64,000 bases of DNA from a virus (IMGVR_UViG_2867988698_000004:1-64000); one strand, 5' to 3'; counted from the first letter of the stretch, positions 1-64,000 are shown. Numbers and translations: made by a program. Notes: a model not told the origin generated them from the sequence alone.

Positions 1-672
1 TCAGAAGAGGGTTTCCTGGTTGGAGACGGCGCGGGTCCAGCTCAGGAGCCTGGGCAGGTTCTTGTCCGGGCCGTAGGTCAGGTAGGTGCCGTCCACCGAA
101 TCGGCCCAGCATTCGGCGTCGGCGTAGGCCAGCCGCAGGTGGGAGTTGACGCGGCCCATGTGCACCCACTTGCCCATGTCGTGGGCGGTGCGGGCCAGCA
201 GCGCCGCGTCCGAGCCGAGTTTCCAGGCGGTGGTGCCGCCGATGAAAAGGGCATCGAATTCGTCCCACAAATACCAGGCTTCATACTCGAAACCGTTTTG
301 CGCGACGAACGCTGCCGGATATCCCAGGTCCCGGATGCGGGGCAGCATCTGGCGGGCGCGGGCGTACGTCCCGTGGTGGTCGGCGACGACGTCGGGCGCG
401 ACCACGAACAGGCAGCGGTCGGCGTACGGCCGCCAGCGGCACAGCCATTCCAGGTAGGCGTCGTCGCCGGGGTAGCTGCCGGAGAAGACGCCGTTGTCGG
501 CGGCCCACCACCAGCCCTCGCGGACGTGGTTGCCGGAGGCGGGGGTGATGATCGCACCCAGCGCGCCGGCGTCCAGGTGGGCGTGGACGGACGGGCTGGA
601 GGGAGGTGTCAGGTAGAGGGGGGCCCGCCCCCACGGCGGCGCCGCGGGGGCGGGGGTGAGGCACACGGTCAT
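1..672 (-). CDS. tRNA-guanine transglycosylase-fold (DpdA/queuine tRNA-ribosyltransferase-like) protein
   Basis: Motifs AADNGVF, APDVVAD, VAQNG, LFIGG, VHMGRVN, DSVDGT resemble short phage TGT-like proteins. Confidence 0.6.
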   Translation of the reverse strand: MTVCLTPAPAAPPWGRAPLYLTPPSSPSVHAHLDAGALGAIITPASGNHVREGWWWAADNGVFSGSYPGDDAYLEWLCRWRPYADRCLFVVAPDVVADHHGTYARARQMLPRIRDLGYPAAFVAQNGFEYEAWYLWDEFDALFIGGTTAWKLGSDAALLARTAHDMGKWVHMGRVNSHLRLAYADAECWADSVDGTYLTYGPDKNLPRLLSWTRAVSNQETLF

Positions 673-971
673 CGGCGGTTCCCGGTCGGGTCGGTCGGGT
701 CGTCGGGCGGGTGCCCCTGGAGGGCGTCCAGGCGGGCCTGCAGCTCGTCGCGCTGGCGGCGGGTCTCCTCCAGCTCCGCCAGAACCTCGTCACGCTCCCG
801 CAGGGACAGGCTCAGGACGGTGCGCAGCTCGATCACGAACGCCAGGGCGCGGGCGACCGCCCGCTTGGCGGCGGCCTGCTCCGCGGTGTCTTCCGGCATC
901 TGCTCCAGCCTCCGCCGGTGGCGGTGGTTGGCGGTGTCGACCCGGGCCAGCAGGTCCTCGGCGTTCACCAT
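669..971 (-). CDS. Hypothetical coiled-coil protein
   Basis: GGAGG RBS before ATG 971; stop overlaps the start of the next gene. Confidence 0.6.
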   Translation of the reverse strand: MVNAEDLLARVDTANHRHRRRLEQMPEDTAEQAAAKRAVARALAFVIELRTVLSLSLRERDEVLAELEETRRQRDELQARLDALQGHPPDDPTDPTGNRR

Positions 972-1390
972 GCCCTCACCTCCTGGAGCAGGTCGAGCTG
1001 AACCGGCGGAGCGGGCTCGGTGTGGCAGGTGCAGTCGCAGACCCACCGGCAGGTGCGGTCCGCCAGCCACACCAGCGGCAGGGCTGTGGGGTGGGGGCCG
1101 GTCGCGCTGGCCCGGCAGGGGTGCTTGTAGTCCTCGGCGAAGAGCAGCGGGTGAACGCCGTCCCGGCCGCAGATGACGGTCGCCCAGGCGATCTGCGAGG
1201 TGACGCGGTGGCAGCGGTCGTGCTGGCCGCCCCGGCACGCCTGCGTCGCCCCGTACTGGCAGGCGCAGGCCGTGTAGTGGCCGGGGACGTCCCGGAACGT
1301 CTTGCGCATCGCGCCGGTCCACACGTGCGTGCGGATCCACTCCGCTTCTTCTTCGGTGATGCCGCACAGCGGGGAGGCGGAGGGCTGCAT
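965..1390 (-). CDS. Cys/His-rich hypothetical protein
   Basis: MQPSASPLCG...; CACQ and CRWVCDC motifs; overlaps both neighbours. Confidence 0.6.
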   Translation of the reverse strand: MQPSASPLCGITEEEAEWIRTHVWTGAMRKTFRDVPGHYTACACQYGATQACRGGQHDRCHRVTSQIAWATVICGRDGVHPLLFAEDYKHPCRASATGPHPTALPLVWLADRTCRWVCDCTCHTEPAPPVQLDLLQEVRAW

Positions 1391-2371
1391 CAGTCTTTCT
1401 CTCCTTCCTCCGGGTCGTCCGGGCAGGTGTGCGTGGCGGCGGTGTCGGCGAGGACGAGGAGGCTGTCTCCGTGCTCGATGTCGCACACGACCCTGCGGCA
1501 GCGGATGCAGGTCAGCTCCAGGTCACGCTTGGCGGGGTCGTCGGACTGGCGGGCCTCGAACTGGTCGGTGGGCATCCGGGCGCTGATCCGGTCCCGCTCG
1601 GCCCGCTCGTGGGCGAGCTGCGCGGTGGTCCGCCGGTGAGCGTTCTGCTCCCGGGTCAGCTCCCGCCGGGCGTCGGCCAGGTCGACCTGCAGCCGGTCGA
1701 CCTCGGTCCTGGTGCGCTGGGCCGCGGCGTGCCAGTCGGATGCGACCACGCCCCGCATGGTCAGCAGGGTGATGATCGATGCCGCCGCGTCCTGGGGGGC
1801 CTGGCCCTTGCCGAGCAGGGCGACCAGGTCCTCGGTCAGCTCGGGTCCGTGCACCACCCAGGGGCGGGTCCTTAGCTGATCCAGCTCGGTGGCCAGCGGC
1901 TCCAGCGCGCGCACGAGCTTGCGGCGCCACTGCGGGGAGGAGACCAGCGGGACCAGTGCGGCGTCGATCTCGGCGGCGGCCGGGCGGTCCCCGCGGCGTG
2001 GGAGGGGGGTCGGCTCCGGGGGCGTGGCGGTGCCGCAGGGGCAGGGGCCGCGGTTGACACGGAAGGCGGCCGGCAGGATCGTCCGCAGCGTCTGCTCGGC
2101 GTCCTCCCAGGAGCGGCACCACACGCTGGTCTGGCGGGCGGGTCCGGTGTCCGCCCAGGCCCGGACCTCGATCCTGTCGAAGTGCTCCTCGACCGCGAAT
2201 CCGCAGACGGCGCCGTCGATCTGCCAGACGGCGGAGACCTTGCGGGGGCTGGTGAAGAGGTCGGGCGTGCCGGACCGCAGGATCGGGTCGCCGTGCGCGG
2301 TACTTGGAGGAGAGCCGAGCGGGCTTGGGCGGCTCGGCTTCGAGGGGACGGCCGGGAGTGGTGTCAGCCAC
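1390..2371 (-). pseudogene. Hypothetical coiled-coil/Zn-ribbon protein with apparent frameshift near 2294
   Basis: RBS GAAAGGAG and GTG at 2371, but GC3-rich codons switch after about 26 codons into the frame of ORF 1390..2124; C-terminal CIRC...HTC. Confidence 0.5.
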
Positions 2372-2660
2372 GTACGGGCTCCTTTCGAGTGGGGACGTCG
2401 AGGGTCTTGCGGTGCACGCGGCCCGCGTAGCGGGGGTTGGTGGTCACGAGGGCCTGGAAGGGGGTGCCGTCCGGGCGGCGGGTGATGATCACGCCGTAGC
2501 GGTCGCCGCCGGTGAGCCGGTCGGCGCTCGCCTCGATGATCTCGACTTCGCGGGGGTCGAGGGTGGCGGCGCTGGTGACGCCGCCGGGGGTGCGGACGGT
2601 GGCGCCGGTGACGCCGAGGGCGGCGAGCGCGTCGCGCAGGGCCTGGGTCTGCGGCTTCAC
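2364..2660 (-). CDS. Hypothetical protein, first gene after operator-promoter copy 1
   Basis: AAGGA RBS before GTG 2660; good codon bias. Confidence 0.6.
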   Translation of the reverse strand: MKPQTQALRDALAALGVTGATVRTPGGVTSAATLDPREVEIIEASADRLTGGDRYGVIITRRPDGTPFQALVTTNPRYAGRVHRKTLDVPTRKEPVRG

Positions 2661-3277
2661 GGCAGCGTCCTTCCTGGTCCGGGTGGTTGTGGTGATGGGG
2701 TGGGGCTCGAAACCCACTGTTCCAAACATGTTAGGCCAAACATGATTGGCAGCCAAGTGGGGTCGCTCCGCCCCTCCCCCTCCGCCGGGCAGTGCTCCGA
2801 GATCGCCCGGCACGTCCCGCACCCGCCGCCGCGGCGGCACGCCACCAGATGCGCCCGGCAGATCGGACAGGACGGCCGCCCGTCCCCGTCCGGGTGAGCT
2901 CCACCCGGACGGCCGTGCGGGCAGCCCGGCAGCCGGTCCCGCAGCTCCACCACCACCACCTGCCGCTCCCCCGCCCGCCCGCCGACCGGCGACCCCTCCA
3001 GGGGACCGTCTGGGGGACCGTCCGGGCCGGTCTGCTCCACGGGCGGGACGTCCAGGCCGCACGCCTGCCGGACCGTCCGGCACCGCGAGCAGGACGCCGG
3101 CCCCTCGGCGCAGCGGACCAGGTGATGACGGCAGATCGGGCAGCGCGGCAGCCCCTCACCGGTCAGCAGCGTCCCCAGCGGCGTCCCGCACCCGCAGGCG
3201 GCGGCCCACCCGCCGCGGCGGCTCGCGGGCCGGGCCTGGACGCTCCCGCCGGGCAGCGCGACAAGACGAGCGCTCAC
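2657..3277 (-). CDS. Cys-rich putative Zn-finger protein
   Basis: Duplicated CPICRxHLVxC...CxxCR motif; GTGA overlap with the Rep gene stop. Confidence 0.5.
   Translation of the reverse strand: MSARLVALPGGSVQARPASRRGGWAAACGCGTPLGTLLTGEGLPRCPICRHHLVRCAEGPASCSRCRTVRQACGLDVPPVEQTGPDGPPDGPLEGSPVGGRAGERQVVVVELRDRLPGCPHGRPGGAHPDGDGRPSCPICRAHLVACRRGGGCGTCRAISEHCPAEGEGRSDPTWLPIMFGLTCLEQWVSSPTPSPQPPGPGRTLP
2721..2756 (-). promoter_or_regulatory. Operator-promoter copy 1
   Basis: Minus strand TTGGCT-N17-TAACAT with CCAATCATGTTTGG-CCTAACATGTTTGG. Confidence 0.75.
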
Positions 3278-4254
3278 GCCGCCCTCCCCGCAGTCGGCCG
3301 AGCCCGCTCGCCCCGCTTCCGCGCCTTGATCGCCCGGACCTGCGCCAGCAGCGCCGCCCGGTCCACCGGACCCGCGCCCTCGACGAACGGAGGGGCCGGT
3401 GTCGATTCCGCGATGGCCTCCGCGACCGTGCGGTCCGCCAGACCGTGGGAGGTGGGTTTGCCGACAATGCGCCACTCATCCAGCCGTTCCTGCAGATGCC
3501 CCCGCCCGGCCAACGCGACCAGGTAGGCGTTCAGCGACCGGGGCCGGTACCGGCCCGTCACCCAGTCCAGGAACCCCCCGGTCTCATCCGGCCGGACGTC
3601 AGTGCGCTCCCGCAGCAGCGCGACCTCGCGCGCCCGCGCTGGATTGGATGGATTTCTCCCAGGGTTTTCCTGTCTTGTTCGGGGCGCATCCATGCAGAGG
3701 GGTGGGGGCGCATCCATGCAGGGGGTGCCCCCCGCATCCATGCCAGGGCTGGGGGCGCATCCATGCGAGGGGTCACCCGCGGCGGGTGGGGCGGCATCCA
3801 TGCCAGGGGTAACCCCGGACGGCTCCTCCCCCACGCCCGCACCCTGCTCCGGCTCGGGCCGGAGGTCCTGCGGCGGCGGCTCCGGCACCTGCCGCCTGCG
3901 GCGGCCGGACGGGTTCCTCGACGTCTTCCGCGGCTTCGGCCCGCACACCTCCAGGACCAGGTCGTACACCACCGGCCGCCGCCCCGCCGGCACCCCGTGC
4001 CGCTCCGGCAAGCTCTGGTCCCCCGGCACGATCAGGCCCAGGTCCAGCAGACGCCGGATGTCCCGCGCCACCTGATCGGGCGACTTGCCGGTCTTCTCCG
4101 CGACCGTCGAGACGGACTGGTAAGAGCCCCGGCCGTGCTCATCGGCACGCCGGGCGATCACCAGCAGGACGGGGAACAGATCGGCGGGCACGGGCGCGTC
4201 ATCAATGACCCATGCCACACCTGCGACACTCACCCACGAGGGCGAGGAGTTCAT
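3274..4254 (-). CDS. HTH replication initiator (phage replisome-organiser/RepA-like)
   Basis: N-terminal wHTH (VLLVIARRAD...SVSTVAEKTGKS...IRRLLDLGLI...RRPVVYDL); internal iterons. Confidence 0.7.
   Translation of the reverse strand: MNSSPSWVSVAGVAWVIDDAPVPADLFPVLLVIARRADEHGRGSYQSVSTVAEKTGKSPDQVARDIRRLLDLGLIVPGDQSLPERHGVPAGRRPVVYDLVLEVCGPKPRKTSRNPSGRRRRQVPEPPPQDLRPEPEQGAGVGEEPSGVTPGMDAAPPAAGDPSHGCAPSPGMDAGGTPCMDAPPPLCMDAPRTRQENPGRNPSNPARAREVALLRERTDVRPDETGGFLDWVTGRYRPRSLNAYLVALAGRGHLQERLDEWRIVGKPTSHGLADRTVAEAIAESTPAPPFVEGAGPVDRAALLAQVRAIKARKRGERARPTAGRAA
3686..3803. repeat. Iterons, putative replication origin
   Basis: GCATCCATGC at 3686, 3710, 3734, 3757 and 3794, next to an AT-richer tract at 3641-3680. 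Confidence 0.7.
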
Positions 4255-4365
4255 GCGATACTCCAGAAGTCTGTTGGTTCCAGACGGATGCGCAGGCGTA
4301 CCGTTTGGCTGACGTAGCGCCTGCGACGGGGCGGTGACCGGGCAAGGGTCACCGCCCCGCGGCGT

Positions 4366-5136
4366 TTACAGGGGCGCGTCGTCGTACTGGCGCTGGGCGC
4401 GCAGACGGCGCCCCTCGTGGAGATGGGCGCTCGGCTTCCGCGATCGACCCGCCACGCACGGCCCGGACATCACCCCGCAGTACGGGCACTCCAGCGTCGA
4501 GGCCAGGGCAAGGACGGCCTCCCGGCGCTGCAACACCCGCGTCAGGACCCGGTCCATCGAGCCCGCCAGCGGTTCCGGTAGCGGCCGGAGCCAGAACTGA
4601 TGCCGCAGGTAGTGCCAGAACCGCAGCGTCTCCACCCGGGAGGGCTGCCGGGCCGCGCACACCTGGCGGAAGGCGTCCACCCACCGCCGCCGGTCATCCG
4701 GCAGCGTCACCGCGTGCCGCCCGGTGCGGAGGCCGATGCCCAGGCACCGGGCGGTCTCCAGAGCCTCCGCCCTCCAGCGCGGGTGCACGCCGTGCTGCGG
4801 CATGACGTAGGTCCGGCCCAGGTACCAGGCGTTCCGCTCGTACTCCTCGGCCGCAGGCCAGTCCCTGGCCCCCTGGTCGACACGTCCCATGAACACGTTG
4901 CACGCGGCGCACAGCAGGCCGCGCACCGCGTGGATGGCGTCGATCCGCCGGTCGTGGTCGATGTGGAGCGTCAGGGCCGAAGTCTCGCCGCAGATCTCGC
5001 AGCGGTCGCCGGCCCGTGCGCGTAGCGCGTCGTACTCCTCGCAGGCCAGTTTGTGATCGGTATGGGTCGCGCACACCGTGTGCGGCCCCAGGTCGGCTGA
5101 TGCCGTGGACATCCAGGACTCCCTCGTTCTGGACAT
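4366..5136 (-). CDS. Endonuclease VII-like (His-Me) nuclease with C-terminal Zn finger
   Basis: CEICG...LHIDHD...VRGLLCAACN; C-terminal CPYCGVMSGPC. Confidence 0.75.
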   Translation of the reverse strand: MSRTRESWMSTASADLGPHTVCATHTDHKLACEEYDALRARAGDRCEICGETSALTLHIDHDRRIDAIHAVRGLLCAACNVFMGRVDQGARDWPAAEEYERNAWYLGRTYVMPQHGVHPRWRAEALETARCLGIGLRTGRHAVTLPDDRRRWVDAFRQVCAARQPSRVETLRFWHYLRHQFWLRPLPEPLAGSMDRVLTRVLQRREAVLALASTLECPYCGVMSGPCVAGRSRKPSAHLHEGRRLRAQRQYDDAPL

Positions 5137-5237
5137 GCCAGGTCAGGCGACGGCCAGCATGGGCCGCCACCTACGGCAGGTAGGGGAAGGGCCGCGTCCT
5201 CAGCGGCTAGGGCGCGCGCAGGTCAGATGCGCGCGGA

Positions 5238-5570
5238 TCATTCGTCGTCGGCGCTGGGGCTCGCCGGTTGAGTGGGCGTGATGCCCAGGGCACGCAGGAG
5301 TTCGGCCGCCGCTTCGGCGGCCCGGGGCAGGTCCGTGTCCGGGCCGACCCGGCTGCCGGTCAACTCCCGGACGACCAGGTTCACCACATCCCAGGGGTCC
5401 ACGGACAAGGCGTCCGGTCTCGACTGCGCCCCGTAGGTGACCAGGTAGTCGCGGATGACCTGCGTGAGTGTCCTGCCCTCTGCCTGCGCCCGCTCCAGCG
5501 CCGGGTTCCAAATCGGGTCCCCGATGCGCAGGTTCCGCTTAGGCGTCTCTCCGGTGCGCGGGCGTGGCAT
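5238..5570 (-). CDS. Ribbon-helix-helix transcriptional regulator, probable transfer-operon repressor
   Basis: MPRPRTGETPKRNLRIGDPIWNPALERAQAEGRTLTQVIRDYL; divergent from the transfer operon. Confidence 0.7.
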   Translation of the reverse strand: MPRPRTGETPKRNLRIGDPIWNPALERAQAEGRTLTQVIRDYLVTYGAQSRPDALSVDPWDVVNLVVRELTGSRVGPDTDLPRAAEAAAELLRALGITPTQPASPSADDE

Positions 5571-5692
5571 GCGCCCATCTTCGCATCTGTACGGCGGTTC
5601 TCTCATCGCTGTCCCTACACGTTTGATTTCGACTCCCCGTAAACTTATTCTGGGTGGACAGAAACCGCAAGCAGGGGACCAGGGAAGACGCG

Positions 5693-6052
5693 ATGACGAC
5701 CAGGACCCGCACCGCCGTGGTGATCGCGGCGACCGCGCTGGTCTACGTGCTGGCGCAGGCCGACGTGACCGTGCCGGCACTGTCGCTGGTCGGGCTGCTG
5801 GCGTGGGCTGCGTTCGCGACGTACCTGGCGTGGCCCGTGATCACTGGAAGGACGGTCCATGACCACAACCGAGACGGAGACCGTCACCGGATCCGCGAGG
5901 ACCTGTCCCGGCCACGGCTCTCCCTGCGGCGAGCCGATCGGGGAGGGCTCCGCGCGCTGCGGGGCCTGCACCGAGCTGGTGGTGCAGGAGCGCAACGGGC
6001 TGCTGGGCCTGCTGGGCGACAACCTCACCGAGGCGCTTCGGCAGGTCCGTGA
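5693..6052 (+). CDS. Small membrane protein
   Basis: Two hydrophobic segments in the first 55 aa; 3' end overlaps the next gene heavily. Confidence 0.4.
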   Translation: MTTRTRTAVVIAATALVYVLAQADVTVPALSLVGLLAWAAFATYLAWPVITGRTVHDHNRDGDRHRIREDLSRPRLSLRRADRGGLRALRGLHRAGGAGAQRAAGPAGRQPHRGASAGP

Positions 6053-6566
6053 GGGCCTGGAGCTGGTGGCGCGGATGGAGGACACCGGGCTGGCCCGGGG
6101 CGGCATGGCGGAGGAGCTGCGGCAGGAGCTGGGGAAGGTCATCGCGCGGCTGGAGAACACGCAGCGGACCCGTGAGGAGTTCCTGCGGTACGGCGATGAG
6201 ACGTGCCCCGGTTACGGGCCGACCGCCGGTAAGTGCGATGCCGTGCTCGCGCCGGAGGTCGCTTTGTGCGACACCTGCCACGGTCACCTGCTGGAGGACC
6301 GGACGATCACCGACGAGCACAAGAACCTCACCTGGGAGATCGAGCAGGCCCTGCACGGTGTCGTGGACGCGCAGGGAACCGCGGAGCGGCTGGACCGCCG
6401 GTCCCACAACGTCAAGGGCCCCGAGGACGGGCTGGACCTGCGGCAGGAGCTGGGGGCGGCCGTGCGGCACCTGCAGAACGCGCGGCGGGTCCACGACGAG
6501 CACCTGACCGGCTGCCGGTCCGCCGCCCCGGCCGTGACCACCACGAGGAAGGAGAACGGTTCATGA
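5859..6566 (+). CDS. Hypothetical protein with two Cys4 + helical-bundle repeats
   Basis: TCPG..G..C...C..C motif twice; GAAGGA RBS. Confidence 0.7.
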   Translation: MTTTETETVTGSARTCPGHGSPCGEPIGEGSARCGACTELVVQERNGLLGLLGDNLTEALRQVREGLELVARMEDTGLARGGMAEELRQELGKVIARLENTQRTREEFLRYGDETCPGYGPTAGKCDAVLAPEVALCDTCHGHLLEDRTITDEHKNLTWEIEQALHGVVDAQGTAERLDRRSHNVKGPEDGLDLRQELGAAVRHLQNARRVHDEHLTGCRSAAPAVTTTRKENGS

Positions 6567-6964
6567 CCGCGACCGAGACCGAGGTCGTCCCGCAGGCACG
6601 GCGGACGTGCCCCGGCTACGGGGGGAACGCCGGCCGCTGCGGGACGCCGCTGGACCCGGCACTGCCGGAGGGGGAGCTGTGCGACGGCTGCGACGGGCAC
6701 AGGCGTTACGACCTGAACCTCGCCGCCGAGCACAAGCGTCTGGACGAGGACCTGCAGCAGGCCCTGCAGCTGGTCGCGCGCATCCAGGGGTCGCTGGAGA
6801 GGCTGGCCGGTGACGAGCTGGACGACCTGGAGCTGAGCGGGACCAACGCAGCGGACATGCAGGAGGACCTGACGGAGGTCGCGCGGCGGCTGCGGAACGT
6901 CGACCGGGCCCACCGGCTGCACACGCAGGTCTGCCAGCCCGCCGACAAGGACGGGCAGCAGTGA
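6563..6964 (+). CDS. Paralogue with one Cys4 + helical-bundle unit
   Basis: RTCPGYGGNAGRC...LCDGC; ATGA overlap; AAGGAG RBS. Confidence 0.7.
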   Translation: MTATETEVVPQARRTCPGYGGNAGRCGTPLDPALPEGELCDGCDGHRRYDLNLAAEHKRLDEDLQQALQLVARIQGSLERLAGDELDDLELSGTNAADMQEDLTEVARRLRNVDRAHRLHTQVCQPADKDGQQ

Positions 6965-7284
6965 CCAGCCACAACAACGAGTCCGACCAGGCAGCCGAGG
7001 AGCTGGCCGCGCGGGTGGCTGAGAGGCCGCGGACCGGCCCGGAGCATTACCAGACCGGGCAGGTCCTGGCGGAGCTGGCCATGGGTTACTTCCGGCGCGG
7101 GGACCTCCAGCGCGCCAACACGCTCGCCGCGATCGGCCTGGTGCACGCGGGACTGGCCAACGCCGCCGCCGCGGCGCTGGCCCCCGCCTCACAGGAGGCG
7201 TCCTCTCCCGAGCGCCAGGAGTGGACGGCCGCCGCGGGTGTCCGGCCGCGGACCGGCTACCGGTCCCGGACCAGCCGCCGATAG
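6961..7284 (+). CDS. Hypothetical protein
   Basis: GTGA overlap; followed by a hairpin at 7290-7326. Confidence 0.6.
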   Translation: MTSHNNESDQAAEELAARVAERPRTGPEHYQTGQVLAELAMGYFRRGDLQRANTLAAIGLVHAGLANAAAAALAPASQEASSPERQEWTAAAGVRPRTGYRSRTSRR

Positions 7285-7365
7285 CAGGAGGCCCCGGGCG
7301 GTGGCTCCACTCCGCCGCCCGGGGCCGGTGATCAGATCTGCCCCTCACGAAGGAGACCCGATCTC

Positions 7366-7794
7366 ATGGCGAATCCTACGGTTCTCGCCGCACCGGCGCC
7401 GCCCGGCGGGCCGCCGGTTGCGGTGCCGGCGTGTCCGGGCTGGTGCCGCAGCCGCCACGCGCGTGACGTTCCGGAGACCACCCGCTCCCATGTCGGGGAG
7501 CTGGCCGGTGTCCGCGCCCCGGGCGGGACCCCGCTGGCCGTCGTGGACGGCCTGCGGATCGACGCCCAGCTGCTTCCCGGGCAGCCTCGGCTGGGCTGGG
7601 AGACCGGTGAGGTCACCCTGACCCTGACCCTGGCCACCCCCGAGCTGCCGCGGATGGTCGAGGACCTGTCCCCCCAGCAGGCGCTGCAGGTGGCCGACCT
7701 GCTGGCGGACGGGTGCGGTCATCCGCTGGACCTGTCCGCGCTGATCCGTAAGGCGGTGCGGCTGGCGGCGCCGGAGGTGATGTGCGGTGTGTGA
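7366..7794 (+). CDS. Hypothetical protein (CPxWC...H family common in actinomycete elements)
   Basis: CPGWCRSRH...RSHVG; AAGGAG RBS. Confidence 0.6.
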   Translation: MANPTVLAAPAPPGGPPVAVPACPGWCRSRHARDVPETTRSHVGELAGVRAPGGTPLAVVDGLRIDAQLLPGQPRLGWETGEVTLTLTLATPELPRMVEDLSPQQALQVADLLADGCGHPLDLSALIRKAVRLAAPEVMCGV

Positions 7795-8146
7795 CGGCCC
7801 CGGCAAGAACGCCAGTCCCGGCTACTACGGTCCCGCGGATGAGCTGCCGGACGGCGGTGAGCTCCGCTCGGCCCGCGCCGCCTATGACCGGATGCTGCGC
7901 CAGCAGCGGACACAGGCAGGCAGCCGTCCGGACCCCCGGCTGGCGTCCATGCTGCGCGGCCTGGCGGTGTGGGCCGGGGCGGTGCTGGCCGTGGTGGCGG
8001 TGAGCCTGGCCCCGCCCGTGGTGGAGCAGATCGTGCTGGGCGTGATGGTGGCGCTGATCGCGGTCATCGTCGTCGCCGGCGCGGTCGCCGCGGCCTCCAG
8101 CGTCCGGCACCGCTGGCGATCTCGACGCCGGGACGGCGAGAACTGA
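7787..8146 (+). CDS. Small two-TM membrane protein (Spd-like)
   Basis: Two hydrophobic helices; lies within the transfer operon. Confidence 0.55.
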   Translation: MCDGPGKNASPGYYGPADELPDGGELRSARAAYDRMLRQQRTQAGSRPDPRLASMLRGLAVWAGAVLAVVAVSLAPPVVEQIVLGVMVALIAVIVVAGAVAAASSVRHRWRSRRRDGEN

Positions 8147-8212
8147 CCCCCGTGGCCGGCCCCCACCCCTGTGGTGGGGGTTGGTCGTTGCGAGACGAAC
8201 GGAGACCAGCCC

Positions 8213-9694
8213 ATGTCCGAGAAGACTCCCCAGCCCACCACCGGCGACCAGGAGGTGGAGCTGGTCGAGGACTTGGCCGAGGAGGAGGGCGAGGTCACGC
8301 CGGACCAGGACCCCAGGCGACCTCCCCCCACCCAGCCCGCCCAGGACGACGGCGACGGCGACGACGGCGGTGGCGGTGGGCGGGAGCTGGTGATCCCGGC
8401 GGTGCCGCTGCTGCTGCTCGGCGGCTGCGGCCTGCTGTCCGGTGGCGCCTACCTGTGGCACGTCGCTGGCACCTCTGGGCTGGCCGCCGCGGCGGTCGGC
8501 GCCGCGGGCGCCACCGGCTGGGCGGTCTCCCGCCGTCTGCAGAACCGCCGGAGCGGCAGCCGACGCCGGTACGGCGGCGGTGCCGGGGCTCGGCGGCCGT
8601 CGACGCCCCGGTCCTCCCGCTCGTCCGGCAGCTCCCGCACCAGCCGCACTAGCCGCACCGGCCGCACCAGCGGCTCCGGCAGCCGCCGCGGTGGTGGCGG
8701 CCGGGCGGGTGGGCGCGGCGGCAGCAGCCGCGGCGGCGGGGGTCGTCTCGGCGGCATCCTCGGCGGCGGCCGGACCAGCAGCCGCAGCGGTGCCGGTCGC
8801 AAGGCCCGCGCCCGCAGCCGGGCTGCGGGGGTTCCCCCGTCGTTCGGCCGCACCACCGGCGGTGGCCGTGCCGGCACCGGCCGGGCAGGCCGCCGCACTA
8901 CCGGTGCGGGAGGTCGTCTCGGCGGCGGTGCGGGCGGGGCGCGCAGGGTTGCCGCCCGCCGCGCGGCCGGACGCGCCGCCGCACGGGTCGGGCGGGCCGC
9001 CGAGCGCAGCGCCCGCGCCGCCGCTGCCGCGCACCGCGCCGCCCGCAAGGGCCAGGGGCCCCGCGCGGCGGCACGCGCCGCCCGCCACGCCGCCACCGCC
9101 ACCCCGGCGGGGCGGCTGGCCAGCCGCCTGCTCCTGGCGGGCACGGCCACCGTCGCCGGGATCGTCTGGGCGTGGTGGTGGCAGCTGCTGGCCAGCCTCC
9201 CGGCGGAGGCCCGCGCCGCGCGCCGCCAGGCCGCCCGCGACTACCGGACGGTCCGCGACTTCGTCATTCGACCAACCCCCGGCACCGCCGCCGGCGACGG
9301 CGCCGGTTCGAGCACCACCACTGGAAAGGCAGACGTGGAGTACCAGCAGTCCCCCATGATCACCGCGCTGTACGAGGCCGCCGCCGCCATCCGCAGCTAC
9401 CAGCTGGAGCGGGAGGCCGGCGCGATGGCGCAGTTCCGCGGTGACCTCATCGAGCTGCCCAAGGCGATGGCGGAGATCGCCCAGGCATGGCGTTCCCTCG
9501 GCGGCCGGATCACCGACGAGACCCCCATCGACAAGTCCTTCGGGGACTTCCTCGAGGCACTCGGGCAGCTGCAGGACGCGATGGCCGAGGAGGCGGACGG
9601 CCTGGTCGGCGAGTTCGACCGGCTCCACCCCGAGCTGGTCGAGCACATCACCAGCGACGACCCCGACGAGGTCATGTGGGACCGGGGGCAGTGA
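8213..9694 (+). CDS. Membrane protein with G/R-rich linker and helical C-terminus (TraA-like position)
   Basis: TM segments and low-complexity middle; stop overlaps the traB start. Confidence 0.6.
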   Translation: MSEKTPQPTTGDQEVELVEDLAEEEGEVTPDQDPRRPPPTQPAQDDGDGDDGGGGGRELVIPAVPLLLLGGCGLLSGGAYLWHVAGTSGLAAAAVGAAGATGWAVSRRLQNRRSGSRRRYGGGAGARRPSTPRSSRSSGSSRTSRTSRTGRTSGSGSRRGGGGRAGGRGGSSRGGGGRLGGILGGGRTSSRSGAGRKARARSRAAGVPPSFGRTTGGGRAGTGRAGRRTTGAGGRLGGGAGGARRVAARRAAGRAAARVGRAAERSARAAAAAHRAARKGQGPRAAARAARHAATATPAGRLASRLLLAGTATVAGIVWAWWWQLLASLPAEARAARRQAARDYRTVRDFVIRPTPGTAAGDGAGSSTTTGKADVEYQQSPMITALYEAAAAIRSYQLEREAGAMAQFRGDLIELPKAMAEIAQAWRSLGGRITDETPIDKSFGDFLEALGQLQDAMAEEADGLVGEFDRLHPELVEHITSDDPDEVMWDRGQ

Positions 9695-11871
9695 TGAGCC
9701 CGCGTATCAGCTGGAGCCCCCGCCACGGCCCCGTCATGCTCCCCGTCCAGGCCGCCGCCGGACTGTTCACCACCGCCGCCGTCTCCCACTGGACGCCGCT
9801 GGACCTGCCGTTCGGCTGGACCGCCGCCGGGGCGGCGGCCGGGCTGGGCCTGCTGTGGTGGCGGGGCCGCCTGACCGGCCTGCCCGCCCGGACGATGGCC
9901 TACCAGTGCGGCACCTGGGCGGCCGGGTCCGGATGGCTGCTGTACACCCAGGTCAACGGCCTCGGCTGGAACACCACGTTCACTCTGGCGGTCGGGGCGG
10001 CGGTCGCCGGGGCCGCCGCCGCCCCCATCCACGCCCACCGGCAGCACAAGCGGCAGGAGCACCTGCGGCACCTGCGCAGCATGGAGCTGCGGAAGCTGGC
10101 CACCGAGTGGGAGGACCGCATCTGGTCCGTCTGCCGGATCCGGGTCCGGGTGCTGGGGATCGAGCGGCAGTTCAACGACGCCGGCCGCGAGGTCGGCTAC
10201 ACCGTCGAGATCGAGCTGCCCGACAACGGGACCGGCCACGAGGACATCGCCAAGTACGCCGCCCGCCTCACCAACGCATCCCGGCTGCCCTGGGGCTGTG
10301 AGGTGCAGGTTCTGCAGGGCGCCGACCCCTGGCGGGTCCTGCTGGAGGTCGCCACCTACAACGCTCTCGGCCCGGTCATCCCGATCACCCAGGCGGGGCC
10401 GTCCACCATCAACGATCCCCTCCGGCTCGGCAAGCGCCGCGACATCTCCGAGGGGGCCGTGTCGCTGCGCTGGCACAACTGGGTGATCGTCGGCTCGGGC
10501 GGCTCCGGTAAGACCAACCTGGTGCGGACGATCATCAACCGTCTCTTGGAGTGCGAGGACGCGCTGGCGATCGTCATCGACCCCAACGGCGGCGGTGTCG
10601 CCCGCCCGTACCTGGACCCGTGGGTTGAGGGCCTGATCGACCGCCGCCCCCTCCTGGTCGCCAGCGACGAGGAGGAGATCACGTTCGTCGTGGAGTTCCT
10701 CCAAGCGCTCATCAGCGCCCGGATGCGCTCCCAGTACGAGGCGATGGTCGCCGTCGATGACGACAAGGTCCCCGTCAGCAACCGGGTGCCGCAAATCGTG
10801 GTCCTCGTCGACGAGAGCCATTCCCTGCCCAACCGGATCCAGCAGGGTCTGATCGACGTCAGCAACCGCAGCCGCGGCGGCAGCATCCGCATCGTCTACA
10901 CCGCGCTGCGTGGAACGGGTGACAAGCACCTGCCCCGCCCGATCCTGGCGCAGGGCACCGCCCGGTTCATCCTCGGCGTCAACGACGCCGGCGAGGCCGA
11001 CAACGTGGTCCGCGACAAGCAGCGCCCGGCCATCACCGCCCTGCCGCCCGGGTTCGGGAACGTCCGCATCACCGGGCAGGCGCTGTTCCTGATGAAGTTC
11101 TACCGGACCACCCCCCAATCGGCCCGCGAGTGCGCCATCCGCACCGCTGGGTGGCGTCCGGCCGGTCTGGAGCCCGAATCGCTGGAGCTGATGCCCGAGG
11201 CGCTGGTCCGCCGGTGGCTGGAACTGTGGAACCGCAGGGGCCACGCCCCCGCCGCAACCAGCGGGACCAGGACCGGCAGGACCAGGACCGAGACCGGCGG
11301 GACCAGGACCGGGACCGGGACCGGGGCGGGGGCGGGGACCGGCGGGACCGGGCGGGGTCGGCGGCCCTCCGTCCAGGAGGCCCTGGACAACCTCCGCAAC
11401 GCCCGGGACCGGATCCGCAAGGTCGGCAGGCAGCCCGGTCCCGACGAGACCAGCGGACCCGGCGGGACCGGGACCGGCGGGACCGGCGGGACCGGCGGGG
11501 AAGGGCGGCCGGAGGACCGCTTCGAGGACGTCATCGCGGGAGCGGGCTTCGGCCTGGAGCCGGAACTGCTGGTGCGGCTCCAAGCCGCCTTCAAGGCGAC
11601 CGGCCACGAAGAGATGCCCACCGAGGACCTGGCGGCGTTCATCGGCGCCGCCAAGAGCGACATGGGCCGCCTCCTCCCCCAGATCGGCGTGTACGCCCTC
11701 AAGAATCCGTTCCGCTACCCAGGCCGCCAGGGGCGGGTCCGCGGCTACGCCCTGGCCGACATCCGCAACGCCGTCGAAGCGATCCGCGCCGGCGCCCTGC
11801 AGGTCCCCCCGGAGGTCGCGGCCTGGACCTCCACCAAGCCCCTCCCCGACGACCAGGACGGCACCCCATGA
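9694..11871 (+). CDS. traB: TraB-type FtsK/SpoIIIE conjugative DNA translocase
   Basis: Four N-terminal TM helices, Walker A GSGGSGKT, Walker B IVVLVDE, C-terminal wHTH-like domain. Confidence 0.75.
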   Translation: MSPRISWSPRHGPVMLPVQAAAGLFTTAAVSHWTPLDLPFGWTAAGAAAGLGLLWWRGRLTGLPARTMAYQCGTWAAGSGWLLYTQVNGLGWNTTFTLAVGAAVAGAAAAPIHAHRQHKRQEHLRHLRSMELRKLATEWEDRIWSVCRIRVRVLGIERQFNDAGREVGYTVEIELPDNGTGHEDIAKYAARLTNASRLPWGCEVQVLQGADPWRVLLEVATYNALGPVIPITQAGPSTINDPLRLGKRRDISEGAVSLRWHNWVIVGSGGSGKTNLVRTIINRLLECEDALAIVIDPNGGGVARPYLDPWVEGLIDRRPLLVASDEEEITFVVEFLQALISARMRSQYEAMVAVDDDKVPVSNRVPQIVVLVDESHSLPNRIQQGLIDVSNRSRGGSIRIVYTALRGTGDKHLPRPILAQGTARFILGVNDAGEADNVVRDKQRPAITALPPGFGNVRITGQALFLMKFYRTTPQSARECAIRTAGWRPAGLEPESLELMPEALVRRWLELWNRRGHAPAATSGTRTGRTRTETGGTRTGTGTGAGAGTGGTGRGRRPSVQEALDNLRNARDRIRKVGRQPGPDETSGPGGTGTGGTGGTGGEGRPEDRFEDVIAGAGFGLEPELLVRLQAAFKATGHEEMPTEDLAAFIGAAKSDMGRLLPQIGVYALKNPFRYPGRQGRVRGYALADIRNAVEAIRAGALQVPPEVAAWTSTKPLPDDQDGTP
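11262..11500 (+). repeat. GGACC-core short repeats inside traB
   Basis: Many GACCGGCGG / GGGACC / CAGGACC units. Confidence 0.7.
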
Positions 11872-12170
11872 CCCACCCGGCGACACCCCGGCGGGACCGC
11901 ACACTCCCGCACACCCACCCCGCAGGAACGGGTGTGCACCGGGTGTGCGGGCGGGTGTGCGCACACCCGCCCGCACACCCGACCGCGCACCCGCCCGCAC
12001 ACCCCCGAAAACCTGCCCTGACCAGCGTGCACACCCCGCACAGGCAGGGTGTGCGCCGTCTCCCTCCACTCCCCCGATACCAGCCCCGCAACCACCCCGC
12101 CGACACCACCCCCGAACGCCCCGCACGGGCCGGGTGTGCAGGGTGAAGCGGGTCGATCGAAAGGACCCCC
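11872..12170. repeat. clt-like repeat region downstream of traB
   Basis: Repeated GCACAC(C) / (G)GTGTGC units in both orientations; poor coding bias. Confidence 0.55.
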
Positions 12171-12174
12171 GACG

Positions 12175-13674
12175 ATGCAGCTGAGACCCCCCGATCTCCG
12201 CCGCCTCCCCCTCCCCCACCGCCGCCGTGGTGGGGTTGTGGAGCAGGTGCGGCGAGACGCCGCCCAGGCCGCGCAGCTGGCCGCCGTCACCGGCCAGTCC
12301 CGACTGGAGGACCCCCGCCTGCACCCGCGGCTGCGGGGCATGGTGGACCGGCTCCGCACCCGCCAGCACCGCCTCCGGCTCCGCGCCCAGCACCAGCAGG
12401 CCAAACGCCGCGTCCGCGTCGCCGTCCGCCAGGCCGCCGACGCCGAGCAGACTCTCCGGGTGCTGCGCAAGGCCAAGGAGACGCACGCCCCCTACCGGTC
12501 CCTGCTCGCGCTGCACCGCGGCCGCCGCTCATTCCTGGCGTTCACCGTCACCGCGGCGCTGCTGCTGGGCGCCGGGTCGGCCACCGGAGTGGCCGCGCTG
12601 GCCGACCGCCTGGGCATGCACCCGCTGGCCGGGTGGGTCGCCGAACTCGGCCTGATCGGGCTGACCACCGCGGTGATCCTGTACCGGTCACACCTGGCCC
12701 GGTACAGCAGCCGCCGGGTGACCGGCTGGCAGAACTGGGCGCTGTGGACCTTCACGTTCGCGCCGCTGGGCACCTCCATCGCCGCCAACGTCGCGGCGGC
12801 CGGGGTGCTCGGCATGGCCTGCAGCGTCGGCGCCGCCCTGTGGAGCGTGTTCGCGCACATCGTGGCCGACCAGTCCGCGGAGGCCATGCACGACCAGGCC
12901 CAGAAGGTCACCGCCGTCGATGAGGAGCGGCTGCATGCCCTGGCGGTCGCCGACGACGTGTTCACCACCGCCCCCGCCGCCGCGCCTGCTGCGGAGCCGG
13001 TGCCGCCGGTGGATCCCGGCGAGGTCGCCCGGGTGCAGGCGCACCTGGCCGGCCTGGGCGTGGACCTGCCCCCAGAGGAGATCGCCCGGTACCTCCCGGC
13101 CCCGGCTCAGGTCCCTGCCCGGGGCCCGGTGCAGGTCCCGACCTCGGTCACGGTGCAGGTGCCGGTCCCGCCGCCGGTCCCCCCGGCCGCCGTGGAGCGG
13201 CCCGCAGCACCCGCGAAGGCCCCCGCCCCCGTGTCCGCACCGGCCCCGGTCCCGACCGGCGGGACCAGCGGAACCACCCCCCAGAACCAGCAGGACCAGA
13301 ACCGGCGGGACCGCCAGGATCACGGGGACCAGGACCAGGACCGGCGGGACCGGCGGGACCACGGGCCAGCCACCGCCGCAAACGACGCCACCTCCCACCA
13401 GACCTCGTCCCCGCTGGTGGGCGGGCAGCTGGACGTCGCGGCCACGGTCGAGCGGCTGGCCGCAGCCCGCTCCGACATCCCCCGGGGCGTGATCGAGAAG
13501 GCCGTCCAGGTCGCCGTCACCCTGAACGACAGGGGCGACCGGATCACCTGGCGCGACCTCCGCAAGAACGGAGTCTCCACCAGCACCCAGCGGCTGAACT
13601 ACCTCGCCCGCGAACTGCGGGAGGCGACCGGGCAGGAGCCGGCTCAGACCCAGCTGCAGGTGATCTCGGCCTGA
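12175..13674 (+). CDS. Spd-like multi-TM protein with Pro-rich linker and C-terminal HTH-like domain
   Basis: Coiled coil, four TM helices, PAPA linker; follows traB; GAAAGGA RBS. Confidence 0.6.
   Translation: MQLRPPDLRRLPLPHRRRGGVVEQVRRDAAQAAQLAAVTGQSRLEDPRLHPRLRGMVDRLRTRQHRLRLRAQHQQAKRRVRVAVRQAADAEQTLRVLRKAKETHAPYRSLLALHRGRRSFLAFTVTAALLLGAGSATGVAALADRLGMHPLAGWVAELGLIGLTTAVILYRSHLARYSSRRVTGWQNWALWTFTFAPLGTSIAANVAAAGVLGMACSVGAALWSVFAHIVADQSAEAMHDQAQKVTAVDEERLHALAVADDVFTTAPAAAPAAEPVPPVDPGEVARVQAHLAGLGVDLPPEEIARYLPAPAQVPARGPVQVPTSVTVQVPVPPPVPPAAVERPAAPAKAPAPVSAPAPVPTGGTSGTTPQNQQDQNRRDRQDHGDQDQDRRDRRDHGPATAANDATSHQTSSPLVGGQLDVAATVERLAAARSDIPRGVIEKAVQVAVTLNDRGDRITWRDLRKNGVSTSTQRLNYLARELREATGQEPAQTQLQVISA
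13254..13362 (+). repeat. Second GGACC-core repeat cluster
   Basis: GACCGGCGGGACC and CAGGACC units as in traB. Confidence 0.65.
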
Positions 13675-13688
13675 CCCGCCACCAACGT

Positions 13689-13723
13689 CAACGGCCCGCC
13701 CCCGGTGTGGGGGCGGGCCGTTG
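13689..13723. terminator. Bidirectional hairpin terminator
   Basis: CAACGGCCCGCCCCC-ggtgt-GGGGGCGGGCCGTTG between convergent genes. Confidence 0.8.
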
Positions 13724-13782
13724 CGTGTTCTCTGGCCGGTCAGGGCTCCAGCGGACGCCGGCAGCGACGGCGAGATACAGCA

Positions 13783-14334
13783 TCAGCTGATCTTCACCAG
13801 GGTCAGCACGACCAGGTCTTTCGGGTCGACCTTCTTGCTGGCGGCGGGTTCCTGCTTGGTCACCCTCCAGTTCACCGGCAGCAGGACAACGGTGTCGTCA
13901 GGGTCGGCGGAGGCGTACTCGATGTTGCTGAACCCTGCCCGCTCGAGGGTGTCGCGGGCGATGGCGCCGTTCTTGCCGACGACGTTCGGGACCGCGACCG
14001 TCGCGGGCTCGCTGGGCTTGGGGGTGGAGGGGGTGGAGGGCGCGGCCGGTTTGGCGGTCACGGTGATGGTCTTGGTGACGGTGACCCGCGGCCGCGGCTT
14101 GGCCGACTGGCCCGGCTGGGCGCCGGCCTGGGGGTCGGTGGCCATCACCGCGGCGCCCACACCGCAGGACACGAACGCGACCGCCCCCAGGACGAGCGTC
14201 GAGACGATGACGGCGACGCTGCGGCGCACGGTGATGGTGCCCGGCTGCGCGGCCGGGCCGCCGGGGGTCGGGTAGCCAGGCGGCCCGGCCGGGGGCTGTG
14301 AGGGCTGGCCGGGCTGCGGAGGCTGTGGATGCAT
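13783..14334 (-). CDS. Membrane-anchored PASTA-domain protein
   Basis: TM helix, P/T linker, VAVPNVVGKN...ARDTLERAGF...WRVTKQEPAA. Confidence 0.75.
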   Translation of the reverse strand: MHPQPPQPGQPSQPPAGPPGYPTPGGPAAQPGTITVRRSVAVIVSTLVLGAVAFVSCGVGAAVMATDPQAGAQPGQSAKPRPRVTVTKTITVTAKPAAPSTPSTPKPSEPATVAVPNVVGKNGAIARDTLERAGFSNIEYASADPDDTVVLLPVNWRVTKQEPAASKKVDPKDLVVLTLVKIS

Positions 14335-14549
14335 GTATCGGCTCCCGTAGGGGTTTCGGACTCGGGTTGCGGGCGCCGATGAGACGCGCCCCCTGCCGCC
14401 TACGGGTTACCGGGTGAGGCGAGTGTGGCGCCATGGGAAGCCCGAAGCACGGCGCTACGTGCCGTTCATGCCGCCCTCGGCCCAATTTCCAGTTGATGCC
14501 GGAACGGCCCCCTTGCCTCACCCGGCGCTGACGCGCCGACGCGGCCGGC

Positions 14550-14813
14550 TCATGACCTGGGCGTCTTGAGCCGGCGCTCCAACTGCTCCCGGCGGGCCTC
14601 CGGGTTGAGGGCCAGGCGGACGGTCTCCCTCGACACGTCGGCGGCCTTGGCGATGTCCCCCTGCAGGACTCCCTGCTCGGCCAGCGCGCGCCACTTGGCG
14701 TCACGTTCCTCCCGGAGCTTGCGCAGGGCCTCCTCGTAGTCCTGCTGGGCCTCGGCGGCCTGCTTCATCAGCTCCTGATACTGCGCGTCTCTGTTAACGA
14801 CCTTCCTGGGCAT
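14550..14813 (-). CDS. Small HTH repressor with N-terminal coiled coil, candidate regulon master regulator
   Basis: GVLQGDIAKAADVSRETVRLAL HTH; GAGGAG RBS; four operator boxes upstream. Confidence 0.75.
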   Translation of the reverse strand: MPRKVVNRDAQYQELMKQAAEAQQDYEEALRKLREERDAKWRALAEQGVLQGDIAKAADVSRETVRLALNPEARREQLERRLKTPRS

Positions 14814-14850
14814 GTCCGCTCCTCTCGTGTCTCGTGCCGTGCGACGGCAG

Positions 14851-14910
14851 CCAAGTGTATAAGGCCAAACACGTTTGACAATGCTAACATGTTTGGCCTA
14901 ACGTGTTTTG
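14851..14910. promoter_or_regulatory. Operator-promoter copy 2, divergent, four boxes
   Basis: Plus strand TTGACA(14875)-N18-TAACGT; minus strand TTGTCA-N16-TACACT; boxes at 14851 (degenerate), 14865, 14883 and 14897. Confidence 0.8.
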
Positions 14911-15024
14911 CGTCAACGGATCGTGGTGATCGGCTGTTGAACCGGAAGGCCCCGGCGGCCCCTCGCCCGACGCCCGACCGAAAACGAAGCCGGCCCCCGC
15001 GCCCCACACGTGAAAGGACGGTCC

Positions 15025-15870
15025 ATGCCCACTAGGAGCAAGTCCGCCAAGGGCAAAAGCCGCAAGGCGAGCCCCGCCCGCGTCGCCGCCGCGCAACAGC
15101 GCGACGCCGAGCTGCAGCAGATGGCCCAGGACACCCTGAACGACCCGACCCTGGGCCAGCAGGTCGCCGCCCTGCTGCCGACCGCCACGCCCAGCCTGTT
15201 CCGCTACAGCCTGCGGAACATCGCCCTGCTGATGAGCCAGGCCGCCAAGCGCGGCATGACCCTGACCGCCGTCGCCTCTTACGAGGAATGGCAGGACCTC
15301 GGACGGCAGGTCCGCAGTGGGGAGAAGGCCCTGTACATCAACCGGCCGATCACCGGCTCCCGCCGCCGGAACGAGGACGGCGAGGAAAACGAGGACGGCG
15401 AGGAGAAGACCCGCCGGGTCAAGTTCCGCGCCGTGCGGCGGTTCGACATCAGCCAGACGGACCCGATCCAGGACGCCCAGCCCCCCGCGGACCCCGACGA
15501 GGAGACCCAGGAGACGGCGGCGGCCGAGGAGACCGAGGTCGAGGAGACCACCGCGTTCGAGACGCTGATGGAGTCCCTGCTGGAGGACGCCGAGCGGCTG
15601 GGCCTGACGGTCTGCCTGCTCCCGGCCGACGAGCCCCACGAGCAGGCCGTCCAGGTGGACCACGACGCCGGGACCGTCACGATCCACTCCGACGACGACC
15701 AGACCGCCGTCGCGCACCTGGTGAACGTCCTGGCCCCGATGCTGGCGGAGCAGACCTCCACGCGAGAGCAGGAGCGGGAGCGGAAGGCCAGCGGTGACGC
15801 TCCCCGCCCCGCCGGGCAGCGCAACCGGCGGCCCGCCGAGGAGGCGGTGCCGACCCTGACGGTCCTGTAA
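15025..15870 (+). CDS. ArdC-like N-terminal ssDNA-binding domain protein with acidic C-terminus
   Basis: YSLRNIALLMSQA...VASYEEWQDLGRQVRSGEKALYI...FDISQT. Confidence 0.75.
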   Translation: MPTRSKSAKGKSRKASPARVAAAQQRDAELQQMAQDTLNDPTLGQQVAALLPTATPSLFRYSLRNIALLMSQAAKRGMTLTAVASYEEWQDLGRQVRSGEKALYINRPITGSRRRNEDGEENEDGEEKTRRVKFRAVRRFDISQTDPIQDAQPPADPDEETQETAAAEETEVEETTAFETLMESLLEDAERLGLTVCLLPADEPHEQAVQVDHDAGTVTIHSDDDQTAVAHLVNVLAPMLAEQTSTREQERERKASGDAPRPAGQRNRRPAEEAVPTLTVL

Positions 15871-15957
15871 CCCCGGCCGGGGAGAGAACGCCACCCGCCC
15901 AGGGCCGTTCTCTCCCCGGCCGGGTCCGCCCGAACCGACGATCAGGAGCCAGATGCC

Positions 15958-16656
15958 ATGCAGCGCATCAACCTGGACATCCCCGGCCTGGGGAGGCTGC
16001 GCGCCGCCTACACCGACGACTGGGAGGAGGGCGTCACCACCTACACGGTGACCGCCCCCCGCGTGACCGGTGCGTTCGCGGTCGCCCTGGCCGAGGAGTG
16101 GGACACCGGCAGGCCGCTGGACCCCGACAGCCCCCGTGTCCGGATCGACTACGGCGCGCACGTCCCCGGCCGCCACTACTTCCACGGCTGGGAACGCCCG
16201 GACCGCCCGGTCGTCAACGGGATATCGCTGGTCGGCGCCGCCTACGTCGACCTCGACGTCATGCGGCAGCGGCGGCTGGGCTGGCGGGACGTCAACTGCC
16301 GCAAGGCGATCGGCAAGTGGCACGACACGCCGGCGCCGCAGCCGACGAACGAGCGGACCGCGCTGGTCGTCCACGCGCTCGTCTTCCACTGGGCGACCCG
16401 GCCGGACAACCTCGCGCTGCGGCTGGCGGCCTGCCGCCGCCACGCCGGGCGGCTGAGCACCAACATCCAGCGGGACATCAAGCGGCAGGAGGAACTGGTC
16501 GCCGAGGAGCTGGCCCGGCTGCAGCGGCTCCGCGAATCGCTGACCGCCGCCCGCGTCCTGGCCGACATGCCGCCCGCCCAGACCTCACCCGCATCCCCAT
16601 CCCCCATCCCCCACAGCACTCAGGAGGCACCGCCATGTCCTCAGCCGTCCGCCTGA
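15958..16656 (+). CDS. Hypothetical protein
   Basis: AGGAG RBS; codon bias; C-terminal coiled coil. Confidence 0.65.
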   Translation: MQRINLDIPGLGRLRAAYTDDWEEGVTTYTVTAPRVTGAFAVALAEEWDTGRPLDPDSPRVRIDYGAHVPGRHYFHGWERPDRPVVNGISLVGAAYVDLDVMRQRRLGWRDVNCRKAIGKWHDTPAPQPTNERTALVVHALVFHWATRPDNLALRLAACRRHAGRLSTNIQRDIKRQEELVAEELARLQRLRESLTAARVLADMPPAQTSPASPSPIPHSTQEAPPCPQPSA

Positions 16657-17333
16657 CCGCCCCGATGCGGACCCTGCTCACCGACGCCCTGGTCTACCGG
16701 CGTAACGGTCTGGCCGTCCTGGGGTTCGGGCCGCCCACCGTCGCCGCCCTCATCCGCCGGGGCCTGGCGTACGAGGACACCGGCCCGGACGGCCGCAAGT
16801 ACGCCGCCCTCACCCCGCAGGGCGTCCTGGTCGCCGCGCGGCTGCTCGACCGCGGGCAGACGCTGCGGCCCGGTGACGTGGTCGTCTACCACGGGTCGCG
16901 GGAGGACGAGCGGGGCTGGGAGTACATCGTCATGTGCACCGACCGCGACGGCCGCCTGGTCCTGCTCGACTCCTACAACGCCTCGCGGGAGCTGGCGCGC
17001 GTACGGCGGGACTCGGTCTCGGCGACCGGCGAGACCCTGCTGAACGAGGACCCCACCGCCCTCGACGACGCCGCGGTGGCCGGTGCCGCGCCCCTGCTGG
17101 TGGAGGCCTACCGGGCGTCCGCGCGCCGTCTCGGGGAGGTGTCCCGGGCGATCGTGCAGGAGTGCCGGGACGGCGACGCCGGCCCCCGGGTGCCGGGGCA
17201 GGCGCTGGGCTCCCACCACCGGCGGCTGATCGAGCTGGTGCGGGAGCTGTACGCCGCCTCCCTCGACCACGGCCGCATCCGGGACGCGATCCAGCGCGCG
17301 GAGCCGCGGAACCGCGGAACCGCCAGGGGGTGA
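16635..17333 (+). CDS. Hypothetical protein, paralogue of 25505..26311
   Basis: Shared DVVVYHGS...G.EYIV...VRR.S motif; AGGAGG RBS. Confidence 0.7.
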   Translation: MSSAVRLTAPMRTLLTDALVYRRNGLAVLGFGPPTVAALIRRGLAYEDTGPDGRKYAALTPQGVLVAARLLDRGQTLRPGDVVVYHGSREDERGWEYIVMCTDRDGRLVLLDSYNASRELARVRRDSVSATGETLLNEDPTALDDAAVAGAAPLLVEAYRASARRLGEVSRAIVQECRDGDAGPRVPGQALGSHHRRLIELVRELYAASLDHGRIRDAIQRAEPRNRGTARG

Positions 17334-17368
17334 TCCGGCTCGGCCGGGGTCGGGGGCTTCCCACCACC

Positions 17369-17406
17369 TTGACACGCAATACATGTTTGGCCTAACATGT
17401 ATGGCA
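17369..17406 (+). promoter_or_regulatory. Operator-promoter copy 3
   Basis: TTGACA-cgcaatacatgtttggcc-TAACAT. Confidence 0.8.
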
Positions 17407-17437
17407 CAGGGAATGGGATAGCACCAGGGAGACCCCG

Positions 17438-17677
17438 ATGGACCTCGCCGAACTCGCCGCGAACATCTCCGACCTCTTCCGCGAGCCACTCACCGCCGGT
17501 GAGCGCAAGATGATCGACGAGGCGATCTACTTCGCGGACTCCGCCCGCTTCGAGCACACCAACGAGTGCGAGGACCCCGAGGGCTGCCCGGTCTGCGAGA
17601 CCGCCGAGGAGGCCATCGAGGTCCTGAGCGCGATCTACGACGACGCCCCCGTCGCGGACGAGCAGCCCGCCGCCTGA
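17438..17677 (+). CDS. Small acidic Zn-binding protein, paralogue of 18913..19131
   Basis: DLFREPLTA.ER...H...C...CPVCETAEEAI. Confidence 0.7.
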   Translation: MDLAELAANISDLFREPLTAGERKMIDEAIYFADSARFEHTNECEDPEGCPVCETAEEAIEVLSAIYDDAPVADEQPAA

Positions 17678-17715
17678 CATCCCCGCCGCCCCGGGCGCCC
17701 CGAGAGGAGTCCGCC

Positions 17716-17940
17716 GTGACCGATGGCCCGGCGCTGCCGGTCGAGGTGCACGCCGCCCTGGAGTACGGACCCGCCGGCGACCGCCGCACCCTGCGGCTGC
17801 AGGCCGATGCCACCGGCCGGTACGGGCGCATCGTCGGCACGGTCGAGGGCCGGTCGCGGTGGATGCCCTACCCGCGGGCTCTGGAGTTGTGGCGGGCCAC
17901 CTGGGAGCTGCTGGAGGTGCTGGGGCAGGACGTCTACTGA
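17716..17940 (+). CDS. Hypothetical protein
   Basis: GAGGAG RBS before GTG. Confidence 0.55.
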   Translation: MTDGPALPVEVHAALEYGPAGDRRTLRLQADATGRYGRIVGTVEGRSRWMPYPRALELWRATWELLEVLGQDVY

Positions 17941-17987
17941 CCGGGCGTCCCCGCCCGCGCGGCCTGCTCCGCCGTTCCGCCTCTTAC

Positions 17988-18036
17988 GCCCAACACGTTT
18001 GACATACCTAACACGTTTGGCCTAACATGTGTGGCA
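17988..18036 (+). promoter_or_regulatory. Operator-promoter copy 4, three boxes
   Basis: cccaacacgt-TTGACA-tacctaacacgtttggcc-TAACAT. Confidence 0.8.
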
Positions 18037-18067
18037 TACGGAGACGGGATGCGAGGAAGAGACCCCG

Positions 18068-18433
18068 ATGCAGAAGCAGGCCACCACCACCCGCTGCGCG
18101 AGCTGTGGCCGCCCGCTGCGCGCGGCGAGCAGCGTCGCCGCCGGTCGCGGACCCAAGTGCCGCGCCAAGGTGGCCCGCCAGGCCCGCGAGGCCGCCCGCA
18201 CCCGCTACGCCCACAAGCCGCAGCTGGTTGCCAAGGCCGAGGAGCTGCTGGAGGCCGGAGGGATCGTGCTGGTCCGCGGCCGGGTCTGCCGCACCGTGGG
18301 CAGCCGGGGCGACCAGTACCTGTCCCACCCGGACGCCTGCAACTGCCGGGCCGGTCTGCGGACCCGCCCCTACCTGTGCCACCACCGCATCGCCGCCGAC
18401 ATCTACACCGCCGCCCTCGGGCTGGCCGCCTGA
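18068..18433 (+). CDS. Zn-finger protein (DUF6011-like + SWIM-like)
   Basis: CASCGRPL...S...GRGPKC and CNCRAG...LCHH. Confidence 0.7.
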   Translation: MQKQATTTRCASCGRPLRAASSVAAGRGPKCRAKVARQAREAARTRYAHKPQLVAKAEELLEAGGIVLVRGRVCRTVGSRGDQYLSHPDACNCRAGLRTRPYLCHHRIAADIYTAALGLAA

Positions 18434-18463
18434 CCCGACACAACGGAACGGAGACGGATCGCC

Positions 18464-18913
18464 ATGGAGACCTGCCCTCAGTCCTGCACGCAGCTGTGCA
18501 TGGACCCCTGCGGCCCCGACCGGGAGGCGGACCTGGAGCCCGCCACCGAGCCCAGCCTGGAGGCGTGGACCATCGAATGCCGCCTGGAGCCGGGCCAGCC
18601 GCGGGTGCGGCTGCCCTACCCGATGGACGAGGCCACCGCCCGGCTGACCCACTCCCAGATCGTCCGCTACCTCGACCCCGGCGCCGTCCTGGTCGACCTG
18701 GTCGGTGAGCTGCTGGAGCGGATGCCGCTCGGCTCCCGCGTCCGCCACAAGACCGCCGGACGGACCGGGGTCCTGCTCGACGTCCCGTGCACCACCGGTC
18801 CCCGGGGCGACGAGCTGGTCATCGAGATCGTCCTGGACGGCGGCAGCGGCTGGCCGACGACCTGGCTGGCCGACGCCTTCGAGCCCGCCCCGGACCCCGG
18901 CGAGGAGAGCTGA
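18464..18913 (+). CDS. Hypothetical protein
   Basis: ORF with codon bias; coupled to the next gene. Confidence 0.55.
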   Translation: METCPQSCTQLCMDPCGPDREADLEPATEPSLEAWTIECRLEPGQPRVRLPYPMDEATARLTHSQIVRYLDPGAVLVDLVGELLERMPLGSRVRHKTAGRTGVLLDVPCTTGPRGDELVIEIVLDGGSGWPTTWLADAFEPAPDPGEES

Positions 18914-19131
18914 TGTTCCTGTCCGACGAACTCGCCGACCTGCTCCGGGAACCCTTCACCGCCCGCGAGCGCGCCCGGCTCGACCAGGCCGCCGCCGATG
19001 CCGGCGCCGCGCTGGTGGAGCACCGCGCGTTCTGCTCGCCCCGCGGCGCGTTCGGCTCCTGCCGGGTCTGCGACACCGCCCAGGAGGCCATCGCCCACCT
19101 GGACGCCCTGGCCGACCTGGGCCGCCCCTGA
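18913..19131 (+). CDS. Small Zn-binding protein, paralogue of 17438..17677
   Basis: DLLREPFTARER...H...C...CRVCDTAQEAI. Confidence 0.65.
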   Translation: MFLSDELADLLREPFTARERARLDQAAADAGAALVEHRAFCSPRGAFGSCRVCDTAQEAIAHLDALADLGRP

Positions 19132-19201
19132 ACCCTTCCGTCACGGCCGCCTGGCCCGCCCCGGGCCGGGCGGCGTCCCCTCCCCTCGAAAGGAGCCCTG
19201 C

Positions 19202-19435
19202 ATGTCCCAGCAGCCCGCCTGCCTGCCCGCCCTGCCGGAGATCGACCCGGAGGAGTCGCCGGTCACGTTCGTGATGCTGGAGTGCCGCACCTGCGGCGAC
19301 TCCTCCGGCTGGATGCGCGACCGCGGCAACAGCCGTCACTACGAGTGGGCCATGGAGCACTTCGACAACGTCGGCCACCCGAACGTCTACACCTGGTCGG
19401 TCAGCCGCAGCACCGCCCGCACCGGACGTTTCTGA
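19202..19435 (+). CDS. Small C2H2-like Zn-finger protein
   Basis: ECRTCG...WAMEH...GH; AAGGAG RBS. Confidence 0.65.
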   Translation: MSQQPACLPALPEIDPEESPVTFVMLECRTCGDSSGWMRDRGNSRHYEWAMEHFDNVGHPNVYTWSVSRSTARTGRF

Positions 19436-19494
19436 CCACGACCGCCGGGCGGCCCGCTCAGGCCGCCCGGCCCCTCCCAGGAAGGAGCATCGCC

Positions 19495-19683
19495 ATGGCC
19501 CTGTCCCACCGGCACGGAAGCCGGGCCATCAAGCGGAACCTCGCCAACGACCCGGTACGCCGGTCCATCCGGATCCGCAAGGCCAAGGTCGCGGACGCGA
19601 CCTGGCGGGAGCAGCTGCGGGAGGTGCGCTGGCGCCGCGTCGTCCCGGCCCGCCAGGACGCCGTGCAGAGCGCCGCGCGGTGA
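19495..19683 (+). CDS. Small basic protein
   Basis: AAGGAG RBS; R/K-rich. Confidence 0.55.
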   Translation: MALSHRHGSRAIKRNLANDPVRRSIRIRKAKVADATWREQLREVRWRRVVPARQDAVQSAAR

Positions 19684-20150
19684 TCGTGCGGCTGGTGACC
19701 GCCTGGGACGTCTGCCCGCGGTCCTGGGCCGCCGCCGCCGGGATGGAGGCGCGGCGCTGCGCCGTCGAGCTGCCGTTCTACCTGTCGGACGGCATCCGCT
19801 GGCTGCCCATGGTGCAGGAGGCGGATGCCATGCCCCGGAGCCGGCCGTCCCCTCGTCCACGTCAGGCGGGGGACGGCCGGCTCCGTTTCCGCATGGAGTG
19901 GTCGATCGAGGTCGAGGCCGCGCGGTGGCGGCGGGCGCGTCGGCTGGGCGTCGGGTACGCGGCGCTCCCGGTGCACCCCTCGCTGCGGCTGGACGTGGCC
20001 CTGCACTTCGCGGCGGAGCTGTACGGGCTGCCCGTGGTCGCCGAGACGGACGCGGTGATGCGGGTGCTGCGTCCCTGCCCGGCCGCCTTCACGCCGGAGG
20101 GCCACCGTCTGGCACGCGGTATCACCGCAGGTGGTGGGCGTTTTTGGTGA
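19680..20150 (+). CDS. Hypothetical protein
   Basis: GTGA overlap with the preceding gene. Confidence 0.5.
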   Translation: MIVRLVTAWDVCPRSWAAAAGMEARRCAVELPFYLSDGIRWLPMVQEADAMPRSRPSPRPRQAGDGRLRFRMEWSIEVEAARWRRARRLGVGYAALPVHPSLRLDVALHFAAELYGLPVVAETDAVMRVLRPCPAAFTPEGHRLARGITAGGGRFW

Positions 20151-20166
20151 ATCGTCTCAATCCAGC

Positions 20167-20204
20167 TTGCATTGCCCAACATGTTTGGCCTAACATGTTT
20201 GGCA
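20167..20204 (+). promoter_or_regulatory. Operator-promoter copy 5
   Basis: TTGCAT-tgcccaacatgtttggcc-TAACAT-gtttggca. Confidence 0.8.
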
Positions 20205-20237
20205 TACGGAACGGCACGAACCGAGACGGAGGACACG

Positions 20238-21452
20238 ATGACCACGCCGACCCCCACCACCACCGCCCCGACCAGCACCGCCCCGACCGCCAGCACCGCC
20301 ACCGCCCCCGCGACCGGCAGCCGGATGTCCCCCGGCGAGATGCGCCGCAAGATCGCGCAGTTCCTGGCCGACAACTCCGGCAAGGCGTACACCCCCGGGC
20401 AGGTGACCACGGGCCTGGGCTGGAAGTGGGTGTCGAACGTGACCAAGGCGCTGCGGGCCATGGCCGACCAGGGCCTGGTCGACGAGGCCCAGAGCAGCCC
20501 GGCCAAGTACACCGCCAACGCCAAGACCTCCCAGGTCGCCTCCGGTGCCATCAGCCCCATCTCGGCGGCTCCGACCGGCAAGTCTGCCGAGGCCGTCAAG
20601 GCCGCCCCGGCGGCTCCGGCGGCTCCCGCCCCCCGCGCCTACTCGTTCCAGCCCGCCAACGGGCCGGTGAAGCGCCCGAACGGCACGACCTACTACCCGC
20701 GCGAGCTGGCGGGCACCTCGGACGTCAACGCCTTGCGCAAGCTGCGCGAGGCCGGGGTCGCGGTGCTGCTGTACGGCCCTCCCGGCACCGGCAAGACCTC
20801 CCTGATCGAGGCCGCCTACCCGGACGCGATCACCATCGCCGGTGACGGCGACACCACCGTGTCCGACTTCGTGGGCGAGTACACCCAGAAGCCGGATGGC
20901 ACGTTCGAGTTCGTGTACGGGCCGCTGATCCGAGCCATGGTCGAGGGCCGGTGCCTGTTCATCGACGACGCCACCCTGATCTCACCAAAGGTCCTCGCCG
21001 TGGTCTACCCGGCGATGGACGGCCGCCGCGAGATCGTGGTCAAGGCCCACAAGGGCGAGGTCATCAAGGCCGCGCCGGGGTTCTTCGTGGCCGCCGGTCA
21101 CAACCCCGGCGTGCACGGCGCGATCCTCACCGAGGCCCTGGCCTCCCGGTTCGCCGCGCACATCGAGGTGACCAGCGACTACGAGCTGGCCGACAAGCTC
21201 AAGATCAACCGGGCCGCCGTGCGGGTCGCCCGGAACCTGGCCACCAAGCAGGCCAACGGTGAGATCGGCTGGGCGCCGCAGCTGCGGGAGCTGCTGGCCT
21301 TCCAGAAGATCGCGGACGTGCTCGGGATCAAGGCCGCCGCGTCCAACCTGGTGGGGATCGCCCCCGAGGAGGACCGGGACGTGGTCGCCCAGGTGGTGGC
21401 CACCACCTTCGGCGACAAGCACGAGCCCCTGACCCTGGGCAAGCAGGTCTGA
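20238..21452 (+). CDS. MoxR/CbbQ/NorQ (CobS-like) AAA+ ATPase with N-terminal wHTH-like domain
   Basis: Walker A GPPGTGKT, Walker B LFIDD, GHNPG, EALASRF, PQLRELL. Confidence 0.85.
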   Translation: MTTPTPTTTAPTSTAPTASTATAPATGSRMSPGEMRRKIAQFLADNSGKAYTPGQVTTGLGWKWVSNVTKALRAMADQGLVDEAQSSPAKYTANAKTSQVASGAISPISAAPTGKSAEAVKAAPAAPAAPAPRAYSFQPANGPVKRPNGTTYYPRELAGTSDVNALRKLREAGVAVLLYGPPGTGKTSLIEAAYPDAITIAGDGDTTVSDFVGEYTQKPDGTFEFVYGPLIRAMVEGRCLFIDDATLISPKVLAVVYPAMDGRREIVVKAHKGEVIKAAPGFFVAAGHNPGVHGAILTEALASRFAAHIEVTSDYELADKLKINRAAVRVARNLATKQANGEIGWAPQLRELLAFQKIADVLGIKAAASNLVGIAPEEDRDVVAQVVATTFGDKHEPLTLGKQV

Positions 21453-21461
21453 TCCTCCCCC

Positions 21462-21535
21462 GCCGACCGGGGCCGGCTTCCCTGGCCCCGGTCGGCCTTG
21501 ACATGCCAAACATGTTTGGCCTAACATGTTGGCCA
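21462..21535 (+). promoter_or_regulatory. Hairpin + operator-promoter copy 6
   Basis: 13-bp stem GCCGACCGGGGCC / GGCCCCGGTCGGC, then TTGACA(21498)-N18-TAACAT. Confidence 0.8.
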
Positions 21536-21570
21536 TACGGAATGACGACCCCGGAAGGAGCCCGATCCCG

Positions 21571-23334
21571 ATGAGCGCCACCCACCTCAACCCCGGCACC
21601 GACCAGCAGGTCCGCCCGACCGGCGCATGGCTGCGCCTGTCGGCCGCGATGGCCGAGATGGTCGTGGACCTGGCCGACCGCGACGACCTCGCCGTCGTCT
21701 GCGCCCCTAATGCCGGCCGCGGCGCCCCCGGCTGCTTCCTGCCGAACCTGGCGCAGATCGAGATCGACGGCACCCACCTGGGCAGCGTCGACGTCAACAC
21801 CTGCAACCCGCTGCGGTCCGGCGACATCAGCCGCTACCCGGCCCTGTGGGGGGTGCTCGCCCACGAGGCCGCGCACGCCCGACACACCCGCTGGGACCCG
21901 CCCCAGGGCGTCGACGGCGCCCAGGTCGAAGCGGCGATCCTGCTGGAGGAGCCCCGCATCGAGGGCCGCCAGCTGACCCGCCGCCCCGTCGACCAGCGCT
22001 GGCTGCGCTCCTCGGCCGGAAAGATCGTCCTGGACGACTTCGACCCCTCCCAGCAGATGGACGCCTGGCAGGCCGCCCACCTCGCTGCCCTGATGCTGGG
22101 ACGCCGCGACGCCGGGGTGTTCACCGACCGCGAGGTCAAGGACGTCGAGCAGGCCATCGCCCTCGTCCTCGGCGCCCCCCTGCTGCGCGACCTGCAGGAC
22201 ATCTGGAGGGCGGCGCTCGCCACGGGTGATGAGGACGCCGCCGGGATGCTGGAGCTGGGCCGCCGCTGGTGCAAGCTGCTGGGCCAGGACCCCGAGCAGC
22301 CGCGCGAGGGCTCCGGCGACGGCCAGCAGGGCAACGGCAACCCCTCCGGCAACCCCGGCCAGCAGGAGCAGCAGGGGCAGCAGGGTCCGGCCCCGGCGTC
22401 ACCGCTGGGCAAGGCCGTCAGTGAGGCTGTGCGGGCCGTCCAGAAGTCCGAGGACCGCAAGCACTCCAAGGAGCGCCGGGCGGCCGAGCAGACCGCCAAG
22501 GCCATCGCGGACGCCGAGCGGGCCCGCGAGCAGGCCGCCAAGGTGTTCAACCGCGAGCCCGGCGGGGCCAACCCCGGCGGCTACGGCGGCGCGACCCGGA
22601 TCGTCGGCACCCGCAGGCCGCTGCCCGCCGAGGACGCCATGGCCCGTCAGCTGGCCAGGCAGCTGCGCAACGCGGCCCACCGGGAGCGGGCGACCACCGT
22701 CACGACCTCCCCGGTCCCGCCGGGTCGGCTGCGGATGCGGGGGGCGCTGGCCGCCGCCGCCCAGCGGGCGGCCGGTCAGATGCCGACCGCCGAGCCGTTC
22801 GTCCAGGTCACCCGCCGCCAGGTGCCCAACCCGCCGCTGCGAGTCGGGATCGCCTGTGACGTCTCCGGCTCGATGAAGCCGTTCGAGGACCCGATCGCCT
22901 CGACCGCCTACGTGCTGAACAAGGCCGCCAGTCACGTCACCGACGCGGTGGCCGCGACCGTGATCTACGGCTACGAGGTGCGGGCGGTGACCTTCCCGGG
23001 CGAGGCCCCCACGAAGGTGCGGGAGTTCGCCGCCGTCGACGGCTGCCACCAGCTCGGCGCGGCGGTGCAGGCCCTGGACATCGCGCTGGGGCTGTACAAG
23101 CCCGGCGCCGCCCGGCTGCTGGTGATCGTCTCTGACGGCCGCTACAGCGAGCACGAGAAGCGGGCCGCGCAGAAGGAGGTCACCCGGCTGGTCAAGTCCG
23201 GTTGCGCGGTCCTGTGGATCGCGCTGGGCGAGGCGTTCCCGCTGGAGGGTGCCCACCTGGTGAAGCTGGACGATCCCTCCAAGGCCGCCGCGGTGATCGG
23301 GCAGGCCGCGGTCCGGGCGCTGCGCACCGCCTGA
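21571..23334 (+). CDS. VWA-domain protein with N-terminal HEXXH domain (CobT-like AAA partner)
   Basis: AHEAAH, EEPRIE, MIDAS DVSGSM, VIVSDG. Confidence 0.85.
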   Translation: MSATHLNPGTDQQVRPTGAWLRLSAAMAEMVVDLADRDDLAVVCAPNAGRGAPGCFLPNLAQIEIDGTHLGSVDVNTCNPLRSGDISRYPALWGVLAHEAAHARHTRWDPPQGVDGAQVEAAILLEEPRIEGRQLTRRPVDQRWLRSSAGKIVLDDFDPSQQMDAWQAAHLAALMLGRRDAGVFTDREVKDVEQAIALVLGAPLLRDLQDIWRAALATGDEDAAGMLELGRRWCKLLGQDPEQPREGSGDGQQGNGNPSGNPGQQEQQGQQGPAPASPLGKAVSEAVRAVQKSEDRKHSKERRAAEQTAKAIADAERAREQAAKVFNREPGGANPGGYGGATRIVGTRRPLPAEDAMARQLARQLRNAAHRERATTVTTSPVPPGRLRMRGALAAAAQRAAGQMPTAEPFVQVTRRQVPNPPLRVGIACDVSGSMKPFEDPIASTAYVLNKAASHVTDAVAATVIYGYEVRAVTFPGEAPTKVREFAAVDGCHQLGAAVQALDIALGLYKPGAARLLVIVSDGRYSEHEKRAAQKEVTRLVKSGCAVLWIALGEAFPLEGAHLVKLDDPSKAAAVIGQAAVRALRTA

Positions 23335-23344
23335 CTCCACCCCT

Positions 23345-23418
23345 GCCGACCGGGGCCGGATTCCCTGGCCCCGGTCGGCCTTGACATATCAAACATGTTT
23401 GGCCTAACATGTTTGCCA
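23345..23418 (+). promoter_or_regulatory. Hairpin + operator-promoter copy 7
   Basis: Same stem-loop as at 21462, then TTGACA(23381)-N18-TAACAT. Confidence 0.8.
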
Positions 23419-23448
23419 TATGGAACGACGCGACCCGGAAGGACCCCG

Positions 23449-23658
23449 ATGAACCTGCACCTGACGATCACGGTGAACGGCAAGAGCTACACCCGCAGCT
23501 TCCGCAACACCGCCGGCAACCGGGTGAAGGCCATCGAGCAGGCCCGCCAGATCACCAGCACCCGCAAGATCGCCGACGGCATCGAGCAGGTCAAGGTCAT
23601 CGAGAACCGCCGGGGAGTCGCCCAGACCCTCTGGAACAGCAAGATCGACGCCCGCTGA
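23449..23658 (+). CDS. Small basic hypothetical protein (69 aa)
   Basis: GAAGGA RBS; strong codon bias; first gene after a promoter. Confidence 0.7.
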   Translation: MNLHLTITVNGKSYTRSFRNTAGNRVKAIEQARQITSTRKIADGIEQVKVIENRRGVAQTLWNSKIDAR

Positions 23659-23688
23659 CCCCTCCCCCACCAGCAGGAAGGACACGCC

Positions 23689-23967
23689 ATGCACACCACC
23701 GACCGCACCTACACCGCCCGCGAGATCGCCGGTCAGCTCCTGGTCGCGCTGCGGATGATGCGCAACGCCGCCGACCAGCGGCTGTCCCGCAACGGCACCG
23801 CGATCGACGGCACCCGCCCATTCGAGGAGGTGGCCGACGCCTACCGGACCGCGCTGGCGTCCATCCCCGGCATGGACGTCAACGCCGTCTGGGACGCCTA
23901 CGCCCGGACCGCCCGCCTGGGCGAGGACCTGGACGTGGTGCTGGCGGAGCTGGCCCCGCAGCCGTGA
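23689..23967 (+). CDS. Hypothetical protein
   Basis: GAAGGA RBS. Confidence 0.65.
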   Translation: MHTTDRTYTAREIAGQLLVALRMMRNAADQRLSRNGTAIDGTRPFEEVADAYRTALASIPGMDVNAVWDAYARTARLGEDLDVVLAELAPQP

Positions 23968-24047
23968 ACCCCACCGCCTCAGAGCGCCCCGCCACGCCCT
24001 GGGGCGGTGCGACCTCTACCCGACCCCCGCGACGGAAAGGACCCGCC

Positions 24048-24383
24048 ATGCACGCCGCCCTCGACGCCCTGTGCGCCCGCACGACGCCGGCCGCCCCGCC
24101 CGCCCGGCTGCTGGAGCTGGCGGACCGGCTGGAGGCGCTGGCCGAGCGCGCCCTGCAGGAGGAGGACGTCACCGCCGCGCTGGCCGAGCTGACCGGCGGC
24201 ATCGGCGACGCGCACCGCGCCGCCTGGTGGGCGGAGCTGCTGGCCTGCCTGGACAACCGGCGGCGGCAGGAGGACGGCGTCCTGGAGCGGCCCGGCGAGC
24301 ATGAGGCCGACTGGTCGGCCCGGGTGGACGAGGCGCTGGCGGAGCTGCTGGGCGATGACCGGCTGCGCCGCCGCTCCACCTGA
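24048..24383 (+). CDS. Hypothetical helical protein
   Basis: GAAAGGA RBS. Confidence 0.6.
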   Translation: MHAALDALCARTTPAAPPARLLELADRLEALAERALQEEDVTAALAELTGGIGDAHRAAWWAELLACLDNRRRQEDGVLERPGEHEADWSARVDEALAELLGDDRLRRRST

Positions 24384-24405
24384 CGTCCGGCGTCTCTGGC
24401 ATGCC

Positions 24406-24443
24406 TTGATATGCCAAACACGTTGGGCCTAACCTGTTTGGAG
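24406..24443 (+). promoter_or_regulatory. Operator-promoter copy 8
   Basis: TTGATA-tgccaaacacgttgggcc-TAACCT-gtttgg. Confidence 0.75.
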
Positions 24444-24470
24444 TATGGCGGAACGGAAGGGAACGCAACC

Positions 24471-24944
24471 ATGACCACGCCGATCACCTTCGAGACCGAG
24501 CCCTGCGGGCGCTGCGGCGGCACCGGCCGCCTGGAGCAGTACGGCCACGTCGCCGGCGGCGTCTGCGCCAAGTGCGGCGGCTCCAAGGTGCAGCTGTCCC
24601 GCCGGGGCCGCGCCGCCCACCGCGCCTACGAACTCGCCCTGGACGCGCGCCTGGGCCTGCGCGCCGACCAGGTCGAGGAGGGCCAGGTCCTCAACGAGGA
24701 CGGCCGCCCCCGCTGCATCGACCAGATCGAGACCGAGACCACGACGACCGGGATGGCGATCACCGGCGACCTGCGCACCGTGACCGTGATCCGGTTCTTC
24801 ACCAGGCAGGACAACGGCAGGTACGGCTCCGCGCACCGCCCGGAGTCCCGCGTCCGCCGGTACGACCCGCAGGTCGAGGCGGAGGTCGCCGCCCAGATCG
24901 CCGCCCGCTACTCCGGCGCGACCCTGGCCGCCCCCGCCACCTGA
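24471..24944 (+). CDS. DnaJ-type Zn-finger protein
   Basis: CGRCGGTG...GHVAGGVCAKCGG. Confidence 0.7.
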   Translation: MTTPITFETEPCGRCGGTGRLEQYGHVAGGVCAKCGGSKVQLSRRGRAAHRAYELALDARLGLRADQVEEGQVLNEDGRPRCIDQIETETTTTGMAITGDLRTVTVIRFFTRQDNGRYGSAHRPESRVRRYDPQVEAEVAAQIAARYSGATLAAPAT

Positions 24945-25004
24945 ACCCGCCCGCCCGGGACGGCCCCTCTGGGCAGCCCCCGCGCGCACGGAAGGACGCA
25001 CGCG

Positions 25005-25433
<429 letters not shown>

Positions 25434-25434
25434 C

Positions 25435-25472
25435 TTGACATGCCAAACAGATTTGGCCTAACATGTTTGGCA
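25435..25472 (+). promoter_or_regulatory. Operator-promoter copy 9
   Basis: TTGACA-tgccaaacagatttggcc-TAACAT-gtttggca. Confidence 0.8.
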
Positions 25473-25504
25473 TACGGAACGGCACGGACCACACGGAGGA
25501 CACG

Positions 25505-26311
25505 ATGACCCGCCGCCAGCTCTCCCCCGCGATGCAGAAGGCCCTCACCGGCGCCTACCTGGACCGGGACCTGCACGACGGCGCGGCGGTGCTGTCCTGC
25601 CGCATCCAGACCGCCCGCGCCCTGGTGGCGCGCGGCATGGCCGTCCCGCGCTCCGGCCACGGCCACGTCCTGTCCGGCGACGGCGAGATCACCGCCGCCT
25701 CCCTGATCGACAACGCCCGTCCCGAGCTGGAGCGGGAGGACGTCGTGGTCTACCACGGATCGATCCTGGACCGGCACGGCCGGGAGTACATCGTGCTGGC
25801 CCGCAACCCCGTCACCGGCCGGTACTCCCTGGTTGGCGTCGACGGCGAGGGTGACGTGCTGCGGCAGGTGCGCCGCACCTCCATCACCTACACCGGCCAG
25901 TCCGCCCGCACCCGCTACCCCGAGATCGTCGGGGCCGTCGAGCCGCCCGCCCCCGGAGACGTGCAGGTGGCCACCGCCTCCCCCGAGGTCAACGCCTACC
26001 GCAAGGCCCTGGCCCGGCTGCACGGGCTGCCGGCCCAGGTTGAGTCGGCCCGCGACGCCTACGACAGCTACGCCCGGATGGCCACCCGGTCCACCCGGCA
26101 GTCGATCCGGGACAACCTGGAGCGCCGCCGCCGCCGCTTCGAGGACCTGGACGCGGAGCTGCGCGGCCTGCAGGAGGCCCTGCCGCGTCTGCGGGCTCGG
26201 GCGGAGCGGGCCAACCCCGCCGCCGCCGCCCGCGCCCGGCTGGCGCTCCCCACGGCCCTGGAGGCCCGCGAGCGGGAGCTGCGCCGCCGCAAGCGCGCCA
26301 AGGCCGGGTGA
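25505..26311 (+). CDS. Hypothetical protein, paralogue of 16635..17333
   Basis: DVVVYHGS...GREYIV motif; GGAGGA RBS. Confidence 0.7.
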   Translation: MTRRQLSPAMQKALTGAYLDRDLHDGAAVLSCRIQTARALVARGMAVPRSGHGHVLSGDGEITAASLIDNARPELEREDVVVYHGSILDRHGREYIVLARNPVTGRYSLVGVDGEGDVLRQVRRTSITYTGQSARTRYPEIVGAVEPPAPGDVQVATASPEVNAYRKALARLHGLPAQVESARDAYDSYARMATRSTRQSIRDNLERRRRRFEDLDAELRGLQEALPRLRARAERANPAAAARARLALPTALEARERELRRRKRAKAG

Positions 26312-26318
26312 CCGCCCC

Positions 26319-26350
26319 CCGGGGTCCGCCGCCGCGGTGGCGGACCCCGG
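26319..26350 (+). terminator. Hairpin terminator
   Basis: CCGGGGTCCGCC...GGCGGACCCCGG. Confidence 0.6.
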
Positions 26351-26407
26351 ACCGCCCTTCATCCCGCACCGCCCGACCGCCGATGTCCTAGATGAACGGA
26401 GAAACCG

Positions 26408-26924
26408 ATGACCAGCCAGCCCCTGACCCACGGCCAGGCCACCGAGCGGATCGCCTTCCAGATGCGGATGGCGATCGACGAGGAGAACGAGGTCCGCGCC
26501 GCGCTGGCCGAGTCCCTCGCCGCCGGACGGGACCTGACCGCCGACATGGCCCTCCCCCTCCTGCGGGCCCAGGGAATCGCCGCCCCCTGGAAGGAGATCG
26601 CCCGCGCCCTCGAGCGCGGCGAGGACATCGTCGTGGCGGCCCGCGCCCAGTACGACAAGGTCCTCAAGGCCCGCCTGCGCGACAGCGAGGACCGCCACAC
26701 CAGCCGCCCCCTACCGGCGGGTGCTGGACCGCCACGCCGTCAACGGCGAGGACCTGGTGACGGCGGCCCGCGCCGAGCACCAGCAGGCGACCCGCTACGT
26801 CCTGCAGATCACCGAGCCCCGCCACTACGACGGGGTCGCCACCGAGGACACCCGCGCCCAGCGGGAGGGCCTGCAACGGTTCATCACCGACATGACCGCT
26901 CTCCTGGGACCCGCCCAGCTCTGA
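26408..26924 (+). pseudogene. Out-of-frame fusion or frameshift of two paralogous units
   Basis: Coding bias changes frame near 26702; AAPW...GEDIVVAARA recurs as AAPY...GEDLVTAARA. Confidence 0.5.
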
Positions 26925-27103
26925 CCACCCGCCGTCCCAGGGGCCACGCGCCCCTGGGCTCGTGCGGGACGGGTTCCGGGTCGCTAGCATGATCCCGTTC
27001 GGGACCTCCGGCCGGGGCGATTCGTTACCCGATCCGACTCACGCCGGACATCGCTCATCAGCCCTACGAGGGACCTTCACCGCGACCACGCCAAGGAGGC
27101 CCC

Positions 27104-27646
27104 TTGAGCACCCATACCGTTCCGGCGCCCTGGGAGGAGATGGCCTTCCCCCAGCCGCACATGGACACCCGCGTCCCCGCCGCCGCCGTCGATTACGTCA
27201 TCTGGTCGGGAACCCCCGACCAGCTCGACGCCGGCGGCGTCCGCGACACCCGCCGCAGCGTCACCGGGGTCAGCCCCTCCCAGCTCGCCCGCCAGGTCCG
27301 CGACGGCCTCATCGAGGACGGCGCACCAGCCGACGTCTGGGTGCTGGTCTGGGACATGCGCCCCTACCGGCTGCCCGGACGTCCCAGCTCCCGTAACAAC
27401 CCCGGCGACCCCCACCACGCCCTGGCCGTCGCCGGCCCCGTGCGCGGCCCGGCCGCGGCGCTGGTGATGGAACGGCTCAAGATGGCCTGGCACCGGGGCC
27501 AGCTCCAGCAGCAGGCCACCGACCTGGCCCGCCAGGTCGGTGTCGAGGAGGCCGCCCGGCTGTCCGGACTGGACGCCGCCGAGATCGAGGAGCTGCTGGC
27601 CGACCCCTACGGCTGCCACGGCTACCCGGGCAACCCGACTGCCTGA
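27104..27646 (+). CDS. Hypothetical protein, possible C-terminal HTH
   Basis: AAGGAGG RBS; GVEEAARLSGLDAAEIEELL. Confidence 0.6.
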   Translation: MSTHTVPAPWEEMAFPQPHMDTRVPAAAVDYVIWSGTPDQLDAGGVRDTRRSVTGVSPSQLARQVRDGLIEDGAPADVWVLVWDMRPYRLPGRPSSRNNPGDPHHALAVAGPVRGPAAALVMERLKMAWHRGQLQQQATDLARQVGVEEAARLSGLDAAEIEELLADPYGCHGYPGNPTA

Positions 27647-27952
27647 CCCGCCCCGGCCGGAACCGCCCCGCTGAGCGGGGGTCCGCAGCCGCAGCGCGGT
27701 TCGCCCTTGTCGGGTGTACGCCTGACCCCAGCGCATCGAGCGCCCGCGCCAAGGGCGCCGGTGCCGCTATCCGGGCAACCACGCGGACGGACGTACCGGT
27801 CTCTGGCAGCCGAGACCGGCATGAATCACGCCCGTGTGCAGCAGCTCCTGGCCCGCGCAAACTCCAAGTGAGGTCCATGACCACTCGTGTCCGGTAATCG
27901 CCGGGTTTTTGTCCTTCCTGCCGTCTGTTCTGGGCCACTACGGTTTCGGGGC

Positions 27953-28150
27953 ATGCCCTACACCTCAGACGGCCACTGGATGGGCCCCGGGGATGAACCC
28001 GAGGACGACCCCGACGCCCCGGGCGTGGTGGCGCGGTGCAGCGGGTTCGTGTCCTGCCCGCACTGCATCGAGGAGCGGGACGCCTTCCTGGCGTCCCGCC
28101 CGGACCTGGTGCTCGACGAGCGCACCGGGCTTCTGGTCCACAGGCCCTGA
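27953..28150 (+). CDS. Small Cys-containing protein
   Basis: RCSGFVSCPHC; codon bias. Confidence 0.5.
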   Translation: MPYTSDGHWMGPGDEPEDDPDAPGVVARCSGFVSCPHCIEERDAFLASRPDLVLDERTGLLVHRP

Positions 28151-28206
28151 CACCCCCGCCACTACGGTGGAACACCTCGCCCCCCGCTCTGGAGGAGAAC
28201 CCCCCG

Positions 28207-28488
28207 ATGGTCCAGGTCCGCATCATGGACACCACCGATCCCGACCGGGCCCGAGCGGTTACGGACCGCATCTTGGCGATCCTGAGGACCGATCCTGGCC
28301 TGATGGTGGGGGACCCCCAAGAGCTGCACAACCGTCGCGGGCCCGGCTTGCGGGTGGTGGTGGAGGTCGCCTTGGCCCGGCAGCCCCCGCCGCCCACGGT
28401 GATCCGTGTGAAAGCCGAACGCGCCGACCAGCCGCAGCGTGGCCGGGGGCGTCTGGGCGGGCGGCGGGCGCTCCCGCCGGGCGGCTAG
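28207..28488 (+). CDS. Hypothetical protein
   Basis: GGAGGAG RBS. Confidence 0.5.
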   Translation: MVQVRIMDTTDPDRARAVTDRILAILRTDPGLMVGDPQELHNRRGPGLRVVVEVALARQPPPPTVIRVKAERADQPQRGRGRLGGRRALPPGG

Positions 28489-28778
28489 TAGCGGCGGCGG
28501 TGCTGCTGGGCCGCCCAGCGGATCGCGTTGCCCCTGGCGGCGGCCAGTCGCCGGCCGTCCCGCCGTGCCAGCTCGTGCAGCGCCCGCGCGGCCGGGTCGA
28601 TCTCCAGGACACCGGCGGCGACCAGCCGGGCGGCCAGGCCCCGCAGGACGTCCACCGCGGCGGTCGGTGCGATGATGGCGTCCAGGAAGGCGTCGGCGTC
28701 GATGGCCTCGCAGGGGGAGGCTGTGGCGGCGGCCTGGGCCAGGTGCTCCCGCTCCTGCCGTTCCTGATCCGTGTCCAT
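28485..28778 (-). CDS. Hypothetical protein
   Basis: ORF convergent with the preceding gene. Confidence 0.45.
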   Translation of the reverse strand: MDTDQERQEREHLAQAAATASPCEAIDADAFLDAIIAPTAAVDVLRGLAARLVAAGVLEIDPAARALHELARRDGRRLAAARGNAIRWAAQQHRRRY

Positions 28779-28878
28779 GCAAGACAGAGTCGCACAGGAC
28801 CACTGAGGGCGGCAGAGCCGCCGATCACGCTCGGTTCACGCTTGCCCGCCGACCTGGGCGGTCCCGTTTCCCTGTGAC

Positions 28879-29082
28879 GTGGAGGCCGTCTCGGCGGAGA
28901 TGGTCTGCGTGACCTACCGCCTGGCCAAGTCGGACCTGGACGCCAAGCTCGGCGAGCGCTCCACCACGATGCGGTGGTCGCAGATCTGGTACCTCAGCAA
29001 CCGAGACCGCGACCCGTACGCGGACGAGGTCGAGCGTGCCCTGGCGGACATCACCAACAACCCCTACTGCCCCTACCGCTGA
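28879..29082 (+). CDS. Hypothetical protein
   Basis: Short ORF with codon bias. Confidence 0.45.
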   Translation: MEAVSAEMVCVTYRLAKSDLDAKLGERSTTMRWSQIWYLSNRDRDPYADEVERALADITNNPYCPYR

Positions 29083-29440
29083 CACCACGAGGAACCGCCC
29101 CCGGACACGACGAAGCCCCGCCGTCCCTGGACCCAGGGGGCCCTTCATCAGGAGGCGGGGTCATCGCGTACGGGGGCGTACGAGGACCGGCATAGGCGAC
29201 CGGTCGGGGCGTGCCCGGGGCCGCCCTCACGGCGGTCGAGCCCGCGACGCCAGGCTACAGGAAAGGGGACGGCCCGGCGCCCCAGCCGTGGCATGGGCGC
29301 CGGGCCTTCACCATGGGCGGGGTGACAGGGCCCCCGCTTCGGGCTTGGGGGAGCCCACCAGCGCTGCGGCCACGGGCCGGGGCTGGATACCCATCCCTGA
29401 ACGTCACTCCTGTGTGGGAGCCCGTTGGGGAACGGCCAGG

Positions 29441-29833
29441 CTACAGCCGTTCCCAGTCCTCCACCGGCCGCCGCTTCGGCAGTGGGTAGACGCGGGTGCC
29501 GTCCTGCGCGATCGGCGCGGTGACCTGGGTCCGCAGATACAACGCCAGGGCGGCGGTCAGCAGCGCGCCGGCGCTGGCCACCTGGTCCTGGGTGGCGTCC
29601 CATCCGAAGGAGATCATCAGGTTCAGCACGGCGGTCAGCAGCCCGGCCGCTGCCGGGATGGCCTTGTCGCGGGCGACCGCCCAGGAGATCGCCAGGCCCA
29701 TCGCCATGGCGGCGACGGCGTTGATCCCGGCCTGCTGCTCCTCGGTCAGATCCGCGCCCCAGGCGACCAGGAACTGGACGGCGACGGCGACCAGCGCCAG
29801 CCACGCGGCCGGGTCACGACCCAACACCTTCAT
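29441..29833 (-). CDS. Holin
   Basis: MKVLGRDPAAWLALV, four TM helices, LRTQVTAP; downstream of the endolysin. Confidence 0.75.
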   Translation of the reverse strand: MKVLGRDPAAWLALVAVAVQFLVAWGADLTEEQQAGINAVAAMAMGLAISWAVARDKAIPAAAGLLTAVLNLMISFGWDATQDQVASAGALLTAALALYLRTQVTAPIAQDGTRVYPLPKRRPVEDWERL

Positions 29834-29844
29834 ACGGGACTCCT

Positions 29845-30099
29845 CTACATACGGGCGGCCGAGGCCGCCGCGGTGGTGGTGGTGTGGAGGCGGTGCTGGG
29901 CGGCACGTCCGCACCAGCAGTTGCCGGCGCCGCTGTGCGGGCTGGCCTCGTACGGGTGGGCGATGATCCGGCCGGTGGCCGGGTTGGTCCACCGGTCCTG
30001 CCGTGCGATGTCGACGCACCGTTCCGGATGGCACATCACGCTCGTCCTCTCGTATGACGTGGCGTGTGCTGCCCCGACGAAGTGGTGCGGGTAGCACAC
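29845..30099 (-). CDS. Hypothetical protein
   Basis: HPY...CWCG...H motif; start uncertain. Confidence 0.4.
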   Translation of the reverse strand: MCYPHHFVGAAHATSYERTSVMCHPERCVDIARQDRWTNPATGRIIAHPYEASPHSGAGNCWCGRAAQHRLHTTTTAAASAARM

Positions 30100-30111
30100 G
30101 CGCTCCGGGTC

Positions 30112-30747
30112 TCAGGTGCGCTCGGGCCAGTGCCAGGTGCCGCCGCGGCGCTCGCCCTCGGCTTGGAAACAACCGCCCTCGGCCAGCGGGCGGAAGAACA
30201 CCCCGCCCGGGTTGAGCACGCACAGCCCGACCTGCAGAGGCTCCTCGACGTTGACCTCGGTGACGACAGCCGCCCGGCACTGCGAGGCGTACTCCCCGCC
30301 GGGGGTGCCGTACGAGACGTAGTGCACGATCCGGCCGACGCTCGGCACCTGCTGTTCCCCCTGCTCCTGCTGGCGGGAGGGGACGGGGTCCTGCAGGCCA
30401 CCGGTGAGCGCGCGGACCACCGCGGCGAACAGCTCGTCCTTACGACGCTCGGTCTCCGGCAGGAGGTCATAGCGCACCAGAGACGGATGGGTGCGGGCCT
30501 GGGCGTTCTTGGCCGGCCCGTACTGCCAGCCCTCGGCCAGTTTCCGGCGGGCCCACGCCTCATGCAGCTCCTCCGGTCCGGCACCGGCCAGCGCCTGGGT
30601 GACGCCGGCGACGGCGCTGTCCCGCTGCCAGGCCGGGGCCTGCTCCCACGGCGGGGACGGGTCGGGGTCGCCGGTGGCGATCTGCCATGCCCGGTTGGCC
30701 TCGTGCGCCACCCGCGCGATGCGGGCGATGTCCTCGGGGGTGGTCAT
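30112..30747 (-). CDS. RyR-domain protein fused to a small actinophage domain
   Basis: PEELHEAWARRKLAEGWQYG...KN...THPSLVRYDLLPETERRKD, then PSVGRIVHY...GTWHWPER. Confidence 0.75.
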   Translation of the reverse strand: MTTPEDIARIARVAHEANRAWQIATGDPDPSPPWEQAPAWQRDSAVAGVTQALAGAGPEELHEAWARRKLAEGWQYGPAKNAQARTHPSLVRYDLLPETERRKDELFAAVVRALTGGLQDPVPSRQQEQGEQQVPSVGRIVHYVSYGTPGGEYASQCRAAVVTEVNVEEPLQVGLCVLNPGGVFFRPLAEGGCFQAEGERRGGTWHWPERT

Positions 30748-31505
30748 GTGATCGGGGCCTCCCAGGACTCCCGCCAGGTCTCCGGCCCGATGACGCCGTC
30801 GACCTGCAGGTCCTTCTCGGCCTGGAACGCCCGGCAGATCCCCTCCGAGCGGGGCCCGTACGCGCCGTCCACCGTGATCGGCCAGCCCCGATGCGACATG
30901 CGCGCCTGCCAGCGCCGCACGTCCGATCCGGTCATGATCGGCGGCTGGGTGATGTACCGGCCGGGCCACGGCGGCGCCGTGGTGCCCGGACGTTCCACCG
31001 GCCGCTCCGGCTCCTCGGCGTCGTCGTCGGGGGTTCCGTAGGCGGGCCGTCCGTATCCAGCGATGACGGCGGCGGAGCGGACACGGCGGCGGACGGCGTC
31101 GCCGGTGTTGCCCTCAATCGTCTGCACGCGTCCGCCGCCGAGCACGGCCTCGATGAGGCCGACATGGTCGATGTTGCTGATGCGATCGCTCTCGCCCCAG
31201 TCGAAGAACACGATGTCCCCCGGCTTGGCGCGGTTGAGGTTGGCCACGGTGCCGGGGTGCCAGCGGCCGATCTTCTGGAAGTCCTGGGCGTGCCACACCG
31301 TGTAAGCGCGGTCGAGCCCGGCGGGCAGCACCGCCGCCCGGTTGCCGGACTTGATCGCCCACTCGGTGATCGCCATGTCGCACCAGGCCGCCCGCAGGTA
31401 CTCGTCGCCGTGCCGCGCCGAGTACGAGCGGGTGATCCAGTTCGGCCGCCCGGCCAGCCCGAGGTCGGCGCGGGCCGCCGCCAGCATTCCCGCTGCGGTG
31501 CCCAT
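30744..31505 (-). CDS. Endolysin: CHAP-like amidase + peptidoglycan-binding domain
   Basis: AWCDM, PGDIVFFDW, DHVGLI, TIEGNT; VDGAYGP...FQAEKDLQVDGVIGPETW. Confidence 0.85.
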   Translation of the reverse strand: MGTAAGMLAAARADLGLAGRPNWITRSYSARHGDEYLRAAWCDMAITEWAIKSGNRAAVLPAGLDRAYTVWHAQDFQKIGRWHPGTVANLNRAKPGDIVFFDWGESDRISNIDHVGLIEAVLGGGRVQTIEGNTGDAVRRRVRSAAVIAGYGRPAYGTPDDDAEEPERPVERPGTTAPPWPGRYITQPPIMTGSDVRRWQARMSHRGWPITVDGAYGPRSEGICRAFQAEKDLQVDGVIGPETWRESWEAPIT

Positions 31506-31648
31506 CAGCCGGTCACCTCCCCCGGCTGCTGGTCGCGGTACACGCCGTCCGGGCCGGGCTCGCCGTACATCTCCCCCAGCATCCGCTCCTCGTCGGGCTC
31601 GGTGGGGGCGCCCTTGTCCCGGGGCTCGGGAATGGGGATTTGGGCCAT
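31505..31648 (-). CDS. Small acidic protein coupled to the endolysin
   Basis: AGGAG RBS; 47 aa; TGATG overlap. Confidence 0.5.
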   Translation of the reverse strand: MAQIPIPEPRDKGAPTEPDEERMLGEMYGEPGPDGVYRDQQPGEVTG

Positions 31649-31669
31649 GCGCGTCTCTCCTCTAGGCGT

Positions 31670-32044
31670 TCACGTGGTGATCAGGGTGGCGATGACGCCG
31701 GCTGCGGCGCCCACGAGGGTGGCGACGATCGCGAAGGCGGCCAGCCGCTGCCGCTCCTTGTGGGCCTGGGCCTCGGCCTGCTGGGTGAACTTGCGGTTCA
31801 TCTCCTCGCGGAGATCGGTGATCTTGGTTTCCATCTCCGCGCGCGTGATGTAGTCGCGCTCGAAGCGGTCGCCGCGGTCGTCCAGACGCTGGATGGCGGC
31901 GGCGTGGTCGGCCGCGCGGGCGTCACCGTGCTCTGCGCGTTGCACCAGCAGGTCCAGGCGTCCCTCAATGCGCGCCAGGGAGGCGTCCATACTGCCTCGT
32001 AGCTCGGTGATGGCCAATTCCAGCCGGGCTTCGGGAGTAGTCAT
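31670..32044 (-). CDS. Coiled-coil protein with C-terminal TM (lysis-cassette membrane protein)
   Basis: Heptad region plus hydrophobic C-terminus. Confidence 0.65.
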   Translation of the reverse strand: MTTPEARLELAITELRGSMDASLARIEGRLDLLVQRAEHGDARAADHAAAIQRLDDRGDRFERDYITRAEMETKITDLREEMNRKFTQQAEAQAHKERQRLAAFAIVATLVGAAAGVIATLITT

Positions 32045-32185
32045 GGCGTCCAAGAGGGTCGTGTGGCCGGAAAGGGGCACGGGCGGAGGGTTGACCGTCC
32101 GCCTTCTGCTCGGGGGGTGGAGGCGTAGCCGCCCAGCGCCGCACTTTCTCCGAGGTCGGCGACCCTCCGAGCCCGTCATAGCGCG

Positions 32186-32482
32186 CTAGTCGTCGGCGCG
32201 GTCATCGGGGACGTATCCGGTGAGGCGCTGGGCGGTCTCGGCCGGCAGTCCCAGCGCCACCAGCGCCTGATAGTCCTGTTCCTGACGCTGCCGGTCCTGC
32301 TCGGCCACGCGCTGGTCCTGTTCGCTGTGGGCGGCGCGGATCTGCTCCAACGCGGCCTGGTATTCGTCGGCGGTGATCTCCGTTGCGTCCTCGGGGATCG
32401 GCGGGGGCTCGGCGTGCGCGCCGGCCACGGACCGGGACGACACCGATCCGTCAGGCTGCCGGTAGTAGACGGTGTAGGACAC
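32186..32482 (-). CDS. Tail-fibre-associated small protein, copy 3
   Basis: YYRQPDGSV...EIT.DEY...DYQAL...G.P...A.RLTGY shared with 33749 and 34697. Confidence 0.7.
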   Translation of the reverse strand: MSYTVYYRQPDGSVSSRSVAGAHAEPPPIPEDATEITADEYQAALEQIRAAHSEQDQRVAEQDRQRQEQDYQALVALGLPAETAQRLTGYVPDDRADD

Positions 32483-32487
32483 GGCGT

Positions 32488-33618
32488 CTACAGGGCGAAG
32501 ATCCACGCTGTCGCCCATGTGGTGACCTCCCGGTACTGGGAACCGCCGTTGCCGCGGCTGAGCTGGACGTTGAAGGTGTGCGTCACGGTCGCGCCGGGTG
32601 GGACGGTGACGCGGTAGAACTTGACGACCTGACAGTGGACGCCGTTGACGGCGCTGGTGCCGTTGTTGAACAGGTACTGCAGCTCGTCGCCGTCCAGCCA
32701 CACGGAGCCGGCGCTGCCGCCGCCCGGGAAGTTGAAGTAGACGTCCAGCTGGACGGAGATGATCGCCAGGGCGGGGCGGCAGGCGTCGGGGTTCTGGACG
32801 TTGATGGTCCGCTGGGACTGCAGGGTCGGCGCGGTGCCCGTCGGCACCGGCTGCGGGGTGGGCAGCACATCCTGCTGGTCGGCCTGCACGATCGTGAACT
32901 TGCCGCGGGGCTCGCTGCGGAGCTGCCCGGTGCCGTCGCAGTACACGCCGCCGGCGTTGGCGGCGATGTCGCACGCATAGGGCCAGGGGGCGACCTTGGC
33001 GGCCAAGGGGGCGGCGGCGGTGCCGTCGCCGGTCAGGCCACACGCCCCGGCCGTCAGCGCCGCCCGCATACCGGCCGGCCCGCACTGCAGCAGGTTTCCC
33101 GCGGCCGGGTCGACGATCGGGGTGGCCGACAGCGGCGTGCCAGCGCCGTCACCGTCCAGGGCGATGCAGGGGGTGTCGGAGGTGATGATCGTGGCGCCGC
33201 CGCCCTCTGGCGCGAACAGGCCGCCGTCTGGGCCGATGCTCAGGGAGTTGCCGGCCTGGGTGGAGACACGGGCTCTGATCTGGTTGGAGCCGTCGTCGTA
33301 CTCCAGGCCGTCCGCCACCGTCTGCCCGACGCAGTCCTGCACGTCCTCACACGTGACGGTCAGGCCGTCCGGTCCCTGGGTGAGGAGGTTGCCGGGTGCG
33401 GTCGACAGGCGGGCCTGGGCGGACAGGATGTGGGGGTCGGCGTCGGTGCCCGCCCCCAGCAGGGTCATGTCCACCGTGGGGGTGTCGTGAACCTGGAGGC
33501 CAGCGCCCTCGGCGGAGATGACGTAGGGGTTGCCGGGGGATCCTGTGCCCTCGATGGTCACTCCCGCGCCCGCGCTCATCGCGCAGGTGCACTGTGAGCT
33601 ACACCCACAACGTGCCAC
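32488..33618 (-). CDS. Tail fibre / receptor-binding protein B
   Basis: ARCGCSSQCTC, GTGSPGNPYVISA, GDG..PL repeats; paralogue of 35047..36171. Confidence 0.75.
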   Translation of the reverse strand: MARCGCSSQCTCAMSAGAGVTIEGTGSPGNPYVISAEGAGLQVHDTPTVDMTLLGAGTDADPHILSAQARLSTAPGNLLTQGPDGLTVTCEDVQDCVGQTVADGLEYDDGSNQIRARVSTQAGNSLSIGPDGGLFAPEGGGATIITSDTPCIALDGDGAGTPLSATPIVDPAAGNLLQCGPAGMRAALTAGACGLTGDGTAAAPLAAKVAPWPYACDIAANAGGVYCDGTGQLRSEPRGKFTIVQADQQDVLPTPQPVPTGTAPTLQSQRTINVQNPDACRPALAIISVQLDVYFNFPGGGSAGSVWLDGDELQYLFNNGTSAVNGVHCQVVKFYRVTVPPGATVTHTFNVQLSRGNGGSQYREVTTWATAWIFAL

Positions 33619-33682
33619 GCCGGGCCTCCCCTCCTGGGAGTCGCCCGGCCCCTGGCCAGCGGCTACATGATCAGGGTAGCCG
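33209..33682. repeat. About 470-bp direct repeat, copy 2 (fibre 5' end + upstream motif)
   Basis: Near-identical to 35762-36234. Confidence 0.85.
33643..33681 (-). promoter_or_regulatory. Late-gene upstream motif
   Basis: Minus strand GGCTACCCTGATC...GCCGCTGGCCAGGGGCCGGGC. Confidence 0.65.
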
Positions 33683-33748
33683 CTGCGCCGATGATCATCG
33701 CGTATCGGGCGGCCATGCTGACGGCCGTGGTGTCGGGGGCCGGTGGTG

Positions 33749-34096
33749 TCAGGGGCGGTGCCCGGTAAGCCGGGCGGCCAGGGCGGCGGGTATCCCGATA
33801 CCGGTCAGGGTGCGGTACCCCTCCTCTGCCTCCGCGGCGGCCTGGGCGGCTGCCGCGGAGGCGGCCTGCTCGGTCTCGCGCCGCGCCCGCTCCAGGAGCG
33901 CCTGCGCCTCCTCGGCGCTGATCTCCCGGCACCCGGCCGGGATCGACATCCGCACGCCGGCGGGATCGATGCCCGCCGCAGCCTGGAGGCAGCGGTGCAG
34001 TACCCGCCCGTCCGGATGGGCATACCAGCGTTCCCACACCGGCACCGGGCCGTCGCCTTGACCGCCGCCGCCGGTGGTGGGGGTGGGGGTGGTCAT
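33749..34096 (-). CDS. Tail-fibre-associated small protein, copy 2
   Basis: WYAHPDG...EISAEE...YRTL..IGIP..LAARLTGH. Confidence 0.65.
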   Translation of the reverse strand: MTTPTPTTGGGGQGDGPVPVWERWYAHPDGRVLHRCLQAAAGIDPAGVRMSIPAGCREISAEEAQALLERARRETEQAASAAAAQAAAEAEEGYRTLTGIGIPAALAARLTGHRP

Positions 34097-34686
34097 GTCA
34101 GTCCCGCCAGCACCACGGCCTTGATCGTCCAGGCTGCTCGTGTCCATCGCGCACCTCCCGTGCCGCCGCCGAGCTCGATCGGATGGCTGAAGTTCGCCGA
34201 TCCCCCGGCGGGGATCACCGCGACCTGGAAGCTGGGTTCCACGAACTCCCAGTGGTTCTGCATGTTCGTGCCACCGGCCGGTGCGGCGTTGGTCACCCGC
34301 AGGAACTCGTTGGTGTCGACGCGGGCGGCCGCGGTGGCGTCCCCGTTCGGTGGCAGGTTCAGATCCACATCCACATGCACGAACTGCAGCACCGTCGCCG
34401 GGTAGCACGCAGACGGATTGGTGATGGTGATGGCCGCGGTCTCCACGATGGTGAACGCCGACGGCACGACGCTGTTGACGGTGCCGCTGCTGCCGCTGGC
34501 GGTCACCACCGCCAGCCTGGGCGGAGGCGGCGCCCACAGCCCCAGCGCCGGATCGATCCGCAGCGGGCTGGCGGCGGGGGCGCACGGGTAGGGCCATGCC
34601 TGCTCGGCCGGAGCCCCCGCCAGTGAGATCCGCAGCCGCCCCTGCTCGTCCGGCCGCATCTCCGGGCCGATGCACACGGTCGTCAT
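34093..34686 (-). CDS. Short fibre-tip paralogue lacking the N-terminal anchor
   Basis: AWPYPC, TITNPSAC.PA, VDVDLNLP, IELGGGTGG align with the C-terminal domain of both fibres. Confidence 0.7.
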   Translation of the reverse strand: MTTVCIGPEMRPDEQGRLRISLAGAPAEQAWPYPCAPAASPLRIDPALGLWAPPPPRLAVVTASGSSGTVNSVVPSAFTIVETAAITITNPSACYPATVLQFVHVDVDLNLPPNGDATAAARVDTNEFLRVTNAAPAGGTNMQNHWEFVEPSFQVAVIPAGGSANFSHPIELGGGTGGARWTRAAWTIKAVVLAGLT

Positions 34687-34696
34687 CGGGGCGCCC

Positions 34697-35038
34697 CTAT
34701 CTGCCCTGCCCGGCGGCGTCCTGCGACTCCGGGTCCGGGGGGGTGTAGCCGGACAGGCGCCGGGCGATCTCCTCCGGGATACCGGCCGCGCGCAGCGCCT
34801 CATAGTCCGCCTTGGCGCGGGCGGCCTCGGCCTCGGCGACCTGGCGGCGCTGTTCCTCGATCGCCGCCTGGATGTCCGCGAGCGTCTGCTCGTACTCCTC
34901 GCGAGTGATCTCGACTGCGCCGGGCGGCAGCTGGTAGGGGGGCTCGTCGCCGGGCGGCTCGCCGGTCCAGTCGGGCCGCTCCACGGTCACCTGGCCCACC
35001 GAGCCATCGGGGTTGCGGTAGTACACCGTCGTCTGCAT
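34697..35038 (-). CDS. Tail-fibre-associated small protein, copy 1
   Basis: MQTTVYYRNPDGSV...EITREEY...DYEAL..AGIPEEIARRLSGY. Confidence 0.7.
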   Translation of the reverse strand: MQTTVYYRNPDGSVGQVTVERPDWTGEPPGDEPPYQLPPGAVEITREEYEQTLADIQAAIEEQRRQVAEAEAARAKADYEALRAAGIPEEIARRLSGYTPPDPESQDAAGQGR

Positions 35039-35046
35039 GGCGGCTC

Positions 35047-36171
35047 CTACAGGACGAAAACGAAAGCGCGGAGGAACGTCTGGATGCGGTTGTAGGTGGC
35101 GCCGCCGGCGCCGCGGCCCATCGTGATGTCGATGCTGAACGTTGCGCTGCCACCGGGCGGGATCGGCATCATGTTGGCCATCTTGGTGACCTGCACATGC
35201 CAGTCGCTGATGGCGCTGCTGCCGGTGTTGCGGTGGAACACCATCTCGTCGGTGGTGATCCCCATCGCTCCCGCTGCCCCGGCGGGCAGGTCGAAGTCGA
35301 CGTCGGCCTCGACCTCCAAGATCACGGCCGCCGGGCGGCATGGGTCGGGGTTGGTCACCGTCAGGGATCTGGTGGTCACCACGTTGTCGGCCCCGGAGGG
35401 GACGGCCGGGGAGGGGTAGGTGACGTTCTCCTGGGACTGCACGAAGTCGTAGCGCCCCCGCGGCTCAGACCGCAGGGCGCCGGCCGAGTCGCAGTACACG
35501 CCGCCGGCGTTGGCGTCCACCGGGCCCGCGTAGGGCCATGCCTGCGTCCGCGCCTGCAGGGGCGCGGCGGCCGTCCCATTACCGGTCAGGCCGCATGTCC
35601 CGGTCGTCACCGCCGCCCGCAGCCCACCCGGTCCACACGACAGCAGGTTCCCGGCCGCCGAGTCCAGCCGTGGGGACGCCGATAGGGGCGCCCCGGACCC
35701 GTCCCCCTCCATCTGGATGCAGTCGGTGTCCGCCGTGGTGACGGGGTTGCCGCCGCCCTGCGGCGCGAACAGGCCGCCGTCCGGGCCGATGCTCAGGGAG
35801 TTGCCGGCCTGGGTGGAGACACGGGCTCTGATCTGGTTGGCGCTGTCGTCGTACTCCAGGCCGTCCGCCAGCGCCTCACCGACGCAGTCCTGCACCGCCT
35901 CACAGGCGACGGTCAGCCCGTCCGGCCCCTGGGTGAGGAGGTTGCCGGGGGTGGTGGCGATGCGGACGGCGGCCGAGAGGATGTGCGGATCGGCGTCGGT
36001 GCCCGCCCCCAGCAGGGTCATGTCCACCGTGGGGGTGTCGTGAACCTGGAGGCCAGCGCCCTCGGCGGAGATGACGTAGGGGTTGCTGGGTGATCCCGTG
36101 CCCGCGACGGCTACTCCCGCACCTGCGGTCACCGCGCAGGTGCACTGTGAGCTACACCCACAACGTGCCAT
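35047..36171 (-). CDS. Tail fibre / receptor-binding protein A
   Basis: Paralogue of 32488..33618; follows the minor tail genes. Confidence 0.75.
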   Translation of the reverse strand: MARCGCSSQCTCAVTAGAGVAVAGTGSPSNPYVISAEGAGLQVHDTPTVDMTLLGAGTDADPHILSAAVRIATTPGNLLTQGPDGLTVACEAVQDCVGEALADGLEYDDSANQIRARVSTQAGNSLSIGPDGGLFAPQGGGNPVTTADTDCIQMEGDGSGAPLSASPRLDSAAGNLLSCGPGGLRAAVTTGTCGLTGNGTAAAPLQARTQAWPYAGPVDANAGGVYCDSAGALRSEPRGRYDFVQSQENVTYPSPAVPSGADNVVTTRSLTVTNPDPCRPAAVILEVEADVDFDLPAGAAGAMGITTDEMVFHRNTGSSAISDWHVQVTKMANMMPIPPGGSATFSIDITMGRGAGGATYNRIQTFLRAFVFVL

Positions 36172-36234
36172 GCCGGGCCTCCCTCCTGGGAGTCGCCCGG
36201 CCCCTGGCCAGCGGCTACATGATCAGGGTAGCCG
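35762..36234. repeat. About 470-bp direct repeat, copy 1
   Basis: Near-identical to 33209-33682; includes the late motif at 36195-36233. Confidence 0.85.
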
Positions 36235-36235
36235 T

Positions 36236-36436
36236 TCAGGGGGCGGCGATGATCGTGACGGCGCCGGTGGCCACATGCCGGGCGACCAGCCGCCCGGCCG
36301 CATCGACCTCCACCACCCACGCCCGGTCGCCGGCGCCCACCACTGTGCTGGTGCGGGCCTCCAGGCGGCGGATGCGGTCCTCCATCTGCCGCAGCACCTC
36401 CTCCAGGGTGCGGGGCCGGGGGTCGCGGACGACCAT
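36236..36436 (-). CDS. Small virion-associated protein
   Basis: LRQMEDRIRRLEAR coiled coil; AGGAGG RBS. Confidence 0.6.
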   Translation of the reverse strand: MVVRDPRPRTLEEVLRQMEDRIRRLEARTSTVVGAGDRAWVVEVDAAGRLVARHVATGAVTIIAAP

Positions 36437-36463
36437 GGCGGGGCCTCCTGTTCAGACGGCTGC

Positions 36464-37522
36464 TCAGACGGTGGTGGTTTCGAGGCCGGCGGGGGCGAGG
36501 GTGACCTTGACGGCCTCGCCCGCGTTGCTGGTGTAGGTGACGGCCAGGCGGGTTAGCCGCAGGTCGGTGGCGACCTGCCGGCACCTCTGGGTGGCGGTGA
36601 CCGGGACGACCACGCCGGGCACCAGGTCCCGGATCGCCACGGGGGCCTGGGGGTCGAGCTGGGCTCCGTCCGGGACGTCCACGATCAGCGGCGCCGGGTT
36701 GCGGGAGGCGACCAGCGCGTCCGCCTCCGCCTGCGCCGACGCCTGGTCCTTGATGGAGTCCTCCTTGACGATCACCGTGAGCAGCCCGCACGGGCCGGGG
36801 CCGCCGGCGGTGGCGGTGATCCCTTCTCCGATGACGATCGCACGGGTGGCGGCGGCCAGGCCGTCCTCGATCACCCGGACGTCCCCCAGGAAGTCCTCAT
36901 CCGTCAGCGCCGGGAGGCGCGCGAACGGCATCTCCCCGGCGAGGATGATCCGCCGCCCCAGCGCCGTCCAGTCGATCCCGGTCCGGCCCAGCTCCCGCAG
37001 CTCATCCCCCGCGTAGGAGGTGTTCGGCTCGTATCTGCGTTCCCCGGTGACGCCGGACGGCAGCACGTACAGGTACGGCAGGATGTTCGGATCATCTGGT
37101 GCGAGGGCGGCGCGGATGACCTCCTCGGCGATCGCCGTCAGGTCGGCCGGGCCGGTGCCGGTAGCGGTGGTGCGGTCGATGAGGGTGGGGATCTCCCTGC
37201 GGGACAGCCAGGCGGACACGTCCCGCGCGGTCACCACCGTCTCCCCCGGCCCGTGGTCGAGGTGCACGACCGGTCCCTGCCAGACCAGCTCGCTGCCGTC
37301 CCGGTAGATGGACAGGTCGTTGCACCAGGTGCGGACGGCGGCGAGGGTGTCGCAGCACTCCACGTCCGCCACGGGGATGGTGACCTTGGCCTCGCTGGTG
37401 TCGTCCAGGATGCGGCCCCATTCCAGGGCGGATGGCTCCAGCGCGCCCCCGAACGGCACGCTGCCTGTGCGGTCGTGGAACGCCACTTCATACGTCTCGG
37501 CGCAGCCGAGCGGACCGGCCAT
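36464..37522 (-). CDS. Minor tail protein (baseplate hub-like)
   Basis: W.R.LDD.SEA...IYRDG..VWQGPV; synteny. Confidence 0.7.
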   Translation of the reverse strand: MAGPLGCAETYEVAFHDRTGSVPFGGALEPSALEWGRILDDTSEAKVTIPVADVECCDTLAAVRTWCNDLSIYRDGSELVWQGPVVHLDHGPGETVVTARDVSAWLSRREIPTLIDRTTATGTGPADLTAIAEEVIRAALAPDDPNILPYLYVLPSGVTGERRYEPNTSYAGDELRELGRTGIDWTALGRRIILAGEMPFARLPALTDEDFLGDVRVIEDGLAAATRAIVIGEGITATAGGPGPCGLLTVIVKEDSIKDQASAQAEADALVASRNPAPLIVDVPDGAQLDPQAPVAIRDLVPGVVVPVTATQRCRQVATDLRLTRLAVTYTSNAGEAVKVTLAPAGLETTTV

Positions 37523-37525
37523 CGG

Positions 37526-38872
37526 TCAGACCTCCCGGGAGATGACGCGGATGGTGATCGTGGCGTCGGGGGCGATGGTGCCGCTGGCGGCTTCCACGCA
37601 CGCGATGTAGGGGACGCCGCAGTCCAGGACGGGCCAGGTGTACGGCATCCCTCCGGTGCCGGTGACCGCCGCCCCGGCGGGGGCTTCGGGGCTGCCGGGG
37701 CAGGTGACGGTGACTCGGCGGCGGGTGCCGTCGATCCGCAGGGTCGAGTACTCCGGGATGACGGTGACGTTGACCTCAGCGCACCACCCGCACTCCTCCA
37801 GCTCTTCGATCGTCCGGCCGAGGGGGTTGGGGTAGAACCGCACCCGCACGCTGCGGAGCGCGTTGCCGCCGGCGTAGATCTCGATGTCCGGAACCACGTC
37901 CGACCAGATGGGGGTGAGCACGCTGGAGGGGATGTCGATGCAATGCCGTCTGCGGGACAGCGGTTCGCAGGCGCACGGATTACCGGGCACCGGCAGGTCC
38001 GGCGGTGCGGTGGGCGCGCAGCCGAGCCCGGCCAGCGCGACATCCAGGCACGAGACCGTCACGGGCTCGCATCCGTCCTGGGTGGCCACGCAGTCCGGAT
38101 CGTTGGACCAGGTGACGCACGCGGCCTCCGGGTCCTCCTCGGTCCAGGTCTCCCCCGGCGCGGTGACGGTGATCGGATCCCGCAGCGCGTGCGGCCTGCC
38201 GGCGAGCAGGGTGAACTCGACCTGCTTGGGCGGGCAGGACTGGCAGCAGCCGCAGGACGCGCCCACGGCGCCGGTGACCTTCGGCCCGTCGATCAGCGTC
38301 ACGTCCCGCAGCGTCCGCCAGTGGGGGGCGGCGCAGTCCTCCACCGTGGTGAAGGCGGGGGCGTCCTCGCAGACCTCCGGGCAGCAGCTCAGGTATCGCA
38401 GGTCGTCTCCGGAGCAGCCGCCGCCCGGCCCGCACGCCATCGACCCCCGCAACGCGGAGGCGAGCCAGCGCATCCCGTAGTCGATGCCGCAGCAGGTCGA
38501 GCCGAGCAGGATGCCGGTCACAACGATCGTGCGGGGCCCGTACCGGCGGCGTCCGGCCACCGCGCCGTCCCCCAGCCGTTGCACGACAGGCCGTTCCACC
38601 GGTGCCGCGTCCAGACCCTCGACGCCGGTCACCAGCAGCCCGGCGAACTCGTAGCTTTCGGGGACGGCGTGGTCGAGCCATGGGGGCGGTGCGTGGGTGT
38701 CCAGGACGGGCAGCCGGTACTCCCCGTCTCCCAGGATCAGCGGCAGGTCCGAGCAGTAGCAGTCCCGCACCGTCATCGTGTGCGGTTTCAGCCCGTTGCG
38801 GGCGTAGGCGATGGTCCGGGCGGCATTGGCGATCTCCGTGCCGCCCAGGCAGAGCCAGTCCAACAGAGCCAA
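37526..38872 (-). CDS. Distal-tail-like minor tail protein, Cys-rich
   Basis: Immediately after the tape measure; GG.EIAN.AR, DGAV.GR.R...R.I motifs. Confidence 0.7.
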   Translation of the reverse strand: MALLDWLCLGGTEIANAARTIAYARNGLKPHTMTVRDCYCSDLPLILGDGEYRLPVLDTHAPPPWLDHAVPESYEFAGLLVTGVEGLDAAPVERPVVQRLGDGAVAGRRRYGPRTIVVTGILLGSTCCGIDYGMRWLASALRGSMACGPGGGCSGDDLRYLSCCPEVCEDAPAFTTVEDCAAPHWRTLRDVTLIDGPKVTGAVGASCGCCQSCPPKQVEFTLLAGRPHALRDPITVTAPGETWTEEDPEAACVTWSNDPDCVATQDGCEPVTVSCLDVALAGLGCAPTAPPDLPVPGNPCACEPLSRRRHCIDIPSSVLTPIWSDVVPDIEIYAGGNALRSVRVRFYPNPLGRTIEELEECGWCAEVNVTVIPEYSTLRIDGTRRRVTVTCPGSPEAPAGAAVTGTGGMPYTWPVLDCGVPYIACVEAASGTIAPDATITIRVISREV

Positions 38873-38884
38873 CGTGGGTGCCTC

Positions 38885-41800
38885 CTATCGAGCCACGGCT
38901 GCGGCGATCCGGCGGGACACGGCGCCGCCCACGGCGTCCGGATCGGCGGTGGGCATGTGGACGGTGACCGGTGCGTGAACCTCCACCTGCCGCACCGGCC
39001 GCGACCGCCGATCCCCGCCCTGCCCGCCGCCGGTGGCGCGGGAGGCGGCGGCCGGCTGGAGCGCTTCCAGCGCCTGCCGGGAGCGCACCGGCAGCCGGTC
39101 GATGTCGGGGGCGGGCACCTGCAGCTGCGGTAGGGCCAGGGCCTGCTCCAGGCTGCGAGTGATCTGCGGTGCGAGCCGGTCCAGTCCGCGCAGGTAGCCG
39201 GCGAGGGTGTCCTCACCGAGGCCGGCCATCACCCGCGACGGCGACTTGATCTTGAGGGTGCGTTTGACGGTGGCGGCGACCTGCTCGGCGATTTGCCGCA
39301 TCAGCTTCTCGATGTCCTTCTGCTGGGCCTTGAGCCCCTCCAGGAACCCCGCCCCCGCCCGGCGGCCGGAGTCAAACAGCAGGTCGGCCGACTGCCGTCC
39401 CAGCGACTGGGCCGTCGTGGCGATCTCCTTGCTGGTGCGGTTGAGGTCCCGGATCACGCTGTCCGGTCCGGACAGCAGCGCATCGGCCAGCGCGGCGCCC
39501 TGTTCGGGTCCGGCGGCGATGATCTGGTCCAGCAGGTCCCGCGACAGCCCCCTCCTGGCCAGCGCCGCCACGTCGCTTTGGAACTCCTTGAGCAGGGCCA
39601 GCCGGTTCCGCAGGGCGGTGGCCAGCGCCTCGGCCGTGCGGGGGACACTGCTGCCCAGCGAGGAGAGCACCCCGGACAGGGACGCGAAGTCGCTGGCCTG
39701 GCGGGTGACCTCGGCGGCGCGTTCGTTGGCGGCCTTGATCAGGTCCGTGATCCGCGAGCGCTCGGCGGCCAGGGTCTGCAGCCGCCGGTTGGCGCCACGC
39801 AGCCGGGCGATGAGCTGGTCGTCCAGGCGGGTCCGGCGGCCGGCGAACGCGGTCTGGATCTTCTTGACCAGCGCGTTGATCGTCGATTCGATCTTGGACT
39901 GTTCGCCGGTCAGACCCTGGACGAAGCCCTGGCCAACGAACTTGCCGATGTCACGGAACACCTTCGACGGCGAGCCGATCCGCAGCAGCGACCGGGCCGC
40001 GTTGATGGCGTTGCGGATGGGGGCGGTCGCCGCGGCGACCATCCGCCCGGCCATGGACTGCACCCCGGAGATGAACCCCTGCATCGCCTGCACGCCCAGG
40101 GAGTAGAGGGCGGAGCCGAGGCCGGCGAGGGTGCCGGTGATGCGGCCCGGCAGTCCCCGCACTACCGACGCCGCCCGGGACACCCCGGAGGAGAACGCAG
40201 CGCCCATGCGGGCCATGGCGCTGGTGGCGAGGGAGCCCAGCCGTCCCGGCAGAGACGCGATCGCGGCCGCGGCCCGGCCGGGGAGCTGCGCCGCGAACGA
40301 CACCGCCCGCGACACCCCGGCCGAGATCGCGGCGCCCATGCGGGACATGGCGCCGGTCGCGATCGACCACATCCGCGCGGCCAGCGGTGCCAGGGCGGCG
40401 GCGAACCGCACCGGGATGGACGCGACCAGCGAGACCAGCCCGCCGAGCATCGACAAGATCCCACGCGACAGGGCGAGGATCGCCTGGACGCCCCACTGGA
40501 ACATCTGCGTGATCAGGGCCTGGGCCAGGGCCAGCAGGAGCCGCCCGACCGCGGCGAGGATGCCGGGTGCGGCGGCGGCGCCGGCCTGGATGACGGCAGC
40601 GCCGATGGTGGCGATGGCCTGCCCGATGACCGGCAGCAGCCGGGGGATCTGCTGCGCGAACGCGACCGCCACATCCAGGAGGAGGTCAACGAGGGACTGG
40701 CGGAGCTGCTGCCCGCCGGGTCCGGTGCGGGCGCCGGTGGCGGCCTGCCCCGCCGCCCGGTCCACCCCCTGGCCGAGCTGGGCGGCCATCTCATTGATGA
40801 CCTGTGGCAGGACCTCACCGGCCCGGCGGATCAGCGACGACAGGCCGTCTGCGATCCGCTGGGCCAGGCCGGGCAGGTGCGTGACCACGGCGTCCCCGGC
40901 CGAGCGGATGCCCTGGGCGACCATCGGCAGCAGCGCGCGTAGGGCCAGGTTCATGGCCCGGCCGATCTCCTGGCCGATCGCCGGCAGGTCCCGGGTGGCG
41001 AACTGGAACGCGGCTCGCAGCAGGTCCCGGATCCCGGCGGCGATCCGCGGCCCCTCGGTGCGCAGGGACGCCACCACCTGGGTGAACGCCTCCCGCAGCC
41101 CTTGGCCGATCTGCTGGCCGACGTCGGCCAGCCGGGCGAGCCCGGACCGCAGCGCGGAGATGAAGGAGGAGATCAGCCCCGGCAGGGCGGCCACCGCACG
41201 GGTGAACGCGCTGGTGAGGCCGGAGATGATGCGGGGTGCGAGGTCGGCTATGGCTGCGGGGATGCCGACCGCGATCCGCGCGAGCCCGGACAGGACGGCG
41301 GCGGCCAGCCCGGCGAGGGCGCGGGCGGCGACCGGGATCGCCTCCGCGGCGAAGTTCGCGATGCCGGAGCCGAGCTGCCGGAGCGCCGCCACGGCGCCCT
41401 CGGTCCGGAACGTCTGGACCAGGCTGGTGCCGAAGGCGCGCAGCCGTCCGAACAGGTCGGCGATGGTGTCTCGCAGCCGGCCCAGGAAGTTCCGGACGGT
41501 CTCCGACTGGGAGGCCAGCACTCCGAACGCCGCCGCCACGGCGAGGACGATGGCGGCGATCGGGTGCCGCGCCAGCGACGTCACCAGGGTGCGGCCCAGG
41601 CTGGCCGCGTCCCTGCTGGCGAACCGCAGGGCGGGCATGAGCGCGGTAAGCGCCGCCCCCCACGCGCCGGTGGCGATCCGCGCGGCGACCAGCGCCGCCA
41701 CCAGCGGGCCGAGGGCGGTGCCCAGCGGGGAGTCCGCCAGGGCGGCCAGCCCCTGGGCGACCACCGACAGGACCGGGGCCAGGAGCTGCGCGGCGACCGC

Positions 41801-43795
41801 CACCGACTGCAGGGCCGACACCAGCACGTTCGCCAGCGCCGGCAGCAGCGGGGAGACGGCCGACAGCAGCTCCCCGAACGCGCGGCCGAGCGCGCCCAGC
41901 GCCCCCGACGAGGCCAGCCGCTCCACGGCGAGGCGGACGCCCACGAGGACGTCGACCAGCCCGATCCCCAGCCCCTGGAGGGCGGGCACGATGCCCTCGA
42001 TCGCCGCGGTCAGGGTCGGGCCAATCTGCCGGGCCAGCGCGGCGACGGTCGGCCCCAAGGTGGCGAGCCCGCCGATCAGGGCCTCGATGACCGGGCCGGT
42101 CTGGCTCGCAATGGCGTTGACCGCGCGGAACACCTCGACCAGCTGCGCCTGGCCCCGTGCCGAGTTGGCGAAGTTCGCCAGCCGGTCCGCTAGGGCGGAG
42201 ATCGACCCGAGGGCGCTGCCGCTGGCCGACTGAATGGCGCGGACAACGCCGATGACGATCCGGCCGAGGTCGGCGAACAGGGCGCCGAGCTGCCGGACGG
42301 CGGCGGCGCCCTCCCGCACCCAGCGCAGCGCATCCCCGCTGGCGGCGGCGCGGTCCAGGAACCCGGTCAGTCGGCCGAGGGCCCCGTTGATGGCCGACCC
42401 GATCCCGTTGAACGCCGGCAGCGTCGCCCGCGTGAAGCGGGACAGGGCGCCGAGCAGGTTCTCGATCGAGTCCGACCGGACCTGCGCCAGGTTCCGGCGC
42501 AGGGTGCCGAAAACCCTGTCGACCAGGCGGACGGCCTCCGAGGACCGCCCGAACTGCAGCGCGGCATCGGCCAGCCGCCCGAACTCGGCGGCGGTCCCCG
42601 CCATGCCCTGGCGCAGGGGGCCGCCGAGGTTCCGCGCGACCGCAGTGATGTCGCCTTCGAGCTGCTGGAAGAAGGCGTCCTGGACGGTGTTGCGCAGCCG
42701 CTCAAACTCCGGCTGCAGCGCCCGCACCTCGCGGGCCACCCGCTGCGCGGCCGGGGAGAGGTTTTCGAGGGTCTTTTCGAACTCCTCCGCCGACCCGGTC
42801 AGGGCGGTGGAGAACGCCTCCCCCACCCCCAGCAGGGCTAGGCGGAGGGTGCCGAACGCGGCCCCGGCCAGCAGCACCGCCGCCGGCAGACCCGCCAGGA
42901 TCTCCACGGTGGGCGCCAGCACCCCGATCAGCCCGGCCGCGACCGCCGTCAGCCCGGCCAGCGCCGCCCCGAGGCCACCGACCGCGGCCGCGGCTCCGGC
43001 CAGTCCTAGGAAGATCCGGGCGAGCCCGGCGAGGTTGCGGCCCAGCCGGTCCGTGTCGACGTTCCGAAACGCCCGGCGGATCCGCTCCCCCGCCTCGGTC
43101 GCGCGTCGGACGATCTCCCGGAACCGGGTGTTGTCGATGCGGTCCAGCGCGCGGCGGGCGTCCTCGCTCGCACCGCGGAACGCGAACCAGATGGCCCGGC
43201 CCGCCTGGCGGGCCTCATGCTGGATCTGCTGCAGGCGGGTGCGGGACAGGCGTTCGGCCTCCCGCTGCGCCCGCTGCATCTCCTCGGCCAGGCGGCGGAC
43301 CTCGTCGCCGTCCGAGAAGCGGGCGATCTCGGAGGCGGCGCGGCGGGCCTGCTGCTCCAGCCGCTCCATGTCCCAGGCGGCCTCGCGGGCCTCCCGGGCG
43401 ATCCGCGCCAGCTCCTCCGGATCGAACGAGGAGAAGGCCCCATCGGCGTCGCGGGCGGCCCGCGCCAGGTCCGCCATCTCCGCGCGGGACCGGGCGGCCT
43501 CCTCGGCGACCCGCCGCAGCTCCTCCGGATCCAGGGAGTCGAACGCGGCGTCTGCGGCGCGGGCGACCTCCGCCAGCCGCTCGACCTGCTGGGAGGCGTC
43601 ATCGGCGCCGTCACCGATCGCATCAGCGAGCCGCCGTCCGGTGTCCTCGGCCTGCCGGGCGATCCGATCGAGATCATCACCGATCTCATCGACCGCGTCG
43701 TCGATCGCCTCCTGCAGGCGGCGGCGCAGGTCATCGTCGAACTCGCCGGTCTCGGCGATGATCTCGACGGCCGCCTCGCCGAGGGTGTTGGCCAC
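38885..43795 (-). CDS. Tape measure protein
   Basis: 1636 aa A/L/G-rich helical protein; LRIGSPSKVF and LKIKSPSRVM motifs. Confidence 0.85.
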   Translation of the reverse strand: MANTLGEAAVEIIAETGEFDDDLRRRLQEAIDDAVDEIGDDLDRIARQAEDTGRRLADAIGDGADDASQQVERLAEVARAADAAFDSLDPEELRRVAEEAARSRAEMADLARAARDADGAFSSFDPEELARIAREAREAAWDMERLEQQARRAASEIARFSDGDEVRRLAEEMQRAQREAERLSRTRLQQIQHEARQAGRAIWFAFRGASEDARRALDRIDNTRFREIVRRATEAGERIRRAFRNVDTDRLGRNLAGLARIFLGLAGAAAAVGGLGAALAGLTAVAAGLIGVLAPTVEILAGLPAAVLLAGAAFGTLRLALLGVGEAFSTALTGSAEEFEKTLENLSPAAQRVAREVRALQPEFERLRNTVQDAFFQQLEGDITAVARNLGGPLRQGMAGTAAEFGRLADAALQFGRSSEAVRLVDRVFGTLRRNLAQVRSDSIENLLGALSRFTRATLPAFNGIGSAINGALGRLTGFLDRAAASGDALRWVREGAAAVRQLGALFADLGRIVIGVVRAIQSASGSALGSISALADRLANFANSARGQAQLVEVFRAVNAIASQTGPVIEALIGGLATLGPTVAALARQIGPTLTAAIEGIVPALQGLGIGLVDVLVGVRLAVERLASSGALGALGRAFGELLSAVSPLLPALANVLVSALQSVAVAAQLLAPVLSVVAQGLAALADSPLGTALGPLVAALVAARIATGAWGAALTALMPALRFASRDAASLGRTLVTSLARHPIAAIVLAVAAAFGVLASQSETVRNFLGRLRDTIADLFGRLRAFGTSLVQTFRTEGAVAALRQLGSGIANFAAEAIPVAARALAGLAAAVLSGLARIAVGIPAAIADLAPRIISGLTSAFTRAVAALPGLISSFISALRSGLARLADVGQQIGQGLREAFTQVVASLRTEGPRIAAGIRDLLRAAFQFATRDLPAIGQEIGRAMNLALRALLPMVAQGIRSAGDAVVTHLPGLAQRIADGLSSLIRRAGEVLPQVINEMAAQLGQGVDRAAGQAATGARTGPGGQQLRQSLVDLLLDVAVAFAQQIPRLLPVIGQAIATIGAAVIQAGAAAAPGILAAVGRLLLALAQALITQMFQWGVQAILALSRGILSMLGGLVSLVASIPVRFAAALAPLAARMWSIATGAMSRMGAAISAGVSRAVSFAAQLPGRAAAAIASLPGRLGSLATSAMARMGAAFSSGVSRAASVVRGLPGRITGTLAGLGSALYSLGVQAMQGFISGVQSMAGRMVAAATAPIRNAINAARSLLRIGSPSKVFRDIGKFVGQGFVQGLTGEQSKIESTINALVKKIQTAFAGRRTRLDDQLIARLRGANRRLQTLAAERSRITDLIKAANERAAEVTRQASDFASLSGVLSSLGSSVPRTAEALATALRNRLALLKEFQSDVAALARRGLSRDLLDQIIAAGPEQGAALADALLSGPDSVIRDLNRTSKEIATTAQSLGRQSADLLFDSGRRAGAGFLEGLKAQQKDIEKLMRQIAEQVAATVKRTLKIKSPSRVMAGLGEDTLAGYLRGLDRLAPQITRSLEQALALPQLQVPAPDIDRLPVRSRQALEALQPAAASRATGGGQGGDRRSRPVRQVEVHAPVTVHMPTADPDAVGGAVSRRIAAAVAR

Positions 43796-43817
43796 CGGGC
43801 GCTCCCGACAGGGAGTG

Positions 43818-43861
43818 GCCCGGCCCCTGGCACAGACGGCGTCTAAATGATCAGGCTAGCC
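43818..43861 (-). promoter_or_regulatory. Late-gene upstream motif
   Basis: Minus strand GGCTAGCCTGATC...GCCAGGGGCCGGGC before the tape measure gene. Confidence 0.65.
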
Positions 43862-44148
43862 TCCCGACCAGCGGCAGCGCCGCCACTCGCCTTTGCCGTC
43901 TGCGGACCGGTGAGGGTGCGTAGCCGGGCAGCCGCCCGGCAATCCCGACACCAGCGTGGGCAGCCACGCCGCTGGAAGGCCGGCCCGGCTTCAAACAGGC
44001 CGTGTCCGTGCCACTCCGAGGCTGCCCGCGCACGGGTTGTCCGCGCCTTCGCCCACCCATCACCCATGGGAACGGGGGCAGGGCGTGGACAGCCCCGCCC
44101 CTGCGCAGATCAGGCCGGCCGGGCCCGTGGCAGGATCTCCTCGTGTCG

Positions 44149-44370
44149 ATGATCGTCCAGTGCAACGGGTGCGGGAACACGTTCAAGCCCGGCAGCAGCG
44201 ACCACGCCATCAGCGGGGAGCGCACCAACGGCTTGGGCGGCGGGGGCCTGCCCAACGGCCGGTTCGACTGGTGCATGCCCTGCGCCCAGGTCGCGTTTGA
44301 GGCCGTCGCCCAGTGCACGACCGACCGGCGGCTGCGGGAGGCCGGCTACGTGGGGCGGTTCGGCGGCTGA
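44149..44370 (+). CDS. Small Zn-ribbon protein opposite the tail operon
   Basis: CNGCG...DWCMPC; codon bias. Confidence 0.5.
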   Translation: MIVQCNGCGNTFKPGSSDHAISGERTNGLGGGGLPNGRFDWCMPCAQVAFEAVAQCTTDRRLREAGYVGRFGG

Positions 44371-44984
44371 CCTGGCGGCAGCCGCAGCGCTCCAGAGGAC
44401 TGCGCCGCGCCCATCGCGGCCATGAACGCCGCACCCTCCTCCTCGGCCAGCCACTGCTGGGTGCGGGGGCTAGCCGCCCGCAACTCCTGAACGGGCGGGC
44501 GGGTCAGCTTGGCGTCGAGCTTGTCCCGCTCTTTGCGGTCCGCGCCCTGAATGAGCCACGCGTACACCAGGTTGCAGGCGCGGGCGGGGGCGCGGTCCAC
44601 CATCTGCGCCAGGTCCACGCCCCGGCCGATCAGCTCCCCATCCAGCTCCGCCCACCGGGCCAGGGCGGTGGCCAGCAGACGGCCGGTCACCCACCAGGGG
44701 CGGCCGGTCGCCTGCAGCACCAGCGTCTCCGCAACCTGGTCCAGGTCCTCGGGTTCGAGGGGGTCGTCGGGGTCGTCCAGCCGCTCCACCAGGACCTCCC
44801 CGTCCTCAGGGTCGGTGAGCTCCAGCAAAAGCAGCAGCCGCCACCCGGTGACCTGCTCGATCAGGCGGCTGGTCAGCGGCCACCAGGAGCCGGTCAGCGC
44901 ATAGACCTCGTTGTCGAGGACGTAGGAGCGGGGCGGGCCGCTCCGGGCGATCTCGGCGAGCAGACCGGCCGGGCCGCCGGTCAC
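44346..44984 (-). CDS. Tail assembly chaperone (second)
   Basis: Precedes the tape measure; GRPWW...L...W..LDGEL..RGVD. Confidence 0.65.
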   Translation of the reverse strand: MTGGPAGLLAEIARSGPPRSYVLDNEVYALTGSWWPLTSRLIEQVTGWRLLLLLELTDPEDGEVLVERLDDPDDPLEPEDLDQVAETLVLQATGRPWWVTGRLLATALARWAELDGELIGRGVDLAQMVDRAPARACNLVYAWLIQGADRKERDKLDAKLTRPPVQELRAASPRTQQWLAEEEGAAFMAAMGAAQSSGALRLPPGQPPNRPT

Positions 44985-45451
44985 CGCCGCCGGCGGGAAC
45001 CGGCGCGCTGCCGGGCCTTACCAGGCCGGGACGCCGCCGACCAGCGCTTCACCAGCGCCACCAGGACGCGGGTCAGATCCTCCAGCTCGAACGGGTCGTC
45101 CGGGTCCTCCAGCCGGTCCAGCAGCCGGTCCCGGCTTTCAGGGCTCAGGGTGCTGTCCAGGAACCGGGTGATGGCCGCCATCCGGTTCGGGGCGGACATG
45201 GTCCGCGCCCCGGCGGACATCACCAGCGCGAAGGAGGAGTCGGCGGGGCGGTGCGCAACGTACCGTTCCCCGTCGATCTCAAAGGGCAGCTCCCGGTCCC
45301 CCTCATCGGCGGCAGGCCGGTCCTTGGCGCTGGTGGTGAACACCAGCTCCTCGGGCACCGGCGGCAGCTCCAGATCGTCGTCCTGGAGATCATCGGCGGG
45401 AGCGGTGAGGGCGTCGTCCTCAAGGGCGTCGGGGGCGGCTGTGCCGGGCAT
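44981..45451 (-). CDS. Tail assembly chaperone (first)
   Basis: PFEIDGE.Y.AHRP, RLEDPDDPFELEDL; GTGA overlap. Confidence 0.65.
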   Translation of the reverse strand: MPGTAAPDALEDDALTAPADDLQDDDLELPPVPEELVFTTSAKDRPAADEGDRELPFEIDGERYVAHRPADSSFALVMSAGARTMSAPNRMAAITRFLDSTLSPESRDRLLDRLEDPDDPFELEDLTRVLVALVKRWSAASRPGKARQRAGSRRRR

Positions 45452-45471
45452 GGGGAGCCTCCGTACACAAG

Positions 45472-45511
45472 GCCCGGCCCCTGGCCAGCGGCGTCACCGA
45501 TCAGGCTAGCC
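45472..45511 (-). promoter_or_regulatory. Late-gene upstream motif
   Basis: Minus strand GGCTAGCCTGATC...GCCGCTGGCCAGGGGCCGGGC. Confidence 0.65.
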
Positions 45512-45941
45512 GCCCCGCCGGGGATCATCCCGCCCCAGGGGCCGGAGAAGATCAGCGTGGCCGTCCGCCGAGTAACGTTCGACGGAACAACAAATCCGCT
45601 ATTCCCACTCGTGGACCCGATTGCCGTATTTGCGGGTTTTGTCGCAGCAGGCGGCACCATGACATCCCTACCGGGTAAACGTGAGTTCCGAACGTCAAGA
45701 CCATTACAGCCAGGTTGCAGATTCTTAACTGCGCGCTTGTGACCTGCGGAAACTCCCCTGCACATGCAGGCGTACGATCGCCGTCTGCGATTCGCCCATC
45801 ATGTGGGCGTCTGGTGCCTTAGTCTCCGCATCGTCTGCGTCTTGTGACATGCCCGCCTGGTACCCCGCGCCAGGTGGTCATCGCCTGGCGCGGGCCGACC
45901 CGGACGCCCGTCAAGCGCCGGGGGAAGGGGGAACCGTCCGT

Positions 45942-46076
45942 ATGGGCGAGCCTCCCGACAAGAGGGAACCCGCTGACCCGGACGAGTGGCGATTCAGGCT
46001 GATCCTGGCCCTGCTGGAGCTTGTGCAGCTCCTGCTGTGGATCCTGGGTCTCTGGCTCGCCTCCGGGTGGCGGTAG
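45942..46076 (+). CDS. 44-aa single-TM peptide, candidate type I toxin
   Basis: GAAGGGGG RBS; RLILALLELVQLLLWILGLWL; flanking hairpins. Confidence 0.5.
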   Translation: MGEPPDKREPADPDEWRFRLILALLELVQLLLWILGLWLASGWR

Positions 46077-46297
46077 CGGCCTCGTAAGGGGCCGCGGGGC
46101 CTGGTACCGCAGCAGGATGGCCACCCAGCGGGTACCAGGCCCCACTCTTTTCACCGACGGCCGACAGGGTGTGATTCTCAGCCGTCAGCGTGTTGCATGG
46201 TAGGCCGGTCACCCGGAACAGTGCGGGACAACGCCAAAGAACCGCAAAGGTTGTTTGTGTCATGTGACCTTGACGCTACCGCCTACCAGAGCGGTGC

Positions 46298-47089
46298 CTA
46301 CCGCATCAGCGCAGACGGCGCATCCGACACCACCAGCGCCGCCTCGGGCCGCAGACCCGCCTCACGGTCGGCGACGACCTCCTCCTGTGGGGGCTCCGTC
46401 CAGAAGGTTTGCAGCCCCGTGGGGACCCCGACCATCCGCCAGGTGGCCAGGGTGGTGCGCAGCAGACCCCGCAGCGCCGGGTCGATCCCGGCGTCCAGGG
46501 GAACATGGTGGGGCCAGCGGGCCGTGCGCAGGGAAACCTGGTCCCGGTAGAACAGCGGGCCGAAGACCTCCTGCAAGCCCCGGCTGCCGACCATGGCGGA
46601 CCAGGCCCCCGGCGCGTCCGCGTCCGCCTGCCGCCGGTAGAAGCGGCCCACCGCACGGATGTCCGCCCACCACACCACCCACAGGCCGGCCCCCTGGCAC
46701 GGCCCCCAGTGGCAGGCGACCAGCGGCACCTCCGGGTCGCTCTCCCCCACCCCGGAGGGGCCCTCCCAGACCAGGAAGCCGGTACGGGTGGGCGGCTCGA
46801 TACCGCCGGCGGTGTGCAGGTCGGCGCTGGCGGCGACGGCCCGCGCGGTGGCCTCGGGCCGTAGGACGTACAGGGCGGCGTCGGCGATCCGCCGCGCTTC
46901 CTGCCGCGCGTGCTGCTGGTAGCGGCGGGCGGGCGGCAGGTCCTCCAGATCGGGTGGGACGTCGATGAGCCACGCCTGGTCGCTGTAGCCGCTCAGCCAC
47001 GCGCGGGCGGCGTGGCTCCTCAAAAAGCCGTAGGCGCCGCGCCGGAGTGTCCAGACGTTTCGCGTGGCGTCCTGGGATGTGGTGGTCAC
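46298..47089 (-). CDS. Hypothetical protein
   Basis: GTGA overlap; PPTRTGFLVWE motif. Confidence 0.55.
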   Translation of the reverse strand: MTTTSQDATRNVWTLRRGAYGFLRSHAARAWLSGYSDQAWLIDVPPDLEDLPPARRYQQHARQEARRIADAALYVLRPEATARAVAASADLHTAGGIEPPTRTGFLVWEGPSGVGESDPEVPLVACHWGPCQGAGLWVVWWADIRAVGRFYRRQADADAPGAWSAMVGSRGLQEVFGPLFYRDQVSLRTARWPHHVPLDAGIDPALRGLLRTTLATWRMVGVPTGLQTFWTEPPQEEVVADREAGLRPEAALVVSDAPSALMR

Positions 47090-48000
47090 AGGCCGCCGCC
47101 TCTCACGGCCTGCACGATCAGGAACCATGCGGCGTGCCCGGCCATGAGCGGGACCACCCTGCGGGTGCGCCAGTACAGCCAGACGTTGACGCAGGCCAGC
47201 GCCGCCATGGACAGCGCTGGCAGCCCCATGTAGCCGTGCGGTAGGACACGAATGACGGCGGCCAGCAGGTAGACCTGCCACAGCGGACGGTCGGCCGCGC
47301 CCAGCAGCAATACCACGGCGGCCAGGAGCATCTCCTCCCGGACCGCCGAGCCGATCGCCGTGACGACCAGCTCCGCCCCTTGGGAGAGGCCCAGGGCGGC
47401 GGCCTGGTCGCGGGCGGCGGTCAGGCCCGGTCCCGGCAGCAGCGACAGCCCGATGGCCAGCCACGCGGTGACCCCGGCCGCCAGGGCCGTGGTCATCCCT
47501 ACGGCCAGGGCCTGCAGGTGCCCGCCCGGCCCCGCCGCCCACCGCGGCCTGATCCCGACCATCTGGCGGGGCATGTGGTGGTGCTCGGCCACGTCCAGGC
47601 ATAGCCACACCGTGGCGACCGCCAGGGTGGCCGTGCCCACCACGCGGGCGGCCTCACCCGTGTGGGGCAGCAGCCCGGCCCCGAGCACGGCCAGCGCGAC
47701 CGCCGCCCAGATGCGGCGGCGTCCGTACAGCCACGCCAGATACGCCAGCCACAGGCCTGCGGCGATGAGGGACAGCGCGGCCGGGTTGACCGGCAGGGTG
47801 GGCATCTGCGCCCACCCGGCCAGGGCCGCGAACCGCAGGACGCCCTCCACCAGGTCCCAGCCGAGGAGGATGGTCAGCAGACCGGCCAACGGCGGCCACG
47901 CCAGCCGCAGGGACATCGGGGGCAGCCGCCGGTCCGGGGACGGCTGCAGCCACAGCAGCGGCTCCGGCGAGGCCGCCAGCCGAGGAGGAGATGCGGTCAA
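47086..48000 (-). CDS. CPBP/CAAX (Abi-like) intramembrane glutamic protease
   Basis: Multi-TM; AVREEM, LPHGY, PLMAGH motifs; start uncertain. Confidence 0.65.
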   Translation of the reverse strand: MTASPPRLAASPEPLLWLQPSPDRRLPPMSLRLAWPPLAGLLTILLGWDLVEGVLRFAALAGWAQMPTLPVNPAALSLIAAGLWLAYLAWLYGRRRIWAAVALAVLGAGLLPHTGEAARVVGTATLAVATVWLCLDVAEHHHMPRQMVGIRPRWAAGPGGHLQALAVGMTTALAAGVTAWLAIGLSLLPGPGLTAARDQAAALGLSQGAELVVTAIGSAVREEMLLAAVVLLLGAADRPLWQVYLLAAVIRVLPHGYMGLPALSMAALACVNVWLYWRTRRVVPLMAGHAAWFLIVQAVRGGGL

Positions 48001-48848
48001 CGGTCCTCTCCCGCCTTCACGGCCACCAGCCCGTACTGCAGGGTCGTGTTCCGCTGGGGCGTCTGCGCGTTCGGCCGCCACGCCCAGGTCGCGGTGACGC
48101 CCGGCTCCACCACGTGCACCCCGTCCGGGATCAGCCCTGCGACCTGCTCGTAGGTGCGGGGTTTGACCACCGGTCCGCCCCGGGCGACGAACTCCCGCGC
48201 CGCCTCCACCAGGCTGGGCTCGGGGGCGTCATGGGAGATCACCAGGGCGCTCCCCGGCGCAACGGCATCCATGTACTGCCACACGGTCCACGCCGCGTCC
48301 CCGTCGTCGGGGATGTGCGGCAGGACCGACGCCAGGATGACGGCGACCGGCTCCTCCAGGTCCAGGGTGCGCTCGGCCTGGTCTAGGACCCGCCGCGGGT
48401 CGGTCAGGTCCGCGTCGATGTACTGGCACACCCCGGGCGGGCTGCTGGTCAGCAACGCCCGCGCGTGGACCAGCACGACGGGGTCGTTGTCGACGTACAC
48501 CACCCGCGCGGTGGGGTTGACCTGCTGGGCGATCTGGTGGGTGTTGTCGTCGGTGGGCAGCCCGGTGCCCAGGTCCAGGAACTGGCGGATGCCGTGCTCG
48601 GCCGCCAGGCAGCGGACCGCGCGGCCGAGGAAGGCGCGGCCGTCCTGGGCCATGATCTGGATGTCGGGGAAGATCCGCTTGATCTTGTCGCCGGCCGCGC
48701 GGTCGACGGCGTAGTTGTCTTTGCCGCCCAGCCAGTAGTTCCAGATCCGCGCCGAATGCGGCACCGACGTGTCGATCCGCGGGGTGGGCGGCTGCTCCTC
48801 ACCGCCGGAGCCGCGGGGGATGTCATGGGGGATGTCGTGGGGGGTCAC
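47997..48848 (-). CDS. SAM-dependent methyltransferase (actinomycete Methyltransf_19 type)
   Basis: IDTSVPHSARIWNYWLGGKDNY, RQFLDLGTGLP, VYVDNDPVV. Confidence 0.9.
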   Translation of the reverse strand: MTPHDIPHDIPRGSGGEEQPPTPRIDTSVPHSARIWNYWLGGKDNYAVDRAAGDKIKRIFPDIQIMAQDGRAFLGRAVRCLAAEHGIRQFLDLGTGLPTDDNTHQIAQQVNPTARVVYVDNDPVVLVHARALLTSSPPGVCQYIDADLTDPRRVLDQAERTLDLEEPVAVILASVLPHIPDDGDAAWTVWQYMDAVAPGSALVISHDAPEPSLVEAAREFVARGGPVVKPRTYEQVAGLIPDGVHVVEPGVTATWAWRPNAQTPQRNTTLQYGLVAVKAGEDR

Positions 48849-48859
48849 CGCGGGGTCCT

Positions 48860-49732
48860 TTACACGAAGTCGTAGGTCTGGGACAGGTCGATGTGCTCGG
48901 GGTGCAGCTCGCAGTACAGGGCCCAGTGGTCGCTGGCACCCTGCGGGTCCAAGGGGCGGAAATTGCGGACCCCCGGCACGACGGGCCGGGTGGCCAGCAT
49001 CCAGTCCACGCGGATCCCGCCGTGCCCGGTGGGGGCGCACAGCGACTTGTCTCCGGTCATGAGAGCGAAGTGCTCGGCCAGGTCGGTCAGCCGCCCCTGG
49101 TGGATGACCCGCCCGACGATCCGGTCTCCCACCGGCGGCTGGTGGCCGGGGTGGGTGCGGCCGGCCAGGTTGTGGTCCTGGGCCTGGGACCAGTCCGGGT
49201 CCGGGTCCAGCCTCCAGTCGCGGGGCATGTGGTTGCCGTCCAACCCCACCAGCCCGATCCGCCGGTTACGGGTCACCCGCCCCAGGATGTGCTGCATCTC
49301 TATCGCTGCTGCGGCGGCGCTGTAGGGGGTCAGGTGAGCGGAGCAGAACGAGATCGGGAAGTCCACCCCCGGCACCCGCACCGTGGCGACCCCGAACCCG
49401 TACAGGGTGGCGTGGGACAGGGTGGTGTCCCAGAACCGCAGCTCCCACTCCTGGGGAACGGCCACCACGTTCCCGCCGGTCGGGGAGTCCGGGCGCAGCA
49501 GCCTCTTGCCCGGCAGGTGCTCTGCGATCATCTCCAGCAGGTCCGGCCGGTTGGGATCGTGGACCTCCTGCAGCAGCAGCACATCGGGGATGCCGGGCCG
49601 GTCCGGGTCGCTCGGGGTGAGGGCCGCGCGGCTGATGACGTCCATCAGCAGCGGCCACCGGTCCTGGCGCTCTCCGTTGGGGCCGCGGGTGCCCGCCCGG
49701 CAGATGTTCCAGCTCAGCACAGTGATCGGCAC
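48860..49732 (-). CDS. Endonuclease/exonuclease/phosphatase family protein
   Basis: VLSWNI, DVLLLQEV, SAHL, LDGN, RVDW, ASDH. Confidence 0.85.
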   Translation of the reverse strand: MPITVLSWNICRAGTRGPNGERQDRWPLLMDVISRAALTPSDPDRPGIPDVLLLQEVHDPNRPDLLEMIAEHLPGKRLLRPDSPTGGNVVAVPQEWELRFWDTTLSHATLYGFGVATVRVPGVDFPISFCSAHLTPYSAAAAAIEMQHILGRVTRNRRIGLVGLDGNHMPRDWRLDPDPDWSQAQDHNLAGRTHPGHQPPVGDRIVGRVIHQGRLTDLAEHFALMTGDKSLCAPTGHGGIRVDWMLATRPVVPGVRNFRPLDPQGASDHWALYCELHPEHIDLSQTYDFV

Positions 49733-49764
49733 AGATCACGCTCCGTTCTCGGGGTTGGGGTGTT

Positions 49765-50559
49765 TCATTTGCGGGCGACGGCGGCCCACTCGTCCACGTC
49801 ACCCGCCTGCAGCACGTGCCCGTCCTGCCGCCACCGGCAGGTGGGCACCAGCCCGGGTTCCACGACGGCCAGGCCGTCCAGGAACCGGCCGATGGTGCGG
49901 GGCAGCCGCAGCTTGATCAGGGGGCGGGCCCGCCGGTTCCACAGCCGCGCCACCTGCTGCATCAGCTCGGGCTTGCTGACGGCGGTGATGTGGCTCAACG
50001 CCAGGTGGCTGCCGGGCGGCATCCCGGCCATGACCTCCGCCACGACGCTGCGGGCCAGGGCGTCATCGCCGAGGTGCGGCAACACCCCGCACATCAGCAC
50101 CCCCACCGGCCGGTCCGCCTCCAGCAGCGGGACCGTCTCCTCCACCAGCACCCGGGGGGCGGCCAGATCGGCGGCCACCACATGGCAGCCGGCATCGGTC
50201 AGCAGCGCCCGGCCGTGCATGACCACCAGCGGGTCGTTGTCGACGTAGACCACCCGCGCGCCGGGCGCGTAATGCTGGGCGACCTCGTGCGTGTTGGTGA
50301 TGCACGGCAGCCCGGCCCCCACGTCCACGAACTGCCGTATCCCGGCCTCCTCCACCAGGTAGCGGACGGCGCGGATCATGAACTGCCGCCGCCAACGGCC
50401 CAGGTCGACCACACCGGGGAACACCTCGGCGATGCGCTTACCCAGAGCCCGGTCGGCCTCGTAGTGGTCTTTGCCACCCAGCCAGTAGTCCCACAACCGA
50501 GCCGGATGCGGCGTGACGGGATCGAACCCGTCCAGGTCCTCGTCTTCCTCGTAGCTCAT
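49765..50559 (-). CDS. SAM-dependent methyltransferase (second paralogue)
   Basis: PHPARLWDYWLGGKDHY, RQFVDVGAGLP, VYVDNDPLV. Confidence 0.9.
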   Translation of the reverse strand: MSYEEDEDLDGFDPVTPHPARLWDYWLGGKDHYEADRALGKRIAEVFPGVVDLGRWRRQFMIRAVRYLVEEAGIRQFVDVGAGLPCITNTHEVAQHYAPGARVVYVDNDPLVVMHGRALLTDAGCHVVAADLAAPRVLVEETVPLLEADRPVGVLMCGVLPHLGDDALARSVVAEVMAGMPPGSHLALSHITAVSKPELMQQVARLWNRRARPLIKLRLPRTIGRFLDGLAVVEPGLVPTCRWRQDGHVLQAGDVDEWAAVARK

Positions 50560-50568
50560 GGTGCCCTT

Positions 50569-51153
50569 TCACCTGTCGGGGGATCGTCGTGTCTGCTCCA
50601 TGAGCCGCCGACGGACGGCCGCCCGCTGCGTCGGGGTGGCGTCCTCAGCCAGGGCGGCGACCACCGTGCTCCACAACCCGGGAGGCAACCCGGCGTCCTC
50701 CTCGGGGGTGGGGGGAGGGTCCGGCAGCTCCACCACGCCCTGGTCCTCTCCCAGGCCCGGGGGCAGCTCGACCGGCTCGGGGAGGGAAAGGTTCTCCAAC
50801 GCCGCCAGGACGTCCTGATCCCCCCAGCGGGTGTCGGGCACCTCGATCACCAGGCCGGGATCCGGGAGGCGGCCCAGCAGCCCCGGCAGGTCCTCGTCCT
50901 GGCCCTCGGTGGGCCACAGCCGGAACGCCCCGTACAGGGCCCGGCAGATGTCGCCGGCGACGGTGCCGCTGCCGCGCAGGTAGCCCAGCTGCAACGCGGT
51001 GATCCGCGTGATCTGCGGGCTGGCGAGATGCCGTTCGATGTCCTGACGCACCCGGGCCAGCACGTCCAGGGTGGCGTCGAACCCGGCCAGCAGCGCCGGG
51101 TGATCGTGGCGGGCCCGGTCACGGATGGCCTCGATGGTCTCACCGGATCTCAC
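50569..51153 (-). CDS. Hypothetical protein
   Basis: GAAGGAG RBS; GTGA overlap. Confidence 0.55.
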   Translation of the reverse strand: MRSGETIEAIRDRARHDHPALLAGFDATLDVLARVRQDIERHLASPQITRITALQLGYLRGSGTVAGDICRALYGAFRLWPTEGQDEDLPGLLGRLPDPGLVIEVPDTRWGDQDVLAALENLSLPEPVELPPGLGEDQGVVELPDPPPTPEEDAGLPPGLWSTVVAALAEDATPTQRAAVRRRLMEQTRRSPDR

Positions 51154-51425
51154 CAGGGCTCCTTCTCGTCTATAGCCGGTTTCCAGGTGCCGTCCGTGCG
51201 CCGGCCCGTGTGCTCGGCCAGCTCGCGATGCGCCGCCGCCACCAGCTCGGCCGCCCACCGCCGCCAGGTCGCACCGACCGCATGGGAGGCGGTCCACGGC
51301 CCGAACACGGCGATCAGCGCCCGCAGCCACGCCACCCGCACCAGCACCATGTCGGCGGGGTTGGGAGGCGCGGCGGCCCCGGCGATGTCCAGGGGGTTGT
51401 GCTCAGGGCCGCCGCGCCGGCTCAG
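51150..51425 (-). CDS. Hypothetical protein
   Basis: In operon; start uncertain. Confidence 0.4.
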   Translation of the reverse strand: MSRRGGPEHNPLDIAGAAAPPNPADMVLVRVAWLRALIAVFGPWTASHAVGATWRRWAAELVAAAHRELAEHTGRRTDGTWKPAIDEKEPW

Positions 51426-51754
51426 CACCCCGCCGTGGGCGGGGAGGTCTCTCGCGGGTCGGAGGGGGTCAGCAACTGCTGAACGTGCCGGACGGCGTCC
51501 TGCAGGTCGCTGGCCGCGCACACCCAGAACGGGGCTCCGGGCTGACAGAGCCACACCCGCTGGTCGGATGTCCGGCAGAGCGCCCACAACTCCGCCGTTC
51601 TGCCGTCCCGGGCGGCGGTCAGACCCAACGGCCGGACGGTGACCTCATGGCCCCGCTCGCGCAGCAGCCGGGCCAGGTCCTCCACCACGGCCTGCCGCAG
51701 GTCGCCGTCCAGCCCCTCGGTGGGGGCCGGGCCCAGCACCCCCAGCCCGGTCAT
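51422..51754 (-). CDS. Hypothetical protein
   Basis: ATGA overlap. Confidence 0.5.
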   Translation of the reverse strand: MTGLGVLGPAPTEGLDGDLRQAVVEDLARLLRERGHEVTVRPLGLTAARDGRTAELWALCRTSDQRVWLCQPGAPFWVCAASDLQDAVRHVQQLLTPSDPRETSPPTAGC

Positions 51755-52155
51755 GCGGCCATCCCGGCGGGCAGCCGCTTGATCTCGTCGTACAGGTCAC
51801 CGGCCGCGCCGGGCAGGCCACCGGCCCCCCACTCCTCCACCCGGAGAACGTCACCGTCCCGGCGCATCCCGGCCAGCAGCCGGTCGTAGTAGTAGGCGCC
51901 CCCCATGCCCAGATGGACGCGGTGCAGCACCCCGACCGCCCCGGCCGGGGAGTCCTGCATGGCCTCCACCAACCGGCGGACGGCGCGGTCACGGTCGTCG
52001 CAGACGCCCACCGCACCCAGACGCGGGGTCTCGCCGGGCTCAACGACCGTCCAGGAGAACATCCCGGTGGGACCCGGCAGGCCCGGCTGCCGGTTAAGGA
52101 CGGTGGTTGTCGCCGGGAGCAGGCCCGCGCCGGTTCCGCTGGTAGGTTCTGGCAT
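51751..52155 (-). CDS. Hypothetical protein
   Basis: GAAGGAG RBS; GAVGVCDD..RA motif. Confidence 0.55.
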   Translation of the reverse strand: MPEPTSGTGAGLLPATTTVLNRQPGLPGPTGMFSWTVVEPGETPRLGAVGVCDDRDRAVRRLVEAMQDSPAGAVGVLHRVHLGMGGAYYYDRLLAGMRRDGDVLRVEEWGAGGLPGAAGDLYDEIKRLPAGMAA

Positions 52156-52217
52156 AGCCACGGCTCCTTCGTGGTCAGGCCCCGGGGCCCCGGTGCGCGC
52201 ACACCGGGCCGGGGTCG

Positions 52218-52457
52218 CTAGCTGTCGGGGGACGTTCCGGGATCCGGCTGCTGGGCGGCCTGGAGCGCGTCGGCCAAGTCCTGGATGGTGTCGGCGGTCA
52301 GTTCGGCGCCGGGGTCGTTCCATTTACGGGCCTTCCATGGCCCGTGTTTTCCACCGGCCTCCAATACGCGCCATATATCCCATTCGTGCCCGTATTCGGC
52401 GATCAGCCGCTCGGCGGGGCTGGGCTGAGGTGCGTCCACTGCCATGACCAGCTCCAT
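52218..52457 (-). CDS. Small protein, first gene of the leftward cargo operon
   Basis: GGGGAG RBS; L..EY..W.IWR...W.AR...L.ADT...L...L. Confidence 0.55.
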   Translation of the reverse strand: MELVMAVDAPQPSPAERLIAEYGHEWDIWRVLEAGGKHGPWKARKWNDPGAELTADTIQDLADALQAAQQPDPGTSPDS

Positions 52458-52570
52458 GACCGTCTCCGACTCCCCCGGCTTGTTCAATGCCGTTGAATGC
52501 CGTTGACGGTACGAAGCGTCACCGCCCCGTAACAGCGATGGGGCGTGGCCGTTTGGCCACGCCCCATCCG

Positions 52571-52595
52571 GAAGGGCTACGTTACGTATCCCTTC
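52571..52595. promoter_or_regulatory. Palindromic operator A of the XRE island
   Basis: GAAGGGCTACGT-T-ACGTATCCCTTC, near-perfect palindrome. Confidence 0.65.
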
Positions 52596-53823
52596 ACATG
52601 TTGATGCCCATGAAGTCGGCCAATTCCCGGGTGCGCTGGCTGGGCATCCGCGGCCGCGCGTCCATCAGCTCCCGTACCGCGTCGCGGGCGTACTGCTGGT
52701 AGCGCAGCCAGTGCGGGTGCTCCCGCCGGATGGCCGTCAGGATGTCCTCCGCCTTCTCCACGTTCCCCGTGCGCGCATGAGCGACGGCAAGGTCCAGGCG
52801 GTGCCGGTCCCACCCGGACGTGTTGCCCCGTCCCACGTCACGGGGGATTCCCGCGGCCAGCTCCAGGGCCTTGTCGGGGCGGTCGTCCAGCATCTCGATC
52901 TCCACGGCCAGCATGGGGCCGTTCATGGGGCCGAACGCCTTGTGCCCCGACAGGTCCTGGTACTGGCGTCCCAGCCGGGTGCCCGCAGTGGAGGCGATCG
53001 AGGCGTACTCCCGGGCCTCCTCCATGCGGTTGTTGCGGGCAGCTGCGGCGGCGGCGCGCAGGAACATGTAGCCCCACCCGCACAGCTCATCCGGGGTGGC
53101 CTTTGACATCTTGGGCTCGATCTGGTCGGCGGTGGCCACACACAGCTGCTCAACCTCCGACAGCCTTCCCTGCCGCATCATCGCCCATGCCTGGCTGCAC
53201 ACCGCCGCCGCCGCCAGCGGGGTGTGGCCGATCTCCAGGGCGTCCCGCAAAGAGGCGTGCAGCGCGATCAGCGCCAGGTCATGCGCGCGGATCTGGATGA
53301 GGTAGCGGCCGGTCAGCCCGGTGATGTCCGCCCGAAGCCGCAGCGCCTCCCGCCGGTCCGGCCCCTCGCTGTCGAAGTAGTCCACGTGGTGATGGGCGCT
53401 GCGCACGAGCGCCGGCATCATCTGCGCCAGGTCGTCATACCGGTCCCCGTGGTAGGCCGCCGCGACGGAGGAGATGGCCTGCTTCAAGCTGCGCAGGTCC
53501 ACCAGTTCCGCATCCGCCGTCCCGTACAGGGGCTTGCCCGCCAGCCCGATCGGGGGGTTGATGGCCGACCGCATGTCCGCCAGCACCGTGTCGTCCACGG
53601 CGGCCTCGACGGGTTCCGGGGAGGACGCGGACACGAACCAGACGGTCCGCACTCCTAGCGCCTTGGCCAGCTTGTGGTAGGTCTCCATCCGCGCCGTGCC
53701 GCCCTGCTCGATTTTCTTGATCACGGCGAGGCTGAGACCGCTGTGTTCAGCCAGCTCTTCCTGGGTCATCCCCCGGCTGCGCCGGAGGTTACGCACGCGG
53801 TCGGAAATGGTACCTTCCTCCAT
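52594..53823 (-). CDS. XRE-family HTH regulator with large helical (TPR-like) C-terminal domain
   Basis: VRNLRRSRGMTQEELAEHSGLS...IKKIEQG...LAKALGV. Confidence 0.85.
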   Translation of the reverse strand: MEEGTISDRVRNLRRSRGMTQEELAEHSGLSLAVIKKIEQGGTARMETYHKLAKALGVRTVWFVSASSPEPVEAAVDDTVLADMRSAINPPIGLAGKPLYGTADAELVDLRSLKQAISSVAAAYHGDRYDDLAQMMPALVRSAHHHVDYFDSEGPDRREALRLRADITGLTGRYLIQIRAHDLALIALHASLRDALEIGHTPLAAAAVCSQAWAMMRQGRLSEVEQLCVATADQIEPKMSKATPDELCGWGYMFLRAAAAAARNNRMEEAREYASIASTAGTRLGRQYQDLSGHKAFGPMNGPMLAVEIEMLDDRPDKALELAAGIPRDVGRGNTSGWDRHRLDLAVAHARTGNVEKAEDILTAIRREHPHWLRYQQYARDAVRELMDARPRMPSQRTRELADFMGINM

Positions 53824-53910
53824 AGGCCCTGCACCTTTCTTGATGTTCCGTCACCATCAGGCTACGGCGCAGGGCCTAATTACGTTAGGGATAGGCCATG
53901 ACTTCTCCTC

Positions 53911-53934
53911 AGGGGCTACGTTCCGTATCCCTTT
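53911..53934. promoter_or_regulatory. Palindromic operator B of the XRE island
   Basis: AGGGGCTACG-TTC-CGTATCCCTTT matches operator A. Confidence 0.65.
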
Positions 53935-54044
53935 GGCGGGCGGCGTCCGCGAACGGCCACGAACCGCACCTTCACCCGTGGTGCGGCTCGGGTCACAGTG
54001 AAGGGCGTCGTAGGGAACCCCGAGCCCTCCCTGGGAGGCCGCCA

Positions 54045-55202
54045 GTGAAACGGCTGATCGTCGATACGCACGCCGCCTCGTGCTACTTCCGGACCTCGGT
54101 GCCCGGTGACGGCCGTAAGGCCCTGGTGCAGATCACCGAGCGCTGCAACCTGCATTGCGCGCACTGCTTCGTGTCCTCCACCCGGGAGGGCCTGGACATG
54201 GCCTATCAGGATCTGGTGGAGATGGTGGTGCCGCGGCTGCTGGCGGCCCGGGTGCGTCGCATCACCCTGACCGGCGGTGAGCCGTTCGCCCACCCGGACC
54301 TGCTGCGCCTCTGCCGACACCTGACCGGGCTGGGCCTGCCGGTGGGCATCTGCAGCAACGCCACCTTGATCAGCGACGAGCAGATCGCCGAGCTGGCCGC
54401 GCTGGGCGGCGTGCACGTCAACGTCAGCCTGGACGGCTTCTCTGCCGACAGCCACGGCAAGTTCCGCGGGAACCGCAGCTCCTTCCAGATCACCGTGGAC
54501 ACCATCCGCCGCCTGGCGGACGCCGGGCTGCTGCAGGGGCTGCTGTCGACCCCCAACGCCCTGACCTTCCCCCGGGAGTTCGAGGAGCTGTGCGCGTTCG
54601 CCGTCGAGGTCGGCGCGGAGTACGTGCTGATGAACCCGCTGTCGTCCATGGGGCGGGGGGTCAAGAGCAAGGACCGGATGGCGGCCGACACTGCCGTCAT
54701 GGACGAGATCCGCCGCCTCACCGACCGGTTCCGCGGCCAGGGCGTCGACGTGGTCCACATCCGCTTCCCCAACGGCGGCCAGGAGGGCAAGCCGCTGAGC
54801 GGCTGCGATGCCGGGAAGCTGATCTACGTGTTCGCCGACGGCGAGGTCGCCGTGTGCCCCTACCTGGTGTTCGCCGCCCGCACCCCCCACTCCCAGCATC
54901 CCGACAGCGACTTCCTGGTCGGCAACATCTTGGACCCCGCCATCGCGGACACGGCGGTGGCGGATGCGCTGGACGGCTACGACACCGGCCGTCTGGCCAT
55001 GGGCGTCAACCCCACCTGCACCTCCTGTGGCATGAACAGCCGGTGCGGGAAGGGCTGCCCGGCGGCCGTCATCGCCTCCGGCGGCCGCATCGGCGGCGTG
55101 GACACCGGCCAGTGCCCCGTCACCGGCCCTGCTCCCGCCGGTCCGCTGCTGCAGATCGGCCGCCCCCCGACCCGCCCGGCCCGACCGGCTGGGTCGGCAT
55201 GA
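54045..55202 (+). CDS. Radical SAM enzyme with SPASM domain
   Basis: CNLHCAHC, TGGEPF, VSLDG; C-terminal GC...DGEVAVCPY...CTSC.....CGKGC; GGAGG RBS before GTG. Confidence 0.9.
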   Translation: MKRLIVDTHAASCYFRTSVPGDGRKALVQITERCNLHCAHCFVSSTREGLDMAYQDLVEMVVPRLLAARVRRITLTGGEPFAHPDLLRLCRHLTGLGLPVGICSNATLISDEQIAELAALGGVHVNVSLDGFSADSHGKFRGNRSSFQITVDTIRRLADAGLLQGLLSTPNALTFPREFEELCAFAVEVGAEYVLMNPLSSMGRGVKSKDRMAADTAVMDEIRRLTDRFRGQGVDVVHIRFPNGGQEGKPLSGCDAGKLIYVFADGEVAVCPYLVFAARTPHSQHPDSDFLVGNILDPAIADTAVADALDGYDTGRLAMGVNPTCTSCGMNSRCGKGCPAAVIASGGRIGGVDTGQCPVTGPAPAGPLLQIGRPPTRPARPAGSA

Positions 55203-55813
55203 CCGCGACCGGCCGGTTCCTGGTCCTGGAGGGCCCCAACGGCGTGGGCAAGACCACCACCGCCGCCGCGCTGGCCGACCTGCTGCGCAGCCGCGGGGAC
55301 CGCGTCCACGTGACCGGTGAGCCCTCGACCGCTCCGCTGGGCCGCCTGATCCGCGCCCACGAGGCCGAGCTGACCGGGCGGGCGCTGGCGCTGGCGGTGG
55401 CCGCCGACCGCAGCCACCACCTGGACACCGAAATCGTCCCCGCCCTGGCCGCCAGCGCCACGGTGATCTGCGACCGGTTCATCCCCTCCTCCCTGGTCCT
55501 CCAGCAGCTGGACGGCCTGGACCCGCGGGAGGTCTGGTCCTACAACGCCGCGCTGCGGCCGATCCCGGACATCACCGTCTACCTGATCACCGCCCCCGCT
55601 ACGATCGGGGCCCGGCTCGCCCAGCGGCCCCGCCGGTCCCGGCTGGAACAGGCCGGCAGCCCGGACCGGGAGCTGGCCCTGTACCAGCAGGCACGGCGCT
55701 TCCTGGACGGGCAGGGATGGCGGCAGATCACGATCGACTGCCGGGACCTGCCCGCAGATCAGGTGGCCGCGCGGATCCTCGCTCACCTGCCCCGAAAGGA
55801 CCCGGCACCATGA
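55199..55813 (+). CDS. tmk: Thymidylate (dTMP) kinase-like protein
   Basis: FLVLEGPNGVGKTT, TGEPS, AADR, VICDRFIPSS, PDITVYL; ATGA overlap. Confidence 0.85.
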   Translation: MTATGRFLVLEGPNGVGKTTTAAALADLLRSRGDRVHVTGEPSTAPLGRLIRAHEAELTGRALALAVAADRSHHLDTEIVPALAASATVICDRFIPSSLVLQQLDGLDPREVWSYNAALRPIPDITVYLITAPATIGARLAQRPRRSRLEQAGSPDRELALYQQARRFLDGQGWRQITIDCRDLPADQVAARILAHLPRKDPAP

Positions 55814-56655
55814 CCCACGGCAGCACGCGGGACACGCGGGAGGTGTCGGTGCTGACCCTCAACATCGGCGCCGCCGCCCGCCCCCGCGCCGAGCAGCTCC
55901 TCACCTGGCTGGTCGACGCCGGCCACGATGCCGGCCACGACGTCGTCCTGCTGACCGAGACCAGCGCCGGACCCGGCACCGCCTACCTGCTGGACCACTT
56001 CGCCCGCGCCGGCTACACCATCGTCAACACCCCCGACCACGGTGACCGCGGCGCGGCGCTCATCACCCGCATCCCCGTCCTGGACCAGCCGGTGCAGTTC
56101 AAGACGGTGACCATCCCCGGGCGGGTGGCCGCCGCCGTGCTGGACACCCGGCCCCGGCTGTGCGTGGCCGCCGTGTACGTGCCCAGCCGCGACCGCAGCA
56201 CCGACAAGACCGACCGCAAACACCGGTTCCTGACCTCGCTGCAGGACGCGCTGGCGACGCTGCCGGACCACCAGCGGGACGGGCTGCTGCTGGGCGGGGA
56301 CTACAACGTCATCGCCCGCACCCACCAGCCGTCCCTGCCCGGATTCCTGCCGTTCGAGTACGACTTCCTCGACCACCTGCACGCCCTGGGGCTGGTGGAC
56401 GTCCACGACCACCATCACCCCGACGCCCCGCAGCCGCACTCCTGGATCGGGCGGACCGGCGACGGCTACCGCTACGACTACCTGCACCTCGCCCGGCCCC
56501 TCGCAGGCCGGATCACCGGCTGCGCCTACCTGCACACCACCCGCCAGAACCGGCTGACCGACCACGCCGCCGTCACCGCGACCCTGCGCCTGGACCAAGT
56601 CCAGCGGCTTCCGGTCCAGGCCGTCACCGCCGACGACGACCTCGCTCTGTTCTGA
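55810..56655 (+). CDS. Exonuclease III-like EEP hydrolase
   Basis: LTLNI, LLTET, AVYVPS, GGDYN, YRYDY, LTDH. Confidence 0.85.
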   Translation: MTHGSTRDTREVSVLTLNIGAAARPRAEQLLTWLVDAGHDAGHDVVLLTETSAGPGTAYLLDHFARAGYTIVNTPDHGDRGAALITRIPVLDQPVQFKTVTIPGRVAAAVLDTRPRLCVAAVYVPSRDRSTDKTDRKHRFLTSLQDALATLPDHQRDGLLLGGDYNVIARTHQPSLPGFLPFEYDFLDHLHALGLVDVHDHHHPDAPQPHSWIGRTGDGYRYDYLHLARPLAGRITGCAYLHTTRQNRLTDHAAVTATLRLDQVQRLPVQAVTADDDLALF

Positions 56656-56693
56656 CCCTCCCCTGACCTCACCGAAACGGAAGTCCAGCTCGT

Positions 56694-57500
56694 ATGGCCG
56701 ATCGTGCTGCGCTGATGGAACAGTGGTTCGCCACCGCCGCCCGCGACCTGCACCTGACCGTCTGCGGGGAGGCGGTGCGCGGGGTCGGTGACCGGACCCT
56801 CAGCGGCCCCGCCGCCACTCCCCGCGGGGACGCCGTCTGGCTCCGCGTGCTGGCGGTCCCGGAAGACCTGGCACACGGCCCTGTGTGGGAGGGGCCGGTC
56901 ACCTCCCAGGAGGTCACTGGCGTGTACCGGCCACGGCTGATGCACTGCCTGACCTGGGCCGAGCACGGGCATGTGGTCCGGGCGGAGGTTTGGAAACGGA
57001 TCATCGAGCCGGCCTGTGCCGCGCACGAGACCCTGACGAACGATCCGCGGCTGCCCGCCGGATGGTGGGAGCGGCTGCACGCCTCCCTGGACCGGCTCGC
57101 CGAGCATCCCACCCAGCGGATGCCCCGCCCTCCGGAGCAGATCACCGTGGCGCTGCGGCAGGCGTACGGGCCGGACGTCCCCACGCGGGTGGAGCGGTGG
57201 GTGACGCAGCACGGGGACCTGCGCTGGTGCAACCTCACCCGTACCACCCCCTACCTGCTGGACTGGGAGTTGTGGGGGCTCGCCCCCGCCGGCACCGACG
57301 CCGCCACCCTGTACTGCACCAGCCTCCTGGTCCCCCACGTGGCCGCAGAGGTCTACCGGCAGTTCCGCCATGTGCTGGACAGCCCGGACGGCCGGATCGC
57401 GCAGCTGTGCGTGTGCATCCAGCTCACCCGGCACCCGGACTGCGGGCCGCTGCGGGAGCCGTTGACCCGGCTGGCGTATCGGCTCCTCACCTACGCCTGA
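56694..57500 (+). CDS. Aminoglycoside phosphotransferase-like kinase
   Basis: HGDLRWCNL, LLDWELWG, DAATL. Confidence 0.75.
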   Translation: MADRAALMEQWFATAARDLHLTVCGEAVRGVGDRTLSGPAATPRGDAVWLRVLAVPEDLAHGPVWEGPVTSQEVTGVYRPRLMHCLTWAEHGHVVRAEVWKRIIEPACAAHETLTNDPRLPAGWWERLHASLDRLAEHPTQRMPRPPEQITVALRQAYGPDVPTRVERWVTQHGDLRWCNLTRTTPYLLDWELWGLAPAGTDAATLYCTSLLVPHVAAEVYRQFRHVLDSPDGRIAQLCVCIQLTRHPDCGPLREPLTRLAYRLLTYA

Positions 57501-57515
57501 CCAGCCGCAGGGCGG

Positions 57516-58064
57516 TCAGGCGTGGGACAGGGCGGCGCGGACCAGGGAGTCGTAGGTGTCGCTGGTCCGCTCCAGCCCCACCTCCTCGCCCAGCGACCGC
57601 GCCCACTCGTCCAGCTCGGCCTGCACCGCCTCCCCCGACTCCTGCGGCCTGACCACCCGCTCCAGCTCCACGAAACAGCCGGCGTGCTCGACCTCGTCCA
57701 CGCAGATGCCGATCTCTCCCAGGCGGCCGGTGCGGCGCCGTTTGACGATCCGCACGGTCGGCCGCCAGCCCATCAGCTGTAGCGCCCGCGCCATCTCCTC
57801 CCGGTCGGCCACGGTGGTCTCGTGCTCCAGGCACGCCATCTCGTTGTCCACCGGCTGCTTGACCGTGAACAGGTGGACCCCGTCCTGGGTCCGCAGCCGC
57901 GCGAACGCGATCCCCACCTTGGAGTCCCCGTACGACCAGGACGCCGGCGCGAACGCCTGGTCGTCCTGCAGCACCGGGAGGGACAGCAGTACGCCGCGGG
58001 CCGCCAGCGCCTTCTCCAACGCCGCCACGTCACCGGCCCGGTATTTGACCTCGATCTCCTGCAC
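57516..58064 (-). CDS. CYTH / class IV adenylate cyclase-like protein
   Basis: EIEVK, ARLR, FTVK, IVKRR, DEV...FVELE. Confidence 0.85.
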   Translation of the reverse strand: MQEIEVKYRAGDVAALEKALAARGVLLSLPVLQDDQAFAPASWSYGDSKVGIAFARLRTQDGVHLFTVKQPVDNEMACLEHETTVADREEMARALQLMGWRPTVRIVKRRRTGRLGEIGICVDEVEHAGCFVELERVVRPQESGEAVQAELDEWARSLGEEVGLERTSDTYDSLVRAALSHA

Positions 58065-58157
58065 CAGCCGCCTCCTTGTTCACAAGGACCACGGCAGCCT
58101 AACCAGCCTCACCGCCGGGGCGCGGCCTGTTCCGGCCATCCCACCCAAGACCTGGGG

Positions 58158-58574
58158 TCAGCGCTCGACCACCGGGTAGGGCACCGTTTGTCGCAGTGCC
58201 CGTACCAGCCACTGGTCTCCGGGCATCCCGCGGACCTGCCGGGCGTAGACGATCCGGCCGCCGACCTCGAACCGCAGGAACTGGGCGCGGACCGGGCGGA
58301 TGGGGCGGCCGCGCGGCCCGTAGATGCCGGTGCCCTCGTGCAGCCACCAGCCGACCTTCGAGGGTGTCCAGACCCGGCCGATCACGAGGGTGCCGCGGGT
58401 GCGGACGCTGCTGGTGATGCTGGCCCGGGTCGTCCCCGTGCGGACCCGGATGTTCAGCTTGGCCCGGGTCTCGGTGCGGCGGGTCAGGGCGGTGACGTGG
58501 TCGTGCACCGGGCCGCCGGGCTGCCGCAGCAGCCGATCGAGAGCGGCCCGGTCCAGCCGCACCCTGGCCGCCAT
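58158..58574 (-). CDS. HK97 gp10-like neck/tail-completion protein
   Basis: VRTG..RASI, HEGTGIYGP, IRP...LRF, V.G....WL..AL. Confidence 0.7.
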   Translation of the reverse strand: MAARVRLDRAALDRLLRQPGGPVHDHVTALTRRTETRAKLNIRVRTGTTRASITSSVRTRGTLVIGRVWTPSKVGWWLHEGTGIYGPRGRPIRPVRAQFLRFEVGGRIVYARQVRGMPGDQWLVRALRQTVPYPVVER

Positions 58575-58575
58575 C

Positions 58576-58968
58576 TCAGCCTCCTCGCCTGCCCGCACGG
58601 CCTGAGCGGGCGGGGCGGCGCGGCGCCGCTTGGGTGCGGGCGGCGTTCCTGGCGCTGGGCGGGTCCACCCGCCGCGCGGCGCTCGTTCGTACCACCCGCG
58701 GAATCGGGACGGGCTCCCCGTCCAGGGTGGCCAGGGAGAGTTTGCCGTCTGCGGCAGCGCCCAGCACGGCGGGGGTGACGTCCAGTTCCTCGACGTGCCC
58801 GCGGCGCTGGCCCAGGACGTTGGTCTGCCAGGTGGCGATGACCCGCTCCGGCATCCCCTCCCCGCTACCCGGCTCGGAAGCGGCGACGGTGGTGGCGGGA
58901 TCGGTGGGGGCGGTGGGGTCGGTGGAGCTGGCCGGGGCGGTGGGCTCACTGCTCATGATCATGAGCAT
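58576..58968 (-). CDS. Small phage structural-region protein
   Basis: Adjacent to the gp10-like gene; start uncertain. Confidence 0.4.
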   Translation of the reverse strand: MLMIMSSEPTAPASSTDPTAPTDPATTVAASEPGSGEGMPERVIATWQTNVLGQRRGHVEELDVTPAVLGAAADGKLSLATLDGEPVPIPRVVRTSAARRVDPPSARNAARTQAAPRRPARSGRAGRRGG

Positions 58969-58998
58969 AGCCGCTGGTCAGCTCGCCGCCGGGGGAGG

Positions 58999-60393
58999 TC
59001 AGGTGATGCCGCAGCGGGCGGCCAGGCCCCGCAGTGGTGGGCTGGTGCGCCCGGACAGCAGCAGCCCGGACACCAGATCACGGACGGCGGGGCGGGCGTG
59101 GGTTTCCTCCGGTGCCGCGCGTTCGGCGGCCAGCAGCGCCCGCAGGCATTCCTCGCGGCGCCCCCACTGCGCGAACGCTCGGGCCATGTCGGTGTGGTAG
59201 CGGGCGCGGCGTTCGACGGTGGGCAGGCTGCCGGGGTGGATGGACCGGCCGGCGGCGATGGCGGCTCCGGGGTCCCCGGCGGAGTACTCGGCGGAGATCC
59301 GGTGCAAGGCGACTGCTGCGGCGCTGAATCCGCCGCCGTGGTCCCGCAGCAGGGTGCCGCCTCGGGCGGCCCCCAGGCGGCCGGCGATGGCGGCGGCGTC
59401 GTCGGTGAGTTCCCGCATCCCGGACCGGTCGCCCTGCTTGGCGAGGGTGTAGGCGGCCGACATGAGGAGCAGCCCCCGCTCAGCGGTGTGGGCGGGATCG
59501 TCGGCGCGTAGCCCGATCGTGTCGGCGGCCGACAGCACGAGCGAGGCGGCCTGGTCGTACCAGCCGGCGCGGCGAGCGAGGATGGCCAGGTTCCGGGCGG
59601 CCTCGGCGGCGGTCAGGGGCTGGTCGGCTGCGCTGGCCAGCAGCCGGGCCCGATCGGCGGCCATCCACCCCAGCTGCGGATCATCGAGTTTGATGAGCAT
59701 CCGGGTGGCCAGGATGTAGGTCTGCGCCAGCACGGCCGCCGCCTCGCGGTCATCGCGGTCATCGGCGGTGGTGGCGTGGGCGTGGGCGAGCAGGCGGGGC
59801 AGGACGTCGGCCAGCCGCCCGTACCGGCAGGCGTGAAAATCGCTCAGCGCTGTGGTGAGCAGCGCGCGCAGCCGGTCGACCGGCAGCGGCGCCGGCGGCT
59901 GGGGGTGCAGGCCGAGCATCGTGTCCCGCAGGCGGCCGACCAGCAGTTCCCCCGTGTCCACCGGCTGAACGGTCACCGGGGCGGGCAGGCAGGGCCCGAC
60001 CGCGGCAGCAGCCGTCACCGCCAGGTTGGCCAGCAACTGCCGTCGCCGCACCGGATCGTCACCGCCCTCCCGACCGCCGCCTCTGGCCACAGTAACCCCA
60101 CCGGCTGCCGCCGTCCCGGCGGCACCACCGGCAGGTCCCGGGGCGGGCGCCAGGCCCAGCAGATGCGGAGGGATCTGGAGGGCGTCGGCGAACCGCCGCA
60201 GCACCACCACATCGGTGAGCGGGGCCACGCCGCGTTCGTAGCGGGAGACCTGGGACGCCGAATACCCGCACAACGCGCCGAGCTGGGCCAGCGTGAGCCG
60301 TCGCGCCTGCCGTGTAAGCCGCACGATCGCGCCGACGTCCCCACTGGCCCGCGCCTGACGCATCTCTGGCGTCGACCACAGCTGATCGTCCAT
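58999..60393 (-). CDS. Second XRE-HTH regulator with TPR-like helical domain
   Basis: RQARRLTLAQLGALCGYSASQVSRYERG; DPVRRRQLL; ERRARY..D.ARA. Confidence 0.85.
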   Translation of the reverse strand: MDDQLWSTPEMRQARASGDVGAIVRLTRQARRLTLAQLGALCGYSASQVSRYERGVAPLTDVVVLRRFADALQIPPHLLGLAPAPGPAGGAAGTAAAGGVTVARGGGREGGDDPVRRRQLLANLAVTAAAAVGPCLPAPVTVQPVDTGELLVGRLRDTMLGLHPQPPAPLPVDRLRALLTTALSDFHACRYGRLADVLPRLLAHAHATTADDRDDREAAAVLAQTYILATRMLIKLDDPQLGWMAADRARLLASAADQPLTAAEAARNLAILARRAGWYDQAASLVLSAADTIGLRADDPAHTAERGLLLMSAAYTLAKQGDRSGMRELTDDAAAIAGRLGAARGGTLLRDHGGGFSAAAVALHRISAEYSAGDPGAAIAAGRSIHPGSLPTVERRARYHTDMARAFAQWGRREECLRALLAAERAAPEETHARPAVRDLVSGLLLSGRTSPPLRGLAARCGIT

Positions 60394-60569
60394 CGCCGCC
60401 CCCCGGTGGGCAGACCGACTCCCCGGCCAACGTAGACCACCCCGTGATCATCGACCAGGGCCTTTGCATAACCGGCAAACCGTTTGCGCACCGGGACATG
60501 CGGCCTCGCTCGCGGCGGCGTGATGACGGTTCATAGGACTCATCAGCCCTCCGACATGAGGCAGTCGCC

Positions 60570-61298
60570 ATGACGATCACGCACCCCACCGCCACCGCTG
60601 CCGGCGAAGCCGCACCGACCGCCGAGATTCCCGCCGACCTGCGATCCCAGGGCGTGAGTCACCCGGTGCCGTGGACGACCACCGAAACCGCGCGTGAACT
60701 GGCCGGCCGGGTACTGGCCGACCACGCCGCCGCCCGGCGGGAGATCATCCGCAACCCCCACCTCGACATCGGCTGGTTCCGTGACGCGGCCGCCAGCCTG
60801 CTCGACGCCGTCCAGGCGGTCATCGGCCCGGCCGTGGCCATCGAGAACACCTTCCTGGTGATCAAGTGGCCCGGAACCGCGTTCGAGGTCCCCTGGCACC
60901 AGGACGGCATCGACCGGCGGATCGAGCTGGACCCCGGCCGGTCGGTGGCGGCGTGGCTGGCCCTCACCGACGCGACCCCCGCCAACGGCTGCCTGCACAT
61001 CGCCCCCGGCTCCCACCGCCTCGGGTACCTGCCGTACGAGCTGGAAGACGATCACGGGGCCGCGCGCGGCAGGGCAGGCCGCTCCGCAGGCTTCACCGGA
61101 GAGCACGAGGCGGTCGCGATCCCCGTCGCTGCGGGCGACGCCGTCCTCATGGACGTCCGCCTGCTGCACCGCTCCGGCAGCAACACCACCGACCAGGCCC
61201 GCGTCGGGCTCAACGTCCGCTACGTCGCCCCCGGCGGCCTGCGGATGCGCGACCACACGACCCCCAGCCTCACCCCGCTCACGGGAACCGGCTGGTGA
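60570..61298 (+). CDS. Phytanoyl-CoA dioxygenase (PhyH) family 2OG-Fe(II) oxygenase
   Basis: PWHQD, NGCL..APGSH, LLHRSG.N, R. Confidence 0.85.
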   Translation: MTITHPTATAAGEAAPTAEIPADLRSQGVSHPVPWTTTETARELAGRVLADHAAARREIIRNPHLDIGWFRDAAASLLDAVQAVIGPAVAIENTFLVIKWPGTAFEVPWHQDGIDRRIELDPGRSVAAWLALTDATPANGCLHIAPGSHRLGYLPYELEDDHGAARGRAGRSAGFTGEHEAVAIPVAAGDAVLMDVRLLHRSGSNTTDQARVGLNVRYVAPGGLRMRDHTTPSLTPLTGTGW

Positions 61299-61327
61299 CC
61301 ACCCACCTCAACCCAAGGGAGCAGCCC

Positions 61328-61780
61328 ATGCACACGCCCACCACCACGGCGACGGGCGCCGTCGACCTCGACCACCTCGACGGCCTGCCGATCCGCATCC
61401 GCGTCCTGGTCGGCGCCGACGCCGACCCCGTACGGCTGGCCGGCAAGACCCCGATCGCCAAGTCCGACTGCCGCTACTACTGCCCGGACAAGGCCACCGC
61501 CCAGCGCGTCATCACCGCCCTGCAGGCCTCCGACGAGCGGCTGCGGAACCGCCCCGAGGAACTGATGCTCTGGGACTGGGAGTGCACCTGGTGGGAGCCC
61601 GAGCCCGGCAACCCCAACGGCGGCGGGACCGTCCACCTGGGCGTCGCTTGGTTCGACCCCGCGTTCTTCGCCGACCGCCGCGACGCCTGGTTCGGCGCCA
61701 TGCACACCCGCATCTACCAGGAGCTGGGCGTGCCGCTGGAGAACATCACGGTCACCCACTGGACCGCCCTCACCAACTGA
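61328..61780 (+). CDS. Hypothetical protein
   Basis: AAGGGAG RBS; strong codon bias. Confidence 0.65.
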   Translation: MHTPTTTATGAVDLDHLDGLPIRIRVLVGADADPVRLAGKTPIAKSDCRYYCPDKATAQRVITALQASDERLRNRPEELMLWDWECTWWEPEPGNPNGGGTVHLGVAWFDPAFFADRRDAWFGAMHTRIYQELGVPLENITVTHWTALTN

Positions 61781-61800
61781 CCCCACCCCACCCCACCGGA

Positions 61801-61831
61801 CACCCTCCGGCCGGAACACGGCCGGAGGGTG
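61801..61831 (+). terminator. Hairpin terminator
   Basis: CACCCTCCGGCCG-gaaca-CGGCCGGAGGGTG followed by ctcgctttc. Confidence 0.7.
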
Positions 61832-61926
61832 CTCGCTTTCCTGTATCTTCGGTCGCCTGGCCTCTCCCAGACCTTCCACCGGCCACACTGGTCACTGCAC
61901 TGTCGCCGTGACCGAAGGGGCCGCTC

Positions 61927-62721
61927 GTGAACCCGATCCTCACCCGTCTCGGGCTCGCCGACCACGACCCGCAGCTCCTGCACGACCGCAGAGGCACCAC
62001 CCTCTACCGGGCCGGCGACACCGCCGTGAAGATCACCAGCGGGCTCATGGCCGGCAGGGAGGGCGAGATCCTGCGAGTCCTGGGCGCCGAGCCCTACCGC
62101 GACCACGGCTGGGACGGCGAACGGTCCTGGCTGGCCCTCCGCTGGATCGACGGCATCAGCCTGTGGGACGCACTGGACCCCGCCCACCAGGACGTCACCC
62201 CCGCCACCCGGCACCGGATACTCACCAAAGTCGGCGCGGCCGTACGCGCCCTGGCCGACCTGCACGCAGTGGGCTGGACCCACGGAGACCTGCAACCAGA
62301 CCACATCATCTTCGAGGGCGACACCACCCACCTCATCGACCTGGCCTGCGCCCAAGGCCCGGCCGACGTGCCGTTCTACGTCCACCGAGGCGGCCTGGCC
62401 CACACCACCGCACCCGAGATCGCCACGGCGATCCTGACCTCCGACGACCACGTCGCCACCACCCCCCAGGCCGACATCTGGTCCCTGGGGGCCTCGCTCT
62501 GGTGGTCCTGGACCCGTACCACGCCGATCGCCTACACCGACCCGGCCGCCCGGCGCCCGCAGCTACTGGCCGACGTCGCCGCCGCCCGCCGCGCCGACCT
62601 GACCTCCACCCGGCCGTGGCCGTTCCCCCAACTCGAAGAACTCATCATGGCGTGCCTGGCGGCCGACCCCGGCAGCCGGCCCACCGCCAAGGAGCTGGCC
62701 TCCCGATTCCCCCGGGCCTGA
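61927..62721 (+). CDS. Ser/Thr protein kinase-like, kinase domain only
   Basis: AVK, HGDLQPDHI, IDLA, TTAPE, ADIWSLG, RPTA. Confidence 0.8.
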   Translation: MNPILTRLGLADHDPQLLHDRRGTTLYRAGDTAVKITSGLMAGREGEILRVLGAEPYRDHGWDGERSWLALRWIDGISLWDALDPAHQDVTPATRHRILTKVGAAVRALADLHAVGWTHGDLQPDHIIFEGDTTHLIDLACAQGPADVPFYVHRGGLAHTTAPEIATAILTSDDHVATTPQADIWSLGASLWWSWTRTTPIAYTDPAARRPQLLADVAAARRADLTSTRPWPFPQLEELIMACLAADPGSRPTAKELASRFPRA

Positions 62722-63097
62722 GCGGGATGCCTCAAGCGCTCGTCGGAGGGCGTTGTTGCGGACCTCGGCGGCGGAGGTGAGGGCGGCGGCCAGGTCCTCG
62801 CTGGTGTAGCCGGCGGGCAGCAGCAGGGGACTCGGCTCCTCCCGGCCCGGGTCCTCGTCGTGCCACCAGGGATAGCCGAGCGGGCACCGGTACCGCAGCA
62901 CCCCACCACGCAGCAGCTCCGGCATCGGCAGCGTCCTGACGGGCAGCGGCTCCTGGACGTCCCGGCGCCGTGCGGCCAGGACGTCGTCCATCCAGTCCGG
63001 TTCCAGACGAGCCAGAGGGGAGACCAGGACGGCGTCCAGCGGATCATCGCCCTGGTCCGGCGTCCTACGGTGGGTCACGTCGGGCAGCCTACGCGGG

Positions 63098-63619
63098 TCA
63101 GCCGCACTCGCCCCGCTGCTTCTTCTGGGCGGCGAGCTTGTCGACCCCGAGCCGATACCCGTCGAGGGTCTTCTTGTCCGGCATGAACCCCCACCGGCCG
63201 CCCTCGTACACGTACCGATAGGAGAACTTGAAGCCCAGCCGGTCGATCCGCACCGTCGCGGTGGTCTTGTCCGCCGACAGCCGCACCGCCTCAACCTTCA
63301 TCGGCACGTTCTGCGCCGGCTGCGGGCACAGCTCGAACAGCCGCACATAGTTCTGCTGGCTGAGAACCTTCTGTGCCTCGGGGGCCCACAGCTGCCAGGT
63401 GCCCTCATAGTCACCGGCAGCGTAGGCGTCGGCGTGCTCCTGGGCGGCCTGGCGGGCGGCGGCCTCCGTCTGCGGCTGCTGCGGCGCCGACGAGGCCGGC
63501 GCCGGGGCGGCCTTGGACGGGGCGGCAGCAGCGTCCCCTCCGCCGGAGCCGTTCCCGCCGCACCCCACGGTGACGACGGCAAGAACCGGCAGCAAGACAG
63601 CAGACAGCACCCGACGCAT
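63098..63619 (-). CDS. Lipoprotein
   Basis: Signal peptide MRRVLSAVLLPVLAVVTVGC with lipobox; NTF2-like beta-rich C-terminus. Confidence 0.7.
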   Translation of the reverse strand: MRRVLSAVLLPVLAVVTVGCGGNGSGGGDAAAAPSKAAPAPASSAPQQPQTEAAARQAAQEHADAYAAGDYEGTWQLWAPEAQKVLSQQNYVRLFELCPQPAQNVPMKVEAVRLSADKTTATVRIDRLGFKFSYRYVYEGGRWGFMPDKKTLDGYRLGVDKLAAQKKQRGECG

Positions 63620-64000
63620 CAAGAACCCCCACAGGTTTCGGACGCCCAGACAGGGCGCCGACTCGACGGCCCGCACGCTAACAACAGCCGCACCCGCCGC
63701 ACCGCCGGAACGCCCGAACACGAGCGTGGCTGGGACAGGACAGCAGAGCCAGGGACTTTCCAATGAAAGTGACACAAATCCCTGCAATACGGACAACTCT
63801 TGCGTTTGCGCCATTAACACCTTGTGAAAGCCTTCGCAAGGCCTGTTGCCACAAGAAGCGGTAAGCACTTGTGCAAGCACATCAAAGTTGTGGCACTCTT
63901 GGTCGACACAAGATATAGCCCCGCGCGGTAGGCGCCGCCGGGGCCGTGGTTCGTTCCTTGTGTGGAAGGAAGAACGTGGCTGAGCGTAGCAACGCCTTGT

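Follow-up and report, generated by a model that had tools for sequence, protein, structure and literature searches.

A recurrent radical SAM, nucleotide kinase and EEP cassette beside a phage XRE regulator with a repeated palindrome

The window analyzed here is a 64,000-nt stretch of a viral record, which was searched over its full length of 118,999 bp. At positions 46298-58064, two outward-facing gene sets flank the gene of an XRE regulator, raising the question whether both arms serve a single pathway, as the original prediction had proposed. The phage frame expected around this island was found: a tail assembly chaperone is encoded at 44981-45451 (PF23781), a tape measure protein at 38885-43795, and 58158-58949 gave a Neck1/gp10-like match. 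The cassette of the window sits inside a broken prophage or mobile mosaic.

Most of the earlier gene calls were confirmed. The calls of a radical SAM/SPASM enzyme, a thymidylate kinase, an EEP protein, a CYTH protein and an XRE regulator matched PF04055, PF02223, PF03372, PF01928 and HTH_3, respectively. Corrections concern the strand of the CYTH gene, an EEP in the left arm, a further kinase and the TPR part of the regulator.

Genes of the right arm

The first gene of the right arm (54045-55202, plus strand) codes for a radical SAM/SPASM enzyme of 385 amino acids (PF04055, 5.4e-24). As read from the sequence, it starts with GTG and has a GGGAGG ribosome-binding site 7 nt upstream. Matches to SPASM-type families span residues 78-402, none of them at its curated cut-off, and the CxxxCxxC motif as well as seven SPASM cysteines are conserved across 17 sequences. 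The nearest solved structures are BlsE and SkfB. SkfB (2.8e-16) and BlsE (PDB 7vob, 4.1e-16) are matched by sequence, and the best fold match is BlsE (1.9e-13, TMq 0.58). All of the nearest solved relatives, among them the peptide maturases SkfB, SuiB and PqqE as well as BlsE, are distant (TM on the query about 0.56-0.62). In PADLOC, the radical SAM core was matched by pVip models in part only. This core begins at about residue 27, too close to the N-terminus for a recognition domain to precede it. The 700 bp upstream of the gene were screened for small ORFs in related loci, and none is conserved across lineages; when 657 ORFs of 12-90 amino acids were clustered, the largest cluster comprised 10 loci from one order.

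The second gene (55199-55813, plus strand) encodes a thymidylate-kinase-like NMP kinase of 204 amino acids (PF02223, 3.4e-28), and the third (55810-56655, plus strand) an ExoIII-like EEP of 281 amino acids (PF03372, 2.8e-09). The predicted ATGA overlaps of start and stop codons were found at both junctions (55199-55202 and 55810-55813). The kinase reaches 99.3 bits on TIGR00041, above the NCBI dTMP-kinase cut-off of 83.25, and may be a plain dTMP kinase. It is an extra paralogue alongside a canonical Tmk in all three genomes checked, with 163-170 bits for the canonical enzyme against 80-103 bits for the copy in the cassette. The NMP site of the latter has altered motifs compared with canonical Tmk: EGPNG replaces EGGEG, the aromatic residue preceding ADR is lost, and YQGAGR is reduced to LQ. 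The EEP is matched by ExoIII equivalogs below their cut-offs only and by the ExoIII structure 6lpm in the PDB (1.3e-08), and at least 95% of 74 sequences retain its N, E, D-x-N and DH motifs.

An insert specific to the window follows between the EEP and CYTH genes. It encodes a 268-amino-acid protein (56694-57500, plus strand), which had been called a kinase and has no match in Pfam, NCBIfam, PADLOC or PHROGs. An APH-like kinase fold was suggested by a structure search of the ESM Atlas only. Three clusters in which the aligned part reaches the bar for a family name were matched with a TM of 0.73, two of them PF01636 (APH) and one PF04655 (APH_6_hur). In closer clusters (TM 0.85-0.95), APH accounts for at most 18% of the members or for none. 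Homologues of this gene were found in none of 80 related loci.

The last gene (57516-58064) codes for a CYTH protein, or triphosphate-tunnel metalloenzyme, of 182 amino acids. The family predicted for it was recovered (PF01928, 4.1e-17; ExExK motif conserved in 41 sequences), but it lies on the minus strand and is convergent with the radical SAM operon.

A conserved module with an exchangeable fourth gene

The gene neighborhood of radical SAM homologues was examined in 71 genome loci with at least 45% identity, 64 of which extend at least 2.8 kb downstream. In 61 of these 64, the kinase and EEP genes lie directly downstream of the radical SAM gene, and in one homologue (P0042, 556 amino acids, with PF02223) the radical SAM enzyme and the kinase are fused. 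A CYTH homologue is encoded within 3.5 kb of the radical SAM gene in 38 loci (36 convergent, 2 co-directional) and further off in three more. Since it is usually convergent, the CYTH gene is not co-transcribed with the radical SAM operon. In genome G124, a CYTH homologue was found solely beside the cassette, and no CYTH homologue was found in three genomes whose cassette is without one.

In other loci the fourth slot is taken by a NUDIX gene (5/64) or a MazG-like gene (1/64), while 17/64 gave no fourth gene with the three queries CYTH, NUDIX and MazG-like. A MazG-like gene also follows the EEP gene on two provirus records (L084 and L086) and on the Streptomyces plasmid NZ_CP109010.1, whose annotation reads radical SAM protein, dTMP kinase, endonuclease/exonuclease/phosphatase family protein and MazG-like family protein. 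That three unrelated nucleoside-triphosphate hydrolases share one slot points to a nucleotide substrate. Together with the 61 loci and the fusion protein, this exchange supports the earlier proposal of one nucleotide-acting set.

The radical SAM gene is spread over several phyla, with mostly actinomycete hosts, and is patchy, being present in 6/121 and 8/121 species in two families. The cassette was also found in metagenome-assembled genomes of Saccharibacteria, Gemmatimonadota and Dormiibacterota and in a prophage with 45% G+C. Its flanks vary between lineages. In Micromonospora it lies within conserved synteny, which fits vertical inheritance there. Elsewhere, a linear plasmid and provirus records carry the module, and the radical SAM gene is present in four other distinct IMG/VR records; in one (L083), it lies between integrase and STAND NTPase genes on one side and holin/endolysin genes on the other. 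Large 'provirus' records may include host flanks. Among 50,697 deposited phage genomes, no close radical SAM homologue was found. Conserved neighbors of the cassette include no exporter, resistance or further tailoring gene and no PqqD-like partner.

The composition is not peculiar to this place; what the right arm represents is one copy of a self-contained module that is widespread and has no curated family match. A description of the radical SAM, kinase, EEP and triphosphatase cassette was not found in the literature searched.

The XRE regulator, its palindromes and the left arm

The XRE regulator (52594-53823, minus strand) has 409 amino acids and an alpha-helical C-terminal domain. Of the predicted HTH and TPR parts, the HTH was confirmed (HTH_3, 3.8e-12), but the TPR match stays below threshold (TPR_19 with 19.5 bits, Pfam cut-off 25). 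Over residues 4-408 the protein matches the phage family phrog_5823 (2e-108), and full-length homologues with 38-43% identity were found in 57 actinophage records.

The palindrome GGGCTACG-N3-CGTATCCC, which had been reported on either side of the XRE gene with coordinates 2-3 nt off, is real. It occurs in exactly two exact copies, at 52574-52592 (site 1) and 53913-53931 (site 2), and no further copy with up to two mismatches was found in the whole 118,999-bp record. The reversed pattern used as control gave no match. With up to three mismatches, 1.11 matches are expected in shuffled sequence and four were reached in 5 of 100 shuffles, which alone is not significant. What gives the palindrome weight is that 16 bases match exactly at two places with a spacing of 1339 nt, and that the likeness continues beyond the core, in the form of a 40-nt direct repeat (78%) and 49-nt arms (71%).

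Site 2 lies between the divergent XRE and radical SAM genes, with its center 123 nt upstream of the radical SAM start codon. Site 1 is located 1 nt past the XRE stop codon and 126 nt upstream of the ATG of a small gene; by hand count, the distances from palindrome center to start codon are 126, 123 and 122 nt. Directly after site 1, with a gap of 5 nt, follows a hairpin with a perfect 14-bp stem (52537-52568, minus strand), which is likely the terminator of the XRE gene. The 81-nt stretch 52520-52600, comprising palindrome and hairpin, folds at -49.7 kcal/mol (z = -6.1). A position upstream of a strong hairpin is odd for a repressor site. A scan ill-suited to actinomycetes gave no sigma-70-like promoter.

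The small gene (52218-52457, minus strand, ATG at 52457, GGAG ribosome-binding site) codes for 79 amino acids, has no family match in Pfam or PHROGs and is the conserved downstream partner of the regulator. Its product is 35% identical to that of the gene following the XRE homologue of record L138, and similar small genes were read in L139 and L140. The arrangement of site 1 was also seen in these three records and in phage Daudau, whose XRE homologue is encoded next to a serine integrase and has small genes after it, with related palindromes in the interval. Relatives of the regulator keep a palindrome of the ACG-N3-CGT type between the regulator gene and the small gene, which makes the palindrome of the window a credible operator candidate for the XRE protein, to which this protein would bind. 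The order of palindrome, hairpin and small gene recurs in L138 (54% identity) and, there with co-varying palindromes, in L139 and L140; the identical palindrome was found in L138 only, and an equivalent hairpin in L138 and L139. From these relatives, the native unit of the phrog_5823 regulator appears to be regulator gene, palindromic operator, hairpin and small gene.

The XRE protein belongs to a phage regulator family, and its gene does not travel with the cassette. Regulators beside the cassette vary by lineage, comprising XRE types, LysR and XRE-M78. In the 80 cassette-related loci, XRE-like regulators were found only in L033 and L040, with 25-27% identity and no matching motif beside them. 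Shared cis-regulation of the small gene and the radical SAM operon is plausible: the second copy of the operator region ahead of the radical SAM gene suggests that both are probably controlled by the same protein.

The left arm (46298-52100, minus strand) consists of several small ORFs and larger genes, whose coding frames were taken from a GC3 plot. Two methyltransferases (PF04672; 49765-50559 and 47997 to about 48800) and a CAAX protease (PF02517; 47086 to about 47950) were identified as predicted, and a gene at 46298 to about 47000 has no assignment. The 290-amino-acid product of 48860-49732, formerly called an EEP, matched no family in Pfam, NCBIfam, PADLOC or PHROGs and no PDB entry at E ≤ 1, and its hhalign probability is 1.5%.

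That both arms form one regulon, with a pathway that makes, phosphorylates and removes a modified nucleotide sensed by an XRE-TPR protein, is improbable. In its favor, both outward-reading gene sets are preceded by the palindrome and by 40-49 nt of similar flanking sequence, and all genes of the left arm share one strand and are closely spaced. However, PF04672 matches were found near the cassette in 2/80 loci and all other left-arm queries in 0/80, past the palindrome the regulator relatives have only the small gene and no other left-arm homologue, and neither the XRE gene nor the 268-amino-acid gene travels with the cassette. The missing family match of the left-arm 'EEP' and the different regulators adjoining the cassette speak against it as well. 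The two arms may plausibly be co-regulated, but a single two-arm pathway is not supported, and the methyltransferase and CAAX genes appear to be cargo unrelated to the cassette.

Proposed role and comparison with known systems

The best joint explanation, with a probability of about 0.55, is a nucleotide cassette beside a phrog_5823 regulator with an added operator copy and an unrelated left arm. The four-gene set probably makes or handles a modified nucleotide, most likely in a manner like the phage base-modification pathways. The triphosphatase (CYTH here, NUDIX or MazG-like elsewhere) would make, or clear, a monophosphate, the radical SAM enzyme would alter the nucleotide, and the dedicated kinase would re-phosphorylate the altered NMP. 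The EEP may act as a phosphatase or could, as a nuclease, clear DNA of the product or its damage. Such a pathway would yield a non-canonical (deoxy)nucleotide for conflict with phages or other genomes.

The same enzymes could form a minimal nucleoside natural-product pathway, in which the kinase supplies a phosphorylated intermediate, the radical SAM enzyme rearranges sugar or base, and triphosphatase and EEP strip the phosphates, releasing a free nucleoside analogue as antibiotic or signal. In the polyoxin/nikkomycin, tubercidin and oxetanocin pathways, intermediates are phosphorylated, and tailoring by Nudix enzymes or phosphatases is known. BlsE, from nucleoside-antibiotic biosynthesis, is the best match among solved proteins in structure and, about tied with SkfB, in sequence; two slots are filled by hydrolases able to remove phosphates, and the hosts are mostly actinomycetes. 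The lack of a conserved exporter, resistance or further tailoring gene, an EEP closer to ExoIII nucleases than to small-molecule phosphatases, and the occurrence in Saccharibacteria, Gemmatimonadota and Dormiibacterota genomes and the 45% G+C prophage make this unlikely. Still less probable is a module for nucleotide-pool sanitation and DNA repair, although all four activities fit: the triphosphatase would remove a damaged dNTP, the radical SAM enzyme reverse the damage while the nucleotide is a monophosphate, the kinase return the nucleotide to the pool and the ExoIII-like enzyme clear such lesions from DNA ends. House-cleaning is a classical role of the MazG and NUDIX families, the kinase scores above the dTMP-kinase cut-off, and some relatives adjoin regulators of the XRE-M78 (ImmA/IrrE) type, known from other systems to react to DNA damage. 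However, the patchy occurrence and the mobile contexts are unlike a housekeeping repair function, the substrate-site motifs of the kinase differ from those of the resident Tmk, and we know of no radical SAM repair enzyme of the SPASM type. A RiPP-type system, in which the radical SAM/SPASM enzyme cross-links a peptide and kinase and hydrolases are unrelated or accessory, is very unlikely. Most characterized SPASM enzymes modify peptides, and the best matches include SkfB, SuiB and PqqE along with maturases for sactipeptides and mycofactocin, but no ORF of 12-90 amino acids in the 700 bp upstream is conserved across lineages, a recognition domain would have no room, a PqqD-like partner is missing from the conserved neighbors, and a fusion with the kinase exists.

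Among known systems, the RiPP maturases SkfB, SuiB, PqqE and MftC share the radical SAM core and the SPASM cysteine pattern with the cassette enzyme and differ from it by their precursor peptide, recognition domain or partner, none of which was detected in the cassette. Curated RiPP maturase models remain far below their cut-offs (mycofactocin maturase 90 bits, cut-off 265). BlsE, the cytosylglucuronate decarboxylase of blasticidin S biosynthesis, acts on a nucleoside; it shares 22% identity with the cassette enzyme, its gene context differs, and its NCBIfam model, which has a cut-off of 400 bits, gives 64.9.

Prokaryotic viperins (pVip) with adjacent nucleotide kinases resemble the cassette in combining a radical SAM enzyme with a nucleotide kinase and in their patchy, partly prophage-borne occurrence. 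PADLOC pVip models match the core (4.1e-17), but only over residues 78-189 (model positions 5-111 of 257), and in the fold search viperin structures come no higher than rank 23. The cassette enzyme carries a complete SPASM domain and its two additional clusters, which to our knowledge viperins lack, and is tied to an EEP and a triphosphatase, so an assignment as viperin was rejected.

The regulator has its closest parallels in phrog_5823 proteins like gp51 of Streptomyces phage Daudau and gp052 of Thermobifida phage P1312. Whereas the Daudau regulator adjoins an integrase, the XRE gene of the window faces the radical SAM operon, with a second copy of the operator region added on that side. In its layout, with a regulator of about 400 amino acids, N-terminal HTH, helical C-terminal domain, small downstream gene and palindromic site, the pair resembles AimR-AimP (arbitrium/RRNPP). 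It is not filed as a member, as the small proteins (79-95 amino acids) have no signal peptide by eye and the TPR match is under the Pfam threshold.

The phage pathways for modified-base dNTPs, namely dCTPase, dCMP hydroxymethylase and dNMP kinase in T4 and MazZ, PurZ and DatZ in S-2L, follow the same logic as that proposed for the cassette. The cassette is mostly chromosomal, unlike these pathways, a role in DNA modification being hypothetical, and its modifying enzyme would be a radical SAM/SPASM protein instead of a relative of thymidylate synthase or PurA. In common are an NTP pyrophosphatase, an enzyme changing the monophosphate and a dedicated NMP kinase, and the MazG-like protein of some cassette copies would take the role that such proteins have in the phage pathways.

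Composition and conservation of the cassette

The window comprises the first 64 kb of an IMG/VR provirus record with a length of 118,999 bp. At the G+C content of about 72% in the window, lists of open reading frames were uninformative, so genes were placed by a third-position G+C frame plot. The right arm of the island begins with the gene of a radical SAM enzyme (rSAM; 54045-55202, plus strand), which has a GTG start codon with GGGAGG ahead of it. It is followed on the same strand by genes for a TMK-like kinase (55199-55813) and an EEP (55810-56655), and both ATGA overlaps, by which the original prediction had linked these three genes, are present. Next come a 268-aa gene on the plus strand (56694-57500), which looks APH-like only by comparison with the ESM Atlas, and a CYTH gene (57516-58064, minus strand) lying convergent with the rSAM operon.

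Relatives of the rSAM protein were searched in one genome per species, which gave 219 relatives, of which the best 80 were kept. Among these best 80 of 219, 71 loci showed at least 45% identity and 64 of the latter had at least 2.8 kb of downstream sequence. The neighbourhood check on these rSAM homologues found TMK and EEP genes directly after rSAM in 61 of the 64 loci, as the original prediction would have it, with EEP alone in one of the remaining three and neither gene in the other two. Furthermore, one fusion of rSAM and TMK is on record (P0042); fusions of more than 674 aa were not found, which is weak evidence.

The fourth slot of the cassette is filled by different enzymes. A CYTH gene lies within 3.5 kb of rSAM in 38 of the 64 loci (36 convergent, 2 co-directional) and further away in 3, a NUDIX gene is found in 5 and a MazG-like gene in one, and no fourth gene was detected in 17; these assignments are supported by Pfam checks. 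A MazG-like gene also follows EEP on two provirus records (L084 and L086) and on the 336-kb linear plasmid NZ_CP109010.1, where the four genes are annotated as 'radical SAM protein', 'dTMP kinase', 'endonuclease/exonuclease/phosphatase family protein' and 'MazG-like family protein'. The only CYTH homologue found in genome G124 is the one beside the cassette, and the CYTH query from the window retrieved no homologue from three genomes with a CYTH-less cassette. CYTH, NUDIX and MazG-like proteins belong to unrelated families, all of which hydrolyse nucleoside triphosphates. The presence of three such families in one slot is the strongest argument for a nucleotide as the compound handled by the pathway. 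The replacement of CYTH by NUDIX or MazG-like enzymes also predicts nucleoside triphosphate hydrolysis as the activity of the fourth enzyme.

The flanks of the cassette vary between lineages. As nearest upstream neighbours (n = 60), XRE-type HTH proteins and a second EEP were each found 8 times, LysR regulators 6 times and histidine kinases 5 times. The XRE gene, the 268-aa gene and the left-arm genes of the window were not found beside the cassette in related loci, apart from XRE-like regulators of 25-27% identity in two loci (L033, L040) and matches to PF04672 methyltransferases in two others (L004, L047). The proposal that both arms form a single pathway is thus not borne out. The best reading of the right arm is that of a conserved module for nucleotide modification, for which there is no curated family.

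A variant of the cassette occurs in Solirubrobacterales (L052, L055-L061, L063, L071), in which a second, divergent EEP gene is located upstream. Most of these copies are accompanied by a regulator with XRE and M78 peptidase parts and by a 274-aa membrane-anchored protein without a family match, and none of these loci has a CYTH, NUDIX or MazG-like gene. Acrocarpospora macrocephala carries two full cassettes on different contigs (L013, L017), both with 67-68% identity to the query rSAM. In five loci (L024, L068, L070, L071, L072) cassette genes are split over frames or interrupted, with rSAM in two pieces 3 kb apart in L068 and CYTH in three pieces in L024; some copies are apparently decaying.

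The enzymes encoded by the cassette

The radical SAM core of the first enzyme is supported by PF04055 (85.7 bits against a cut-off of 29.5) and by the CxxxCxxC motif, which reads CNLHCAHC and is invariant in 17 sequences, as is an additional N-terminal cysteine. In its C-terminal part, the seven cysteines of the SPASM pattern, which we take to be Cx9-15Gx4C ... Cx2Cx5Cx3C ... C, were found, with C254, C271, C328, C334, C338 and C357 invariant and C325 conserved in at least 90%. SPASM families of NCBIfam align to residues 78-402, and the Pfam SPASM model is not among the Pfam matches of the protein. None of the curated rSAM subfamilies of NCBIfam reached its cut-off among the best 25 of 69 matched, the top match being the mycofactocin maturase with 90.3 bits against a cut-off of 265. 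The solved relatives nearest by sequence are SkfB and BlsE. By fold, using a predicted model with a pLDDT of 68.7, they are BlsE, SkfB, SuiB, PqqE, DesII and anSME, with viperin ranking lower. An assignment to viperin (pVip) was rejected, as only positions 5-111 of the 257 in the model are covered.

Enzymes of the SPASM class have so far been connected mainly to peptides and cofactors. In the 700 bp upstream of 72 rSAM genes, no cluster of possible precursor peptides (ORFs of at least 12 aa) extended beyond one lineage. With the start of the rSAM core at about residue 27, a recognition domain ahead of it would hardly fit. Additionally, neither RiPP recognition elements nor PqqD-like families were found among the cassette neighbours in a general annotation that covers part of the flanks.

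The kinase scores above the dTMP-kinase cut-off (TIGR00041, 99.3 bits against 83.25) and matches PF02223 (99 bits against 27). A separate canonical Tmk was identified in two of the cassette-bearing genomes (G001 and G003) with 163-170 bits, compared with 80-103 bits for the cassette copies, and a third (G002) has a further TMK-family match, split over two frames, beside the cassette copy. The sequence of the cassette kinase differs from canonical Tmk in the acidic residue of the P-loop (EGPNG), in the aromatic residue before ADR and in the YQ loop, positions which presumably contact the sugar and the base of dTMP. A role as the canonical thymidylate kinase of the cell is not supported, as the enzyme is a second copy beside a canonical Tmk in three genomes and has altered motifs.

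The EEP matches PF03372 (37.5 bits against 24.5) and keeps the N/E/D-N/DH catalytic motifs in at least 95% of 74 sequences, and it stays below the ExoIII equivalog cut-offs (51.7 against 182.55 bits for TIGR00195 and 44.1 against 99.05 bits for TIGR00633). The CYTH protein matches PF01928 (63 bits against 23.2), and its N-terminal ExExK motif, EIEVK, is conserved in 41 sequences. With 51.7 against 57.95 bits it lies below the cut-off of the class IV adenylate cyclase family TIGR00318.

The regulator, the palindromes and the surrounding mosaic

The XRE gene (52594-53823, minus strand) encodes a full-length match to the phage family phrog_5823 (2e-108, residues 4-408 against profile positions 5-403 of 404). 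Full-length homologues with 38-43% identity are present in 57 actinophage records, and homologues at E<=1e-30 were detected in 19 of 401 genomes of the class. The homologue in the Streptomyces phage Daudau, gp51, is oriented divergently to a serine integrase. Two small genes come after it, and the spacer behind gp51 contains ACCACGCTGCGTG-type palindromes.

The twin palindrome around the XRE gene is real: GGGCTACG-N3-CGTATCCC occurs exactly at 52574-52592 (site 1) and at 53913-53931 (site 2). Allowing up to 2 mismatches, there is no third copy in the 119-kb record, and a control with the reversed pattern gave 0. In a shuffle test at up to 3 mismatches, 1.11 matches were expected and 5 of 100 shuffles reached 4, which alone is not significant, and the half-site by itself is not enriched (6 against 3.84 expected). 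What carries the case instead is the pair of exact 16-base matches at a distance of 1339 nt, together with similarity extending past the core. Taken as a direct repeat, this similarity amounts to 40 nt at 78%, and in the orientation of each site toward its downstream gene to 49 nt at 71%.

Site 1 begins 1 nt past the XRE stop codon and is followed by a perfect hairpin with a 14-bp stem; the 81 nt at 52520-52600, comprising palindrome and hairpin, fold at -49.7 kcal/mol (z = -6.1). Its centre lies 126 nt from the ATG (52457) of a small minus-strand gene encoding 79 aa (52218-52457). Site 2 is located in the 221-nt divergent intergenic region between XRE and rSAM, 123 nt ahead of the rSAM start codon. 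Scans for sigma-70 promoters and terminators gave no useful result around the two sites. The intergenic region of site 2 also contains incomplete palindrome copies, TACGTTAGGGAT at 53881-53892 and GAAGGGCGTCGTAGGGAAC at 54000-54018, and both in the window and in the G539 locus (L138) the small-gene start is preceded, at about 35-40 nt, by a CGTA(A/C)CGT-like element. These elements may be secondary binding sites.

G539 is the second-closest genome to XRE (54% identity). There the regulator stop codon is followed by GGGTACGTTCCGTACCC, a strong hairpin and a small gene, whose product is 35% identical to that of 52218-52457, with 122 nt from the site to the ATG. In two further relatives (50% and 45% identity), the palindromes are of the form CCACG-N3-CGTG(G), and a similar small gene is present. 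Based on this arrangement, the native unit consists of regulator, palindrome, hairpin and small gene, and in the window, as an alignment shows, a second copy of the palindrome region has been set ahead of the rSAM gene. We infer that XRE binds the palindrome, and the sequence supports that the small gene and the rSAM operon share a putative operator. The palindrome of the window was not found near the XRE-like regulators of L033 and L040, and among 16 loci with XRE homologues it is present only in L089/L138. In L138 the XRE match at 7816-9028 lies in two frames (residues 2-44 and 48-408), either by a frameshift or by a sequencing error. In compact form, the regulator part would show how the duplication of a phage operator region can capture a cargo operon.

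Beyond XRE, a run of minus-strand genes extends down to 46298 and comprises small ORFs, two PF04672 methyltransferases, an unassigned 290-aa gene, a CAAX protease and one further gene without an assigned family. The 290-aa gene had been predicted to encode a left-arm EEP, which family and structure-database comparisons do not support. Stretches of the two methyltransferase genes (48447-48762 and 50197-50512) are 76-83% identical in nucleotide sequence, always offset by 1750 nt, which indicates a local duplication around the 290-aa gene.

The genes for the tape measure protein (38885-43795), minor tail proteins and the tail assembly chaperone (44981-45451) are located to the left of the island, and a Neck1/gp10-like match (58158-58949) to its right. 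No major tail gene is evident between the left tail genes and this match. Between chaperone and island (45500-46300) a coding signal is not clear from the G+C frame plot, and the structural module of the prophage seems to be broken at this point. A second phrog_5823 regulator (58999-60393, minus strand, 1e-53) is only distantly similar to XRE (27% over 174 aa); a 130-aa ORF and the gp10/Neck1-like gene follow immediately downstream of it. To the right of this regulator, genes for a PhyH-family dioxygenase (60570-61298, plus strand, 1.7e-27) and a protein with a protein kinase domain (61927-62721, plus strand, 1.6e-11) are further non-phage cargo. The left part of the window, with an FtsK/SpoIIIE (TraB-like) protein (9487-11871, plus strand, phrog_31069, 1.3e-73) and an anti-restriction-like protein (15010-15870, plus strand, phrog_7245, 1.1e-16), resembles a conjugative element of actinomycetes more than a phage. 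Tail genes on the left, a gp10-like gene on the right, conjugative-type genes and non-phage cargo together place the island in a broken prophage that is itself part of a mosaic of mobile elements. Convincing att-like direct repeats were not found around the island, and Megablast of 36000-60500 against phages gave a 37-nt match only.

Distribution and proposed role

The rSAM gene is patchily distributed: with 121 species sampled in each of two families, it was found in 6 of the first and in 8 of the second. It is found in Actinomycetota of several orders and also in MAGs labelled Gemmatimonadota, Saccharibacteria, Symbiobacteriaceae and Dormiibacterota. A 7.4-Mb contig is also recorded as encoding the rSAM protein of the window. 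The trio is present on four other distinct IMG/VR records, and in one locus of 45% G+C (L083) it lies between integrase and STAND NTPase genes on one side and holin/endolysin genes on the other; large provirus records may include host DNA. A close rSAM homologue was absent from 50,697 deposited phage genomes, which counts against a simple phage origin.

No description of this gene set was found in the PubMed Central open-access and bioRxiv texts; supplements with lists of candidate defence systems could name it. SPASM-related passages of one article (PMC7159879) concern peptide systems only. In PADLOC-DB v2.0.0 the cassette proteins match no system model: rSAM matches pVip partially, the kinase weakly matches PDC-M51B and VakA, and EEP and CYTH have no match.

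The product of the cassette may be a nucleotide, whether antiviral or repaired, or else a free nucleoside or a precursor for DNA modification. A role in conflict is favoured because of the patchy distribution, the mobile contexts and the stress- or phage-type regulators, namely the XRE-M78 regulators beside the Solirubrobacterales copies and the phrog_5823 regulator in the window. At roughly one chance in four, the cassette is a new, non-viperin rSAM system of immunity or warfare, which in the window has been placed by a prophage under a phage repressor-type sensor. The SPASM-type rSAM would turn a (deoxy)nucleotide into a non-canonical one, and the dedicated TMK-like kinase would charge the altered nucleotide. 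The interchangeable NTP pyrophosphatase (CYTH, NUDIX or MazG-like) and the ExoIII-like enzyme would supply the substrate or shield host nucleic acids, and prophage control would switch the cassette on together with the phage's own decision circuit.

If a modified nucleotide is made, this would be the second radical-SAM nucleotide chemistry in microbial conflict, beside viperin. With three translationally coupled genes plus one, and with 50-70% identity across many actinomycetes as well as occurrence in several other phyla, the module is small and directly testable. Its logic resembles that of phage base-modification pathways and of viperin-kinase pairs, but its modifying enzyme belongs to the SPASM class.
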